Origin: Leptogorgia sarmentosa
Lineage: Eukaryota
Assembly (NCBI GenBank): GCA_964658305.1
Contig: OZ210885.1
Span: 5,766,001 to 5,830,000, forward strand
Reading direction: 5' to 3'
Length of the DNA: 64,000 nucleotides
Both the position numbers and the translations under genes were made by a program. Of the stretch, positions 1-64,000 are shown piece by piece. The notes beneath the pieces were generated by a model. It had not been told where the DNA came from. It was given only the letters and a program-made list of their open reading frames with translations, and did not search any database. How positions within the stretch are numbered: position 1 is the first letter of the stretch; the number at the start of each line of letters is the position of its first letter.

Positions 1-468
1 ATGTGGGAGGGAGCAGAACCGCATTGTATCAGTAAGTTTCATTATTCAGTCATTGACTTTTGTTGTTTGTTGTTTGACCACATTTTGAAAAATACAATAC
101 ACACAATACACACAATACACACAATACACACAATACACGCATGAGCATGAACCGACTATTTCTGCAAAAAGGAATCAGAAACCTAAATCTATTAATATTG
201 TGTCTCATAATCTCATTCAATTCAACCTATTTCCTTACGTATACATATTTCAGGAAAATCTTGTACTGATCCTGGTATTCCAAGAAATGGATATAAACAT
301 GGTTCATCCTATTTGGCTGGTGACGTGGTGACATTTACATGTAATGATTGCTACCGTTTGGTTGGTCCTTCCAAGATAACGTGTTTGACAAGTGGAAGTT
401 GGAGTCACACTAAACCAAGATGTCAAATACTGTCTGGTCCATTGGGATACGGGTGCGACTTTGATTAA
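1..468 (+). CDS. 3' end of a sushi/CCP repeat protein gene (partial; paralog of the minus-strand sushi gene)
   Basis: Exon <1..31 (MWEGAEPHCI, donor A|GTAAGT), intron 32..253 ending TTTCAG, exon 254..468 reading RKSCTDPGIPRNGYKHGSSYLAGDVVTFTCNDCYRLVGPSKITCLTSGSWSHTKPRCQILSGPLGYGCDFD* with the C-P-NG...C...GPS..TC..G.W...P.C sushi pattern. May be truncated (no donor after the domain). Confidence 0.8.
94..138. repeat. 9-bp tandem repeat (ACAATACAC)x~5 in intron
   Basis: Directly visible. Confidence 0.85.
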
Positions 469-1017
469 AATGCTCTTTGGCGCCCCTATTTTGGAATTTT
501 TTGGATAATTTATATGTTATTTTGAAGGAAATGATACAACCCAGATGATCTCGTACTCGTGTTTCAGCCAATCAGCGCTCAGAAAGGGTTGTCCGAATAG
601 AAATCCATTTTGCTATATTCACACGATTATATCTTTCGTTATTCTGTACGAAACTACTTGAAATTTTGTAAATATGTTTGGTTATGAGAACTATAGCTCT
701 GACAAAAATTTGGAATCGAAATAAAGTATATTACGGGATATATTCAGTTGTTTCGGTCGGAAAATGGATTTCTATTTGACAGCTAGTCCCAGTCCTTTTC
801 CGTGTATCCAGATCACCTGGACCATTGAAGTAAAATAATGAGAGAAGATGATTTTGAGTATAACAAGTTGAGCGCAAGAAGAAATTTTTTTAACAAAGTG
901 GAAGCAATATATTTTTTAAAACAAGAAAAATGATTTTTCAAATCTTTATATTTACATTGGTTTTTAATATGTTGGGTTGGAAATTATGTACTACACAGTT
1001 TGCAATGATTTAAATGG

Positions 1018-1885
1018 CAAGGCCGTCGGAAATGGGGGGGGGGGGCGGGGGGGCTTGAGTTTACATGTACAAAACAAACCAAAACAAAACACTCAGACTA
1101 GAAAAATTGCGAACCTGATCTTCAGAATTCTAAAATATGTACTTCCCAAAACGCTGGAAATCCTATTTTCGGGGGTTCTAGATTTCAAAATTTTCTACGG
1201 GGGGCATACCCCCTAGCAGCGCGAACGCCTTCGGTATTCGCCTAGTGCTGAGGCTTCTGGCGAGCCCCCCAATGTACAGGGTGTCTCAAAAAAAAGGTAA
1301 TCCAACTTTGGCATGCCATTGTGCGTTAATTACTGGGTGTACAAACGTGATTTTTGCATGGTCATAAAGATCAAGGTCTTAGCAGTTGAATGACATATTT
1401 CTTGTACGATATGGAAGAAAATCAGGCAAATGCAAGCGTGTTGAAAAATCTCGGTGAAAAACGCATTCTTTCACCTCTGTGCCTAATTAAAGCAGTGCAT
1501 AACAAAAGAAAAATGCAATTCATCATGAATGTGTCATGGTAACAAAGATTTTATCAGGATTATGAATAATTATGCATAATCAGGTCGATTGTTGAAGGGA
1601 AGGTCGTCATCTTCGAGTCCCAGAGGGAGTTAATTTTGAATAAGTTTAGCTGCAATTCTCAGAGGTGAAAGAATGCGTTTTTCACCGAGATTTTTCAACA
1701 CGCTTGCATTTGCCTGATTTTCTTCCATATCGTACAACAAATATGTCATTCAACTGCTAAGACCTTGATCTTTATGACCATGCAAAAATCACGTTCGTAC
1801 ACCCAGTAATTAACGCACAATGGCATGCCAAAGTTGGATTACCTTTTTTTTGAGACACCCTGTATATTTGCTTCCGACGGCCTTG
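1018..1885. mobile_element. Short non-autonomous TIR element (hAT-like ends) hosting a nested MITE
   Basis: CAAGGCCGTCGGAA at 1018 and TTCCGACGGCCTTG ending 1885 are inverted repeats; no TSD recognised. Confidence 0.45.
1277..1862. mobile_element. Tc1/mariner-type MITE, 586 bp, ~200-bp TIRs, TA target duplication
   Basis: TA|CAGGGTGTCTCAAAAAAAAGGTAATCC ... GGATTACCTTTTTTTTGAGACACCCTG|TA; near-perfect inverted repeats ~1277-1479 and ~1660-1862. Confidence 0.9.
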
Positions 1886-1976
1886 CATGTAATCGCATTT
1901 TATCGACAATGTAATCGCATTTTAATCGACTTATCTTCAATAAGTATAAAGTAATAATCTTCAATATGATTAACAT

Positions 1977-2100
1977 GTAATCGCATTTTGTCCTTGTAAA
2001 ATTAAGGATTTATTTTCAAAGTTTCAGAAATTTCTGAAACTTTGAAAACACGCGTGAAATTAATTCTTAATTTCACTCGGCCCCATGCAATTTCCTATAC
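1977..2100. repeat. Palindromic dispersed repeat (second copy ~9597-9740)
   Basis: AATTAAGGATT..TTTTCAAAGTTTCAGAAATTTCTGAAACTTTGAAAACACGCGTGAAATTAAT..TTAATTT foldback present at both sites, with shared flank CTTCAATA..ATGATTAACATGTAATCGCATT. Confidence 0.7.
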
Positions 2101-2385
2101 GAATTAGTGTATCAATAGTCGCCCCCCCCCCTCTCACCCCCCCCCCCACCCCTCATCGCTCGGGACAGTATAGTTTAAAAAGTTTACACACCTGTGAATT
2201 GAATGTTTAATTCAATTGTAAATATATTTTCTATATTTATAACATTTCACGTTCAAACTTCAAAGATTGGATTTTTTATTTTAAGGCATTTCTGCTTGGG
2301 CTGTGGTGATAGATTTCGTTTTTTTTCTTAAATCAAAATTTTATCTGAAAGCTTGAATCATTTATTGCGGTGATCGTTCAAAAAT

Positions 2386-5300
2386 TCATTCTGTAATTAT
2401 TTTTGTATACACCTCAACTTCACGCAGAGCTATTGCAGTGTCTCTGTTTACATAGACGTACACGTATCTTCCTCTTATTCCATGACCACACTGGATAACA
2501 TTCGGTCCCTGTTTTGCTGCATATCCTCTGCCACATTCAGTACTATATCTCCACCATGAACCATAATCGCTTACATGTACCTGGAAATTATTAATCAGTG
2601 CAGCATCTTGAGTGGCTACCACGATTACTGTTGAAACATATACCTGAATACAGAAAGTACAAATGAAATTGAATCGGGCGGTTGTTGTAAAAATGGATAC
2701 GAGAATCTATTCGGAGTTGCCGTATAGAAAACTTCATTTACACGGTATCGCACGAATATGGGGCCTGACAGAAATCCAGCCGGTTTTAAAGACTGGTTAT
2801 TGCTTTGCCTTAAAATTGAATATCACCTTCCAATCACTAAGTCTCAGGTGACAAATTACTTTGGTATTTTCCAGAAAAAACTTTATGACTTTAAACCTGT
2901 TTCCACTATAGTGACATTTCGGCTGCAAACAAACATTATAAAATCACCTGTATATGACGCGTGCTCTGATTGGTCGAAACCCGTACGCGTGTTCAGGCCA
3001 TCCAAACACGGAAATTTAAAGTGCCTTTGCGGGAAATTAAAACATGTCTGACTCTGTTGTTGTTATTTTATAAAACAATTACTTTATAGTTTCCGTATTT
3101 GGATGGTCTCATCCAAGCAGGCGGGAATGTTGCCATAAAGTAATTAATTACCATAAAGTAATTGTTTACTGACAACATCGCCACTGAATCATACTTTATT
3201 TTCTATTCCCAAAAAATTGGCTTTGCGTAGCCCGGGGTTCCTTGCCTCCCCTTGATCCGCCACTGGATTTGCCTATCCCCTAATCGTTAATGAATTTGTC
3301 TGCCCGCATCTCGCGGAACGTTTTAATAATCAGCATTGGGAAGGTATGCTGTTTTCGAAATAACCGGGTCATTTGGTTAGATCATGATGTTGAATGGTCA
3401 CCTCTGTCGCCAGACTTGACACCGGTTGATACTACCGACTGTCTACGGATCTTAAAGAAGCGGTGGTGGGTCGAATAATTCGGCCCCCAATAATGAAAAC
3501 GATCTCAGGTTCCCAAAGAATCCTATGTTGTTTATTATTCCAAGTCTTCACATCGCACAGTTGACTTTTGCCAAAAAGTAAGAAAAAAAAGCAATACCTC
3601 TGTTAGCAAATCGATTCTTATCCATGAATTACGTTGATAACGGGTCAAAACAACATTTCCGCTTCTATTACCATCAACTGCTTCACTTGGATGTGCACTG
3701 TAAGGGTGCCACACTGATGACATGGAAACAGGTTTTCCAAGCGCTATGTTAGGAGGATCTACAGATTGAAACAACGCATTTATTCATTAGTATAAACAAC
3801 TTTAATACCTTCTTTAAAACATAATGAACCTTACATATGCAATGTGGTTCCGCTCCGTCCCACATTCCACTTTCGTTACATGTTCTCCTTCGAAAACCCA
3901 CCATAGCCCATCCTGCATTTCTACATCTGTAAGTAGCTACAGCTTTACATGATTGCGAGCTGTATGACACTGTGACTCTGTCTGTGTTGTTGTATGACAC
4001 TGTGACACTGTCTGTGTTGTTGACTAGTAGTGGACACGTTATCACTTAAAAGAAAGAGAAACTATTCGTTCCTGGCAGATTACAATCAGATAGTAGTCTC
4101 GCTGGTGATAAATTCGATGGCAATGATGGAGATAAAGCAAGATATTCCAACACGCCTAAAATGAATAAATATCATCGTCTTTGTTTACTATATACCTATA
4201 ACTGATCAATATCAGTTCAAACATTCTGGGATTCTGATCTTTAAAAAATAACAATATGAACACCACTTACGAACACATGTTGGCTGAGTATAACTCCAAC
4301 TTGCATTTGTCAAACACGTTCTTTCTGAAGGGCCAACCAAACGGTGGCATTCATCACAACCAAATGCCACCACATCACCAACAAAGTAAGATAATCCATT
4401 TTTATATCCATTTTTTGGAACGCCAGGGATAGGGCAGAATTTCACTGAAATACACATACAGCAACAGGTTAAAAATATTCAGTGGGACACGATGTACTTT
4501 GTCGATCTATGTCTTGTTTATCTTGTTTATAAGACATTGGCAGAAATGTTAGGATGATAGCATTTTGGATTCATGAAACCACAATGCAGTGTCACCAGGG
4601 ACATACCGAGCGGGAGTGTGGGGGATGTAGCCTTTCCCCACATTTTAGAAAATGGATGTGTCCAAGTCGAGGTGGGGGGGAGGGGGGGAGGGAGAGTGCA
4701 TATTCATATGTTCGTGTTGTGCCCGACTGATTTCTTTTGTCATAAACTTATAAACAACTGATTTCAAAAGAATTCGAAAGGCAGCATAAGAATATATATG
4801 AATATACACCTCCCAATCATAATTAGCACTCTAGATACAGCCCTGTTGTAGGCAAGTTTTGAATTTATATTTCGTATACCCATTATGGGGTTGTCTTATG
4901 TTATCACGTCATTTGCCTTATACTCGTGTCGCAGTGTTGACGCCATTTTGTTTCAGAATATTTTTTATTATGGTAAAATAAGATTACTGGCCCTATAGAG
5001 TATCATTCACAAAAGTATTTTGTGGAATTTTTTTTATAAAATAATTTTTATTTTATACAATAATTTTATTTTATAAAATTTATTTTCAGTACGGCCTCGA
5101 AGACTGAAATATTACGACTGGATGATAGAATTTACGCATAATGACGTTTTCGTAGGCTTCGTGACTAGTTACAGCATGAGATTTCTAATAGAAACGACTA
5201 CAAATACTCGCAAAGTATTCTGGTTGTTGTATTCAAACAAGGCAACAAACATGTCATCATTCATAACGTCTATCGTGCCAACACTATCATTGGTTGGTTG

Positions 5301-8300
5301 TGCAGAGAACATGGAGGATACCCACGTGATTACGAAACGCCCATGAACCGAAATAACATCATAGTCCTTTTGCATAATGGCGTCACAAATGGTGATGCGT
5401 GCAAAGAGGCCTGGTCCTAGCTAGTAGTCATGGCAGGAAACTTTATTTGTTTTGAACGTTTTCTGCCCTGAAATATTTCATTAAAAAATTTTAAAGACTA
5501 CTAACAGTGTTAAATTGGTGTTTAATGAGGTAGCCGTCGAATTTATTAATTTCATAATTTCAAGCTACTACTTAATCTTCAAACCTGTATGTTAATTAGA
5601 GATTTAGACAAGTCAATTGTAAATTATACAACATGGTATTTCGTTGCTTTCTGTAGGACTTCAACACTTACCTACACAGGACAACTCCTTCACGTTTGTC
5701 CACACGCCTCCAGCACATAGAAACAATCCAGCAACTAAAGTCAAGTAACTTTCCTCACATTGAATGAACAAGATATTCCTTCCGAGAAAACTTATTCTTG
5801 CTTTCGGTGGGAGGAAAAAGTTTCCACAAGGTGAATCTGAAAAATCAATTTGTTAATGAGTTATGAAAACAAAACGTCATTTAAGACCCCCGTATAAAAC
5901 TCCTCATATGACTCTTTACAGATAGAGTCGATTGAAAAGCATTTCCAGTTCTTGACCATGACCCTGTACGTACATTTTGCTAGTCCGCAAGACAAAAAGC
6001 GTGAAGGTGGTTTACCATAATTATCATACAGGTCAGTGAGAAAGGTTTAGGATATGTAAGTTCAGTGAGAAAAAATTACAACATGTGAGGCTGTGGAAAA
6101 GATCTGCCACATGTCCACATCTAAAGTAAGTAGGAAAAATCTACCATATGTGAGGTCAATGAAAAGGGTTTGTGTCAGGTGAGTGAAAACGGCTCACCAT
6201 TTGTGGAGCCTGTGAGAAAGGAGTGAGGAAGGTTTACAAAATGTGATGTCATTCGCGAAAGTTTATCATGGTGTCAGCCATGCACCCAGCCAAAAATGGT
6301 TGGCCATTTTCGAAAACAGAGTGTTCACATAAATTAAAATTTCAGCACAACTACTGAACTCTTGAAAAATATTCATTCTTGTTACTCACTTGTAGCAATT
6401 GAATGAAATTGATTAGAGCTTGAGTTGGAAGATGTACTATTCATTTTGGGTGTTGCAGAGGCCATGTTAATGTTTTTCTGAAGTATTGTTCCCGTCGCTG
6501 GAGTAGCCATTACTGCTGAAATTGAATTTCAGATATGTTATTCAATATGAATAGAGGATGAAACTTAAACCCTCTTTCCAAAAAATGAGCAATCAACTTG
6601 TCGGCGAGGATCAGGATGGCGGGGAGGTGGGGCTCTGGGCCACACCCTGGAAATTCAATTTTGGAATTAAAAAATTATCATAAACAATTGGCTTCAGTTA
6701 ATAAGAGGCTAAATTCCACAAAGGTTTAATTGTTGGCGAATTCTTGGTATCAGCACTTGAAAACTTACCGACACAGACTGGGCTATATGCAGACCATTTT
6801 CTGTTACTCTGACAAGTTATTGTTCTTGAGCCCTCAAGCCGATAACCAGCGTAACAAATAAATTCTGTTGGTTCTCCTCCACAATATCTTGAATTAGAAA
6901 TTATCCTCCCATTTACAGGGTGCTGTAACGTGCTGCATTTTATAACTATAAAGAAAGAAAGAATAGCTCTGTAAGTATAGCTTTCTGTGATTCTGAGCAT
7001 GGTCGTTCCCTCCCCTCTAAATTTACAAAGCACAAAAATTAATTTTAATAACTTCGTGTTTTTCATTTGAGAATTTTCTACTCTTATTTTCTTTCAATTG
7101 TAATTAATGTTAAAGCGTTTTACCCCAGATCAACCATAGTGATAATTTATATTCCCTATGCATGATAGTGATATAGTGTACCTGTCAGTTTTGAAGTTAA
7201 AAATAGATTTTATCTCGTTAAGGCGTGCTCTGAAACGTCGAAAGTTTAAATCTGCAATAAAAATTTAAATCTGCGCGCGGTAAGAGGCGAGAGTTTCGTA
7301 AAGCGTGAAAATTCACGAGCCGCAGGCGAGTGTCTTTTGGCCTTCCGAAACTCAAGACACATCCCAAGTGCATGGACGATGCTCTCCTGGGGTCGGTTGT
7401 ATAAAACTCTTAACTATCCGTTTTGTACTTAAATGGTAGTTAAGTTTGAAATACGAGTTTCCGATTGGTCAATTTTCGCACTTAACTATAGTTAACTTTA
7501 ACTACGTTTTTATACAACCGGCCCCAGCACGGGTAAATCATTTGCTAATTGTTTTATAAAGTAACTGCACTGAAACAACGGAAAACGTTAATTTTTTTCC
7601 ATAAATAGGCGAAACCCTTGTTTGTTGTTTTCAATAGAAATTTGTGTTACTGTCAAATTTTTGTATTTTACTTTTATTTTATTGCCGACATTTTGAAAAT
7701 CGCGTGACTCGTAAGCATTATGCTCCTGAGTAAACATTCAGAATTTTCCGTGCAGGATACTGTGCAGGAATGTCAGATCCTGCACGTCTATTGACCAACC
7801 AAATTGCTTGTTATACTATACAGTCATGTAGTTATTATATAAAGATCGATCTTCCATTTGTGCAGCAACTATGAATCTTACTGTCGAGATTTTAATTTAT
7901 TCCATTCAAGGAGCAACCGACACAACATAAAATGTGTCGACAAAAAGCCGACGTTTTTGAAAATGGCCGAATTTTAAAACCGGGATCCAAAGGACAGCTA
8001 CAACCCAGAAACTTTTAAATCTTCTGAACTTAAAAAGTCTTTCTCCTATTTATGAAACGCGTTAATGATGAAGGACCGTAATCTACAAAACTTACCGGAA
8101 CATGTAGGTTGACGACCAGACCACGTTAGATCAGATAGACATGTTCTAGTTGAGCTCCCTCTGAGCTGGTAGCACTGAGCGCATGAAAAATGAAGCACTT
8201 GTCCAACTTGTGGAGATCCATTCTTGCTACCTTTCCATGGTGTACCAGGATCTTCGCAGCTTTTGACTGTAAAAATTGCTCGAAGGCTGGTGAGTGGTGA

Positions 8301-11300
8301 ACCGATACATTAAAGATTATTCAAAAAACGTGGTAACCGCACTTTCAACGACATGCAAACGAGGCTTGAAAACAGCCAGGGTCGATAATTCATACATTTC
8401 TGTTGCGCATAACTATTAATATATCTTTTGGAATTGATTGTTTTTCAGGCCCATGAACACAAGTACCTGAATATTTGCCCTACGGCATTGCTTGTAAAAG
8501 ATGAGTTCTATTGCTTGCTTTTCCTAAAGTCAAAGTGGCAGTCACCAAGTTTTGGAACCATTTTTCTGATTGGGCTGCGGCTTTTACCACATGGTGGGAT
8601 ACAGACTAGGAGCAACCCAATCCTGCGTAGTAATCTTACCTTCACAGACTGGTTCGTTACCAGTCCACGTTCCATTTCTTTGACAACGTCTCTGAGCTGA
8701 TCCATTCAACTGATAGCCATAGTCACAATAGTATTTTACAATGCTACGATATTGCCGCGAATGTGAGATTAAATAGCCGTTGGTTGGATTTTGAAGCAAA
8801 CTACATATTTTGACAGCTGTAAAATACGAAAAAAATATTACAATATTGGGGCACCTGTAAATGCCATTCGTAAGAAAGTTTGAAAAGTACACGTTTTCTC
8901 CAGTCAGTTTCCCGGTAAAATTCGTCATGATATAATTCCATCTCAAAGGCATGAATTAAATTGATTCATTTTCTTCCACATTGTGTAGCAGCATTATACA
9001 GTATCTTTAGTCAAAATATAATAGAAATTTATCATATATAGCATAAGATCGGAATTTACACGGACGTGATCTTTGGCTTGACTATGTTGTGAGCAGAGTT
9101 TAATTTGTTTCTCGTGTGCTTAGAGGGTTTTTCTCCGGGGGCTATCTTTAAAAACAGGAACGGGGAGTCGGGGAGCGGTGAATCGAGGACTGGGGGAAAT
9201 CGAGGAAAAGGGGAATATGGGGGAACGGGGAATATGGGGGACGAAGGTATATATCGGGGAATATTGGGAAATTTCGAGGAACGAAGGAATATCGAGATTT
9301 ATTTCATGTCGGACTAATGGCTTCCTCGCAGTATTTGTCGCATGTGAACGACAAATATTAAATTTAATTAGTTTCAAGCAATTTGGTAAATATCTCAACA
9401 ATTTTTTGAACAAACCTGTCGTTTATATAATTTGTATATCGTTTATTTCATTTCCCAACGTTTTTAAGCGACATTAATAAATATATAGTGCCGCTCGAAG
9501 TGACGGATCTAAAACCTGAAGTTGACATTCAATTCCTAGCGATTTAAATGTCTGAATACTTTATAGATCTTATCTTCAATATAATTATGATTAACATGTA
9601 ATCGCATTGGGTTCTCGTAGAATTAAGGATTAATTTCACGCGTGTTTTCAAAGTTTCAGAAATTTCTGAAAATTTCTTGTGTCTTGAAAACAGGCGTGAA
9701 ATTAATCCTTAATTTTACTCGTCTCCATGCGATTAGCTGTACTTATCCGATTTAGTGTAAACGGTTGCATTGTAAACAAGAACTTGTATTTTTCGCCGCT
9801 TTTAACGTACACAGCATAAGTCGACGTCATAATGTCATATAATTTTCAATATACGACATATATAATTACGTCATAATGTCGTATATGTTTTACCGAGCAG
9901 ATATGACGATTTCACCCACTGCTCTTAACCAATCAAAACTCATAGAACCAGTTATAAAGCGAGGGCTCTCAATCCATGCACAGTAGTGAGAAAGGCTCCC
10001 AATAAAAACAGACAAAACTTTGAATGACCCTTTCCTACTGGCGGGGCGCTCTTTAAATTTTCATTGTCTCAGCGGCTTATTCGGAGGCGGCGCTCAAACG
10101 AGTAAATACGGTACATGCCGCATCAATGTAGTGTACATTCAGCATAATATTTCCATTGTGCAAACTTGAGAAGGAATGACACCTTACAGCAACCGCGAAA
10201 TAAAGGTCGAATATACAGTTAACTTACATTCACATACTGGCTCGTTACCAGTCCACGTGCCATTGCTCTGACAGCGTCTTAGAGATGACCCATTTAACTG
10301 GTAGCCATGGTCACAGTAATACTGTGCAATACTACCAAAGTATTGTGAATAGGAGGTTAGATGGCCGTTGGTCGGATCTTGAAGCGCGCTACACTTTACA
10401 ACTGTGAGAGAGGAAGAAAATTGTTTTATCTCTACAGAAATTAAACGCTATTCGTGTGAACAGACATGATAAACGTTTAAAACGACTTATTGCGACAAAT
10501 AAAAAAAAAATTTTTTCGCACAGAAGAGGGCGGACGGAAACTATACATGCTTTTATAGCGTGAACTTTTTCACGACTCTGCTATGCAAATTAAACAAGAA
10601 CTTTCTCAGAGTGCCATAGATAACTTGTTCAGTTAATAATATTCATTCAAAAATTGAGAGCAATAATTTTGATCAGCAGTTTCAGATGAGCATTGAGAGC
10701 AATCAAATCTTAATCCCATTTTCTATTGTTTTCTGGCGGATGAATCCCAGTCCCAGTGCACGAAATCCCAATTTCCCGGCCAAAATGAGCAAATCACCGT
10801 ACCCATTTTACTCCATCGGACCCTAACTCTTGCAATACAATCAACAAACTTTTGGGGCAAATTTTGTTTCACAGACACTTAAAACTTACCAACACATGTT
10901 GGTCTCGTTCCAGACCATTTTCCGTCGCTCTGGCAAGTTATGCTTCTTGAGCCCACTAGCTGATAACCAGCGTTACAAATAAACTGTGTTGGCTTCGCTC
11001 CGCAGTAACTCGAATTGGAAATAATTTTTCCATTTAAAGGATGTCCTAAAGTGCTGCATTCTATAACTAAATAAATAAGTATTTCAATAAAAGCGGCATT
11101 CCTTCCGCAAACCATTCATTGTTTTGCACATGTTATTCTTTTGTTTACCACGTCCTATTCTTCCTTGCCTTGCGAATTATTCTTAGCTTTGATGTCCATG
11201 CTAGTGATATCTTTATGGTCTTGAACCAGTTAATTGGGTTTTTAAATGCCGTGGTTATTTTTTGTAGGTTAAGTTAATAACCAACAACTTTTTTTGAGCT

Positions 11301-14300
11301 CTCGACCAATCAACGCCCGTGTTTTTAAGGCTATTTTATAAAGCTGAATAACTAATTGGATGGTATTAGTTTGAAATTTGCTCAACAGCAATAAGTGCAC
11401 GCATCCTGTTTCCAAGTTTCGAAAACGTTTTAAATTTTGTATGCTTTCAAAAAAGGCTTCCTTCTATTTTTGAAATACGTTTAAAAAACATCATCCATGG
11501 AACTTACTAGTGCATGTAGGTTGTTGACCAGTCCACGTTAGATCAGACAGACATGTTCTACTTGAGCTACCTCTGAGCTTGTAGCACTGAGCGCATGAAA
11601 AATGGAGCGTTCCTCCAACTTGTAGAGATCCTTTCTTGCTACCTTTCCATGGTGTACCAGGATCTTGACAACTTTTAGCTGCGAACAAAATGGCCTTACG
11701 ATCAAGTTCTCAATTCTATCAATCATACGTCTTTATTAAAATTCATAGTTGACAATGATTACCGAGAATAGAAAAAAATTGCGTTGTTTTAAAATTGTGT
11801 CATCAGGGCAAGATCCTAAAATTTATGTGTTGCTATGACAACAACCTTCGTAAGTTCATGCTCTGAAAATATAATGGCATTCTTACTATCACAGTTTTCA
11901 AAATTCTTTGGGTTTTTCTACATTTTAATTTTCAACTTTTTAACACCGGAAATGTACTAAATGTCTACCGACAATGCCAACACGCGTGCAATCTGTCATT
12001 AATACTTCTCGATCTGTGTAATTTCCCACAATAATTGGTCAGTAGAAAGCGAGGGGTAACTGCATGCATGTATTTCTAGACTCGGGCTTCGCACCCCGTA
12101 ATTAACGAACAATTACAGAACACTATAATTAATTTTCAGCTAGATAGTTAATATTTTACTCAAATTCCGAATCAAATGGGCATTTTCCATGGCTGTGGTG
12201 AAATGCTGAATTAAAGAATTCGACTATATACTTTACCTTCACAGACTGGTTCGTGGCCAGTCCACGTGCCATTTTTTCGACAACGCCTCAGTGGTGATCC
12301 AATTAACTTGTAGCCATAGTCACAGTGGTATTGTACAATATTATCATACTCTTGTGAATTGGAAGTTAGATAACCATTGAGTGGATTTTCAAGCACGCTA
12401 CATTCGATAGCTGTAACATACAAAGAAAATTGCAAGCTAATTAACTGCCCAACGCAGGGGTCGCGGAAGCTATTTGAAAGTGGGGGGGGGGAGGTTTAAA
12501 TTGTTTTACAATTTTTTTATATTCTAGGTACCGTATTATGGCCTATCCCAGCAAAAAAGGGAGGCGGCCAAAGCCCACCCAAACCTTCTGATCTCTACTC
12601 TTGTCACATCGTATAAAAGAGCAATGCATTTTCACCCATTTTGTTGTGTCAGACTGGAAGTTGAACGAATTTCCCCTGACCTCACAGGTGGTCCAAGTGG
12701 TGGCACTTTGTGCGAGTACTATGGCAAAATTTCGAAATTTAATATTGGTTATCATGTTGTAACACCTTGTCAAAATGAATGTAGTAGCACACCTCCCCTC
12801 GAAATCGAAGTTCTGTGTAGAAGTCATGTAGATACAATATGTACAATATTATCAACTGTCAAACTATACTATGTTAATATTCTCTCGCTCTAGCTAAATG
12901 CATCCTTGGTCCAAAATGCATTCATTTTCCCGCACTCTTGGCACACCACATAAAAGTAGCTATCCTTTTTCGAAAGATCAAGTTTCACCCATTTCTGAGT
13001 AGAACGAAATCCTTTGAGGAGTTTCGAAGATTAAGCACCCAAGGGACTGAAACAGCCCTGTTTGAAAGGGTAATCCTGGGGTCAAAGAATACCCCTTTGA
13101 AGGAGTCAATACTACTCCGCTGAATTTACAGTGCAGTGTTAACACCTGGGCTTTGTATAACAAATAAGTATAATGCGACAATCGGTATAATTTGATACTA
13201 GAAATACTAATTAAACCTTTATTATGGAAACAAAAGATTATCATGTGATACAACACGGCAGCTCTTGTTGTAAATATTATTATTATATGCATGGCTTTTC
13301 AAAATTCTCTATTCTGATTGGTTGACAAGCGGTCCGTAAAAGTTTCCCTTTGCAAACAGAAAAGATTTTTTCTTTTTAATCTTCCAATTTAAAAATTACA
13401 GATAAACATTTCAAACAACCAAGTTGTTTTTATTGAGCATGTATGTCTATCATATACAGTTACCCAGTGAAACTGATGATAGCTGATTTAATTCGCGCAA
13501 TAGGCATTATCATGTTCTCAATTCAGCCATATAATAAACGGATAATTGACCTTGCTTATTCCGTCTGTACTGTGAAATATAAGACCTCTGTCTTTCGCAT
13601 TGATCTGGTTGCTTCGTCGCTCGGTCCATACCTCAGTCTGACATTCCAAAATACACAGACCTAACGCTCGGTCAATAACGTTTCACCCTTTAGTGCTGCA
13701 TTGTTAAAATCTTCATTCAAACTGTAGCTAGAGAAACCTGGTTTCACGTTTCCAATTATATCATTACACGAAAATCAATCACAGGAACTTACCGACACAG
13801 GTTGGAATCGCTGCAGACCATTTCCCGTTACTCTGACAAGTTATTGATTTTGAGCCAGCTAACTTGTAACCAGGGAAACACTTGAATTTCGTCGGTTTGC
13901 TCTCACAAAATCCTGAGTACGTAGTAATCCGTCCATTTCTTGGGTGTTCTAGGGAGCTGCAGATCACAGCTAAACAGTTGAAAAGTTATCCTTAAGGAAA
14001 ACATATGAGGTTTCCTCGCAGAACAAGCAGGGCAGTAGCCCCCCCCAGTAATTTGTGAATCCATTTCAATGGGGAAAAAGAAGGCAATTTTGTTATCTAT
14101 GATCTTACTATACAATTTCCTACGTCCTAGGGTCTGCAAATTTCTCCCCATCGATGGGGCCTCGTGGGAGTCATAAGCCCCCCAATCTTAAGGAGATTCA
14201 TACGCCCCTGAAACCAATCAAATTCCAAACAAACCGACAACCTACAACAAAACTTACCGGTACATACAGGTTGACGACCAGACCATGTTAGATCAGACAG

Positions 14301-15072
14301 ACATGTTCTAGTTGAGCTACCCTTGAGTTGGTAGCAATGCGCGCATGAAAAATGGAGTGTTTCTCCCACTTGTAGAGTTCCGTTCCTGCGACCATTACGC
14401 GGTGTACCAGGATCTTTGCAAGTCTTAACTGTAACAATATCAAGTTTCTTAACCATTCACCCCTCGAGCTTTGCTTTAACATACCGGTCTTAAATGATCA
14501 TCAGAATCACAGAAACAACAAGAAGCCTCACTTAGAATACTGTACAAGATCAGTATCCTAATCGCAAATTTAGTACATACTACAGTATGTTAATTACGAT
14601 CCACTTTCATACAATGTTGTCTATGCTGCTAATACTAACTTCACAAAGTAAGCAATCACTAGTTACTAAATCCTACAAAAAACTTCAATTCGCACAATTT
14701 TGTCGTTGATTTAAGTTTTTAATTAGAGTACTAGATGACAGTCGAATCTCTGCGGGAAACGAGATGAAAAGCAGCAGCATTGTCCTTAATCCTTGTCCTT
14801 AAGTTTCCAATAATCAAAGCAGTATACTGTATATTTGTTACAATGCTAAAGACAAACTAATTTAAAATTCGACAAAATTATTATGTGGAAAAGCATAGCT
14901 TTGGTACCATACTAATTGTACCTTGGTACCAACATTGCAAAAATGATTAATCTTTGTTATTGAAATTAAACAAAAAAGGAAAAGCTATAAATCACTTACC
15001 TTCAACTGAATACGCTGTGAAACTAAGACACACGAATATGGTGAGAAACGTCTCAAGCAAACAAGGATCCAT
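2386..15072 (-). CDS. Secreted protein: signal peptide + 12 sushi/CCP domains + C-terminal F-type lectin (FTP/fucolectin-like) domain, ~869 aa, 15 exons
   Basis: Exons (all GT-AG): 15072-15000 (MDPCLLETFLTIFVCLSFTAYSVEG, signal peptide), sushi exons 14428-14258, 13969-13793, 12410-12237, 11678-11508, 11066-10890, 10401-10228, 8816-8640, 8266-8096, 6945-6769, 5836-5672 (divergent), 4444-4271, 4044-3835 (all phase 1-1), then 3758-3598 and 2643-2386 (NIALGKPVSMSS..AVDGN..WIRIDL..GRYVYV..LREVEVY). Sum 2610 nt, in frame to TGA. No TM segment. Confidence 0.88.
3959..4022 (-). repeat. In-frame 30-bp tandem duplication inside last sushi exon (NNTDSVTVSY/NNTDRVTVSY)
   Basis: TGTATGACACTGTGAC(T/A)CTGTCTGTGTTGT repeated twice. 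Confidence 0.85.
7390..7524. mobile_element. Small MITE with GGG(T/C)CGGTTGTATAAAA TIRs (PIF/Harbinger-like)
   Basis: CTG|GGGTCGGTTGTATAAAAC ... GTTTTTATACAACCGGCCC|CAG; CWG flanks. Confidence 0.6.
9155..9297. repeat. Purine-rich low-complexity repeat (GGGGAA(T/C) units) in intron
   Basis: Repeated GGGGAAT/GGGGAAC motifs; source of spurious ORFs 9105-9477. Confidence 0.65.
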
Positions 15073-15181
15073 TTCACCCTTGAAAATCAAACAAAAATGA
15101 ATTCAAAAAGGTTATCCTTGACCTCAAAGAGTTGTCTTTATCGTGAAAAATGGTCGTCCTTTCACAGCCAATGTGAAAAGC

Positions 15182-15261
15182 AGAATGATCGAGATGCTCC
15201 TTCTGTTACATACTTATACCATTTCCCTGCGCATTATTTACGCTATAGTGAGGGAAATTCC
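15182..15261 (-). promoter_or_regulatory. Core promoter of sushi/lectin gene: Inr + TATA box + NF-kB site
   Basis: Minus strand TATAAGTA (15218-15211), TCATTCT initiator with A at 15186 (TATA at -32), and GGGAAATTCC at 15252-15261. Confidence 0.65.
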
Positions 15262-18200
15262 TGGGACTGAATTACGTTTATCTAAATCCATTTATCTATA
15301 ATCCCTATAATGACAGGAAGAAATAAAACTGTTTTCAGCTAAATTAGTTTTTATTAGATCTGTAAATTCGATTATTGGGTTATTGTCATTTGTAAATACG
15401 TAAAAGAATGAAATAGATCTATAGCCAGTGGAGTGGTCATGCTGTTTTTTACGTCTAAAGGCCATGGAAACAATCAACTTCGAAAGAAAGAAATATGATA
15501 AAACATGGACAAATTCAAATTGTGGGGTTGTCTTCTCCACCATCCGTTCACGAAGAATTGCGTGGCAGATTATTAATATGTGTTTCATCGTGACGCATTA
15601 TTAATTTCCTTTAATGTCAAATCCCTTTTTACTAATCTACCACTTAAGAAACTGTTGAAATAATAGTCAATCAAATTTGCAAATCAACTGCAAAGTTTGA
15701 TTCAATGCGTTTCGTGGTATAAATTCATTATTTATTATTTATTTACTGAAACAGAGGGAGACAGTGAGTTTTGTGTCCCCGAGACGCTGTTGGTAAACGA
15801 GGCGATCGGGCTAAAGCCCTCGGGTATGACTTAAGTGATTAATAGCTGCTGTTTTTCTGAATTCGTGGCTGTAATTGATGATTATTATATGGCAACCATT
15901 TGTTTTGGCGAATGGCACAATCTGATTGGCTGCTGACGTGAAGGATTTTCCTATTGCCCACGGGCAATACGCGCCAAATTTTATTGCCTTGTTATAGGAA
16001 AATAATCACAAAAACTTTAAAATTCGATGACATTTTATTCATTGAAGTAGAAAAGTGTTAAAATGAACGACAAGGAGCATTGTCAGGGCGAGAGTTTTAT
16101 TGCCCAGTGGTTGAAAATGAAGGCTGCGAAATTGTTTTTTGTCAGTTAAACAAAGTACAGTATAAATATTTGGTTTATTGGTGTTGACAGTATGTCGTCT
16201 GAGCTCATTTTGAAACGCACATATGCCATATAATAAAAACTTACTGACTTCCACTGTTCGGGCTGTACGGGAAAATATCAAACCTCGGTATTGCTTTAGT
16301 AACCTCGCTATCGATCGGTCAATACAACAAGACAGTAAGTTATTAACAAATAAAAAAGCTGAGTGTTTATTGTTTTGTATTTTACCAAAATTGCCTGTGG
16401 TTCCGTAATGTGTTGCATAATCTGTGCAGTCTAAAAGGAGATACTAAAATTAATTAGGCTAGTTTTGAACAGTATTGTTCGAATGAACATAAAATTAATT
16501 GAAAAGTGCGTCGTGCACTGTTGTTCTCAAGATTTGTGTAATAAAGAAGGTTAAAGAAGGTTACTAACTTGTCAGATGTTAATAATTCTGTCTTTTATAT
16601 ATAATATGATTATATAGGTGTTTGTGATATCCCGACTTATCAACTATGAAGGTTGAGGTAAGTGTCAACGAAGGTGATCACATCTCGAGACCTTGAAAAT
16701 CCGAATTCGATAATTGGCTTATACATTCCACAACAAAATGCAGACCCTAACGAAAGAGTAGTTTATTATAAACAAGTCACATTTTCAAAATTATTTATGA
16801 TCACAATCACACTCCCTTCGCTATCTCCTACGACCATAGGCATTTGGACGTACAGTAGGAACGATTTCAATTTGTGGGGGGGGGTGGGGGGGGGGGGGGA
16901 GGGCACGAAGCTGAACATCGTTGGCCTATCTAGCCTCAGAGTCTGGATCATTTTAAATTTTTAGTATTGCATTTGACATTATATTGTCTCATTTTTTAGC
17001 ATGACTGTTCGATGGACACAGAGGTTATAGCTTATGTTTCGTTATTGGTGACAATTGAAATCGGTTGCAAATTTTTGCGTCAATCGCATGTATGGACGCC
17101 GGGAAACGTGAATGTTTGATTATGTTTCTGGGTGTGGCGATCAGCGAAATTTGTAGAGTTTCGACACTTTGACGTAATAATGATTAAAGGCAAGGCTTAG
17201 TCTGGTCAGTCGGCAGTTGGGTTGAAATATTTCAAATAGTATTATGTAGTTTATTCGCATTTAGACGACCGAAAATGTAACTATAAATCCAGATAATTAC
17301 AATAAATGGCCAATTCTTTAGCCAAAGCCGATTGGCCTATAGCTACTTCTACTATGCTTCTACTATGCTCTGACTCGCCCGACTGAATTCGTTGGTGTTG
17401 CTCCGAAATTATTCCCTCTACTTCCTCGGAGGACAATTCTAAAAACTTTTCACACTCGGTAGTTATCTTGCAGTGCGATAAAATGTTCATGCACGGCTAT
17501 AATGCACGGCCGTGCATTGTTGTCCCCGAGCCACGGCGCTTCGGAGCGAAGGTAATAATTCCGTACGGCTATTTGCACCCGGGTAAAGGGCAGCATAGCG
17601 AAGTCCATTGAACTAAATAAAACTGGAAGGCTACTTCCGGCCGGAAACTTGAAGCCAAATCGGCCCCAGTCTTTCCACGCAATGTAGACACGGCCAAAAC
17701 AAAAACATTTCTGTTTTTTGTTGAAAAAACTTGTACAAAACTCGCAAAAAATAATTTTAGGAAGATATGAATCATTTATATGTAACATAAATTTGGTGAA
17801 TGTTTGGTTTTCATAATAATTACCAGTTTTTGCCAAATTTTGTTTGGTGCTGCCTGAAAAAACTAGCGCTTTTTGTAAAAAAACCCGAACGGCGATAAGT
17901 GGCCTTTTGAGGTTTTGCCACTTTTGCTATGTCGGGCTGTCATTTTTCGTCTATTCTTGACATTTTTCAAAAATTGTTCGCCCACAGGCGACCATGACAT
18001 AGTCATAGACTAAAATCTGTTGTGATTCCATTTGTAGCCAGCTTTCAAATCAATATGTCAGCACACTGAGATCCGTTTTAATCGAGAAACAATCGTTTGT
18101 TTTCGGCGAGTTTACCTTACAGAAATTCCTTTGATCGCCATAAAATTTAATTTTTCTGTATTCATACCACTAGAAATGGCGTTGAAACAGTAAAAAAACA

Positions 18201-18322
18201 GCAAAATCACTTCTCTATTGCATCGCAAATTCCTACGTTCTCTTTTGAAAACATGTTGTTGACTTGTGTCCTTTCTACTTGCTGTCCTTTCTACCGCGCG
18301 AGAATGTCACGCAGCTGAACTC

Positions 18323-18368
18323 GCGTGAAATTACCCCCAGACACGCGTGTCTGGGGGTAATTCCACGC
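18323..18368. repeat. Near-perfect 46-bp palindrome
   Basis: GCGTGAAATTACCCCCAGACACG|CGTGTCTGGGGGTAATTCCACGC. Confidence 0.85.
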
Positions 18369-19017
18369 AAAATTTTGGCTTCAATTTTTTCGTTCCCGTT
18401 AATATGAAGGTAGCCTTCCAGCTATATATAGTTCAATGGCGAAGTCCAAAGTTGCTCAATTTGGCCGCCATTTTGGGTCATCGTGCATCGTAGGTCATCA
18501 CTCACCGATCTCTAAAGTATAGTGGACTATCATGAAGAGCCGAAGCTTTTTAAAGCTTTCGAGGAGCTTCTTAAAGCTTTGGAAAGCGGAAAACTAAGAC
18601 AATATCTGCGCGTAAGATTTTAAAAGCCTTCTCGGAAGATATAAAACGCTGAGAAATGGGACGAAACGTCCATGGATTGAAACACAGGATAAGTTCGTCA
18701 ATATATTGTCGGCAGCGAACTTTTGTTTTGCGTATATTTACTATTTGCATGAAAGGTCGCCGGCCGTAGCCGCCTTTAATCAATTCACGACTCAATTCCA
18801 GAGTATAAGTTCATGTTTTTAACGGCAAGACTTCACAAAATATTTACAAACTCTACTCAAAAGAACCAAAAGAGCCAACACTGGAGTCTGGCTGGAAATT
18901 GTTTCATATCAAAATCAAAGAAGACTGAATTGAATATTTAAAATTCTTGTTTTTTTTGTCATTTATTGTCAACTTTGGACAAAAAAGGTTAGTGAACGTG
19001 TACTACAATGATATTAA

Positions 19018-19163
19018 TACGAAATTACACTTGTTCTCGAAGTATTAATGAAAAATTGCACTTGTGTTTGGCGAAATACCGCGAGTGCGAAACACGAGCG
19101 GTATTTCGCCAAACACGCGTGCAATTTTTCATTTATACTTCTCGAACCGTGTAATTTCCTGTA
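19018..19163. repeat. Foldback (palindromic) MITE-like repeat
   Basis: GAAATTACAC..TTCTCGAAGTA..ATGAAAAATTGCAC.TGTGTTTGGCGAAATACCGC / GCGGTATTTCGCCAAACACGCGTGCAATTTTTCAT..TACTTCTCGAA..GTGTAATTTC; partial copy near 11976-12026. Confidence 0.8.
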
Positions 19164-20687
19164 CAATTCAAGTTTATATTAGTCATAATAACGTACGGCT
19201 AACAAATGGTTCTCCAAATTAAAAAAAAATGCCAATAAAACAAAGATAAAAGCTGTTATTTTTTTCCGGTCCGTAACTCCAGGTCCGTAACCTAAATAGA
19301 GCTTTCTGATTGGTTGCCGAGCGGTCCGTATCCTGACGGTACGGACCGCTCGTATTCCCGTAGATACAAATATAGACAATGTTTTTGTTTTTTAAAATTG
19401 AATGGCCGCTTTTTAAAACATTCAGAAACATCATTTACATACCTATTTTTGTTAAAAACGCGAGTCCATAGTGAGTTTGACTACGACCCAGTCCTTTTTT
19501 AAATTTTGTTGTAAAACGTGCACATTTTCAATCAGATAAATCTTCCTTCTAAATAGTTGTTATACCTCTAAAATCAACTTAAATGAGTAGCGTGATTATT
19601 ACATTTTATATTGGCGAAATAAACTCTTCACAAATATCATTTCATCGCAAAAAAATTTAAAAATCGAGTGTAAACATGGACGACACAAAAAACCGCGCGT
19701 TTTTGGCCACTTTTTCTGAGTTATTAAAAATTTGAGACAAAATTAAGACGCCAAACCTCAGGAATTATCTAACCCCATGTAAAATAAATCTGTATGAGAA
19801 GTTTTGTGAAGATTAAAGGTTTGAGAGTCGAACAAAATGCATTTAAAAATTAACCAAAACACTGTTTATTCGGAGTACTGAAATTGCGTGCGAAGCCAAA
19901 CAAATAACAAGTCGATTTATTCATCTTGATATAAAGCGGCAAGAAAAAGTTCAAAATCAAGAAGGATACCTGGTGTTTATTGTAAAATAGGTTTGGGACT
20001 GTCTAAAAGTTTCAAAATATATATTTTTGTCGGTTGAAGAGCAAAGTTTTTTTGACACACCAAAACATTTTTGTCATTTTTTTAAATATAAAAATAAAAA
20101 TACTCGCTTTTTGCGGCAGATGGACGTTAAACAGTTGGAACTAAACAGGAAGCCTGATGTGAATCCAAAACATTCATTTGATGTTTATCTACTAAAAACC
20201 GTTTATTTCTTGCAAATTGTTGCTAAAAAACAAGCCGGGTGAAAAAAATTCTCGCTCTTTCAAACTATCCCCAGTCCTTTTGAATGTTAATTTTCTTGCG
20301 CGCCGGCTTCAGTCAATCATAGGACAAATCATACACTGCAAAAAATCCATTTCTGGATATGAGTAAAATGACTCAAAAATTGAGTCAGGATGCTCACGTT
20401 TTGAGTGAATTGAAATTGTTACTCAAATAGCTGAGTAAAAATACTCGCATCTGAGAGTAAGCACTATTTGCGAGTAATTTTACTCAATCATGCGAGTAAT
20501 ACAATACTCACAATATTGAGTAAAAATTCATCTTGAGTCATTTTAACCAACAACATGAGTAAATTGACTCAAAAGGATGAATATTTACTCAACCGCAAAA
20601 ACAATACTCAAAAATTTGAGTAATTTGAACTATATAACTCAAAAGTTGAGTAAAGTCAACAAAATGTCAAAACAAGTTACTCACAGA

Positions 20688-21060
20688 TATCCACGACATG
20701 AGTAACTTTACTCACAGCTACGCATGACATGAGTAACTTTACTCACAGCTACTCATGACATGAGTAAGTTCACTCACAGCTACCATGACATGAGTAACTT
20801 TACTCACAGCTACCACGACATGAGTAACTTTACTCACAACTACCATGACATGAGTAACTTTACTCACAGCTGCGCATGACATGAGTAACTTTACTCACAG
20901 CTGCGCATGACATGAGTAACTTTACTCACAGCTACTCATGACATGAGTAATTTCACACAAAGCTACGCATGACATGAGTAACTTTACTCACAACTACCAT
21001 GACATGAGTAACTTTACTCACAGCTACGCATGACATGAGTAACTTCATCTCACAGCTACT
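20688..21060. repeat. 30-31 bp minisatellite (~12 copies) in left subterminal region of the CACTA-like element
   Basis: Unit TTACTCACAGCTAC(G)CATGACATGAGTAACT, internally palindromic. Confidence 0.9.
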
Positions 21061-21282
21061 TATGATATGAAGATTGTCATCGTTGCATATACGTAAAAAT
21101 TTGCATAACTGCCAACATGAACCAATCAGTGAGTCCCAAAGGGATACCGTTGAGTCACATAATTGTCTATTCGGCACCTGGAATCCTACACGTGTATCCT
21201 GCTTCGTGTTCAGAGCAAAGTTTCTTGTGGTCGAAGACACGCTTATACTACCGAAAGTTAAGCTTTTTTAAATCTCGCTATT

Positions 21283-22339
21283 ATGGAGCAAGTCCAGGAA
21301 TGTTTGAAGAAAAATGGTTTTGAAGAATATCGTGACAGATTCCTTGGTAAGTTATTGTGGAATAATGTATTAATGCGCTACTTAAGGCGAAGCACATTTG
21401 TCTACATCTGCCGATTAACAGTGCCGAGTATTAATGTTTAAAGCCTAGTTATAGGTTTGTGTTTTTGAAATACCTTCTGCTTTGTTTATTTGTGACAACG
21501 GAATCTGCAATTGTGACTGTGTGCCACCCGAAATACCGTATAAGCTAGCGGTATAATCAAAGGAGTTTGATGTCACTAAACACCATGAGCAGTGGTTGCT
21601 AGTAATCTCTCAACTAGCTGATGCTATAATTAATAAATTATCTGCATCAAAAAGAAATTCTTCATAATGACATAAAGTGCGACAACATATTACTTGTAAT
21701 CTGCGTTTGTGTTGCCCAATACTTATTGACTTTGGTAAGGCATGTCTTATCAATAAAGAAAAGAAGAAAACTGATATACATGCACTGGTATAATATGCAT
21801 GTGCTTAATAATTTTATTGTACTTGACCATGCAATTAAGGGATTAACTTAACATTCTGTAATAACAGTATACATGCAAAGTAAACAGACAGTCCTGAAAT
21901 AAATATCTTAGTATAGGAAATTTTACTTAAATGTTGTCATATCACATATGCATGTGATTTGTTGCAAACAACTCTACATTCGTGATAAATCTACATCACT
22001 CAATCTCTGCACCTATTTTGCATTTTAGGAGGAATCCACGGTTGAGGAAATAGTCGAGGGTTATCGGAGAGATCACCAAAGAATTTTTATCAAAGGTGAA
22101 TGCCGAACACCCAAACGAGTTGTCATTGCGGCAGAACGCACAGTGTTGTTCTCGGTGGAAGGTGTGGAATCGTCAAAGCAACTTTAGCACTGCTGGAAAC
22201 GTATTACATATTTATGTTTGAGTATCCTCAAATATTGAACAACTTTTATTTATATTTGCAAAAATGCGTTTTAAATATTATACAGGATGGGAAAAAACTT
22301 CCTGCAGAAATTGTAAATTTTGTTGACGATTTGGATTAA
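21283..22339 (+). pseudogene. Internally deleted, frameshifted transposon accessory gene (SAM-start / SAMD3-like C-terminus)
   Basis: Exon 21283-21346 MEQVQECLKKNGFEEYRDRFL then G|GTAAGT resembles the start of a SAM domain; exon from 22029 (after TTTTAG) EESTVEEIVEG..RIFIKG..VVIAAERTVLF, frameshift near 22155, then ATLALLETYYIFMFEYPQILNNFYLYLQKCVLNI..*; family assignment is from memory of the motif. Confidence 0.55.
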
Positions 22340-22342
22340 AGG

Positions 22343-22940
22343 ATTATGAGTCAGAATTACCCATAAATTTGAGTCAATTTTCATTTTACTCAGGATGTTG
22401 AGTCACTGTTGGTGCATTTTGCGTGAGTCAATTTTACTCAACATTATGAGTCAGAATTACTCATAAATTTGAGTCAATTTTCATTTTACTCAGGATGTTG
22501 AGTCACTGTGGGTGCATTTTGCGTGAGTCAATTTTACTCAACATTTTGAGTGAGAATTACTCATAAATTTGAGTAAATTTTCATTTTACTCAGGATGTTG
22601 AGTCACTGTGGGTGCATTTTGCGTGAGTCAATTTTACTCAACATTATGAGTGAGAATTACTCATAAATTTGAGTCAATTTTCATTTTACTCAGGATGTTG
22701 AGTCACTGTGGGTGCATTTTGCGTGAGTCAATCTCACTCAACATTTTGAGTAAAATTACTCATAAATTTGAGTAAATTGTAGTTTTACTCAAGATGTTGA
22801 GTCACTGTGGGTGCATCTTACTTGAGTCAATTTTACTCAACATTTTGAGTAAAAGTACTCTTATTTTGAGTAAATTTTACTCAACAATTTGGGTCACTGT
22901 GGGTGCATCGTTTTACTCAGAAATTTGAGTCAAAATACTC
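22343..22940. repeat. 100-bp tandem repeat (~5.5 copies) in right subterminal region of the CACTA-like element
   Basis: ATT(A/T)TGAGT recurs at 22343, 22443, 22543, 22643, 22743. Confidence 0.9.
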
Positions 22941-23916
22941 AGGGATTTTTTGCAGTGTAGGAGTTATCGTTCCAGGTATTTTTAGTTCAATCGTGCACTG
23001 ATCTCAAAATTTAGGCACAGCAACCCAATAGTTACGCACGTTACGTCATAGTAATGATATCCTAAGGCTGGCAACTCTTTTACGAAAAAATACACATGCA
23101 TTTACACTTTCGATTTAAGCAAAGAAATGGCATGCAGCCAATTAAAAAGGGCACCTTTTTCTAGACATTAAATGTTCCTGTGCGGTAATGTTCGGTAAGA
23201 TTTTCCTATATGGATACTGGACCACACTGCACAAGATGTTTTTATATAAAATAAATTCGATCCGATTTTATTTTACGTATTACTTTACATTTAATTATAT
23301 TTAAGAAACACAACACCTGTTAACGCTAATGTGGAAAGGCCCGCACTGCCCCCGCACGTAAGAGCAGCGGGGGCAGCTGCCTCTGTGCTTCCGGCGCCAT
23401 TGCAAGAATTTTCTGATTCAAATATTGAAAATCTGCATGATATTCACTTAAATGTAAGGCAAATTCGCACCGTTTTCACTGCTTTAAATGTAATTATAAC
23501 TCTTCAGCCGCGTATGTAGGACATTGCAGTTTCCGAGGTTCAAATTTCAAAACATTCTGGGAGGGGGAAATTTCTAATGGTTAGCTGTTTTGGTTATTTA
23601 CGTGCAGAACAGTTTTTAGGCATATGGACTAAATATGGCCCAGCTGGATAGTATAAGCCACCAGTGAAATCATGTTAGTATTTTAATTTTCATCAAAAAA
23701 ACGAAGAAAAGCTCGTCAAAATTAAACATGTTGATTACCAAGCCACAACAACGGTAAAGGAAAACATGAGTACACTTGTATCAGATGATCGTACTATATT
23801 AATTTATTTAATGAATTTTAAGCGTATACTATAGATCGATAAGGAATACGAGTTACGTTTAATACTATTATGGTTTTTTTACACGGTATTATATACAACT
23901 GGTTTAACTATTAGCG

Positions 23917-24870
23917 TTAATTATTTGGATTTAGACATAGTGCGTTCAAAGTCTTAAGAGCTTCATGTCTCAACATTGTCTTTGTCCAGAAGAATATAAT
24001 CGAGTTAAAAGTGGAATTTGACAAGCGGAGCGTGCAATTCCAAGCTTGCAATGCTAGCCATTCAAATTTATCGAAACGTGAAGAAAGTGGAAATAGGATA
24101 ACTGCTGGAAGGAAGCAAAGAACGCCAAAACAAATCACGACTATGAAACACGATTTTGCATGTTTAATCTCTCCAAGAAAAACCTTCATTTTTGTTTTAT
24201 TTTCTACCGCAGCTGGATCGTGTGGTCTGTTTGGCGAGCGAGCCAATTTCCTGACGACTCGGTATATTCTTGCGTATGCAAATGCTGTAGCGGCGAAAAT
24301 GAGTATTTGAACTGCGGTTGTACCGATCTGGAATATTTTGCGGTTTTGGAAATGAAGTACGACCACAGACGCCACCACTACAGAACCGGATCCAACGTAG
24401 ATCAGCAGTCTCTTCTTTGTCACCAAGGTTGTGTAAGCATATGGATATAAGATGGCAATGTATCTTTCCAATGTCATGGCTGATAAAGCGACACCAGACA
24501 TTCCTATCGGTATTAATGTTGATCCTAACGCCAGATTTGCTCCAATGCAGTTCGTAATTCCGCCTAGTCCGCTTGCCAAGAAAAAGATGAAGAGAGGTAT
24601 GCTAAAAACACCAACCGCCAAGTCAATCACGGATTGAACAAGGATGATGAAATAACATGGCTTGCTTTTCAGTTGGGAAGATTTTAAAATCGTTTTTATC
24701 GCGACAGCGTTGAGTGATATCGTGGAAATCACCAAAATGCTGTTAAACGTAATGGCAAATATGTGATTGATTAGAAACTTTTCAGACGGGAGTTTCGTTA
24801 TAAGGAAAGAAGTTCTTCCCATAACGTTACATGGCGTTCCAAGCATTTCTTCGTCCGTCGAGAAATTCAT
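23917..24870 (-). CDS. Intronless class A (rhodopsin-like) GPCR, 317 aa, orphan
   Basis: Seven hydrophobic segments; TM1 N, TM2 D (SVIDL), ERY, TM6 CFLP, TM7 NSIIF; first ATG at 24870 (ORF track start at 24909 is TTG). Confidence 0.9.
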   Translation of the reverse strand: MNFSTDEEMLGTPCNVMGRTSFLITKLPSEKFLINHIFAITFNSILVISTISLNAVAIKTILKSSQLKSKPCYFIILVQSVIDLAVGVFSIPLFIFFLASGLGGITNCIGANLALGSTLIPIGMSGVALSAMTLERYIAILYPYAYTTLVTKKRLLIYVGSGSVVVASVVVLHFQNRKIFQIGTTAVQILIFAATAFAYARIYRVVRKLARSPNRPHDPAAVENKTKMKVFLGEIKHAKSCFIVVICFGVLCFLPAVILFPLSSRFDKFEWLALQAWNCTLRLSNSTFNSIIFFWTKTMLRHEALKTLNALCLNPNN

Positions 24871-25515
24871 TTTTCTTTCTTCTCCTTGTATGCAGCGAAG
24901 CCCAGACAAAAATTTGAACTAAAACATTTGCCACCCGGCTTTATATATTCTCAACAATAAATGAATATAAATAGATTCATATAAAGTATCAGCCTAATGT
25001 AATATAATTTGCATAATTGACCTTCTCCAAAAAAGAAAATAATATTCAAAACCTGGTTTAAAATTGCGGAATAGTATTTGTAGGTTGAGAAAAAAATGAA
25101 CATTTTTTCCAAATTTACCAAGAAACTACACTGTTAATGGTATATTTCAAAAAACTTAAAATGATAGAAAAAAAGAGTTTATCCACCTACGTTATTCTAG
25201 TAGCTACATATTGTGTTTCACTATAGCATTTTTTCCCCAAAACAATAATGCCAATGAAAGCAAGTCAATGAGCTTATGCATATATAGGTAGCTAGTAATT
25301 GAACCAAGTCGTTATAAGGTTTATATTGGCAAAACCTATTTATTTCCCACATCGGGAAGGATGTTGTGAAACAAAATAATCAGACTTTCACAAAAATTAA
25401 TCGTGTGGAAAACACTTATAGACGTAGAGTGAAGTTAAGACAAGTGGGCATATCTTGCCTTTAACGATAAGATGAAAGCCAATAATTTATATTGAATTGA
25501 GTCCGTTCTCTTCTT

Positions 25516-27317
25516 TTGATGTCCCGCTAACTATTGTGTGATATTGGGGCACTTTTAATGCCAGATTCATGCTGAATTGCAAATTTAAGCTACAGAATCG
25601 ATCGTGTTCAATGAAAATTAAATATGAATATTAACGCCGGCCAGTGGAGCATGATATTATACTCAAAGCAATTCAAGATTATATCAAATTTATTCGTAAC
25701 GATCAATAATACAGTTTATCTATATGTTTATCGAATTTTTTATTCCAAAATTAATTGAGGCCAGGTGCATGAATTCAAGTTTTATGGCTCCCTTCCAGTA
25801 CAATTATGTTTTAATTTCTTTCAAAATCATTTAGGAAGTGATTTTTATTTCTGTTTTTGGCGTTTAAAGTCTAAAATGTTTTTTCGGAAAGTTCAAAAAG
25901 AGACAGGCAACAATGAATGTAAAAAAATTTCCACTATTACCAGTGAAGTTAAGGGTTCCAATGTAAAGCGTATCAAGAAATATCACACAGATGTGACGGC
26001 AGTAACATTAGGGCTTAATTTTCCCGCCTTTTATTTTATTGATGTCCCGCTAACTATTGTGTGATATTGGAGCACTTTTAATGCAAAATTCATGCTGAAT
26101 TGCAAATTTAAGCTACAGAATCGATCGTCTTCAATGAAAATTAAATATGAATATTAACGCCGGCCAGTGGAGCATGATATTATACTCAAAGCAATTCAAG
26201 ATTATATAAAATTTATTCGTAACGTCTATATGTTTATCGAATTTTTTATTCCAAATTTAATTTAGGCCAGGTGCATGAATTCAAGTTTTATGGCTCCCTT
26301 CCAGTACAATTATGTTTTAATTTCTTTCAAAATCATTTAGGAAGTGATTTTTATTTCTGTTTTTGGCGTTTAAAGTCTAAAATCTTCTCTGAGTTGCTAT
26401 CAAAATATCACTGATGGCATTATGTTTTAGTTTATAGGCATAGCAAATTTTTTAGTCGCGTCTGATATGCTTAATTAATTTAAGCGATTGTCATGACGTT
26501 AGATATAGAATTATCAATGTTGTTTTAAAATTACCGTTCGAAAGTTCAGAAAAAGACAGGCAACACTGAATGTAAAAAAAATTCCATTATTACCAGTGAA
26601 GTTAAGGGTTCCAAAGTAAAGCGTATTAAGAAATATCACACAGATGTTAAGGCAGTAACATTATTAATTTTCCCGCCTTTTATTTTATTGATGTCCCGCT
26701 AACTATTGTGTGATATTGGAGCACTTTTAATGCAAAATTCATGCTGAATTGCAAATTTAAGCTACAGAATCGATCGTCTTCAATGAAAATTAAATATGAA
26801 TATTAACGCCGGCCAGTGGAGCATGATATTATACTCAAAGCAATTCAAGATTATATAAAATTTATTCGTAACGTCTATATGTTTATCGAATTTTTTATTC
26901 CAAATTTAATTTAGGCCAGGTGCATGAATTCAAGTTTTATGGCTCCCTTCCAGTACAATAATGTTTTAATTTCTTTCAAAATCATTTAGGAAGTGATTTT
27001 TATTTCTGTTTTTGGCGTTTAAAGTCTAAAATCTTCTCTGAGTTGCTATCAAAATATCAATGGCATTATGTTTTAGTTTATAGGCATAGCAAATTTTTTA
27101 GTCGCGTCTGATATGCTTAATTAATTTAAGCGATTGTCATGACGTTAAATATAGAATTATCAATGATGTTTTAAAATTACCGTTCGAAAGTTCAGAAAAA
27201 GACAGGCAACATTGAATGTAAGAAAAAAATCCATCATTACCCATATATTATAGTTCGAAGAAGAAATATCACATATATGTGACGTCAGTAACATTAGGGC
27301 TTAATTTTGCGCCTTTT
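25516..27317. repeat. Three-copy tandem repeat, units 523 / 649 / ~630 bp
   Basis: TTGATGTCCCGCTAACTATTGTGTGATATTGG starts at 25516, 26039, 26688; first unit lacks an internal ~150-bp block. Confidence 0.9.
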
Positions 27318-30300
27318 CAGTCACAGTCAATTTTTTTATTCTCAATGGTAAAATTAAAGGGCTAATATATCTATAAGAATAGAGTGGGAGTTACACACAT
27401 GTCAAAATTCCCACCAGAAACAGGCAGAATGGAAATTAATATAGTAATGAAAAAGTAAAATCCTAAATTAGAGATTTTGAAAATATGGCCTCTACTGTTG
27501 ATACTTTTATTTTACTTCACAAACATTTTTTTTTGTTTTTTGTTCGCAGTTGTCAGATGGAAGTATTAGTGAATTATATAGATTTCAGTATTTGACATGG
27601 AAATGTTTTTTCTTAAATTGTTAATTTTTCAGGAGTGTCAATTAAAGTTAAATTATAATTCCTGGGTAACTTTTCACTACAGAAATGTTGTCTTTTTTCT
27701 TGCTTAAAAAGTTTTAGGAAAACATTTTGAACGGTGATTTTTGATCCTAGAGGAAAGTTTGAAAAATGGCAGGGGCGGCGGAAGCTTGATTTGTGTGGGG
27801 GGACCAAGTTATTTTTTTATGGAATAATAACTCTAGATCTAAGGCATAAGGGTTTACTTTGAATAGGAATAACCCTTTTTTATCTAAAATTCTTGTTTTT
27901 AGTTTTGCGGCAAACGTTGATCTATTTATAATAAACAATTGTTGAATGAGGTCGAGTAGGATATGAAGAATTATTAAGGCAGAGGTTTGTGTTATTTGCT
28001 GGGGCCGAATGCTGAGGGAAATAACAAAAACCGAGGCCTTAATAATTCAGCACATCCTACGAGAACCGAATTCAATAATTATTTTATTATTTATTTGTAT
28101 CTTTCTCAGACTTAGGGTAAATGCATTGTACATAAGAACCTTTCTTTGAGAAAGATATTTGTATTCTTCAGCTGTTGGCATAACAGCATAAATTAGACGA
28201 CGTCATAATGTTATATGTATAAGTTTTAATATACGACATAATTACGTCATCATGTCGTACATGACGATTTCACCCACTGTTCTTAACCAATAAAAACTCT
28301 TGAATTGTTTGAAATAAATAATAATGAATGATAGTGTTGTGTATATTAAAATATGCGCCTGGGGGCGCATTGACAATACAGGGGATTACGCTTGTATAAT
28401 TATGTAAATATGTAAAGTAGTTGGTAATGTATATAAGTGCAGTAAATAGGTGTGACGGAATGATATTCCTTGTACATAACAATATTGTATTCTGTGAATA
28501 ATTAACATGACGACAAGCTGTCCCAGCATGCAAGATGAGCAAGATCAATTTTTCACTTCCGGCACAGGCGATTTCGAAACAAAATTTGGCTTCCGCCACC
28601 CTGAGCGGATGAAATAATGAGGTTCAGATTTCAATTCATCTAGCACTGCCGCTATACCATTAAGGAAACGTGAACCAATCAGATGTGTTAAGTCTGCCCG
28701 GTTAACCAATCACACGCACAATAATAGGTCAGTGGAAGGTAGCGTAGTGGAAATCAAATCTAAACCTGTCCATGTATAAGGTTCTAATGTCGTGCAGTTT
28801 TAACCTGTGTTTCTAGACCATGCCTTGTATTGTCTGCGATTTTACAAATGAAATATAAATTAAAACTGCAACGCTATGTGAGGCGGCAAATTTGAAGCCA
28901 AAGTTCGGAGATAATCACGTGCACCAGACCCCTGAGCAGACCGCGCGCGGCTATCTAAAGAAAATAAACAAAGTTGGCTGAAACACCTCTAATATAAAAT
29001 ATCCAATGGAATTTAGACAAAGGTATATCATATATGAGAGATAATCACTGTATAGCGCCTGTTTTATTTATGTGGGACGATTTTACATAATCTTTGAAAA
29101 GCAATTCCATATTTATCGAGTCAAGTATGCAAGAAATGTTTGGCATATCAGCTTGGCACAGGTTGAGACGAATTTCAAATAGGTCTAGCCAGATGATGAA
29201 TAATACTTGCATGTCAATATTTTGAGTTTCTATGCAAATAGCGAGTTTCTATTCATTGCCTCATTGCTCACATAATATTTGATAAATTAATAAACACGGG
29301 AATAGATGATCACAATAGTTGGAACTGTTTTGTCGGCAGTCCGCATCACCGCATGCCATCGTTCGCATTTGATGCAGTAGACCACGGAACAAAAATTATG
29401 ATATCAAAACAAAGTAGCTACTAATGAACTTGGGAGGAACTTAATTGAAACATCGGCAAATGACAAATGTAAACAAAATGTAGCAGGAGCCTTGAAATGA
29501 TATATTTTTGGCAGTTTTTCCTCCTTGAAAAGGATTTTCAAACTGCGACATGAATTTTATGTTTGTATGTAATAAAGATTCCGCGATTTTCTGCACTTTT
29601 GACATGAACGAATAATCATTGAAACAACAAAGGTATAGTATGCCTTGAAAAACTGTTTCGGCTACTCTCATGTGCATATTTCTTATCTTCATCGCACATT
29701 TTCAACTTCATTGATTATTAGGCCACAATACAACTGTTTAAAACATCGATTATTGTCATTCGGTAACTTAATAAAAAATTCTGGGCCTTCTGGGCGCGTT
29801 TTGTGCGTCGTAAATAATCATTGCGTTTTATCATAGGCTATAATTTCCACTATTTTTTACTTGATTACTTCAAAGAGTTTTGTTTCAACAACGCATATTT
29901 TTTATTTTTTATAACTGTTAAAAGATACTTCATGTAATATAATAAATGGATGGAATAATACCCTAGTGGACGGGAGACTGGGGCGAGAACGTATGCCTGC
30001 GTTCCAATGTCGGCAATTTCTAGTGATGATGAAGCACAAATGAGCTGAAAGTAGTTACAGTACTAGTGATAGAGACTCTAAGTAACACTGTGGGGTGGAC
30101 ATCGTAATTCTTTAAACAAGAGTAAAAGCCTTTCTTGGCGGGTGGGGGGGGGGGGGGGGGGGTGAGTTCAACTCCAGGATGCCAGGCAATGCGTCCATTG
30201 AGTATTTGACATCTTTTTAGCAACGACGTTATACAAAATGTTTTCCTATCTTTATTTTCCGCCGTTTTTTTGGCTTTAATGGGAAAATAGTACTTTTGAC

Positions 30301-31316
30301 TTCTCTATTGAATTGATCAAAAAAGATATACGAGGCTACAGTCATTTTAAAATTATCGGCTGGAAATGGATATTGTTGTTTCTCGTCTATGTGTACGTAT
30401 ATTAAGATAAGACATGACAAAAATACTAGTCTTTCCTGACTAAAAACATTTATTTATTCAAAAGCTTTAGGTGTGTTTAAATCTAACTCAATGTTAATGC
30501 TGATAACCCCACCCGCTTGATCAAAGTTATTAATTAATTATAATTAATTGTAATTAATTAAATAATTAATTAATGAATTTTGTTCTTTATGTAATACCTC
30601 GTTACATGCATTCAGGCCGTTTGATTTGTTAATTGTGGTCACGTGATATTGAAAAGAAAATTCATTTCCATTTCATTTATTGCAATTATAGTGCAATAGT
30701 ACTGTCACTACTTTTCGCACTGTGATCGCAGCTTATTTACACCGTTTTTTTAATAAACTGTTCTTGAAAAGGAATAGCCTATTTTGCTTTTATATAAAAC
30801 AAATAATGAATGCTTTTATGCGTGCAATGGTAAGAATATTTTCATGACGTGAAAGATTTCACCTCTTGAAAACATTCTCATCATGAAAATATTGTTTTCA
30901 TGAAAATAATTTTTCATTTTTTTTGAAAATATTTTTTCACTTTCACCTCATGAAAATATTCTGACCATGCATTGCACTCACAAACATTCATTATTTGTAT
31001 GTATTCGTTGTGAAACTATTTTCTGTGTTGAATTTACAAAACCATTCATCTGTTTCCAGTTTCCACTCATTGTGATAATTATACATCAATGCGTCATCAA
31101 ATGTTCAATATATTTGTTCAATATGTCACCAAAGGTTTTCTCTTAAGGAGTTTGTTCTAAATATATACATGAAATTGAAAATTTGCCTTTGAAGCCATGC
31201 ATATATAGAATGCATGCATACATTTCGGACAGTGTATTTATTTTGAAATTTCGATAATTTCAATAATTTATACAATTGCTTTCATAATGGATAGTCCATC
31301 CAGTATAGCGGTAATT

Positions 31317-32330
31317 TTAAGTTTCGTTGCGGAAGATGACTTGTAAGTTCTTAGGAGACTCCCGAAGCAGAGGTCTTGATCCAGTGACAGCTTTGTAATT
31401 ACAGCGAAATATTTTGAAAAGGATCTGGCCGGACGATTTTCTGTACTTAACATGTCTCATTCCATAGATGAAAGCATTCACAATGGAGTTTATTGCGTAA
31501 AATTCAGGGTTAAACACTGCGAATGCTACCCAGTGGCACGAACCACTACATGACGATGAGTAATCTAGCACTCTTCCTACCACTGTTGGTGTTAAAACAC
31601 AGAAAATCAACACTGCGACAACAATTGAAAATGTTTTAACAGATTTATGTGCGTGAAAAAATCGACTCATGTGACTCGTGTTTGTTATTGTTTCAGCGAT
31701 GATACGTTTTCGCTGTTTCTCCGCCACAATTAGGATCCAAACATTGAGAATTACAATCAAAGTCGGTAGCAAGTAGGCAATAGTACCATCCACAAAATAG
31801 AACAGTCTATTATCATCTAAATGGCACACACTCCTGAATCTATCGTCATCTTTTCTATAATAAACCATTAATGAAGCAAAAATGCCACAGGCAGCTAACC
31901 AAATACATGATATGGCTACAAAAACTAGTCGTTTGGTCACAATCAGCAGATATTTGAGAGGTTTTACAATATAAATACAGCGATCAACTGTAATTGCGAG
32001 AAGTGTGGCTACTGAAGCAAACGTTAATGCTTTCATGCTGGAACGACTTAACTTACAAAATAAGTCCTGATCACTATCGATGTTTAATAAAGTCTGTATA
32101 AATTCAACGATCCATATTGGATAAAATGTTAAACACACGAGAAGATCTGCCAGTGCCAGGTTTCCAACCAAGTAAGATGTCGCTGTCTTTTCTTTGCTCG
32201 TAAAAATTGTATAAATTATAACTGTGATATTTCCCAAAACTCCAATAATCATTGCGATGATTTTAAATACAATGGACGGAATAAGAAACTCTGTTTGGAC
32301 TGCCGAGAAATGTGACGAGTTATTTGACAT
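31317..32330 (-). CDS. Intronless class A GPCR, paralog 1 of DRC cluster (337 aa)
   Basis: GN (TM1), NLALAD (TM2), Cys at top of TM3, DRC, TM4 W, FCVLTP (TM6), NSIVNAFIY (TM7). Confidence 0.93.
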   Translation of the reverse strand: MSNNSSHFSAVQTEFLIPSIVFKIIAMIIGVLGNITVIIYTIFTSKEKTATSYLVGNLALADLLVCLTFYPIWIVEFIQTLLNIDSDQDLFCKLSRSSMKALTFASVATLLAITVDRCIYIVKPLKYLLIVTKRLVFVAISCIWLAACGIFASLMVYYRKDDDRFRSVCHLDDNRLFYFVDGTIAYLLPTLIVILNVWILIVAEKQRKRIIAETITNTSHMSRFFHAHKSVKTFSIVVAVLIFCVLTPTVVGRVLDYSSSCSGSCHWVAFAVFNPEFYAINSIVNAFIYGMRHVKYRKSSGQILFKIFRCNYKAVTGSRPLLRESPKNLQVIFRNET

Positions 32331-34498
32331 AGTTCGGAGAAACGTTTGAAATGTTTTTATTGTACAACATTAACTGAACATATGTTTAGAACGACGAAGA
32401 CAATGTATAATATATAATGAGTTTACATAATAAAGGTCCTTGAGACGGATTAAAATTAAGCCTACGAAGATGATGAATAATGCTTATTCTTATACGGCTT
32501 TTCAAAATTCTCTATTCTGACTGGTTGACAACGGACAAGCGGTTCCTGAAAACTCATATCCGGACCCTGCTTCGTATTTCCGTATCTGACCGGTGTCCCG
32601 AATGTCGTTTTGTCTGGCGGGAAATTTCGCTTTACAAACAGAAAAGATTTTTGCTTTCTAAAATTTAGGTGTAAAGTTCAAACAACCAAATTGTTTTTAT
32701 TGAGCATTGGATGTTATTGGACAAATGTATAATTAATGTAAAAAAAGAGTCAAAAATCACCTATGACTTCTTTTGTCTTGAATCAAAAGGTAATATGATA
32801 CACTGTTATTTACCAAAGGGGGTGTTACCTTGTCAAACTGATGAATGATGATAGCCGATTTAATTCGCGCGAAAAGCATATGCTCACAGACTCATTTCAG
32901 CCATATATTAAACGGATAATTGAACTCGCTTGTTCGGTCATGTTGTGAAATATTACACCTCGGCTTTAATTTGCATTAACCTCGCTCATTTGTCATCATA
33001 TTTCGTGATGTTGTCATGATATTTCGTAGTACAGCCCGCCCCTCACGTTCGGTGAATTAATGTTGACATTTTCTGTTTGTTTACGCAAATAGTTTTTAGT
33101 TATTATTAACTATTAAGCTATATATAGATAATATCTCGCCACTAGTATTCACTTTTCAGTGAGCAATATAATTATAAACTAAGTAATGTCACGTACAGAA
33201 ACAGCCCCCTCCCCACAACCAAATTTTCGCCACTGGCCCATTTATCAGTGCAAGAAATTCAATTTCCGAGACGGCGAATGACGTGAGGGTAAAATTTCAC
33301 GAATTTCCAACGATGGAAAGTCTACTTTCAATTATAAGTACATAGATTGCATATTGATTAACGAAGACCTTTCTTGAAGACAACTCACAAGAGGCGAACA
33401 AAATTCGGCGGAATATTTCTTGAAATAAAATTTCCGACACATTTGTAATTGGAATTTGACAAGAGATATCATGTCTGGATTGGTACAGTTAATTTTTCCT
33501 GATTGGCCGCGTACACATCAACAACATTGTTCAAAAGCAGACAAAACTTGTCAATTTTTTGTTACAGTGTGGGATTTTATGTTGAAATATGGTGCCCTGA
33601 AAACTATCAAAAACACTTTTGAAATACATTTGATGAAAGCGATTGTAACTCATCACTCATGACAAAGTATATTTCCTAGGTCATTATAATTGCTTTGTGC
33701 AAGTTTAATATCTAGCTTTTTAGATCATTGTGATCGTAATTTAAATAAACGCCACCTGCCAGCATTGTCAATATCAAGATGGCGCTAAAATTCACTCAGT
33801 GGCACGCAGAAATTCGCTTAATGGGTTTCTCGGTATTATGCAAACTATTAACTATGCAGAATTTTCAGAAAAGGTTTCTAAAGAATGAGGAAGTACATCA
33901 TACTAGATGCACATTAGTAATACAGTTGTATGCTTGCCATAGTCCATAGAACTACTCTAGAACGATTGGGAACAGAAAATAAGGTGCCTAAGCTAATTAC
34001 GTATATTGTTTGGATTGCATTTGACACGACAAAAGTTCGTCATAAAAGCGTGTTAAATATATTTTTATTTACGCGACGAAGGAATCGTTACAATCATGCT
34101 TATAATATCTCTACAGTTCTTAAAGGTCTTCCGTTGAGTTTCGGTGGCCTTTTCATCCAATTCGTTTCTTCATTTCGGTCTAGGCCCACTCACTCCAGTT
34201 GGAGTGACTTTTATACTAACGGTCGAGGGAATCTATGTCCACGTGAACAGCGAGGTGGTACGATATTGAATCCACCAATCAGCGTTCATGTATTGTACGG
34301 TGAACCCTAGTTCCAGCTCTCCATTTCTGTTTGTTCCAGGGTGTGGCCGCACTCCTCAAGTCAGTTTTATGCTCATTCTACCATCACTTAGAAAGGTTTA
34401 AAACTAACTTAATTCATCATTTCCTAATCGTAAAAGTACAACCTACACGTACTAAGATTTTGATGACGTACTAAGATTTAAGATTTTGAACTAAGAAC

Positions 34499-34860
34499 GA
34501 ACTAAGATTTTGATGACGTAATATTATATAATTATTCAACCGCGCGAAATATCCCAAGAAATGATTGACGGCAAACCCTAAGCACACGCACGTGTAAGTA
34601 ATTTTACTCTGCTCTTGCAATATATGCGAACACATCCGGCCTTTGTTTCTGAACTTGATTGACAGTATTATGATAAAAATGTCTCCTTTCTGTCATACCT
34701 ATAAAGGGAAAGTCCTTGAAATTCTGCGTAGGTTCGAAAATCGTATTTAGCTTTTAGTTAGTGGTATTTTGAAGCAAGAATGTCACTTATCTTTCCGAAG
34801 ACGTGCGTAATGTTTATTTTGCCTGGGGAACTTATGTTTACTGTTCACGCACTATTATGT
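34499..34860. repeat. Dispersed repeat (longer copy ~48568-49170)
   Basis: Shared blocks GAACT.AGATTTTGATGACGTA..CAACCGCGCGAA..GCACGTGTAA..ATTCTGCGTAGGTTCGAAAAT..TTTTGAAGCAAGAATGTCACTTATC. Confidence 0.7.
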
Positions 34861-35209
34861 AACTCAGAGTTTCATCGCAATGTAGGTCTATGCATTGAGT
34901 CCACATTGCCTAAGCAAAGGCAAAGTCTCTTATCGAAGGATTGAAACCAAATACGTTACAATTTGAGCTACATTTTTATTGTCTTATTCTTATCATCTAA
35001 ATGTTCATTTTATGAAGCTTACGTAATTATGTATCGCCTAAATTTTGAAGAACTTTTTTTAATTTAGGGAGAAATTATTTAAACAGCTGCCATTTACAAT
35101 GTTCTGTATCACCGTATATAACTTCAATTACTTCGCGGAGATCTAGAATGTTTGGTATTCTCTTCAAGAGAATTACGGAGGTAAATTCTTTGTCCAATGA
35201 CGGTTTTGT

Positions 35210-36136
35210 TCAACAGCGAAGTATTTTGAAAACGATCTGTCCAGGGGCTTTTCTGTACTTGATACGTCTCATTCCATAGATGAAAGCGTTCACAATTGAG
35301 TTTATTCCATAAAATTCAGAATGAAAAACTACAAACCATAACTGTTCGCATGAGTCACTGCATGAAGATATGTTCATTATCACCATCCCAACCACTGTTG
35401 GTGTTAAAACGCAGAAAGTCAACACTGCGACAACAATAGAAAATGTTTTAACTGCTTTGTGAGCGTGAAAAAATTTATAGACGTTCGTGTTAATTGCCGT
35501 TTCAGCTAAAATACGTTTTCGTTGTTTCTCCGCAACAACTAAAATCCAAACATTGAGAATTATTGTTAAAGTCAGTGGAAAATAGTAAGTTAAAGCAATT
35601 AATGGCGAAAACAGTATATCGTCTAGGTAGCACAAACTTCTTAACCTATCCTGAGATCTTCTAAAATGAACAAGGAAAACAGCAAAAATACAACTTGTAG
35701 TTAACCAAATACCGGCCATAGCTACAAAAACTCGTCGTTTGGTCACAATCAACGGATATTTGAGAGGTTTTACAATATAAATACAACGATCAACAGTAAT
35801 TGCGAGAAGTGTGGCTACTGAAGCAAATGTAAATGCATTTGTACTCGAACGGCTTAATTTACAAAATAAGTCCTGATCACTATCGATGTTTAATATAGTC
35901 TTTATAAATTCAATCATCCATATTGGATAAAATGTTAAACACACGAGAAGATCTGCCAGTGCCAGGTTTCCAACCAAGTAAGATGTCGCTGTCTTTTCTT
36001 TGCTCGTGAAAATTGTATGAATTATAACTGTGATATTTCCCAAAACTCCAATAATCATTGCCAAGAATTTAAACACGACGGACGGAATAAGAATCACATT
36101 TTGTAATGTGGAGAAATGCGACGAGTTATTTGCCAT
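35210..36136 (-). CDS. Intronless class A GPCR, paralog 2 of DRC cluster (308 aa from MANNSS)
   Basis: Same motifs as paralog 1; start chosen by homology (adjacent ATG at 36139 also possible). Confidence 0.92.
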   Translation of the reverse strand: MANNSSHFSTLQNVILIPSVVFKFLAMIIGVLGNITVIIHTIFTSKEKTATSYLVGNLALADLLVCLTFYPIWMIEFIKTILNIDSDQDLFCKLSRSSTNAFTFASVATLLAITVDRCIYIVKPLKYPLIVTKRRVFVAMAGIWLTTSCIFAVFLVHFRRSQDRLRSLCYLDDILFSPLIALTYYFPLTLTIILNVWILVVAEKQRKRILAETAINTNVYKFFHAHKAVKTFSIVVAVLTFCVLTPTVVGMVIMNISSCSDSCEQLWFVVFHSEFYGINSIVNAFIYGMRRIKYRKAPGQIVFKILRC

Positions 36137-36928
36137 CATATGTATCCAATCGTTTATAAAATTTTTAAACCGGCACAACCTTAACTGAACATCTGTTTAG
36201 AACGATGAAGAATGATAGAGTATGATGTCTTTGCATAATGACACGATAATTACTAGAAATGAAAGCTTCTGAAATCATCTTTAATGCTATTGAGGCCAAA
36301 TTCACACATGGAACTTTTCCATTGGCCAAACTTAATGTTAATTGAGCAAAGATCAATTTGTTTGAGCTCATTTGCATCAAATTTGGCACTGAAAAGTTCG
36401 ACTGTGAAATAGACGTGAAAAAAACACCTATTCCAAACGGGAAAGCGCTGTAAATAAGACATGGGGAAATAGATTTGTAAACTGACTTTTTAGGATTAAA
36501 TTACTGTCCTGCTAATACAAAAATACAGAAACTTTTCAACACGGAGTAACACGAATAGTAAAGCATGGACAAAGAGCTGCGGACAGATGTTCGAATTATA
36601 TTTCCGTATTCTTCAAGTGATAATTTACTAGAGTTTCATCACAACAGTTGGTTTATTTAGTCCATTCACTTTTCGTGAGATGAACTTTGTTCTCTTATCG
36701 AAACTCGAAAGATTGAAACGGCCCGGAGTCCGAGTTATATTTTTGTTACATGTCTTACTGTCAAACTTTTCATTTAAGGAAGCCTACGAGCAATTATGTA
36801 TACTTTAACCTCTGTATATTTGATAATTTGAAATATCTTTCAATTGTTATCAAATATTGTATTTATATACGAAATAATGGCAAGTATTTCGCCATTGAAT
36901 GGATTAGTAAATATATGCAACTATTACT

Positions 36929-37320
36929 ATACCATTTGCAAGCAAGCGCGAACTGCGAACATTTTATCATGTTTGTTTGCGTTTCACACATGGACGTTTA
37001 CCGGTAAAACGTGCTAATTTTAGCCGTCAATCAAACAGTTTTTAACCGCGAAACAAACGTATTTGCAAGCCCCGCCTTTAATATTTTGAAAACGTAACAT
37101 GATGTTTTGTGTGTATTTTCGTATTGGTAACATCAGAAGAACACAGGCACAGAGAACATCATGCTACGTTTTCAAAATCCTAAAGGCAGGGCTTGCAAAT
37201 ATGTTTGTTTCGCGGTTTGATGGCTAAAATTAGCACGTATTAACGGCAAACGTCCATGTTTGAAACGTAAACAAACATGATAAAATGTTCTCAGTTGGCG
37301 GTTGTTTGCAAACGGTAGTA
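36929..37320. mobile_element. Foldback MITE, ~390 bp
   Basis: Left arm TACCATTTGCAAGCAAGCGCGAACTG..CATTTTATCATGTTTGTTT.. is the inverted copy of right arm ..AAACAAACATGATAAAATGTTCTCAGTTGGCGGTTGTTTGCAAACGGTAGTA. Confidence 0.75.
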
Positions 37321-37379
37321 TCACATGATTAACATGCATATAGCATAGTCATATAAAAAACATACTTCGAATTCAAATT

Positions 37380-37573
37380 AAACATCTTGTAAACTTAAAA
37401 TATAATATGAGCTGTTAAAAGCAAGACAAAATATTCATGGCGACATTTTGACTCATATTTCAAAGTCATTGTCAAACCTTGACAACAACTTGTCAGTACT
37501 TTGAAATAGAGTCGAAATGTCACCTTGAATATTGTGTCTTGTTTTTAACAGCTCTTGAGTTTACAAGATGTTT
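37380..37573. repeat. Palindromic MITE-like repeat
   Basis: AAACATCTTGTAAACT..GAGCTGTTAAAA.CAAGAC / GTCTTGTTTTTAACAGCTC..AGTTTACAAGATGTTT. Confidence 0.7.
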
Positions 37574-38079
37574 ATTTTTGGACTATGTTTTCTCTTAATG
37601 TATATTTTGGTGGAAAAGGTTTTTACTTAGCATAATCGTGACAGAGAACATTGTTATGTTAATCGTAGATGTCTACCAAGGATTAGATATAGCTACGACG
37701 AAAGATTAGACAGTTTAAGACTAAAAATATTTATTCCAAATTTAAAGCCAAGGGGGGTAACAAGACGCTAAAAAAAGTGTATGGATAACAAACACATTGG
37801 CCTTCATCTTTAGCTAGTGCGAAATATGACATCTTAATTATCACATTACACCAGATGTTGCATGTCAAACTTTATTTTACACATTTTGTTACAAATATTC
37901 CAAAATGAATGTGTACATGCGTTTATGACTGTTGGTTATAACATTGGAGTATTTAATTTTGAATTTCTTCAAATATTTTTTTTTCAGGTTAAAGTGAAAA
38001 AAGTTCTACAATTGTTTTCGACAAGGATTCTGTATCAGCGTAATTTTAACTGTTCAGCAGAGGATGATTCGTTATTCCT

Positions 38080-39030
38080 TCATTCAGTGATGACTTTGTT
38101 ACAGCGAAGTATTTTGAAAATTATTTGTCCAGGAGCTTTTCTGTATTCGATATGTCTCATCCCATAGATATAAGCATTCACGACTGAATTTATTGCATAA
38201 AATTCAAAGTTAAATACGGCCCACAACAGCTTGCACGAATCATTACATAACGATGGCTTAGCCAATACCGCCCCAACAACCGCAGGAATTGAAACACAGA
38301 GAGTTAACACCGCAACAATAATAGCAAATGTTTTAACTGCTTTGTGAGCGTGAAAAAATTGACTCACGTTTATCGTATCGGTTGCTGTTTCAAGTAAAAT
38401 GCGTTTTCTTTGCTTCTCCGCAACGATTAAAATCCAAACATTCAGAATTACAATTAAACTCAGAGGAAAATAGGAAATTAAAGTATATATCACAGCAGTG
38501 GGAGTGATTTCTAGGTCTAGGTAGCACAAACCTCTCAATCTATTGTCAATTTTTCTAAAATGAACCAGGAAAACAACGAAAAAACTACAAGCACTTAACC
38601 ATACACCCCATATAGTAAAAAACACTCGTCGTTTGGTCACAATCAGCGTATATCTGAGAGGTTTTACAATATAAATACAACGATCAACAGTAATTGCGAG
38701 AAGTGCGGCTACCGAAGCGAACATAAATGCATTTATGCTGGACCGGTTTAACTTACAAAATAAATCCTGATCACTTTCGATGTTTAATATAGTCTGTATA
38801 AATTCTATGATCCATATTGGATAAAATGTTAAACACACGAGAAGATCTGCCAGTGCCAGGTTTCCAACCAAGTAAGATGTCGCTGTCTTTTCTTTGCCCG
38901 TAAACATTGTATGAATTATAACTGTGATATTTCCCAAAACTCCAATGATCATTGCCAAGAATTTAAACATAACGGACGAAATAAGAATATAATTTTGTAC
39001 TTCGGGGAAATGCGACGAGTTATTCGCCAT
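38080..39030 (-). CDS. Intronless class A GPCR, paralog 3 of DRC cluster (316 aa)
   Basis: Same motifs; TM6 LCVSIP, TM7 NSVVNAYIY. Confidence 0.93.
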   Translation of the reverse strand: MANNSSHFPEVQNYILISSVMFKFLAMIIGVLGNITVIIHTMFTGKEKTATSYLVGNLALADLLVCLTFYPIWIIEFIQTILNIESDQDLFCKLNRSSINAFMFASVAALLAITVDRCIYIVKPLRYTLIVTKRRVFFTIWGVWLSACSFFVVFLVHFRKIDNRLRGLCYLDLEITPTAVIYTLISYFPLSLIVILNVWILIVAEKQRKRILLETATDTINVSQFFHAHKAVKTFAIIVAVLTLCVSIPAVVGAVLAKPSLCNDSCKLLWAVFNFEFYAINSVVNAYIYGMRHIEYRKAPGQIIFKILRCNKVITE

Positions 39031-39255
39031 GGTTAGAAGTTTTTAATACACAACTTACTGTAACTGAGCATCTGCGTAGAATGACGAAGCCACGAAAGTG
39101 ACAAAGAATTAAGTATTTGCATAATAGTCTTTGTTAAAGCTCGTAAATACTTGGGGCGGGTTTAAAATTGCCCTAAGAAGATTATGAACAGTCTAAACGT
39201 GTCTACATTAATTCAGTTTCTGTTAGCAGATGGCAAATTACTTTTGTAATTACTA

Positions 39256-39604
39256 CCCGTAAACATTGTATGAATTATAACTGTGATATTTCCCAAAACT
39301 CCAATGATCATTGCCAAGAATTTAAACACAACGGACGAAATAAGAAAATAATTTTGTACTTCGGGGAAATGCGACGAGTTATTCGCCATGGTTAGAAGTT
39401 TTTAATACACAACTTACTGTAACTGAGCATCTGCGTAGAATGACGAAGCCACGAAAGTGACAAAGAATTAAGTATTTGCATAATAGTCTTTGTTAAAGCT
39501 CGTAAATACTTGGGGCGGGTTTAAAATTGCCCTAAGAAGATTGTGAACAGTCTAAACGTGTCTACATTAATTCAGTTTCTGTTAGCAGATGGCAAATTAC
39601 TTTT
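39256..39604 (-). pseudogene. Tandem duplicate of the promoter and first ~45 codons of GPCR paralog 3
   Basis: Near-identical to 38897-39245 at period 359 bp; duplicated ATG at 39389. Confidence 0.88.
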
Positions 39605-41970
39605 CATTGTCTATTCGGCATTGTAACATAACAAATTTGGCGCTAATTGAATGACGGAAATTCTGTTTACTTCAGAAAGTGGCGTCAAAAGTTTCTGATA
39701 AATTGCCTAATCCCCAACATTTCTTTATTTTATGTCAAATTCCCTAAGGTCCGTTTGATATGATCAAATGCATGCTTACCCGGGAGAATGAAGCATTAAA
39801 TGATTTTGAAGTGCTGACATGTGCAGCTATAGTTTATAATTTGAAAAAACTTCTGGTTTCTCAAATTTCAATTTGTTCTACTTAATGAAATATATCTTTT
39901 TTGCTGCTTAGTAACTACAAGAAACTAACTTTCGTTCTTTCGTTTAATAAACATGTCTCTGCTCATTTCAATACGTCAAGATTACTTGACGCTTCATTAA
40001 ATCCCTGTAAGTAAGATCATATATATAAGCCCTAAATTGTGACACTTACGACCTTTCAATGATCGATCCACTAAAATTTAGGTGCGATCGAGATTAATAG
40101 TGTTCTCATTAATTATAAGAACAGCATGGAAGTATAATAATCATAAGAATACAATCAGGTTCATGTATGACTGACTGAGTGCCATTCTCCAAAGTTTTGT
40201 TCCAACATTCTCTATTTAGTTAGGACCCGTCCACACATATCCGGATATTTTTGAAAACGGAGGTTTTTTTCACCGAAAACGGAGTTTTCAAAAACGCTCT
40301 CCAGATTGGAAGCTTTCGAAAACGCCGTTTTCGTGTTTACGTGTGGACGGGCGAAAACGGAGGTTTTCGAAAACGATGACGTAAAATCAGGCCTGCGATC
40401 GCTTTGAACATCTCACATTACTGAGCAATGCGCATGCTCTACGCCGGGCGCTATCAAATTTCCTCCGTTTTGCCGTAAATAATCAAATAAGCGCATTAAA
40501 GTCCGTTTTACATTGTGGTCGCTTTGCCCGATATTTAATCTAAACCTTTACAAATTATTAAAAGTCTAAATCTCTCTGTATTTCATTTTATTAGTAAAAT
40601 ATCTTTAGAAACACACTAGTACTACATCATTCAAAGTACGAGATTCTTTACATTTATATTCATGTGATTGCATAATATAGAAACTAACGTTAAAATAAAT
40701 TTCAATTTTTACGTGCGTACACGTACGTATGGAAAACGCGTAACTGGAAAACAGCCTTAACGCTTCCTCGACGTGCCCGCGCGATTGATTTTTCATGAGA
40801 CTAAAATTACGCAGGGGACTGGTACGGAAATTGGCCTTTACATTCTCCTGGCCTATGGTGCCGCTTCCAAGAGCGACATGCTTTTATTTCAAAAGTTAGG
40901 AAATAGGTACATCGCCATTTATAATCCAGTGATCATGTTAACATAAAGGCCTGATTGCAGGGGCGATATTTCTTGGCGAATTGCGAAAATTTTCGCGCGA
41001 AATATTTGTTCGCATGCGTGATAAAGGCAAATAAGATTTCTCGAGAAAAATTTTCGCTTCGCCAGTGAGTAGAAGTCAGTTCTACTCACTGCGAAAGCGA
41101 AAAATGTGGGAGAATTCAATAGAATCATTCAATATACTATAATATCATTTTTATAAAATAAATTTCCCTAGGTTTTTCCAAACCAATGCACTCTAATACA
41201 CTTTACAAAAACTGACACTCATAATATAAACGTCTGTGTCCATTCTTTGTAAAACTAATCCTTTTTCTTTCAATATATTGCTTTGATTTATTCACTTAAT
41301 AATTAAATATTTAATTCACGTGTGCCTATTAACGCTGGTTTATGCGACAATAATTTGTACCAAAACAAATATTTAACTAACTGATGGACATTTAATGTCA
41401 CAGTATGATGATTTGTGACATTTGTCATCACACATACTCATATCTAATTTATATTTTATCACAAAAATATTCCTTCTTACAATATTATATCCGCGTGCAA
41501 GTTTACTTCCATAACATTGCAATATACACAGTCAGTGGCTTATTCCCAAATCAACGTCAACTCAAATTCGCAGGCCTCTTAAAAAATGAATATTGGAAAA
41601 GGACTCGAAATGAAAATCTAACTCACGTATATTTGGTCTCCTGTGATTATTTTTCTCTGAGAAGAGAATGTTACAAAGTTTATTGAGCTGGCAAAATAGA
41701 CTAAACAAAAACAGTAACATTCGGCAAAGTTAATTTGACTGCTTTTTATTGCTTCGCTGTTAAAGCAATTTCATTTCTGTTCAAATGGCTGACAATGAGT
41801 TACCTAGCAACCTCTTGACGTTTGCTGGACGATGTCCAACGAAATCTCTCTTACAACACTTGTTCGAGATTATCGTGATTTATTAGTCTACCTTCAAGAG
41901 CACTTGAGACAATTTCGAGAATAGATTACTTTTTGTAGTACAGTACAGCTAGTACCTATGTAAGATAATT

Positions 41971-42176
41971 AAACCCCTGCTGCACGAGCAATTTTTGTGT
42001 GACAATTTGCATGTGAAAAACTGACCATTCTTATTTACCCGTGTAGACGAGCAAAATTGGGAAATTTTTGAGGCAATTGGGGAAATACATTTTTTGAAAA
42101 TCTGGTGTGTCAGCTTTTAGCTATGTGACAAATAAAAATTGCCACATAAAATTTGGTCGTGTAAACGAGGCTTAAC
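41971..42176. mobile_element. Degenerate PIF/Harbinger-like MITE
   Basis: TTAAACCCCTGCTGCACGAGCAA ... TTGGTCGTGTAAACGAGGCTTAA imperfect inverted ends. Confidence 0.45.
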
Positions 42177-42543
42177 TTACAATATGCAATTGTGAAGCCA
42201 GCCCGACAATTTAGTGATGCCGTGCAAATTAAATCTGAGATCATTATCATATTTCATTTCTTTAGAACCTGATTCTTGTGGACACAGAAATATTTGCATA
42301 GCATCATCAAATTGTCACTGCTCAGACTTGCTTATTTGGAAAGAAAGGTTGAAATTGCGAATGTCATGCACCTGCATGTGTGATGTGTTTGAGTACTTAA
42401 CACAGTAAACGTTGGAAAAACGGGAATGAGTGCAGGTTCCGTTTAAGCGATAAATCTGTATCGTCTGTTTATCTTTTTCACCGTTCGTGTATTAAAATTA
42501 TTCTTAACATTTTCAAGGATTCTTTAGAATAAAATATATCACA

Positions 42544-43494
42544 ATGGCAAATAACTCGACATATCAGTTCTCTACAATACCAAGCGAGTTTCTTATTTCG
42601 TCCGTTGTATTCAAATTCTTCGCAATGATTATTGGAGTTTTGGGAAATATCACAATTATAATTCATACGCTTTCTACGAGAAAAGAAAAGACAGCGACAT
42701 CTTACTTGATTAGAAACCTGGCACTGGCAGATCTTCTCGTGTGTTTAACATTTTATCCAATATGGATCGTTGAATTTATACAGACTTTATTAAACATCAA
42801 TAGTGATCAGGACTTGTTTTGTAAGTTAAGTCGCTCCAGCATTAAAGCATTACTGTTCGCTTCAGTAGCCACACTTCTCGCAATTACTGTTGATCGCTGT
42901 ATTTATATTGTAAAACCTCTCAGATATCCGCTGATTGTGACCAAACGACGAGTTTTAGTAGCTATGTCAGGTATTTGGTTGATTGCCTGTTGTGTTTTTG
43001 CTGTTCTAATGGTAAGCATAAGAACATTTAAGGAAACTTTAAGAAATATTTGTTACATTGATGATACCCTGGGTTACTGCAGGGAGACGATTTTTCTCTA
43101 TTTTCCACTGACTTTAATAGTAATTCTGAATGTTTGGATTTTAATTGTTGCGGAGAAACAACGTAAACGCATCTGGGCTGAAACAGCAAACAACAGGAGG
43201 GACGCTAATCGATTTTTTCACGCTCTTAAAGCAGTTAAAACATTTAGTATCGTTGTTGCAGTGCTGACTTTCTGTGTTTTAACACCAACAGTGGTTGGGA
43301 CAATGCTACCTAACATTTCGTCATGTAGTGAATCATGCCAACGGTTGTGGTTCGCAGTTTTTAACTATGAGTTTTATGGAATAAACTCCATTGTGAACGC
43401 TTTCATCTATGGAATGAGACATATCGAATACAGAAAAGCTCCTGGACAGATCCTTCATAGCATACTTCGATGCAAGAAACACACCAACAAATAA
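42544..43494 (+). CDS. Intronless class A GPCR, paralog 4 of DRC cluster (316 aa), inverted relative to the other three
   Basis: Same motifs GN, NLALAD, DRC, FCVLTP, NSIVNAFIY. Confidence 0.93.
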   Translation: MANNSTYQFSTIPSEFLISSVVFKFFAMIIGVLGNITIIIHTLSTRKEKTATSYLIRNLALADLLVCLTFYPIWIVEFIQTLLNINSDQDLFCKLSRSSIKALLFASVATLLAITVDRCIYIVKPLRYPLIVTKRRVLVAMSGIWLIACCVFAVLMVSIRTFKETLRNICYIDDTLGYCRETIFLYFPLTLIVILNVWILIVAEKQRKRIWAETANNRRDANRFFHALKAVKTFSIVVAVLTFCVLTPTVVGTMLPNISSCSESCQRLWFAVFNYEFYGINSIVNAFIYGMRHIEYRKAPGQILHSILRCKKHTNK

Positions 43495-44871
43495 ACAAAT
43501 CTGGCAGGGATTAAAGTAGCGCCTCCTTGTGCACACTTTGTGTCCTCGTAAAAGGTAAAAGTGTCCTTGTAAATTAAAACGTGTGTACTTGAATATAATG
43601 TGGATATAAATTCCAGTTGCAAAACAGTGCAAAATTCTTAGTTGAATCTGAACCTTCGATCGATCAATTTTTAGTTGAATCGATGTGAGTAAGAATTTTT
43701 TTGAATAGAAGCATTAATTTATTATAACCGCGCGCTATTACATTTACTGAAAATAAATTCTGTTTCCAAAAAAGGCAAACGCTATAGTTATGTGTCCTTG
43801 TAAAATATACGAATTTTAATGCCTAAACTCTGGTCCGGACTTTTGTTTGAACTTATATAGAAATAATACCGCGAAGTGAATTGTTTAACCATAGACTATC
43901 AAAGGAATGGACTGGAAACGCACGCTGAAACTGCACAACATCCGTGATACGGTTTATTTGGAACCCTGTAACTTCACATTAAATCAATCTCAGGACTTCG
44001 TATTGACATTGTTTAAACCAGAAAAGACGTGATCGAGTGTGCATCTATCGACTTTTGAAGCTTGTTCGGGAGTAAACGAAACAAAAAAAGACCGTTGAAT
44101 GGTTTACGTTACACTTTTTTAATGACAAAATGGCGATATTTCGGTAATTGAAAAAACGCTAGAATTAAGTGTCGGTTTTTAGCATTGTTTTATCCCAAAC
44201 GAGTTTTAAAAATTGATATGCGCATTGACATTGCCGTTCTTGATCAAAATATATAAATACAAAATGCTGAAATGTTTTTGAAGTGGTGAACTTATCGGGT
44301 TCCAAAATAAGCGTATTAGGCCATGTCACGGATGTGGCGTCAGCACCATTTCCTTGCATTTCCAGACTTCCAGCCCATTCCTTCTATTGTCTATGGTTCG
44401 ACATATATATGAGTATAAAATTTCACTTGTCAAAGACATTGTATGCAGCAGGAAGATACGAAGTTTATTTAAGTATTTAGCTAACCCATCTACTGTACGT
44501 GAATCTCTATATATTACAATGAAAAATACATTTATTACCTGCTAATCTGATCAAGACTGTTGTTTTGATCTCCAGAAAGTTTGCCACAGATAATTAAGAC
44601 AGCATCATTTTCTCTTTTGAGAAAAAGTTTATTCTCCTATGCGTTAATAGTTAAGGTAAAAAAAACGAAGAAGTTGCATTGTCATTTTTAATGACCTGTC
44701 CAAGGCAATAAACAAACTTTTGGGCAAGATCTTGTTTTATAAAAGCGAGGTTAATCCGGCCATCCCCAAAATACATTCTATTTGCTTCCAATATGTTAAT
44801 ATTGATGAAATAAAAATTATTGAAAGAGTAACATGTTCGAAAAAAACATCCTAGGAAGATTTTAGCAGGTT

Positions 44872-44944
44872 GCCTCATTAGCTCAGGGGTTCGAGCACTG
44901 GTCTTGTAAACCAGGGCTTCAGAGTTCAAATCTCTGATGAGGTT
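44872..44944 (+). tRNA. tRNA-Thr(TGT), several substitutions
   Basis: GCCTCAT/ATGAGGT acceptor, CTGGT-CTTGTAA-ACCAG anticodon arm, CAGAG-TTCAAAT-CTCTG T arm. Confidence 0.7.
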
Positions 44945-45101
44945 TTATTTTCTTCGAAAACTTTGAATAACTTGGACGACAAACGCCTAGATTGTATTCC
45001 ATGTGCTGTTCAGTGAGTTAAACTGATGAAATAAAAAAGCTATTGGAAGAGTACTACGTTGCAAAAAAAACATGCTAGAGCTAGGAAGATTTTAGCATGT
45101 C

Positions 45102-45173
45102 GCCTCATTAGCTCAGTGGTTAGAGCACTGGTCTTGTAAACCAGGGTTCAGAGTTCAAATCTCTGATGAGGCT
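45102..45173 (+). tRNA. tRNA-Thr(TGT)
   Basis: Full cloverleaf, 1-nt shorter variable loop, followed by T-run terminator. Confidence 0.85.
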
Positions 45174-45312
45174 TTATTTTCTTTGGAAACTTTGAAGAGC
45201 GTGGAACACAAACGCCCACAGTGTCTTCAATGTGCTGTTCAGTGAGTTAAAAAGTTAAAAGTGATGAAATAAAAACGGTATTAATGAAAGTGTACTACGT
45301 TGAAAAAAACAT

Positions 45313-45350
45313 GTAACCAAGGGTCCAGAGTTCAATTCTCTGTTGAGGCT
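45313..45350 (+). pseudogene. 3' half fragment of tRNA-Thr
   Basis: AGGGTCCAGAGTTCAATTCTCTGTTGAGGCT without 5' half. Confidence 0.75.
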
Positions 45351-45449
45351 TTAATTTCTACGAAAACTGTGAAGAACGTGGAAAACACGAACATATGTGC
45401 TCTTCAATGAGTTAAAACTGATGAAATAAAAAAGGCATTTAAGCAGGTT

Positions 45450-45522
45450 GCCTCTTTAGCTCAGTGGTTAGAGCACTGGTTTTGTAAACCAGGGGTCCAG
45501 AGTTCAATTCTCTGATGAGGCT
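45450..45522 (+). tRNA. tRNA-Thr(TGT), one acceptor-stem mismatch
   Basis: GCCTCTT/ATGAGGC; loop TTTGTAA. Confidence 0.75.
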
Positions 45523-45717
45523 TAATTTTCTTCGAAAACTTTGAGACTTGACTTGAGTAATTCAATCAGACTAAATTGTAAAGTTTTGCAAAAAAAGAAA
45601 ACAAGTGGGTAACCTTCTCTGTTATTTTTATCATTTTGATACATGGCATTAGTGTACGATCGCAAAGCAATATAGTTCTACAGCTAGCTTATCAAAGCAA
45701 CATCACATTACGTAGAC

Positions 45718-45790
45718 GCCTCATTAGCTCAGGGGATAGAGCACTGGTTTCGTAAACCAGGGGTCCAGAGTTCAATTCTCTGACTGGGCT
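45718..45790 (+). tRNA. tRNA-Thr(CGT) variant, probably pseudogene
   Basis: Loop TT-CGT-AA; two acceptor-stem mismatches (3' strand ACTGGGC). Confidence 0.6.
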
Positions 45791-46020
45791 TTGTGAAAAG
45801 TATTCATCGGCTTCGTTATTCGTTACAAGTTGTAACAAATAATGATGTTGATGATTTTATAAGGTATCAAGTTAACTCTCGTCATTGTCTGAAAAGTGTG
45901 ACCTGAAACAAAATTTTTGAAGTGAATTTATTTCATGAAAGACACGTGATAATTCGGGAAATCAAGTTTAATTAACTTCGTAATTGGATTTATATTCTGA
46001 GTTTCAATGCAGAAGAAGTA

Positions 46021-46105
46021 GCCTCATTAGCTCAGGGGTTAGAGCACTGGTCTAGTAAAACAGCTAGGAAACCAGGGGTCCAGAGTTCAATTCTCTGATG
46101 GGGCT
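46021..46105 (+). tRNA. tRNA-Thr(AGT) variant with 12-nt insert 3' of anticodon
   Basis: CTGGT-CT-AGT-A[AAACAGCTAGGA]A-ACCAG; other arms pair normally. Confidence 0.6.
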
Positions 46106-46293
46106 TTGTGAATAAGTATTCATTGTGAATATAAGAATTCATCCATTTCCTTTTTCGTAATTGGTTACAAGGAATGCAGTTAACTGTCCAGATTGTATGA
46201 GAAGTGTGACCTGAAGTGATCATGAGTTTATTTCATGAAAACACGTGATAATATGGTAAATTAGTAATTCTGAGTTTCAATAGGGAAGAAGTT

Positions 46294-46366
46294 GCCTCAT
46301 TAGCTCAGTGGTTAGAGCACTGGTCTTGTAAACCAGAGGTCCAGAGTTCAAATCTCTGATGAGGCT
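46294..46366 (+). tRNA. tRNA-Thr(TGT), intact
   Basis: 73 nt, all stems pair, TTTATTTT downstream. Confidence 0.92.
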
Positions 46367-46500
46367 TTATTTTCTTTGAAGAACGTGGAGGACGGACGAC
46401 CCGGCCGGTGTTAAAAGGGTGTTAAAAGTGATGAAATTAAAACGGTATTGGAAGAGTACTACGTTCGAAAACACATATGCTTGGAAGATTTTGGAGAGGT

Positions 46501-46586
46501 GCCTCATTAGCTCAGTGGTTAGAGGTTAGAGCACTGGTCTTGGTCTTGTAAACCAGAGGTCTAGAGTTCAAATCTCTGATGAGGCT
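46501..46586 (+). pseudogene. tRNA-Thr(TGT) pseudogene with two micro-duplications
   Basis: GGTTAGA and TGGTCT each duplicated in tandem. Confidence 0.8.
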
Positions 46587-46792
46587 GGTCGAATAAGTGT
46601 TCTTCCATTTCCTTCTTAGCAATTTGTTCTTAAAATATTGCAGAAATTAAACATCATGCATCGTGATTGTACGACAAATGTGGCCTCAAACCGTTTTTTT
46701 GAGAAAGCTGATTTCCTGGAAAACGTCTTGATCATACGGGAAATTAATCTCATAGTTACATTTATATTCTGAGTTTTATTCGTAATGAAGTT

Positions 46793-46864
46793 GCCTCACT
46801 AGCTCAGGGGTAGGGAACTGGTCTAGTAAACCAGGAGTCCAGAGTTCAATTCTCTGATGGGGCT
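46793..46864 (+). pseudogene. Degenerate tRNA-Thr(AGT)
   Basis: Loop CT-AGT-AA; D stem and acceptor stem mismatches. Confidence 0.7.
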
Positions 46865-47127
46865 TAAAAGTATCGTTATCAAAAATCGACCTGTTAGTTT
46901 TGTGAATCGGAAATAACTTTGTTGAAAGTGGAACTCAGAGTTCCGCTCACTTGTCATATATTCGTTATTATAATTCAATCAGACTAAATGGTAAATTTTT
47001 ACAAAAAAAGAAAGCAAGTGCATGACATTCTCTGTTATTTTTATCATTTTGATACATGGCATTAGTGTACGATCGCAAGGCAATATAGTTCTACAGCAAG
47101 CTTATCAAAGCAACATCTCGTTGCAAC

Positions 47128-47202
47128 GCCTCATTAGCTCAGGGGTTGGAGCACTGGTCTTGTAAACCAGGGGTGTCCAGAGTTCAAATCTCTGATGGGG
47201 TT
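47128..47202 (+). tRNA. tRNA-Thr(TGT) variant with 2-nt variable-loop insertion, possibly pseudogene
   Basis: GGGGTGTCCAGAG; weakened acceptor stem. Confidence 0.6.
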
Positions 47203-47400
47203 CAAAAATGTCGCCATCAAAAATTGACCTGTTAGTAATTAGATTGCTAAATAATTTTAAAAGTGGAACTCAGAGTCCCGCTCACTTGTAATATTTCGGT
47301 ACTGCAATTCAATCAAAGACTAAGGCCTGATGATCTGAAATAAAAAAGCTATTGAAAGAGGACTACGTTAAAAAAAATGCTAGGAAGATTTAAGCAGGTC

Positions 47401-47473
47401 GCCTCATTAGCTCAGTGGTTAGAGCACTGGTCTTGTAAACCAGGGGTACAGAGTTCAATTCTCTGATGGGGCT
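47401..47473 (+). tRNA. tRNA-Thr(TGT)
   Basis: 73 nt cloverleaf, GCCTCAT/ATGGGGC. Confidence 0.87.
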
Positions 47474-47729
47474 CAAAAGTATCGTTATGAGAATAGTGAA
47501 TAATTTTTAGAGTGTAACTCAGAGTTTCTCTTACTTGTAATATATTCGTTATTAATTGATAATAATTCAATAAAAAACTAAATGGTAACGTTTTACAATT
47601 AAAGAAAACAAAACAAGTGCATATTCTTCTCTTTTGATTTTACCATTTTGAAACATGGCATTAGTGCAGGATGGGAAAATAACATAATTCTACATGATGC
47701 TTTTAGGAGCAAAATCACATTGCATAGAC

Positions 47730-47814
47730 GCCTCATTAGCTCAGGGGTTAGAGCACTGGTCTAGTAAATTGTCTAGTAAACCAGGGGTCCAGAGTTCAAA
47801 TCTCTGATGAGGCT
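47730..47814 (+). tRNA. tRNA-Thr(AGT) variant with 12-nt insert 3' of anticodon
   Basis: CTGGT-CT-AGT-A[AATTGTCTAGTA]A-ACCAG; perfect acceptor stem; T-run downstream. Confidence 0.62.
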
Positions 47815-48423
47815 TTATTTTCTTCGAATACTTGAAAGAACGTGGAAGACAACCTTCTCAATGGCTCCACTGCACGTAAATATCAATATTAATACAATAA
47901 TCATATAAATAATCATATAATAAAATGGTATTTTATACGAGTATACAGAATATTGTAAACATATACTCGGACAATTGACAATGACGAATTACGCTCAATT
48001 ACCAATTATACTGCTTTGTTTCCTGCAGGGAATGCGAGCAGTTTAACATGCCAAAAATGTTTCCTTTTTGATCTTTGGTTGATTTGGTGAAAATACCATT
48101 AATCTCTCTCCTAAGTAAGTTGGCAACTCTATGTTTATACTAGCCTGCGAACAGGTGTTGCATTTTTTGGCAGGAAAAGCTTAGCCAATCAAAACACTGA
48201 TACTATAAATTTGCACTGGTGAGAACAATCCTATGGCCAATTACAACGCAGCTACGGGCAAATTTTCACGTGCGAAAAACATCGTATGCAGTAAGATACT
48301 GTTTCAGAACTATCCTCAGAGATATGAAAAACTAGATTCAAATTAATATGAAATAGAATGGAAACACTGCATGTCCTCAAAAGACAAGCGTTAAGTCGTC
48401 ACGAAAATATTTCATGCACTTAA

Positions 48424-48506
48424 ATCGGATAAGACTCGCTACCACTCACAGTTGACTTGATAGCTCAATTGGTAGAGCATCGGTCTAGATACCCGAAGAT
48501 GCGAGT
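48424..48506 (+). repeat. tRNA-like fragment / tRNA-derived SINE remnant
   Basis: TAGCTCAATTGGTAGAGCA A-box/D arm, truncated within the T arm (GCGAGT). Confidence 0.45.
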
Positions 48507-50366
48507 ATTTGACGTGCAACATCTAGGCTTAGCTTTATGAGTTAACTTAACTTAGAAGAGAATTTAACGAACTGAGATTTTGATGACGTATTAGTTATAA
48601 TTACTCAACCGCGCGAATTATCTTGATGCGTGATTGATGGCAAAACCCAAAGCATACGCACGTGTAAATACAAAGTTTCTATTTACACAATGTAGACGGC
48701 CTGTTTAAACACATCTGGCTTTTCCTCACATTTCGGTCAAACTTTGAAAATATCCGAGATTGTTTATCTTCTCTATCCGCCTAATAGGAACCATAATTGA
48801 CATTCTGCGTAGGTTCGAAAATTTATTATTTATTACTCGGGCTACCGTAGGTAGACCGAGTTTAAAAATGGGCTTCGATTTATCCTTTTTTTCGGTCGCG
48901 ACTTTGCAAAAAACACGCGTGGGCGACACGAAGTCCTTGAACCAATGAAAATCTTCGTTGAATCGTTTCACGCGTGGGTTCATGGTGCATGCCACGCGCA
49001 CTGGCAGTGAGTTCGTCATTTATAAACTTCATGTAGCCCGAGTGAACGCCTGGTAGACGTCTTGTTTTATTTGGATTTTGAAGCAAGAATGTCACTTATC
49101 AGCAACTCTACGTGCGTAATGTTTAGTTTGCCTGCGAAATTTATCTTTAATGTTTACACAATATTATGCGCCTGCGTAACAACTGTTCATAATTTACCAG
49201 GCCAGGCTACTTAGACGATAGTCCAGCATGGGCATTACCCATGTTCTCAATTGAGAAATATCGGGTACTACCCTTCGAGGTCTTTGTTTAACGGGTGTTC
49301 AAACAAAGGTGTATTCCAATGTTATTTGGGTGGGGGGTTAAATTTTTTTGACACACCCTGTAATTGGTTTGAAAGCTTCGAATGTTGTTGTTATATAACT
49401 CATTTATCCATGTTAGTAAATTTTGGTGAAAACTTGTTCAAATTATCGTCAGGTCGGTTGTGTATTTTCGCCAACTTCTACAATACAACAGTACCAAGGT
49501 GAGTAGATTGCATTTATTCAACTCTATTTAGATCAAGAACAAAACAGAAAGCATGAACTTATTAGTTTAATTAACTAAAGAAGAACCACAAGTGTCCTCA
49601 TTTGTAATTTGCAAAAGTTAAAAAAAATCCAGCATAAGTACCATTTGAACAAAAAATACGATTTGAAACGTCATGCGAAAAAATGCATTGTATCCTTACA
49701 CTCTCCAAGGAACGTCCTAAGCTACTAGTTCCCAAAAGAGCCCATTTATAGGCCTGTCAATTGCGCATCAAAACTTCGATATCTCATACCACAAATTCGC
49801 AAGAAAACCGCTTTGTCTTATGTATAAGATCGTCAAATAATACAAAGTATGTGCAGTGTTCAAGTAATACGACCCACTTTCGCTTTTATCGTTTCCCAAA
49901 TGCGTCGTATTCGGGGAATATTCGTTATGTTCTAGCATGAAAAATAAGGAAACGGTAATGGCAAAAAAAAAACTTATACGTTTTTGTGCCGGACTGAAGT
50001 TGTTTTTTATATCCTGGTTATTTGTTTGAAAATGTATGCAATTTCGAAGGCCAGCCATAGCAACAGTAAATCAATTCGCACAAAACGCCTAAAACAATTT
50101 GAACGTTTTGCTCTTTCGCCGTGACGATGATGTTAATGATTGCATGGAAGTTTAACGAAACACCAAGCCGCAATGCTCGATTTAAAAATATTACAAACGC
50201 CAAAGTATAACAGATCCCTTGTTGTCTCAGCTCGCTATTGTTTTGTATTTCTCCAAATCTCCAAGACCTCGAACGCGCTGTACTTTGACGCTTAAATAAA
50301 ATTAAACACAAAACTTTAAATAAAATTTACTAAAAAATAAACTTTAAAACTATCGTGTTGTTTTAG

Positions 50367-50878
50367 AAAACTGAAATTCCATGCCGCCCAGCAGTTGACA
50401 AAGATGAACTCAACAAATACTTTCTCCACTGTCCAGAAGGTTGTGACAGCAGCAGCAGACATTTGATGCAGAAAATACGTCTGATTGTCACAGAGCTTAA
50501 CGTGTCGAAAAGATTTGGAGATCACGTGCTATGGTAATCATATTCATTTGTGTTTCTGGTCAGGTTCTCGCGGAAACAACATTATTGTTCAAGTAGTCAA
50601 CGGAAAAACACACATAACAACGTGAAAAGAGTCAGTCATGCAGGGATTTAACAACGTGAAAAGAGTCGGTAATGCAGGGATTTCGTCAGAGGTAATTGGA
50701 GTCAATTATTGGGTACGCTCCTCTCCATCTGGGAAAGCTAACGACAGCGCTGGGATCAGGTAATCCAAAATTATCTATCGCAGGTGGAGTTCTTACTTTA
50801 ACTGGCGAAGTCTTTAGCCAATATGAACGTGATCGAAAAGAGTTGGAAACCAATAAATTATACCGTATAACTCAATAA
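50367..50878 (+). pseudogene. Cys/His-core family copy A (frameshift, stop, internal duplication)
   Basis: After TTTTAG: KTEIPCRPAVDKDELNKYFLHCPEGCDSSSRHLMQKIRLIVTE, frameshift near 50500, then CRKDLEITCYGNHIHLCFWSGSRGNNIIVQV..*; ~34-nt tandem duplication at 50615-50682. Confidence 0.8.
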
Positions 50879-51244
50879 ACATTTCCTAATCGAGACTACA
50901 AATCACGTACGACTATGTGAAGGGACAGTGCAGTGTAGTATAGACACAAAACCAATAGTGTAAAAACCTTTTGAGTATTTTTTTAGATGATGGGAGTCTT
51001 TTGTATATTTTCTTGCTTCGGTGGCAACTCTTGAAGTTTCTTCCGACTTTGTGTCTGTCCCTCCCCCGGAACAATCCAGAGATGCTTTGCGGGTTGTTTC
51101 GTAATGATGGTTAATTAGATTGACAAATTATATTGAAATCCACGACTAGCTGACAATCTGATAATCAATCAATCATATAAATTGACACTGTTCAATTGAT
51201 AAAAATATTAAAACTAAAAATACTAAAACAATTAGATTACTCGC

Positions 51245-51320
51245 TCTCGATTTCTACGAGATGACAGTTGATTCGGGCTTCGCCCTCATCAACTATCACC
51301 TCATAGAAATCTCGAGCTCG
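51245..51320. repeat. Core of palindromic dispersed repeat (~51226-51337)
   Basis: CTCGATTTCTA.GAG.TGA.AGTTGAT..GGGCTTCGCCC..ATCAACTATCACCTCATAGAAAT..CGAG. Confidence 0.7.
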
Positions 51321-51785
51321 TAATCTCATTGTTAAATAGACAACTCGGCCTCGTTGTCTAATTGTTAAATATCTAATAATTATAATACAACGCTATACTT
51401 CCCCTATTTGCTATAAGTGAAATTTAATCATGTAAGAAATGGCTTTTCTGCATTCTGAATGGTTAACTGAGCAATAGTTACTGCCTGGACTAGATCAAGC
51501 AGTAGCCATTGCTCTTTTCAACATGGCTGCTAAAATTTACTGATTTTTACTTTATCGCCAATGAAATTATACCAAAACAATTAGTTACTCCAGTCTCGCC
51601 GCTACATGCAGGGTTCGGTAAAGTTTCATCGATAATCACAGAGACTTCAGGAACTAATTGTTAATTAGCCCTTCTTGCTACAATATCATGCATACAATTT
51701 AATTATAGCTCGGCTTCATAAATAGATATAAACATAGATACAGATGACAATGACTTTCTCGGTATTCTTCAAGATGCAAAGAATC

Positions 51786-51810
51786 GAAAGCGAAAGAAAT
51801 GGAAGTTTCG
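51786..51810 (+). promoter_or_regulatory. IRF-like + degenerate kB motif of an orphan family 5' region
   Basis: GAAAGCGAAA followed by GGAAGTTTCG; downstream 51810-52080 aligns with the 5' regions of copies C/D/G but the ATG exon is decayed. Confidence 0.5.
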
Positions 51811-52264
51811 AAGCTTTAGAATGTTCTAACAGCAGGGTATTGATTACTTTAACGCTTCTTCGGTGCTATACCAAAACTACATTATGGTTCGCTTTGTTAT
51901 GCAAAAATCAAAAAGATAACTGAAAAGGAATTCAACGTTTCCAAAACAACAGAGGTTCTAGACACATAGTGTTGATTTGTATCTTTACGTTTACAGTGTA
52001 TTAAGAGAACGGACGACACGATTTATATTGTTTACTTTCCTTTGACTTTTTTATATCTCTAAAAATAATTCTGCTGCATGATGAAAACATTCAAGTCCCT
52101 TAGTTACAAATTCGTCATAATATATCATATATAGGCCTAGTTTGTAGAAGAGGAGTGAATATCAGTGATACCATTAAAATCACAGTGCAACGCGCTACGA
52201 ATTACCAACAAGAGAACACAACGCTTTTTCCAATTCTTGGTATTAAATATTAAATAATAAATAC

Positions 52265-52296
52265 GAAGCGAAAGCAAAACTACGAATGGAATTTCC
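52265..52296 (+). promoter_or_regulatory. IRF-like + kB motif upstream of copy B
   Basis: GAAGCGAAAGCAAAACT then GGAATTTCC (52288-52296). Confidence 0.5.
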
Positions 52297-52567
52297 GGGA
52301 ATTAGGCATGCATGACCAGCATAAGCCTTTTCTGAAATAGCGAGCACGATGCCTTGTGGTCTGGCTTCAGTACAAACAACTCCATGTAAGGCATAATGAA
52401 TAAACAATTTAGTATTGAAGCTAGATCACAATGCATGCAACATGTTCTTTATTGTTCAATTTCGACTGTTGTAGCGTCACAGTCATTTTCCAGCCGCTTT
52501 TCTCATACAGCCAGAAGCAATAATTGGCCAACGATCTCTGTTGTGAATCTCTACGTATTCATGCAGT

Positions 52568-53306
52568 ATGGCTAGTGAACTGGCATTACAGGTAATACAT
52601 TCTTACCTACTTATTTTGTTTGTGAAAAAAAATCGTGAGTGAGAATTTTAGGTATACTCGAGACAATAATTTTATTGTTTCAATATTTTGGTTAAAATGT
52701 TACCATACGTTATAGAAATTTTATCTTGTTTTACAAGTAAAAATAAGTTAGAGACATGTAATCAGATGCTATATAAACATCTAGCTAAATAAATCAGGAA
52801 CGAAGCAAATAAGATAACTCAACAATTGTGTCATCACAGGAACTGGAACAGAACGTACAAGAGATATAATGTGACCAAGAAATACGCCATGAAGATATAA
52901 ACAAATACTGTGATCACTGCACGGATGAAGACTGTGACATCTGTAGACGTTTGATCCAGGAGGCAGGTAAGATCATTGCAAGGTGCCAAGGACCCCAGAA
53001 TCATGTCGAAGGAATTTACAGATTATGTGCTATGGCAAGCATTTCGCACTGCGCTTCTGGTCAGGTTCTCCAGGAAATAAAATTGTGTTCCAGGTGAATG
53101 AAGATGAATTATTCGTAATGGTTGAGGAAAGAACTTGCCCAGAGTCAACCAGATACTTTTTGAGGCAGCAATTGGCACGATTTTCTTCTTGGAGTAGTGC
53201 ACTTCTTTTCCCCGAACAAGTTGCTCCTACTTTCTCACCCGAAGAAACAGCCACTTTCGTCAATGGATTTTACAACTTAAAGACTGGCTGGATATATAGA
53301 CTTTAA
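52568..53306 (+). pseudogene. Cys/His-core family copy B (in-frame stop and frameshift)
   Basis: Exon 52568-52591 MASELALQ|GTAATA; exon from 52840 ELEQNVQEI*CDQEIRHEDINKYCDHCTDEDCDICRRLIQEA (TAA 52867-52869), 8-nt insertion near 52984 shifts frame to PESCRRNLQIMCYGKHFALRFWSG..NGFYNLKTGWIYRL*. Confidence 0.8.
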
Positions 53307-54889
53307 CATGGCTTGAAAACTCGATGTACATATCATATTAAATTTTCATAATCATATCTTACTTGATATAATATTTTACAAAGCATGAATTGGACTTTCT
53401 GAAAATGAAACACAGGTCAAAGCCATTAAATGGAACTTCCTGAATAAACATTTTCAAAATTTCAATGTGTATTAATCGGTACAATCGCGAAATATCGCAC
53501 TGCCTTTTCTAGTTTAAATGACTTATTTAGTTGTTGGCAAGCTGTGAGATTTTACGTCAGGGAAAACCGCATGCTGATCCAGTTAATTCACTGACTGGAA
53601 TCTTTAATTTTCATTGAAATGATACCGTCAGAAAATACATTCGTCGTCTGTTTATAATAAGTTAACGTTACCTTCAGCGTTGGAAATTGAACGCCATTGC
53701 ATTAACTAAGGAAACAAAGAATCGAAACTAAAACTACGAGTCAAAGAACGAGGATAGCGCCCAGAAGCTGACATTATCCGTTTACCCCCAACTACATGGG
53801 CGCGAACGTATGTCAGTTTTCCCTTAAATTATGTCAAAGGAAAAAATCCAAAATTAGGTTTTTATGCCATATACAGCTAGAAAACATTAATTGGCCAACG
53901 ATCTGTTGTGAATCTCTACGCATTGATGCAGTATGGTTAATGAATTGGTAATTCTAATTCTCCTTGTTTCGTTTTCATATTTTGGAGCGACTGTTATAGA
54001 CATAGTTATTTAAGAGAAAAATATAGTAGCTTTCATGCATGCGTGCTCCGAATAGGCATCAATACAACCCTGGGAAAGGGAATATATATTGTTGAATATC
54101 CCGAGAGAATTTATATATCGAGAATTTCTGATGATTTTGCATAGGATGAATAACGACTGTCGCTGTTTTCCGTCATTCTTTCATTCTAATAGTGTGGATT
54201 TTTCCCTTTCATAATCACTGTTTGCAAATTGTTGGAGTTCGAAATCTGTATAATCTCGTGTGAGAGGGCCTCAAATGCTATTGCAACTTTCCTGGACAGT
54301 AGACGTTACGGTACTTTGCCCTTGTTATCTCAAAAGTGAAAATTATTTACACTAAATATAGTTTCTAAGTCATTATTTGAAGGAAATGGACAAAGATATA
54401 ACTAGAGGATTATACTAACACCATGCATTATATTCTATTCCTACCAAGTACGATTGTTGTCGAACATGCAGAATATATTGCATGTATTGTTTCAGTTTTA
54501 TGTATTGGTATTGCTATATATTTGATATAGCGAGATGACTACATGCTGGTCTAGGATATTGTTATTCTGCCACATTGGCTTTATCAAATACCACGTATGC
54601 ATCAAAACTATGTAAAAGCTATAGCTATATCTAATGAATATAATGTACAGTTGTTGAGTTTCTTAAATTCATTAAAATTCAAGGAGCCAAAACGAAAGGA
54701 ATGGAATTCATGGAGTCTAAAAATGCTCTGACAGCAGGGTATTGATTGCTTCAATGCTTCTTGTGTTCTGTGCAAAAAACGACATTAGTTTGCCTTGTCA
54801 TGCAAAACATCAAAAGCTAGGAAACCGCATTCCAAGGTGTCGAAAACAACCAAGGTCTTCATTTTGACTTGTGTCTTTAAATTTACAGT

Positions 54890-56019
54890 ATGGCAAGCGA
54901 ACAGACAGGAAAGGTAATTTATATTGTTACTTTTTACTTGCTTTCTTATCTGTAAAAATAGTGCTGCTCGTAGGAACGCACTGACATTAGAATGAAATTT
55001 CTCACAATTAAAAACTTCAAAATATGGCCAGTATATAGGTAGCGGAGCTTAGCGGATATAACAACATGCATAAACAAGCAGGAAAAGTCCTACTCGCCAC
55101 CTAAACGATACAATGAGATTCGACGTTTCAAGCGAATGAGCGACGTCGGGAATTAGTGTGGCAAAGTCCTTTGCTCGTAACGTCGAATCTTATTGTATCG
55201 TTTAGGTGAACGGGTAGAAACATGTTCAAGTCATGAAGTTGACATCATAATTATATCACAATAAAGGATAAAGGATATTTAAAGGATAAAGCTATACTTG
55301 AACAACATTTTGTCGACAAGATGTACGAGTAACAATCGTGAATGAATCACGATGGATTAGTGCTGTATATTATATCAGTTGATTAGTCCTGTATATTATA
55401 ATTTATTAAGTATATATGTATATGTACTTACTTGTATAATACATATATATGTGTGGTTCATACATAATTTTAATTGCAGATGTTAAAACATCTGTAATAC
55501 AATTTCTCGAAAGATATATGTAATGCACTTTTGTGCATGTTTTGTTGTTGTTAGGAAAATAAAATTGAAGAAATCGATTGTAATCCAGCAGTAACCAATG
55601 AAGATATAAACAAATGCCTGGATCAGTGCTCGCAAAAATGCGGAAATTGCAAAAGTGTGATGGAAAAAGCGCGATTCACTGTTACAAGACGCAAAGAATC
55701 ATATCGCAAGAATTTGGAGATAACTTGTCTTGGTGATCATATTTCCTTGTGTTTCTTGTCTGGTTCGCGGGAAAATCAGCTTCTAGTTCAAATGGGTAAT
55801 GACGGGCAGGCTCATGTAGAGATAATTCGAGAGCGTGACTGCTGTAAATGCATGTGTGTTTGCCTAAAAAGAATGTTTGATTGCATTAAATGCTGCTTAA
55901 ACCTCATCTGTGAGTGCTTCAAATGGTGCTTTACACGTATGTGTTGCTGCTGTAAATGTTGCAGAGATGAACAGGGTGAAAACGAGCCGTTAGTGAGACA
56001 GACTGAGGGAACTGACTAG
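54890..56019 (+). CDS. Cys/His-core family copy C, 162 aa, cysteine-string tail
   Basis: Exon 54890-54913 MASEQTGK|GTAATT; exon 55555-56019 ENKIEEIDCNPAVTNEDINKCLDQCSQKCGNCKSVMEKAR..EITCLGDHISLCFLSGSR..CCKCMCVC..MCCCCKCC..ENEPLV..*; phase-0 intron. Confidence 0.85.
55095..55212. repeat. Palindromic element in intron of copy C
   Basis: CACCTAAACGATACAATGAGATTCGACGTT / AACGTCGAATCTTATTGTATCGTTTAGGTG. Confidence 0.8.
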
Positions 56020-56949
56020 TTTTCATTTTTCTGTTACTTTTGCTATCAAAAATATAAAAAGTCCGTGTTTTGTATTTCGCAAGTGAATAATAACAATTCA
56101 TCATGCTGACTGCAGGCTCAAACTAACTTCTTATTCTTTGTATTACATTGTATCGAAATATTAAAATCCTCACTTATACCATTAACATTTTCTGTCTGTT
56201 TAGATTAATAGCGAGGGGGTATTTTTCAGTTAATAAGAAAGTATAGGCTATAAAATAAAAAGACAGACCGTTTCAATAAATATATATTCCGGCAAGGACA
56301 GGAATCTATCTAATTTACAGCCGACATTTTCATCTCTCCTGTTCAAATACCAACATGAAATGTAACAAAGTAATCTCAATGTTTTGAAAACTTAAGCAAA
56401 TTGAATGTTTTGATACATTTCAGTAAGGAACATACATGACCATGGATTGGCAATGTATTTTCTTCTGTGTTGTTTTTAGCATACAGTATGTGGAGGATAA
56501 CACGGATTTTAGATGGGCTTTGAAAGCAAACTAAAACCATACCGCACTAACTTATGAGTGAATGCTGGAGGGTAATGCAATTACGCAAAACACAAAAATA
56601 TAGCAAAAAATTTTTTGACAATTATAGTTTTAAAACTTACGAGTTACAAAGAAAGAGCGACAAATTGGAATTTTTCCAGGTAGCTATATAGATTCATTCA
56701 CATAAACCACAACATATTTTACACATATTTTATGAAAATCAAATTATACTGAAAGTATACTAAATTTATCGCGCGAGGTGAATATTCACCTAGAATCATG
56801 AGAGAGGTAAATGATTGTTAGCTAAATATCCTTTTATATAATTTGACACCGGTACTAGTGTTATTAATTTCCCCACCCTAACATCGCTCCACATCGTGCG
56901 ATTCAACAAAAAATTTCTTTGCCCGCAATTTCATCGATGAATGATTTGA

Positions 56950-56979
56950 GAAATCGAAAGAGAAATAAATGGAATTTCC
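56950..56979 (+). promoter_or_regulatory. IRF/ISRE-like + kB composite upstream of copy D
   Basis: GAAATCGAAAGAGAAA (three GAAA at 6-nt period) then GGAATTTCC (56971-56979). Confidence 0.6.
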
Positions 56980-57152
56980 GGAGCTCTAAAAAAGCTTAAC
57001 AGCAGGATATTGATTGCTTGTGTCCTAGCTGTGAAGAAAATAACATTATAGTTTGCCTTGTTATGCAGAAATCAAAAGGAAACTGTAATTTTAGGTTTGG
57101 ACAACAACACTGGTGTTTCAGTTTTCTATATTTTTATCTGTATGTTTACAGT

Positions 57153-58077
57153 ATGGCAAGCAAACAGCCAGAAGAGGTAATTATTATACAATTGCTGATT
57201 TCTTCTAGTTGCTACTCAGAATTGTGTACTCACTTGTTCCCAGTGCAGTGGGAACTTCTAAATGTTGTCGAATCTTTACAATTCACCGCATTAATGATGT
57301 GTCACTCTGAAGGCTGTTACAATTGGTATCATGATGTGTTATATAACTTTGCAGCAATGAATAGCATGAATGCATGAAGCTAACACGAATTTTGAAAAAG
57401 TATTTCTGCATAGATATATATATAGGCCCAACACCGCATGCATTTTGAAACACAACAACGTGAACCAAACTATAGTAAACTATAGCATTCCAGTAAGTGC
57501 GGTTCTTGTTGAAATACCTTTCAGATCCGTAAATTTTCTCTGTGTTTTGTAGGAAAGTGAAACACAACAAATCAATTGTAATCCAGCAGTAACCCATGAA
57601 GATATAAACAAATACATGGACTTCTGCTCTGACAAATGCGAAAATTGCAAACGTGTGATGCAAAAGGCGCGTTCAATTGTAGCAGAAAAAGAAAAATCGC
57701 TCCGTAAAAGCCTCGAGATTACGTGCAGGGGTGAACACATTTCCTTGTGTTTCTGGTCTGGTTCACGGAGTATAAAAGTTGTGGTTCAGATGGGTAGTGA
57801 CGGGAACGCTCACGCAGAGGAAACTGAAAGGATTCGGTGGTGTAAGCGGTGCAAGTCTGACTGCTGTGGATGCTGCAAGTCTGACTGCTGTGGATGCTGC
57901 AAGTCTGACTGCTGTGGATGCTGCAAGTCTGACTGCTGTGGATACTGCAAGTCTGACTGCTGTGGATGCTGCAAATGCAAATGTTGTTGTGGGTGCCTGA
58001 ATGGCATTATGCGTTTTTTAAGCCAGCGAAAGAATACACGAACGAACGAGGGTGGGCAGCTAGTAACATCGGAATAG
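57153..58077 (+). CDS. Cys/His-core family copy D, 182 aa, (CKSDCCGC)n tail
   Basis: Exon 57153-57176 MASKQPEE|GTAATT; exon 57553-58077 ESETQQINCNPAVTHEDINKYMDFCSDKCENCKRVMQKAR..EITCRGEHISLCFWSGSR.. Confidence 0.87.
57850..57974 (+). repeat. Coding 24-bp tandem repeat x5 (TGCAAGTCTGACTGCTGTGGATGC)
   Basis: Five near-perfect copies, one TGC>TAC change. Confidence 0.95.
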
Positions 58078-59066
58078 TTTGGTTAACTTACTACATCACT
58101 CTGGGATAAATAAAACACTTTAAACGAACTTTAACCAGAATTAATAACCTTTACTAGTTGAGGGTTTCTGCTGTCCCTGTATCAACTTCAATATTGCTTT
58201 TAAGAGTGAAAGTATGCACTTACTGTAAATCTGCTCCTATTTTAGAAGTTAGTTATAGGTCTTCAAGATGACAATTTGTAGTCTTAATTTCAAAATTCGT
58301 TGGCTAAGAGCACACGACATAACTTGACTTAGCGCAAAATATATAGCCTAATTGCCCGATGAACTGTTTTTAGTAGCTACTAATTAGATTTAATGAAGCG
58401 ATAGCGAACGAAAAGCTCTTGCAGGAGGGTGCCTTCATTGCTCTGTGTGTTTACATGATTTTCCTTTATGTGCAAATTTAAAGGAGAGAGCGGGAGCTTC
58501 AAAATCAAGTGAAGGTCCTTGACATCCATCTGATGCCAAACATACTTTAAATAAAACGGTACAGTATAGCTAATATCATTTTTAACGTTTGGTGAATGGC
58601 ATGCGAGCAAGTAAGATGTTTTCGCACTGCTTGTTGTACGTTTAAATAACGACAAGCTGCGAAATTCTTCGCGGGTAGCTACATCACGCAAAAATTGTCT
58701 ATACACACGCTACATGTGCATCTATAAATATTCATTATACAAGTAATTAATTATATATTTCCTTTGTAAAAAACATGTAAAAACTTTGCGTGATGTTTAC
58801 GTTGGTGCATGTAGTTATTTTCTACATGTACAACATTCAAGTGAGAATTTAGTATGCGACAGACAATTAGGAGATTTCAAATCAGAGATTACGGTTCAAT
58901 ACTCGCATAGACTGACTAGGTAGGTTCTAAATTTCGGCAGGCGATATTGCATTAGAAGTCGTATATACAATAGCTTTTACGCAGGGAAGAGCCCGAGAAT
59001 GCTCCTAGTTTTTCAAGATGAAATTCGATAGCGATTTCTAATCCGAGCATCAAAATTCAGTGATTC

Positions 59067-59086
59067 GAAAGTGAAAGGAAATTTCG
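59067..59086 (+). promoter_or_regulatory. IRF/ISRE + kB-like composite of a decayed family 5' region upstream of copy E
   Basis: GAAAGTGAAA immediately followed by GGAAATTTCG; downstream aligns with C/D/G 5' regions. Confidence 0.55.
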
Positions 59087-59867
59087 GAGCTTTTCAGAAT
59101 GTTCTGACAGCAGGGCGTTGATTGCTTCATTGATTCTAACAGTTGCATTATTGCAAACTAAGACACGGCTTTCTTTGATGTTCCAAAAAAAACATTTCAA
59201 AAAACAACCAATTAAGGTTTCAGCGTCGATTTGTTTTTTAGGTTTACATTATGGTAAACAAACCTACAGTTTACGATATTGCTGATTTCTTTTAGTCTTA
59301 ATTTAACAAAACATCACAAACAAAGTTATTAACATCATCTTATATGCCCCACTATATATATACCTGCTTCAAATAGAAAGTGCAGAACTTACAGTAATAT
59401 ATCATTATGGTGAATTGCATGCGAGCAAAAAGATAATTTCGTACAGCTTTTTCCAGTTTAAACACAACGACTAATCTTAATTGTCTACACGCTATGAGAT
59501 TTTAGTTGGGAATTGCCACACGCTGATTTAATAATTTGCCGATTGTATCTTTAAATATCGCAATCATGCAATAAAATCGTCGTCAAATGAATGTGATACT
59601 ATTATTATGGCCAAGGTTTGTTCGCTCATAACCAACATTGCTGGGATTAAGAATATGTGCATGATAATCATGTTCTATAGAAGAACTGCGGTTTGTGCGG
59701 CAGCTGTAAATTCTCCCATCAGGTCGGCTAGGACTTGCTTTGCTTTTGTTATGTAAAATAGGAAAAAATCCAAACTAATAACTGATCAGTGACCATTTCG
59801 AAACCATTTCATGTGATGTAGCCAAAAGAAGCAGGTGTTCGGTTTTGTGAATCCCTACATGAACCTT

Positions 59868-60963
59868 ATGGCTGATGGAGAGGTACATAATACATAATAT
59901 ATATAGTGCTGTTTCCTCTTCTTTCTCTATGATATGCTGAATTTAACTGATATATGATAGGTATTTTCATGAATAACATTTCATTTAAGTAAGAATTTCG
60001 GTTACGACACACACAATATAGCTACAGTATAAATTATAATGATTTCAACATTTACCCACTTGCGTGAGAGATGCCTCTCAATTCCGTTTCATACTAGTAA
60101 TATAGATTCTATAGCTGTTAGGATAAATTTCGTGCAGGCGATCCTGAATAAACATTATGCACAGAAATCCAACAACAACATGTACGTTTGTTATGATACA
60201 TATGGTATACATTTTTCAACCGTTGAAGTATCTGAATGGCTGAAAGTATTTGGCATTAATAATCAAATTTAAAAATTAGCCAACGTTTACCATGTTGGTT
60301 ACTTAATTTTGCTCATATGACGACGCTAGATATAGCTACCTTGAATACCTTCAGTTGTCCTTGAAGCACGTAAATCACTAAACTTATGAGTTACCCATAA
60401 AGCATGCAATTGCATGGCATTTAACTTTACACAAACCTTGGAGAAAACCATTGTTGCAGTATTAACCTTCCACACTAATACTGAAATGGTTTAAAATGTT
60501 GCGTTTATAGAGACGCACTGTGGAAGAAATCGGATGTGGTCCAATGATAACCCATCAGAAAATAAACGACTACCGAGAGTATTGCCCAGGAAAATGCGAT
60601 AATTGCAAAAATGTTATGTTAAAGGCGCGTCAAATTGCCAGAGAGATATCAGAATCATGTCGGAAGAGTATGGAGATTACATGCAATGGTGATCATTTTA
60701 CCTTGCGTTTTTTGTGTGGTCTTCGGGGAAACCAAATTCTAGTTAGCAGCAACAACGGAAAAGTAGATGTAACGTTACGTAAACAAACATGGCGAGAGTG
60801 GTTTACACCGGGAGGTATCAGGAATACTATAAAAACAATACAACAGGTAACGTTCTCCATCATATTGGTTTTTGTCATGGCCAGAAATTGCGGATATGTA
60901 AGATTGCGCGTGCGCGAAATTTTTGGTATAAAATGGCGACAGATTCCCTATGTTTTTCTATGA
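59868..60963 (+). CDS. Cys/His-core family copy E, ~155 aa, hydrophobic/basic tail
   Basis: Probable exon 59868-59882 MADGE|GTACAT (in-frame ATG also at 59859); exon 60511-60963 RRTVEEIGCGPMITHQKINDYREYCPGKCDNCKNVMLKAR..EITCNGDHFTLRFLCG..VTFSIILVFVMA..*. Confidence 0.75.
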
Positions 60964-61539
60964 GAAAATTTAATAATTCATAATATATATTTTGACATGT
61001 AAATTATTTTGAATAATTGCTGAAATGAAAATAGTATCTTATAGTAAACAGCAACTATCTGGATAACATAAACTGGTGATAAGTATTAAACCCGCCCTGC
61101 TTTTTTAAAATAAATGCTCAAAGAATTACCTTACTTTGCTATGAAGAAACAGCAAGGGCCAAGGAAGAATCGCTCCATTCATTTTACTCAGACAACAATC
61201 GACGGTTGCCGAAATCATTTATTTTGAACGAGTGATTTCTGCCTATGTTCGGCAATTTAAGTTAAATTGGCAAGTAGTGATCTTCGAGATCACATGACGG
61301 TCCAGGGGCCGGGGTATTAAAGGCTTTTAGACTTCTCAACTTCCCATTGAGAAAATTAATTTTTATTGATATCTTAATTCCTCTTTGGGACATAACAAAA
61401 TACTTAGGATGACAAAATACTTATACCATAATTATATAGTCAGACACGAAATGAATCCCTCCTCCCTCATTCCTCATCCAAGACAGTCCAACAAGTAAAT
61501 CACTTTGTTGAACGCTACTTTTTTTGTTTGTATCTTCAG

Positions 61540-62328
61540 AGCAACAAAGTAAATGATGATCCGGTGCCTCAGGTAATTAATTCTATATTTTTTCCAAAGA
61601 TCGATCAGTGTCAATTGCATGCATATGTAAGAAAAACGTTTTATATATGCATATACTTGGACTTAAAACGTTCTTATACGATTCGTGTGTGAAATGTTTT
61701 CAACATTTTGGGATGTGGTACAACTGGTCTGAAAAAAGGAGTGTATACAGTGGAGGGGGTGGGAGTGGAGGGCGGTTTGAATCTACTAAATGAGATACAT
61801 ATAAAATTTGACTATTGATCGATTGCATTATTACAGGAACGCGAACGTAAAATAGAATATATTCTATGTGATCCAGTGGTACACCATGAAGATCTGAACC
61901 GATACTGTAATTCTTGTTTGGTTGAAGACTGTATAGTTTGCAGACATGTGATGCAAAAGGCACGTCTGATCGTCGCAGGGGCCCCAGAATCATGTCGAAA
62001 GAATTTCGAGATTACATGCTATGGTGAGCATATTTCATTCCGCTTCTGCTCTGGTTCTCGGGGAAATAAAATTGCCGTCTTAGTGTGTGAAGGTACAATA
62101 CATGTTGTTATAGAGGAAAGAACTTGGAAACAGGCGATGATAGACTTTTTTAAGCGTCAATGGCAACAATTTTTGGGTATTAAACTCATAGTTGCTCTGA
62201 GAGCAGCACTTACTGACCGTGAAGCAGCTGTCTCTTATCTGCCACTCGAACAAAATGCCTGTTTGGTCAGTGGATTTCACAACTTAAGGACAGGAAGCAT
62301 ATACACCTTAACTTTGCCTGAAAACTAA
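61540..62328 (+). CDS. Cys/His-core family copy F (start codon not located)
   Basis: Exon 61540-61572 SNKVNDDPVPQ|GTAATT; exon 61837-62328 ERERKIEYILCDPVVHHEDLNRYCNSCLVEDCIVCRHVMQKAR..EITCYGEHISFRFCSGSRGNKI..SGFHNLRTGSIYTL..*; closest to copy B. Confidence 0.75.
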
Positions 62329-63112
62329 TTCAATTTTCTTATCATATCTTATTAAATGTTCATACAATATTAACTTTCTTTAATGAAGCCATTGAAAGAA
62401 AGCTATGCTTTTGTCGTAGCTATATGTCGTCAAATGTCTATACTATAGCTATATATATTCTTTGCACGTGCAATATGTCTAGAGTTTCTGTATATATATA
62501 CATATATTGGTTTGCGAAATTCAAAAGTCAAAATACTAGTGCTCAATGACATATAGACAGAGCAAAATGTATAAACATATATTAATGAATAATAACGTCA
62601 ATGAAAAGAAACACATCACTTGTAATATCAATTTTGGTTGTAATTGAACACTAACTCACACCAAGATACCTAACAACTGAATATTGTTAGTTAAAATAGA
62701 AAAATACAGTGCCAAGTGTAAAGTGTCTTATATGTGAAATAGTACCCAGGCAGCTAGCGTGTGTAAAATCACAATTATATAATATATATTATATATATTT
62801 ACTACTATCTATCTACATCTATATATACAAAACGTATAACAATGTGCCCTCAATAATTTGTTTGGCAATGTAAAACGTACGAGTAATAAACTACGAGTTG
62901 CAAAGAAAGAGTGACAAATGGCAATTTCTAATCATGTTCATTCACACTTCATCATCATAAACAACAATGAACGTTTCTTCAACGTTTTAAATTTGGCTGT
63001 TTATATCGTGAATGTTCACGATTTCTCAAATTTAATACACTTTCTTCGCCATTCAGCCATCTAAGGCTTGTTGTTTTGATGAATTTACGATTATTTTAAA
63101 CATCGCGTATTT

Positions 63113-63132
63113 ACAAAGGAAATGGAATTTCC
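63113..63132 (+). promoter_or_regulatory. kB motif upstream of copy G (IRF part eroded)
   Basis: ACAAAGGAAAT-GGAATTTCC (63124-63132), same context as copy D. Confidence 0.5.
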
Positions 63133-63306
63133 GGAGCTCTAAAAAAGCTTAACAGCAGGGTACTGATAGCTTGTGCCCTGTGAAGAAAATGAAATTATAG
63201 TTTGCCTTGTTATGCAGAAATCAAAAGGAAACTGTAATTTAAGGTTTGGACAACAACACTGGTGGTACGTTTCAGTTTTCTATATTTTTATCTGTATCTT
63301 TACAGT

Positions 63307-63820
63307 ATGGCAAGCAAACAGTCAGAAGAGGTAATTATTATACAACTGCTGATTGAATTATTGTTGCTGTCGCTGTGTTCAAGTAGCTATATAAGTGCAT
63401 GTGGTTGTCGTCAAAACCACCACTTTATTTTATAGCCGAAAACTTTCTTTCATGTTTTGTTGTCAGGAAAGTGAAACACAACAAATCAATTGTAATCCAG
63501 CAGTAACCCATGAAGATATAAACAAATACGCGGACTTCTGCTCCGACAAATGCGAAAATTGCAAACGTGTGATGCAAAAGGCGCGTTTAACTGTAGCAGA
63601 AGCAAAAAAATCGCTCCGTAAAAGCCTCGAGATTACGTGCAGGGGTGAACACATTTCCTTGTGTTTCTGGTCTGGTTCACGCAGTAAAAAACTTGTGGTT
63701 CAGATGGATAGTGACGGGAACGCTCTTGTGGAGAAGAAAAAAAAGATCGGTCGCCGAAGACGGCCTCAATTAACAATAAATTGGCGAAAAAACAGACGAA
63801 AGCGCCATATTCGCCAATGA
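63307..63820 (+). CDS. Cys/His-core family copy G, 125 aa, polybasic tail
   Basis: Exon 63307-63330 MASKQSEE|GTAATT; exon 63467-63820 near-identical core to copy D, tail EKKKKIGRRRRPQLTINWRKNRRKRHIRQ*. Confidence 0.85.
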
Positions 63821-64000
63821 ATATCGTACAAATAGGACGATTACCTAATATTACCACTCTTGAACAATTCGATATTTCAACAAAACGCTTGAAGGCACTT
63901 CAATTCACACGCGATTTAACATGACTTAGAGCAAAATATGTAATTGCACGATGAACTTTTTTAGTTTTCCTTACTTACATTTTAATGGAATCGAATGTGA

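Follow-up and report, generated by a model that had tools for sequence, protein, structure and literature searches.

The window, by which we mean the whole 64 kb stretch of DNA analysed, contains a cluster of six genes built around seven exons that each encode a Cys/His module of ~90 aa, and two of these genes, A and B, are pseudogenes. A profile search in all six frames of the window placed exactly seven module sites at 50370-63784, all on the + strand and scoring 32-162 bits, with a best score outside these sites of 3.0 bits. There are six genes, not seven, because module F lacks an ATG exon and is instead preceded by an internal exon of 33 nt that is spliced to the end of E. An earlier note made from this DNA had described seven same-strand copies, which is correct for the exons and their strand and one too many for the genes, as E and F share one; its description of a tiny first exon and a phase-0 intron applies to C, D and G and fails for F. 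A Sushi gene, GPCRs and a tRNA array neighbour the cluster and are uninformative on module function. The features, in order along the window, are:

49937..49954, +, putative gene A first coding exon (6 codons, phase-0 GT donor), proposed from sequence alone and outside the interval covered by the earlier note
50367..50625, +, module exon A, pseudogene, found by profile search; frameshift near 50500
51786..52021, +, orphan type-1 upstream block, GAAANNGAAA plus GGAAGTTTC, with a defunct first exon that lacks both ATG and donor
52264..52296, +, GGAATTTCC and IRF-like half-sites ahead of gene B
52402..52591, +, type-2 first exon of gene B (coding part 52568-52591), joined to the module exon by X4 contig 17
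52840..53520, +, module exon B, spliced pseudogene (contigs, profile search)
53933..53947, +, orphan first exon of type 2 (5 codons) with a phase-0 donor
54688..54913, +, imperfect upstream block of gene C with its first exon (coding part 54890-54913)
55555..56019, +, module exon of gene C with a Cys-rich amphipathic tail (17 Cys); protein of 162 aa
56950..57176, +, upstream block of gene D (GAAANNGAAA twice plus GGAATTTCC) with its first exon (coding part 57153-57176)
57553..58077, +, module exon of gene D with a Cys-string tail (24-bp repeat, 5.2 copies); protein of 182 aa
59067..59085, +, type-1 upstream block, GAAAGTGAAA plus GGAAATTTC, ~800 nt ahead of exon 1 of E-F; the first exon belonging to this block has lost its donor
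59868..59882, +, predicted exon 1 of gene E-F (5 codons); outside locus L002 ends in a homologous exon that has a donor
60511..60846, +, gene E-F exon 2, module E (profile search, contigs)
61540..61572, +, gene E-F exon 3, 33-nt phase-0/0 linker, indicated by contig depth sums
61837..62328, +, gene E-F exon 4, module F and tail; whole protein of 291 aa with two modules
63124..63330, +, GGAATTTCC upstream of gene G, where the IRF-like pair has been lost, with the first exon (coding part 63307-63330)
63467..63820, +, module exon of gene G with a polybasic tail; protein of 125 aa; recent duplicate of D

In genes C, D and G a first exon of 8 codons is followed by a phase-0 GT..AG intron and an open exon 2. 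The possibility that no copy yields spliced transcripts is contradicted by spliced contigs backing B, C, D and E-F, directly for B (contig bridge) and from depth sums for C, D and E-F; the sets concerned, X4 and X5, are taken as RNA solely from their contigs skipping GT..AG introns. Among the contigs matched none covers E-F exon 1 or the orphan exon at 53.9 kb, which is not evidence of silence, and the latter is a possible alternative first exon of C. Assignment of A and B as pseudogenes stands: besides its frameshift, A has Ser where the C-x3-C-x2-C group has its third, otherwise invariant, Cys; in B, codon 18 is TAA (52867) and an 8-nt insertion near 52985, read from the sequence, shifts the frame. 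Deep DNA-like contigs (X1/X3) span the lesions in both genes and show 0 differences from the window in 16 of 16 listed pieces.

The module contains five invariant Cys and two invariant or near-invariant His, seven conserved positions where four or more are generally expected of a zinc domain, and on this pattern it plausibly binds zinc. In G-exon numbering, and with counts that are partly circular since the domains were found using the same motif, conservation was 14/14 for C9, 15/15 for C25, 16/16 for C29 and C32 and 35/35 for C58 (domains), 14/15 for H15 and 35/35 for H62, and, at basic or Ser positions, 34/35 for R51 and R72, 33/35 for S69, 30/33 for R40 and 27/33 for K38. The core motif given earlier omitted the His in V-x-H-x2-I-N (14/15 domains), and its fixed EDINKY does not survive, E having QKINDY, F EDLNRY and C EDINKC. 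Of 34 domains, 24 have Cys66, which E and F lack. The module is under purifying selection, dN/dS being 0.30-0.78, below 1 in 10/10 pairs and never >1. Genes C, D and G group with outside sequences in a clade with support 99/96, and these subfamilies are therefore older than the duplications in this genome, which leaves the "rapid birth-and-death" proposed earlier half right. The N-terminus is not hydrophobic (maximum Kyte-Doolittle 12-mer -0.19 to 0.57 in 4/4 gene models), in agreement, as far as tested, with the proposal of a cytosolic protein without signal peptide. Disulfides are unlikely in proteins without a signal-like N-terminus, and are unlikely here because none of the four models has one.

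Relatives carrying an organism name were in all three cases Paramuricea clavata proteins annotated "hypothetical" (CAB4019449.1, CAB4004425.1 and CAB4044665.1). These are true homologues, with 48-52% identity over the module and the Cys/His pattern in common, and, being unannotated members of the same unnamed family, they do not explain the module. Proteins contain one to three modules, two in E-F and three, in tandem, in CAB4004425.1 (P0034). A literature search with two of the P. clavata accessions and their UniProt ids returned no mention, no description of the family was found among the paper titles and abstract openings listed, and the accessible parts of PMC13044578, PMC12594431 and PMC13319465 hold nothing specific to it. 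Neither Pfam nor NCBIfam has a family matching the members consistently, and profile searches gave no confident match to a characterised domain or transposon protein; the description of the family as unrecognised and lineage-restricted thus holds as far as tested, all named relatives being P. clavata. Candidates set aside include Pfam GOLD_PATL1_C on P0034 (27.3 bits, below the cut-off of 34.5, a three-repeat effect) and PADLOC MTase_II, YacG and UL11 (weak, inconsistent matches). Radical-SAM enzymes have a fixed C-x3-C-x-aromatic-C in a TIM barrel; the module is ~90 aa, has no aromatic in its group and varies in spacing (x4 in F, shorter in P0011). Bacterial locus L001 is a chance match (9 bits, antisense to a long ORF with the look of a phage baseplate gene), and a metagenome scan with A2 gave 0/42.

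The core was modelled with pLDDT 92.4 and pTM 0.82 (3/5 models above 91), and the predicted fold is compact alpha+beta, with a strand, short helix, Cys loop, long helix and four-strand meander. Foldseek at E<=0.001 returned no match in the PDB for the 163-aa model or the core model and none in BFVD for the 163-aa model, and a PDB sequence search had no significant match. With VIA-align over 48,161 chains, the best match of the 163-aa model was RlmCD (Z 5.4, rmsd 4.3, 107 aligned); the core reached Z 3.6 (rmsd 2.7, 62 aligned), with release-factor N domains at ranks 1, 3 and 12 and none at Z>=5, the tool's stated typical best being 7-8. The best ESM Atlas value was 0.78 for the core, and P0034 had no usable match. 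Neither a BIR-like nor a thioredoxin fold was among the matches listed, where unlisted families could still match, and these blanks establish neither a new fold nor the exclusion of any family.

Downstream of the module the tails diverge, and several of those from outside loci, included in the following counts, may be intron read-through: 4/28 have 6 or more Cys, 5/28 reach a 19-residue hydropathy of at least 1.6, and 7/28 are amphipathic at p<0.05 (uncorrected), the other 21/28, with F, D and G among them, failing that test. Repeat expansions arose separately, with an 8-aa unit in D and an 11-aa unit in L002.

An IRF-element-like plus kB-like block lies ahead of several of the first exons and is present again at the outside loci L002 and L003. 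Its GAAANNGAAA core agrees with the ISRE consensus in the available part of PMC7590177. The exact core occurs at 51786, 56950/56956, 59067 and L002:1885, is imperfect at B, C and L003 and is lost at G, and the CT that ends the ISRE is missing. The strict composite occurs 3 times, all in the cluster, vs a mean of 0.03 in 100 shuffles, and the relaxed pattern precedes the first exon of both L002 and L003 and also occurs 3 times in the other 50 kb, for a pattern written after seeing the sequence and copies that are paralogous, with about one or two independent origins. Across seven aligned copies the GAAA half-sites are kept and the two spacer bases vary (GC, GA, GT, AC). The kB-like sites lack what we take to be the first G of the canonical site.

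From this block, gene turnover and analogy, the module genes are likely to be immune-inducible. RTP4/zf-3CxxC and IFITM/CYSTM-type interferon-stimulated proteins are small, Cys-liganded or Cys-rich, membrane-anchored at the C-terminus and IRF-controlled, and would be functional analogues. None of 31 members matched an IFITM/CYSTM-type Pfam family at E 0.1 or better; RTP/zf-3CxxC, with three CxxC to the single one of the module, likewise had no match at E<=0.1. A further functional analogue, with no sequence link found, is the C. elegans pals family, comprising 39 expanded, lineage-restricted, immune-linked genes of unknown biochemical function in the available text of PMC6347328; immune roles have been shown for pals, whereas for the module family we infer one. 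In Nematostella, 40 of 98 NF-kB-dependent, cGAMP-induced genes were uncharacterised, some of them cnidarian-specific, and single IRF knockdowns did not blunt cGAMP induction, according to the accessible part of PMC8713801. Those uncharacterised genes are the class proposed for the module family, and no Nematostella-named protein was among the relatives found by sequence search.

Two alternatives concern what the module is. It could be a diverged copy of something known (a BIR-like NuBaID/zf-C3HC finger, an RZ finger, a His-Me nuclease or a domesticated mobile-element domain) beyond search reach, which we consider distinctly unlikely. Both NuBaID_C/zf-C3HC and the module have CxxC followed by H-x3-C-aromatic, the H-x3-C-F-W of the module resembling H-x3-C-P-W, and one member, P0007, scores 20.6 bits against NuBaID_C (cut-off 20.2) and E 0.044 against zf-C3HC. 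However, it is the only one of 31 members to match NuBaID_C (0/5 of the window proteins), the required Cys66 has the patchy distribution given above, and CxxC lies in a knuckle in those fingers and at a predicted helix start in the module. Against a mobile element or virus stand the intron-exon structure, the absence of a Pfam match, a best PHROGs E of 0.003 that is repeat-driven, with no phage or virus profile match otherwise, and 0/14 candidates on viral contigs. Decidedly improbable is a redox or metal-buffer protein in which a redox-active CxxC starts the long helix and Cys-rich tails bind metals in metallothionein-like fashion. In the core model C29-x2-C32 does lie at the N-terminal end of helix 30-45, as in thioredoxin-fold oxidoreductases, 2/32 members match thioredoxin profiles weakly, and the C and D proteins have 24 and 32 Cys; but the best such match (E 0.0064) is 14.1 bits vs a cut-off of 140, five further invariant or near-invariant Cys/His are left unexplained, most tails have 0-2 Cys, and the interleaving of tail Cys with Phe/Trp/Leu suits lipidated helices more.

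The third alternative keeps the same zinc-type module and tails in a non-immune setting, as cell-type or stress membrane adaptors (e.g. in gland, nematocyte or sclerite-forming cells), with the block a core promoter copied along with the gene. This we regard as somewhat unlikely, although several genomes have the subfamilies in common, purifying selection alone is observed, the spliced contigs come from two studies with no challenge on record, and upstream conservation peaks not in the IRF/kB block (0.61-0.69) but in an adjoining one at 56990-57019 (0.77-0.87) that fits no motif known to us. Retention of the half-sites while their spacers vary argues against it, as does turnover amounting to two pseudogenes and three orphan first exons, of a kind typical of defence families.

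We tentatively prefer, at somewhat less than an even chance, the reading that the six spliced genes encode a probably zinc-binding, cytosolic binding unit of octocoral-type inducible innate immunity. C9, H15, C25, C29, C32, C58 and H62 would hold one or two Zn ions, K38, R40, R51 and S69-G70-x-R72 may serve to bind a polyanion, whether RNA, a nucleotide or a lipid head group, swappable Cys-string, amphipathic or basic tails would set the membrane or compartment, and the upstream IRF-element-like plus kB-like block would drive induction. A bolder form is unlikely: an undescribed, octocoral-born zinc-dependent fold, stacked as a one-exon unit, fitted with interchangeable membrane-targeting tails and driven by a composite IRF-plus-NF-kB enhancer in an animal that has no interferons, that is, coral-specific restriction factors resembling interferon-stimulated genes. 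If true, the immune reading would bring animal biology a small, well-folding domain that has no name yet and octocoral immunity a concrete, testable effector family, and the upstream block would offer a reporter route to joint IRF and NF-kB action in cnidarians, left open by the single knockdowns in Nematostella. Should that reading fail, the corrected gene models still define a domain family that is new and currently annotated only as "hypothetical".

The window is animal DNA, with a GC content of 30-39%, introns, Sushi exons and intronless rhodopsin GPCRs. A profile built from 31 family members was run on all six frames of the whole window and returned exactly seven matches to the ~90-aa Cys/His module (A-G), all on the forward strand from 50370 to 63784 (best score elsewhere, 3.0 bits), which bears out the seven same-strand copies of the earlier note. 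Neighboring features are as follows:

200-14500, mostly reverse strand: numerous exons with Sushi domains plus a pair of lectin-like ones, the latter presumably FTP-type; probably one multi-exon gene
211-465, forward strand: Sushi-like exon
31320-43491 and 23920-24918: intronless rhodopsin-type GPCR ORFs, four paralogous (77-83% DNA identity; three reverse, one forward) and one more distant
44872-47814: tRNA-Thr tandem array of 11 ARAGORN calls (anticodons 6 tgt, 3 agt, 1 cgt, 1 ggt), with small insertions in several; likely genes and pseudogenes

Identity to F is 42-48% for the five open cores. A and B are pseudogenes as claimed, A carrying a frameshift and the loss of one Cys, and B a premature TAA (codon 18) together with a shifted frame. 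All 16 listed contig pieces from two deep DNA-like sets, which are possibly the window's own source sample, were identical to the window (0 differences), so the array and the lesions in A and B are not assembly errors. Both B lesions were also present in X4, a contig set from a second study (0 differences over 52836-53520).

X4 and a further set, X5, were taken as RNA; both are without a library record, and contigs of both skip introns. X4 contig 17 joins 52587 to 52836, directly bridging the B intron, and shifting four shared letters gives the predicted GT..AG intron (52592-52839). For C and D, listed contigs carry 82-95 additional 5' letters, and depth sums of the first-exon bins agree with these lengths (3.51 vs 3.51, 18.35 vs 18.4, 11.0 vs 10.9). 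X4 contig 22 carries 74 letters 5' of F; because the sole placement, among four tested, matching all three bin depths (2.65, 0.50, 1.31) was one that links the E terminus to a 33-nt exon (61540-61572), E and F form a single open gene of 291 aa with three GT..AG introns, its E-linker-F junction being reconstructed from depth sums. Its first exon (5 codons) is predicted, and L002, an outside locus, ends in a homologous exon with its donor. The spliced transcripts called for as a check are thus seen directly for B and fit by depth for C, D and E-F, and the proposed seven-gene tandem family stands as an array of seven modules but comprises six genes.

One X4 contig mixes D and G (57581-57879 vs 63467-63725), its 5' half matching G at 8/8 differing sites and the remainder matching D at the 4 later sites; G-like sequence therefore occurs in X4, and the contig is either an assembly chimera or a converted allele. 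Type 1 and type 2 first exons are paired 5' of a module exon at 51.7-52.6 kb, 53.8-54.9 kb and 59.0-59.9 kb of the window and at 1850-2845 of L002, possibly as alternative promoters.

Among 35 domains, C9, C25, C29, C32, C58, H62 and G70 (G-exon numbering) are invariant where covered, the first four Cys in 14-16 domains only because about 20 outside sequences start at Met after C32. H15 and N19 are each kept in 14/15 domains, and R51 and R72 in 34/35. An AlphaFold2 model of the 92-aa core (32-row alignment; pLDDT 92.4, pTM 0.82) predicts strand 5-8, helix 15-19, the Cys loop, helix 30-45, a short helix and strands 54-59, 64-68, 74-80 and 86-90. Profile searches of family libraries gave no consistent match across members, in line with the claim of an unrecognized core, and the module is unnamed in the libraries searched. 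Against each family considered, the module did not pass the sequence tests. The gene models also lack a signal-like N-terminus, as had been proposed; since, in addition, the invariant Cys are odd in number and accompanied by two His, zinc binding is the simplest reading of the sequence and is probable.

Word-index searches returned 28 similar-length relatives from 107 candidates, two being the window's own E and a sequence nearly identical to F, and one longer relative (P0034) among 7,992 and 4,024 candidates. P0034 comprises three tandem modules and a tail, a layout that agrees with one exon per module. Organism names were attached to 3 of the 20 proteins looked up, all from the octocoral Paramuricea clavata, so the host is probably an octocoral as well. 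A metagenome scan of 383 candidates gave two loci: L002, with a C-like gene of identical two-exon plan, and L003, whose intronless copy (300-720) precisely lacks the phase-0 intron, has no ATG and retains the upstream block. The L003 copy arose by either intron loss or retrocopying; in the latter case the block would fall inside the 5' UTR. In a tree of 41 domains (domains <40 aa and four duplicates excluded), a clade with 99/96 support unites C, D, G, L002, L003 and three further domains, and 12/38 inner branches are weak. dN/dS was 0.30-0.78 in 10/10 pairs by a simple counting method, with dS near saturation in distant pairs.

Tails differ freely between members: Cys-string in C, D, L002 and the family member P0008, with independent repeat expansions; polybasic in G and the family member P0019; amphipathic in 7/28 and hydrophobic in 5/28. 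The majority of tails fail the amphipathy and hydropathy tests, so only some members are candidates for membrane tethering.

Seven copies of a type-1 upstream region, five in the window and two outside it, could be aligned. They have in common half-sites resembling GAAA, between which the two-base spacer varies, and then, within about 10 nt, GGAA(T)TTCC-like letters. This site order, IRF-like then NF-kB-like, resembles that of the mammalian interferon-beta enhancer. The strict composite, a pattern defined after sequence inspection and among copies related by descent, occurs 3 times, all inside the cluster, vs 0.03 in shuffles. The relaxed composite gave 4 matches in the 14 kb cluster vs 3 in the other 50 kb, and the window has 4 occurrences of GGAATTTCC, 3 in the cluster, vs 0.69 expected. 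The block core agrees, minus a trailing CT, with the ISRE consensus in PMC7590177. The block lies ~110 nt 5' of the 5' ends of the B and D contigs, which need not mark the true start. The best-conserved upstream part, more so than the IRF/kB-like block itself, is 56990-57019 and its paralogues, directly 3' of these sites; it may be a core promoter or splice donor.

It is very probable that this is a real, undescribed, expressed family. Immune induction has an even chance. The most likely reading of function, held tentatively, is that pathogen sensing would activate NF-kB, and perhaps IRF, inducing the module genes; the zinc-stabilized module would bind a polyanionic ligand through its conserved basic Ser-Gly-x-Arg surface, tails would place it on membranes and tandem modules would add avidity. 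That the module serves as a non-immune adaptor is rather unlikely, that it is a diverged known domain is improbable, and that it acts as a redox or metal buffer is slightly less probable again.

If the immune reading is right, the family would work much as the C. elegans pals genes do, or as RTP4 and other small interferon-stimulated proteins. A literature search found no paper on the module family; expanded, lineage-restricted immune families are an already known kind. Overall, the observation is real, with six genes sharing an unnamed domain, whose function we infer.

Follow-up and report, generated by a model that had tools for sequence, protein, structure and literature searches.

A conserved interferon-response-type element upstream of a tandem octocoral gene family that is likely activated by IRF immune factors

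Do repeated IRF-like and kB motifs in a soft coral gene cluster mark genes of the innate immune response? The window analysed here is a 64,000-nucleotide stretch of the Leptogorgia sarmentosa genome, and it carries a tandem, spliced octocoral family of small genes without characterisation. An earlier note on this DNA described the motif pair before the family members and interpreted the genes as pathogen- or nucleic-acid-inducible. A conserved element of the interferon-response type lies just upstream of the family transcripts, and therefore the genes are likely to be switched on by IRF immune factors. Our preferred reading of the sequence, held at about even chances, is that IRF drives the promoter of genes for ISG-like effectors, which would act in innate immunity.

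Sequencing runs X4 and X5 were handled as RNA because GT-AG joints occur there and are absent from X1; they are RNA-like on this ground solely, and contig depth in them was not used for ranking genes. Spliced contigs start 115-128 nt 3' of the IRF-like site in all three genes with a joint, contig ends not being equivalent to start sites. The family members and their promoter elements are listed in Table 1. A first exon was searched for and not found for g50, and that of g61 was not located. The first exon after A51 (near 51999) has lost both its ATG and its donor, and the one after A59 (59251) has lost its donor. The g52 pseudogene has its ATG at 52568, a donor at 52591 and exon 2 from 52840, with a stop at 52867 and a frameshift further on. 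B53 is followed by a first-exon remnant (ATG 53933) and an exact ISRE on the - strand at 53967-53976. Products of g55 (162 aa) and g57 (182 aa) have Cys-rich tails, that of g57 with a 24-nt repeat, and the g63 core is near-identical to the g57 core. Exon 2 of g60 is partly covered in X5, and the main exon of g61 is covered in X4 and X5.

Table 1. Positions of promoter elements and genes of the family in the window
Feature	Positions	Strand	Description	Evidence
g50	50370..50780	+	exon 2 pseudogene remnant (frameshift, stop)	tblastn, three-frame reading
A51	51786..51850	+	type A promoter block with an exact ISRE (GAAAGCGAAA), GGAAGTTTCG, and ACAGCAGG at 51829	
B52	52265..52301	+	IRF-like half-sites, TGGAATTTCC, overlapping GAS-type TTCCGGGAA at 52293-52301	
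g52	52402..53520	+	transcribed, spliced pseudogene	GT-AG joint in X4 and X5, not X1
B53	53719..53735	+	IRF-like half-sites akin to those of B52, without a GGAA partner	
A54	54688..54752	+	one-mismatch ISRE CAAAACGAAA, GGAATTCATG, ACAGCAGG at 54731	
g55	54890..56019	+	exons 54890-54913 and 55555-56019	joint in X4 and X5
A56	56950..57020	+	three GAAA half-sites spaced as in an ISRE, TGGAATTTCC, ACAGCAGG at 56999	
g57	57153..58077	+	exons 57153-57176 and 57553-58077; RNA contig from 57081	
A59	59067..59127	+	exact ISRE GAAAGTGAAA abutting GGAAATTTCG; ACAGCAGG at 59107	
g60	59868..60963	+	B-type first exon 59868-59882 (splice predicted), exon 60511-60963	
g61	61540..62328	+	predicted mini-exon 61540-61572, main exon 61837-62328	sequence
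A63	63124..63194	+	TGGAATTTCC without upstream ISRE; ACAGCAGG at 63152; different exact ISRE at 63185	
g63	63307..63820	+	exons 63307-63330 and 63467-63820; 125 aa, basic tail	

All seven motif strings of the earlier note are in place on the + strand. The motifs lie 174-303 nt 5' of first-exon ATGs or their remnants (184-303 nt from the ISRE-like start and 174-280 nt from GGAA). Pairing of IRF and kB motifs into a composite holds in five of the seven elements and fails at 53719, which has no GGAA partner, and at 63124, which has no upstream IRF-like site; the observation of a repeated element is partly confirmed. GAAANNGAAA is exact in three elements (51786, 56950/56956 and 59067) and has one mismatch in three (54688, 52270 and 53724). 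Exact GGAATTTCC is present in three (52288, 56971 and 63124), preceded each time by T and not G, and both motifs are exact in one of seven. GGAA is the sole invariant part of the elements, except that B53 lacks this partner. The distance from the IRF-like site to GGAA is 5, 5, 5, 0 (A59) and 8 (B52) nt in the window copies and 5 nt in L001, a locus from a related species, i.e., 5 nt in four of six composites. A56 is the best copy of the element, and AATGGAATTTCCGG occurs three times in the window (B52, A56 and A63). Neither an ISRE nor a kB motif was found within 300 nt upstream of the B-type first exon of g60 (59868), and none of the five GPCR genes of the window has either motif in the 1 kb before its approximate ATG.

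Short purine-rich strings can arise by chance and be carried along when a unit is duplicated. This explanation is very improbable here and is largely refuted, but some observations agree with it. Every copy is homologous, the density of one-mismatch GAAANNGAAA in positions 1-48000 is 1.6 per kb and strand, and when each upstream region is shuffled, 2-10% of the shuffles contain an exact ISRE. The motif is easily formed on the purine-rich strand of the family, because four of the 12 exact ISREs of the family region are within coding exons. GAAANNGAAA was observed 17 times compared to 7.55 expected (12 of the 17 inside the family region), and GGAATTTCC four times compared to 0.69. The pattern GAAANNGAAA-N0-16-GGAA-N1-2-TT, which was fitted to the finding and whose sites are homologous, has four matches at three sites compared to 0.04 expected, and none in 100 shuffles. 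When A copies were aligned locally with B copies in 18 pairs, five alignments reached the motif on both sides, with a lowest uncorrected p of 0.007. What argues against chance strings is that identity of the block far exceeds that of flanks, 5' UTR and synonymous sites, and that conserved islands are found in an extra paralogue.

Comparison of motifs with their flanks had been proposed in the earlier note, and the IRF-like site came out above the flanks, across paralogues and in a related species. Mean pairwise identity over six type A promoters (15 pairs; 10 pairs without A63) is 0.67 for the IRF block (0.82 without A63), 0.32 for the upstream flank and 0.48-0.52 for positions 57021-57145 (0.44-0.51 without A63). 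It is 0.76 for the kB 9-mer (0.73 without A63) and 0.69 for coding exon 1 (0.65 without A63). Because identity of the IRF-like site exceeds both upstream and downstream identity, the promoter block is more than inherited DNA. GAAA positions are fixed in the type A copies while the 2-nt spacer is free (GC, AC, TC/GA, GT, AC), which is the pattern expected of GAAANNGAAA (PMC6954429). In L001, GAAAACGAAA is preserved 202 nt ahead of an ATG and GAAANNGAAA is exact, although the gene there differs from g55 at a pS of 0.50 and introns and upstream DNA give best local scores of only 15-28. Two other loci (L002 and L003) have 20-residue matches. The extra paralogue, on a single-copy contig from runs X1 and X3 of one sample, has matches limited to this block (56952-56992, 36/41) and exon 1 (57135-57182, 39/48), separated by 141 letters compared to 142 in the window. 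The genes are under purifying selection (dN/dS 0.19-0.36 in five of six gene pairs).

That the element derives from part of a transposon or of a dispersed repeat is hardly credible. A high-copy repeat is present at 56631-56673 and 62888-62927, and the AAACTACGAG end of B53 resembles it (p 0.003, one of 18 pairs), but the element is single-copy: depth over 56944-56991 is 185-222 at 80% likeness (baseline 112) compared to about 4000 for the repeat. A heat-shock element at A51 and A59 was rejected by eye because its GAAnnTTC units do not stay in phase.

A further conserved block, ACAGCAGG, was missed by the earlier note. It is found in all five type A copies and L001 and at no other place in the window, and with identity of 0.83-0.84, ACAGCAGG..GCTT equals the IRF site in conservation. 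On the opposite strand, ACAGCAGG reads CCTGCTG, the consensus of ZIC2/3 (bioRxiv 2025.06.20.660819; PMC9080556). The promoter could be real but non-inducible, with basal or cell-type expression through Zic at ACAGCAGG, through Ets, TEAD or NFAT5 at TGGAAT, or through a constitutive IRF. This is possible, at clearly less than even chances. Restriction of the Zic-like block to type A copies and L001, its consensus match, transcripts in two RNA-like runs of unrecorded treatment, and published basal IRF1-driven expression (PMC7819612) are consistent with it, but fixed GAAA with free spacers is left unexplained unless IRF takes part, and CARD fusion and tandem turnover point towards immunity. The CARD carried by a distant homologue of the family protein supports IRF activation. 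Against IRF activation, A63 has no upstream site and B59 has neither motif, while both genes are intact and have partial coverage in the RNA-like runs, and the equally conserved ACAGCAGG..GCTT is not an immune motif. The ISREs in coding exons, the A and B alignments with five of 18 pairs on the motif, the single CARD among 19 scanned homologues, the Nematostella knockdowns and the low share of mouse ISREs bound by IRF3 (both described below) also count against it.

The identity of the second factor is less clear. The kB half decays to GGAATTCATG, GGAATTTTTG or GGAAGTTTCG in some copies, the 3' TTCC half is lost in four of seven GGAA-bearing promoters (L001 counted), and the three exact Rel-type 9-mers all read TGGAATTTCC. 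The kB consensus is the 10-mer GGGRNWYYCC, and p50 favours GGG ends. No copy has the GGG 5' half-site or the 10-mer. NF-kB of an anemone binds in a p50-like manner, distinct from RelA and c-Rel (PMC5700166). Given this decay, the absent half-site and p50-like binding, the adjacent IRF and kB cores of the earlier note hold up for the IRF-like site and weakly for the kB half, and its interpretation is partly supported. Compared to the IRF-like site, its "NF-kB" neighbour is less well preserved and may bind another factor. NF-kB is a possible but doubtful binder of the GGAA core; by consensus sequence, Ets, NFAT5, TEAD or (at B52, where TTCCGGGAA is GAS-type) STAT would fit as well. A strict version of the IRF-driven promoter, and a special case of it, would have IRF and NF-kB side by side and cooperating as in the interferon-beta enhancer; we consider it unlikely. 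Exact GGAATTTCC in B52, A56 and A63 and the prevailing 5-nt spacing fit this version. We take GTGGAATTTCC to be the kB site of the human IL8 promoter. Presence of GTGGAATTTCC in that promoter (PMC4638192) and functional IRF1/RelA cross-binding sites in the amphioxus gsdme promoter (PMC10155998) also favour it, but the missing TTCC halves, the lack of any GGG half-site where anemone NF-kB is p50-like (PMC5700166), the divergent spacing of A59 and B52, and the NF-kB-independent putative antiviral genes of Nematostella (bioRxiv 2021.05.13.443009) argue against it.

The family domain has about 95 residues and is also found in amphioxus (once CARD-fused) and a hemichordate. Branchiostoma floridae XP_002606760 consists of a CARD (Pfam E 2e-15) and two copies of the domain (E 1.2e-18; hhalign 96.8%), and CARD is present in just one of 19 scanned homologues. 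Unlike this protein, the window genes are single-domain and have no CARD, and Ptychodera proteins are long tandem arrays. Uncharacterised relatives sharing the domain are XP_028412960 (Dendronephthya), CAB3999520 (Paramuricea), XP_035677330 (Branchiostoma) and XP_070553409 (Ptychodera); database labels of these and of XP_002606760 describe no function. Two amphioxus alignment members carry an additional zinc ribbon. The domain was unmatched in Pfam at the curated cut-off in 65 alignment members, and the best PDB sequence match had an E of 0.91. Word-index protein searches gave one and four matches, and a profile search gave 70, of which P0186, P0187 and P0189 look spurious, P0001 matches g61 and P0123 matches g60.

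A first structure model was poor (pLDDT 52, best Z 5.2). The second, of g61 (pLDDT 87), has five strands and four helices; it had no Foldseek match at E<=0.001 in PDB and BFVD, and its best VIA Z among 48,161 chains was 4.2 (rmsd 3.0, 76 aligned), which does not by itself prove a new fold. ESM Atlas gave a weak YgjP-like match (0.77) and otherwise nothing usable. Hydrophobic moment is at least 0.45, a threshold of our own without control, in 38 of 63 tails. Interferon-like cytokines have a signal peptide and an all-helical fold. N-termini of g55 and g57 are polar, and the g61 model mixes strands and helices; the family proteins are not interferon-like and are not secreted cytokines. The prediction is of small alpha/beta proteins that stay inside the cell and whose tails vary between amphipathic, Cys-rich and basic; as such, they would likely be membrane-associated ISG-like effectors or adaptors. 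Tentatively, they may belong to an ancient family, so far undescribed, of innate-immune effectors that are induced by IRF and were retained in octocorals, hemichordates and, fused to a CARD, amphioxus; the alpha/beta fold may be new, and the tail may bind membranes.

Motif enrichment is already published for cnidarians: STAT, IRF, NF-kB and ETS motifs are reported to be enriched in poly(I:C)-induced Nematostella promoters (PMC8476169). This motif evidence is bulk enrichment, and single knockdowns of IRF or STAT did not reduce cGAMP-induced Nematostella genes (bioRxiv 2021.05.13.443009). The element lies at the 5' edge of a promoter block common to the tandem family and is conserved, and its GAAANNGAAA repeat is likely an IRF site (ISRE) that would switch the genes on in an innate immune response. 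An IRF dimer would bind two or three GAAA half-sites approximately 115-130 nt 5' of the most 5' RNA, a second factor would bind the GGAA core 0-8 nt downstream of the IRF site, and cell-type input may come from the ACAGCAGG block. If true, a promoter of IRF plus partner whose sites turn over between paralogues would show directly, at the cis-regulatory level, that IRF-to-effector wiring worked in octocorals without interferon, and the unnamed domain common with amphioxus would be a candidate immune effector. Natural variants (intact A56, ISRE-less A63, kB-decayed A54 and motif-less B59) make the role of cnidarian IRF testable in a soft coral.

The interferon-beta enhancer has a PRDI/III-PRDII layout with fixed IRF-kB spacing and an adjoining ATF-2/c-Jun site. 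In both, an IRF-like repeat is followed immediately, on the same strand, by a GGAA..TTCC-like site, but the element described here has no GGG half-site, its spacing is 0-8 nt, its kB half decays, and its target is not a secreted cytokine. The likeness drawn in the earlier note does not extend to an IFN-beta-like enhanceosome, because IRF-kB spacing varies (0, 5 and 8 nt); the resemblance is analogy, not homology.

Vertebrate ISRE/IRF-E sites (GAAANNGAAA) are similar to the element in their consensus, in the tripartite form seen at A56, in an NFKB- or GAS-type neighbour and probably in a location close to the promoter (PMC6954429). Unlike them, exact type A copies have no 3' C/CT flank, and the host has no known interferon. 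In mouse cells, IRF3 binds <1% of canonical ISREs (PMC6954429), and IRF residues that contact GAAA are preserved in invertebrates (PMC7819612). Literature searches without protein accessions as terms listed no publication that deals with this family or with an ISRE of an octocoral. The Nematostella study scanned motifs in bulk in a hexacoral, whereas here single sites were footprinted from sequence across octocoral paralogues; Nematostella NVE23912 is secreted and is unlike the window family by alignment rows (PMC8476169). The amphioxus gsdme promoter is similar as an invertebrate effector gene promoter with IRF1/RelA-type sites; those sites were tested by reporter and pull-down, and the protein is unrelated to this family (PMC10155998).

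Sequence conservation of the promoters was evaluated using an alignment of the five upstream regions with type A first exons (A51, A54, A56, A59, and A63) and one promoter from L001, a locus outside the window with a family gene. Pairwise identity averages 0.32 across the upstream flank, 0.67 across the IRF-like block (0.82 without A63), 0.73-0.76 in the kB-like 9-mer (the GGAA-bearing site just downstream), 0.83-0.84 in ACAGCAGG..GCTT, 0.44-0.52 in the next 125 nt, and 0.65-0.69 in coding exon 1. Comparison of motif with flank, proposed as a check in an earlier note made from the sequence alone, thus favors the motif. Promoter homology begins at the IRF-like site, where GAAA is constant and the spacer variable. 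Types A and B share a 14-mer surrounding the kB-like site, although aligning the two types gave no significance once corrected for 18 pairs. The conserved promoter block is very probably functional.

The earlier note described a repeated composite IRF-like and NF-kB element at seven places. All seven strings were found there, and the elements fall into two first-exon types, A and B (B52, B53, and B59). The composite itself is complete in five of the seven and incomplete in two; exact GAAANNGAAA occurs in three, exact GGAATTTCC in three, and both together in one. Neither ISRE (IRF-binding element) nor kB motif was found within 300 nt at B59. Against an expectation of 0.04 matches, the composite pattern occurs at 3 sites; this count by itself proves little because the pattern was fitted afterwards and its sites are homologous. 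A63 has lost the upstream ISRE and has an exact one where A56 has none, which may be due to chance (4% in shuffles) or to turnover of the site. In three genes, the contigs start 115-128 nt downstream of the IRF-like site. B52 also carries TTCCGGGAA, a GAS-type site. Another exact ISRE, GAAAATGAAAC with GGAACTTCC downstream of it, was overlooked in the earlier note and lies about 500 nt upstream of the B53 ATG.

Coordinates of features (window positions unless L001 is named)
Feature	Coordinates	Remarks
Gene family	50.3-63.8 kb	7 copies
Exact ISRE of A63	63185	
GAAAATGAAAC, then GGAACTTCC 21 nt on	53401-53440	within g52 3' UTR; GAAAATGAAAC is an exact ISRE
GGGAATTGCC	59508-59517	B59 upstream region
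GGGAAAACCG	53560-53569	B53 upstream region
GT-AG joints	52587>52836; 54911>55553	X4 and X5; none in DNA run
GT-AG joint	57174>57551	X4; none in DNA run
g52	52840-53520	identical stop and frameshift in contigs from two samples
g57/g63 similar tract	56963-57200; 63116-63354	92% identity, dS 0.08
Paired A and B first exons	51786-52591; 53719-54913; 59067-59882	ahead of single second exon
Paired A and B first exons, L001	1885-2825	ahead of one second exon
Match to single-copy contig	56952-56992	5 differences
Cys-rich tandem repeat, g57	57850-57974	24-nt unit
Cys-rich tandem repeat, L001 gene	1130-1310	
Rhodopsin-family GPCR ORFs	23920-43491	five, intronless; four close paralogues, one of these inverted
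tRNA-Thr array	44872-47814	11 genes or pseudogenes, four different anticodons
Repeated exons	2389-14456	- strand; sushi/CCP and lectin-type look (by eye)
High-copy dispersed repeat fragments	56631-56673; 62888-62927; 51221-51373; 55098-55208	last with inverted ends

On the IRF half of the proposed identification, GAAANNGAAA is the canonical ISRE (accessible text of PMC6954429). GAAA-contact residues are retained in invertebrate IRFs (PMC7819612 and bioRxiv 2021.05.13.443009, in their accessible parts). An IRF is probably the factor that would bind the GAAA repeat, and chances are about even that the family genes are immune-inducible through it. Against IRF-driven induction, some intact family genes lack the site, four exact ISREs fall within coding exons, and single IRF or STAT knockdown had no effect in Nematostella (accessible part of bioRxiv 2021.05.13.443009). 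The kB call is weaker, because GGAA is the sole invariant part, the best copies are TGGAATTTCC, and NF-kB of Aiptasia and Nematostella shows p50-like binding, unlike RelA or c-Rel (PMC5700166; PMC13042239, as far as accessible). NF-kB is a possible partner at this site, though less likely than not. TEAD, NFAT5, and Ets fit TGGAAT/GGAA, and p50 favors GGG ends. The GGG-started GGGAATTGCC and GGGAAAACCG are better p50-type kB candidates than the listed sites; they lie in a segment that is conserved (p 0.003) upstream of both B59 and B53, and are not evident in L001. ACAGCAGG, also overlooked, is shared by all type A copies and L001 and has no other occurrence in the window; it matches the ZIC2/3 consensus (accessible portions of bioRxiv 2025.06.20.660819 and PMC9080556).

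The window is animal DNA with 36% GC. In the family, g50 and g52 are pseudogenes, and the other five copies (g55, g57, g60, g61, and g63) are open genes. Transcription and splicing are evident for at least three copies, whose GT-AG joints occur in one or both of two runs treated as RNA (X4 and X5) and are missing from the DNA run (X1). Pseudogene g52 is disrupted, though spliced and transcribed. dN/dS is 0.19-0.36 in five of six gene pairs; the recent pair g57/g63 has a value of 0.72. This pair is similar from the kB-like site on and hardly alignable immediately upstream of it and mid-intron, a pattern that suggests a gene-conversion tract beginning at the motif. The paired first exons suggest alternative first exons or promoters left over after exon loss. 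Elsewhere in the window, the exons resembling sushi/CCP and lectin-type domains are possibly a complement-like gene. One of the GPCRs has named relatives in Paramuricea and Dendronephthya (4 of 120 matches listed carry a name), which makes an octocoral host very likely.

The L001 gene is g55-like (76% nucleotide identity, pS 0.50), its intron and the surrounding intergenic DNA cannot be aligned, and L001 is therefore taken as a related species; its promoter retains GAAAACGAAA and has GGAATTTTTG at the kB position. A further single-copy contig (80% likeness) matches only the motif region and, with 9 differences over 48 positions, exon 1; 141 letters separate the two matches, compared with 142 in the window, and these letters may simply be <80% alike. 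It is an extra paralogue, because the copies in the window are either more different or on other contigs. Depth at the motif is about 2x baseline (80% likeness), so the motif is not a dispersed repeat, in contrast to 56631-56673.

A profile of the window's core had 70 matches at E<=0.001 among 1.84 billion proteins (about 3 spurious); named homologues, from 20 of the 70 looked up, are from Dendronephthya, Paramuricea, Branchiostoma, and Ptychodera. One amphioxus homologue has a CARD and two domain copies, and three Ptychodera proteins are arrays of the domain. The 65-sequence structure model is confident (pLDDT 87, pTM 0.80), and the predicted fold is a helical hairpin, beta-sheet, and C-terminal helix. 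Tails differ: many homologues have an amphipathic or hydrophobic one, those of g55 and g57 are 28-32% Cys, and that of g63 is basic; the Cys-rich tandem repeats of g57 and the L001 gene are independent. Cys-rich tails are possibly lipidated or metal-binding. Tandem turnover, pseudogenes, patchy range, and CARD fusion would suit an innate-immune effector or adaptor.

The family genes are not interferons, and no signal-peptide-like N-terminus was found in their proteins. The element does not belong to the IFN-beta enhanceosome class; it would likely work like an ISRE-containing ISG promoter. The regulatory idea is of a known kind, because accessible parts of published work report STAT, IRF, NF-kB, and ETS motifs enriched in poly(I:C)-induced cnidarian promoters (PMC8476169), a cnidarian antiviral programme including IRFs (PMC13319465), and an experimentally tested amphioxus effector promoter with IRF/RelA sites (PMC10155998). 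The present analysis adds a footprint of single sites in an octocoral, together with an unnamed protein family.

What the first reader, a model, noticed from the sequence alone, without database searches (positions are those of the whole stretch)
55830..63820. One head, many tails: each paralog ends in a different candidate localisation module
Seen: after the conserved core the tails are dissimilar. C: Cys string in a hydrophobic helix-like segment (CCKCMCVC..KCC..MCCCCKCC). D: (CKSDCCGC)x5. E: hydrophobic VTFSIILVFVMA plus basic/aromatic end. F (and B): amphipathic-looking WKQAMIDFFKRQWQQFLG plus a shared GF.NL.TG.IY.L end. G: polybasic KKKKIGRRRR..RKNRRKR. Established: Cys strings are S-palmitoylation anchors, C-terminal hydrophobic stretches are tail anchors, and polybasic runs act as NLS or anionic-lipid binders. 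Inference: duplication delivers the same effector domain to different compartments.
Basis: partly seen in the sequence, partly recalled or inferred. Interest (0 to 1): 0.8.

Follow-up and report, generated by a model that had tools for sequence, protein, structure and literature searches.

The report
Coral gene array with retuned anchors
Seven tandem copies (two broken) of a small, likely soft-coral gene share an unnamed 90-residue domain, also found in amphioxus and acorn worm, and end in tails that likely arose by rewriting one membrane-binding helix and likely send the copies to different places in the cell, possibly for immune defence.

Summary
The tails are in the sequence as described, but they are not five unrelated modules. 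The array (50367-63820, +) holds five open copies (C-G) and two broken ones (A, B) of a family with no Pfam or fold match. Relatives occur in octocorals, amphioxus (one fused to a CARD) and a hemichordate. In 74 of 93 family sequences the core is followed by a Trp-initiated tail, amphipathic in 66 of the 70 long enough to test; E and F are of this default type. All five Cys-rich and both polybasic tails lie in one well-supported subclade containing C, D and G. C's tail is an 11-residue-periodic Cys helix ending in an acidic dileucine-like motif, both kept in homologs. G's tail is D's tail with an in-frame 156-nt loss of the Cys block, Arg/Lys gains, and a stop on the motif's leucine. E's 'tail anchor' is borderline and not conserved. 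Upstream blocks carry IRF-like and kB-like motifs. Best reading: a probably immune-related, membrane-attached domain that one lineage re-addresses by rewriting its anchor. Localisation, acylation, expression and core function are all untested.

The parts
50367..50700 (+). Copy A, broken: core frameshifted near 50500; 34-nt tandem duplication at 50615-50683
51767..51868 (+). Conserved upstream block of B (GAAAGCGAAA, GGAAGTTTC)
52840..53306 (+). Copy B, broken F-type copy: stop at 52867-52869, 8-nt insertion near 52980; keeps the GF.NL.TG.IY.L end
54670..54770 (+). Upstream block of C (IRF-like site with one mismatch)
54890..54913 (+). C micro-exon MASEQTGK, phase 0, GT donor
   Evidence: L002 has this exon joined directly to the core
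55555..56019 (+). C exon 2: core, Cys-rich amphipathic tail (55840-55962), ENEPLV at 55978
56942..57035 (+). Upstream block of D: GAAATCGAAA and TGGAATTTCC
57153..57176 (+). D micro-exon MASKQPEE
   Evidence: P0039 begins MASKQQSEE
57553..58077 (+). D exon 2: core, 24-nt x5.2 Cys repeat (57850-57974), EGGQLV at 58048
59048..59140 (+). Upstream block of E (GAAAGTGAAA, GGAAATTTC)
59251..59253 (+). E micro-exon remnant; ATG|GTAAAC could still supply an in-frame start (inferred)
60511..60963 (+). E exon 2: core, Trp-type helix start TWREWFTPGG (60787), 12-residue hydrophobic run, variable end
   Evidence: near-identical P0004 reads 13 residues further
61540..61572 (+). F small exon SNKVNDDPVPQ, in phase but without ATG; start of F not found
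61837..62328 (+). F exon 2: core, Trp-type amphipathic helix, conserved end motif
63094..63184 (+). Upstream block of G: keeps TGGAATTTCC, lacks the GAAANNGAAA site
63307..63330 (+). G micro-exon MASKQSEE
63467..63820 (+). G exon 2: core 95% identical to D in DNA, polybasic tail derived from a D-like tail; a second stop matching D's lies at 63833-63835

Best explanation
These are tandem paralogs of an unnamed ~90-residue domain whose default tail is a predicted membrane-binding amphipathic helix, and the C/D/G lineage has likely rewritten that anchor in place so that the same domain would reach different cell sites, possibly in innate immunity. Shown: shared core, gene models by splice signals, default Trp tail in most relatives, one subclade holding all Cys and basic tails, G derived from a D-like tail. 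Inferred: E and F lie on a membrane through the plain helix. C and D would be multiply S-acylated on the helix and sorted by AP adaptors through the dileucine-like motif to endosomes or lysosomes. G lost both signals and would bind acidic plasma-membrane lipids or enter the nucleus through its basic tail. The immune role is inferred from a CARD fusion in amphioxus, tandem birth and death of copies, and IRF-like and kB-like upstream motifs. What the core does is not shown; a binding or scaffold role is more likely than catalysis, because no polar residue is invariant.
For: 74 of 93 family sequences have Trp within 14 residues of the core end; 66 of 70 such tails exceed their shuffled hydrophobic moment (mean 0.51 vs 0.34). 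C, D, G, L001, L002, P0003, P0012 and P0013 form one clade (97/95; 9 rows with P0077, FastTree 0.978). C tail: moment 0.63 (p=0.008), periodicity peak at 100 degrees, L001 at 99 degrees; L001 grew by 33-nt (11-residue) repeats; 10 of 12 Cys kept between C and L001. Dileucine-like motif in the last 16 residues: 4 of 5 Cys tails vs 2 of 88 others; motif definition from PMC9605868 (passages). G vs D: 156-nt in-frame difference, last 51 nt align without gaps 30/51 (p=0.0005), G's stop sits on the Leu of EGGQLV. Repeat units are 24 and 33 nt in open genes, 34 nt in broken A. CARD (E=2e-15) plus two cores in amphioxus P0050.
Against: No expression, splicing, acylation or localisation data. Tail dN/dS between C and L001 is 0.51 over 39 codons (pN/pS interval 0.26-1.45) and 1.18 over the 17 junction codons, so tail constraint is not proven. 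The match of Cys tails to the Trp-helix profile is marginal (C p=0.039, D 0.036, P0003 0.054, L001 0.095; G 0.84). D's repeat has an 8-residue period (about 90 degrees), unlike a helix, and its Cys show no helical face. C and D end the motif in V, not L or I, and the four motif-bearing genes are kin, so the count is not independent. D/G core dN/dS is 0.93 on 3 synonymous changes (uninformative; G could be decaying). F has no start or upstream block found. The kB-like site lacks the first G of GGRRNNYYCC (PMC3630861, passages), and the upstream blocks are copies of each other. IRF knockdowns did not reduce cGAMP induction in Nematostella (PMC8713801, passages).
Confidence: 0.55

Rival explanations
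1. Same address, drifting tails: any sticky tail keeps the domain on the same membrane, the differences come from slippage and relaxed selection, and G (perhaps F) is a copy on its way to loss like A and B.
For: Two of seven copies are broken. D's repeats are 98% identical, a recent slippage. E's end differs between near-identical sequences (P0004) and from P0075. The tail pN/pS interval includes 1. G lost the IRF-like site.
Against: Cys positions, 11-residue register and the dileucine-like end are kept across C, L001 and P0003, and the motif also in D. G gained basic residues on both sides of the deletion, and P0013 in the same clade is also polybasic. F's end motif is kept in P0041.
Confidence: 0.22
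2. The tail is the working part (a membrane-remodelling amphipathic helix, as in IFITMs) and the core is a regulator or oligomeriser; tail variation then tunes lipid or pathogen specificity more than address.
For: The fastest change is in the tails. Many relatives continue into Gly/Ala-rich hydrophobic hairpins (11 of 74 Trp tails reach a 19-residue hydropathy of 1.6). The IFITM amphipathic helix plus S-palmitoylation is a precedent (PMC9716219, passages).
Against: The core is multiplied 2-6 times before a single tail, which suggests avidity of the core; G and P0013 have no amphipathic helix at all.
Confidence: 0.13
3. The Cys tails of C and D bind metal or cross-link by disulfides (metallothionein-like or keratin-associated-protein-like) and are not acylated.
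For: D has 26 Cys in 82 residues in CCxxC-type repeats with no helical period.
Against: C and L001 place Cys opposite the charged face (135-152 degrees) among F/W/L; the Cys block replaces a membrane helix and is followed by a sorting-like motif; the modelled N-termini show no signal peptide by eye.
Confidence: 0.1

Closest known systems
IFITM1/2/3 (CD225) cluster
   Same: Small two-exon paralogs with immune promoter elements, amphipathic helix, S-palmitoylation, and an AP-adaptor motif that sends some paralogs to endosomes and leaves another at the plasma membrane (PMC9716219, passages).
   Different: No CD225 match; here a folded soluble core precedes the helix, there is no clear transmembrane segment, and the variable part is C-terminal.
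Ras/Rho hypervariable C-termini (palmitoylated vs polybasic second signal; recalled)
   Same: Near-identical catalytic or binding domain, address set by a Cys-acylated or a polybasic tail.
   Different: No GTPase fold, no CaaX end; the default anchor is a Trp amphipathic helix.
Cysteine-string and CYSTM-type proteins (recalled; CSP papers seen as search listings only)
   Same: Dense Cys run among hydrophobic residues near the C-terminus (C, D).
   Different: No J domain or CYSTM match; the Cys run has an 11-residue helical period in C and L001.
Lineage-expanded immune adaptor domains of marine invertebrates, e.g. TRADD-N (PMC8195603, passages)
   Same: Patchy presence in cnidarians, cephalochordates and hemichordates, expansions, fusion to a Death-fold domain.
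   Different: The predicted order of strands and helices differs from the RRM-like TRADD-N; structural score only Z 3.0 (rmsd 5.0, 81 aligned).

Membership tests
IFITM/CD225 | CD225 domain | tested here: not met
   No CD225 hit for the 6 window copies or the 35 members of A3.
IFITM/CD225 | Induction by immune signals | not testable with these tools
   No expression data; only IRF-like and kB-like motifs.
Tail-anchored membrane protein (E) | One membrane-spanning segment of about 20 residues (length and 1.6 hydropathy bar recalled) | tested here: inconclusive
   Best 19-residue hydropathy 1.57, including TIKTIQQ; pure run 12 residues.
Tail-anchored membrane protein (E) | Segment kept in the closest relative | tested here: not met
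   P0075 aligns only to SIL and ends differently.
S-acylated cysteine-string anchor (C, D) | Clustered Cys beside hydrophobic and basic residues | tested here: met
   17 Cys in 62 residues (C), 26 in 82 (D).
S-acylated cysteine-string anchor (C, D) | Thioester-linked fatty acid | not testable with these tools
   Needs acyl-biotin exchange.
Acidic dileucine sorting signal | [D/E]XXXL[L/I] in a cytosolic tail (PMC9605868) | tested here: inconclusive
   Exact in L001 (ENEPLL) and P0003 (EDEWLL); V in the last place in C and D.
Bipartite NLS or polybasic lipid-binding tail (G) | Basic clusters: 14 K/R in 27 residues, two clusters about 10 apart (pattern recalled) | tested here: met
   the sequence cannot tell nuclear import from lipid binding.
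TRADD-N domain | RRM-like fold | tested here: inconclusive
   Z 3.0 with the full model; not among the 50 rows for the core model.
RelE/ParE-like domain (considered by eye) | RelE fold | tested here: inconclusive
   Only HigBA entries at E about 2 and TM 0.16-0.24; not listed.

The most novel reading that the evidence does not exclude
An undescribed innate-immune domain with a fold unlike any solved structure, shared by octocorals, amphioxus and hemichordates, which one coral lineage deploys as a panel: plain-helix copies, palmitoylated endolysosomal copies and a polybasic copy, made by stepwise in-frame rewriting of one anchor (Trp helix to Cys helix plus dileucine, then to an Arg/Lys tail), under IRF and NF-kB control.
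Probability: 0.3. Interest if true: 0.75.

Novelty: new variant of a known kind. Interest (0 to 1): 0.52.

Why it matters
Relocalising paralogs through variable tails is a known strategy, but here the steps can be read side by side in one 14-kb array. A 95%-identical pair (D, G) differs almost only in the tail, which makes a natural swap experiment. The core has no Pfam, NCBIfam, PADLOC or structural match in the searches run, yet reaches from octocorals to amphioxus, where it is fused to a CARD. If it is immune-induced, it adds an unknown component to invertebrate innate immunity, where unannotated NF-kB-dependent genes are already reported in Nematostella (PMC8713801, passages).

Tried and rejected
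Family and fold searches without a usable hit: Pfam (best for any member NuBaID_C E=5e-4 in 1 of 35), NCBIfam and PADLOC (44 members; only scattered single hits), PDB sequences, Foldseek PDB and viral (none at E<=0.001), VIA-align on 48,161 chains (best Z 3.9 full model; 3.5 core model), ESM Atlas (all under 0.9). These absences do not prove a new fold. No relatives in viral or prokaryotic contigs by pattern scan (close relatives only). RelE-like and TRADD-N readings: no support. G's tail as a frameshift at its A8 run: a 64-codon alternative frame is open but resembles no family protein, while the in-frame alignment to D explains the tail. E's end as a frameshift: alternative frames match nothing. 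No genome is held for this window, no sequencing reads were obtained, and no homodimer prediction was obtained, so splicing, expression and oligomer state stay open. mis-anchored two rows (P0003, P0007); tails were re-cut. Dropped before the count of 93: P0001 and P0004 (near-copies of F and E), 13 cluster duplicates (P0029-32, P0096-104), and three hits judged spurious (P0079, P0089, P0090). Literature: no paper held all terms for octocoral lineage-specific immune genes or any of five member accessions; other searches gave background only. Supplements were not read; the unannotated NF-kB-dependent gene list of PMC8713801 (Table S1) could bear on the immune reading. Three look-ups of earlier findings were empty.
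Full report
Setting. The window is animal DNA with intronless rhodopsin-type receptors and a tRNA-Thr cluster upstream. A translated search with copy G finds seven copies on the + strand between 50367 and 63820. No genome or reads were available. The closest named relatives are from the octocorals Paramuricea clavata and Dendronephthya gigantea, so the source is probably an octocoral (inferred).

Gene models. C, D and G each have a conserved upstream block, a 24-nt ATG micro-exon with a GT donor, and a large phase-0 exon, giving 162, 182 and 125 residues. Two outside facts support this model: locus L002 has the micro-exon joined straight to the core, and the named protein P0039 starts MASKQQSEE. 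E can start from an ATG-only remnant (inferred). F has an in-phase small exon without ATG and no upstream block was found. A is frameshifted; B has a stop and an 8-nt insertion.

Observation. D's fourth repeat ends in Y, and B shares only F's end motif.

The core. A profile search gave 28 near-length relatives and one protein with three cores and a single tail. The full HMMER scan gave 78 hits at E<=0.001, three of which I judged spurious. Named hits include amphioxus proteins, one with a CARD followed by two cores (P0050), and a Ptychodera protein with six cores. The core is under purifying selection (C vs L001 dN/dS 0.21; C vs D 0.38). AlphaFold gives a 94-residue model with pLDDT 90 and pTM 0.80: one strand, short helix, Cys-rich loop, long helix, four-strand meander. 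Three of the five models scored only 52-60. No library names it, and the best structural score among 48,161 chains is Z 3.5 (rmsd 3.3, 69 aligned), below the 7-8 that the tool reports as typical for unmatched models. No polar residue is invariant in 44 aligned members; the Cys pair pattern is replaced in amphioxus. A binding or scaffold role is therefore more likely than catalysis (inference); 'effector' is not shown.

The default tail. Of 93 family sequences, 74 have Trp within 14 residues of the core end, 5 are Cys-rich, 2 polybasic, 8 other and 4 short (a crude rule). Of the 70 Trp tails long enough to test, 66 exceed their shuffled hydrophobic moment (0.51 vs 0.34). This type runs from octocorals to amphioxus. 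E and F fit a profile of it (p=0.004, 0.001). F's whole tail, including the end motif, is kept in P0041. E's helix start is kept in P0075 but its hydrophobic run and end are not, and the run is borderline for a membrane span (1.57).

The rewritten tails. All Cys-rich and polybasic tails fall in one clade with C, D and G (97/95 on 34 rows; 0.978 on 84 of 93 cores rooted on amphioxus). C's tail is amphipathic (p=0.008) with a 100-degree period. Its homolog in L001 grew by 33-nt repeats, one 11-residue helical unit each, and 10 of 12 Cys are kept in the last 39 codons. Relatives such as P0077 (SWLKCFQW, then a Cys run) and L001 (TCWERMLKCF) look like intermediates, but the profile match of Cys tails to the Trp helix is marginal (p=0.036-0.095), so descent is inferred mainly from position and tree. 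Four of five Cys tails end in an acidic dileucine-like motif against 2 of 88 others; the four are kin, and C and D have V in the last place. Tail dN/dS is 0.51 with a wide interval, and 1.18 at the junction.

D and G. They are 96% identical upstream and 95% in the core, but 79% in the 3' flank, which suggests an older duplication with recent conversion of the 5' part (inferred). G's tail is 156 nt shorter in frame. Its last part aligns without gaps to D's (30 of 51 nt, p=0.0005), D's stop matches a second stop in G, and G's real stop falls on the leucine of EGGQLV. Just after the core, D's W and C codons face R, R and P codons in G (19 of 39 nt identical). So G lost both the Cys block and the sorting-like motif and became basic. 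P0013 is a second basic tail in the clade; whether it shares an origin with G is unknown.

Regulation. The upstream block is kept before B, C, D, E, G and in L001 and L002. An exact GAAANNGAAA (IRF-type, recalled) stands in 3 of 5 window blocks, against 13 on the whole + strand, and all 3 plus-strand GGAATTTCC of the window lie in such blocks. The site is one base off the NF-kB consensus (PMC3630861, passages), and the blocks are not independent. Cnidarians induce ISG-like genes and IRFs on poly(I:C) or cGAMP, with unannotated NF-kB-dependent genes among them, though IRF knockdown had no measured effect (PMC13319465 and PMC8713801, passages).

Verdict. The strategy is known from IFITMs (PMC9716219, passages) and small GTPases (recalled); the family is not named in any library searched, and no paper naming it was found. 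PMC8059564 (passages) added nothing specific. Interest 0.52.

Noticed in passing
window 44872-47814 +: Eleven tRNA-Thr-like genes in a tandem cluster, several with altered anticodons or internal duplications.
   Followed up: no
window 23920-43491: Five intronless receptor-like ORFs of 320-350 codons, four of them close paralogs; one was confirmed as 7tm_1.
   Followed up: partly
window 51227-51333 and 55098-55208: Two self-complementary elements of about 110 nt, the second inside C's intron; possibly small transposon remnants.
   Followed up: no
L002 130-720: A family copy that kept its upstream block but lost the intron exactly; its start codon reads ATA.
   Followed up: partly
P0039 residues 5-50: Two weak ubiquitin-interacting-motif matches (E 0.036 and 0.22, under the cut-offs) in front of the core in Dendronephthya.
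   Followed up: partly
P0002 residues 1-6: Starts MGSGAS, which looks like an N-myristoylation signal (consensus recalled): a possible further address signal at the other end.
   Followed up: no
window 62272-62310 and relatives: A Y-x-[L/I] motif closes the tail in 11 of 93 sequences, including B and F; role unknown.
   Followed up: partly
window 52259-52331: A second, weaker upstream block before B with TTCCGGGAA, a STAT-type site (consensus recalled).
   Followed up: no
window 6701-7093 -: An ORF with a Cys pattern that looks like a sushi/CCP exon (by eye, recalled).
   Followed up: no
P0082-P0084, P0096: Amphioxus members with an N-terminal zinc ribbon; P0096 and the CARD fusion P0050 have gene numbers four apart, which suggests a tandem cluster there too.
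   Followed up: no
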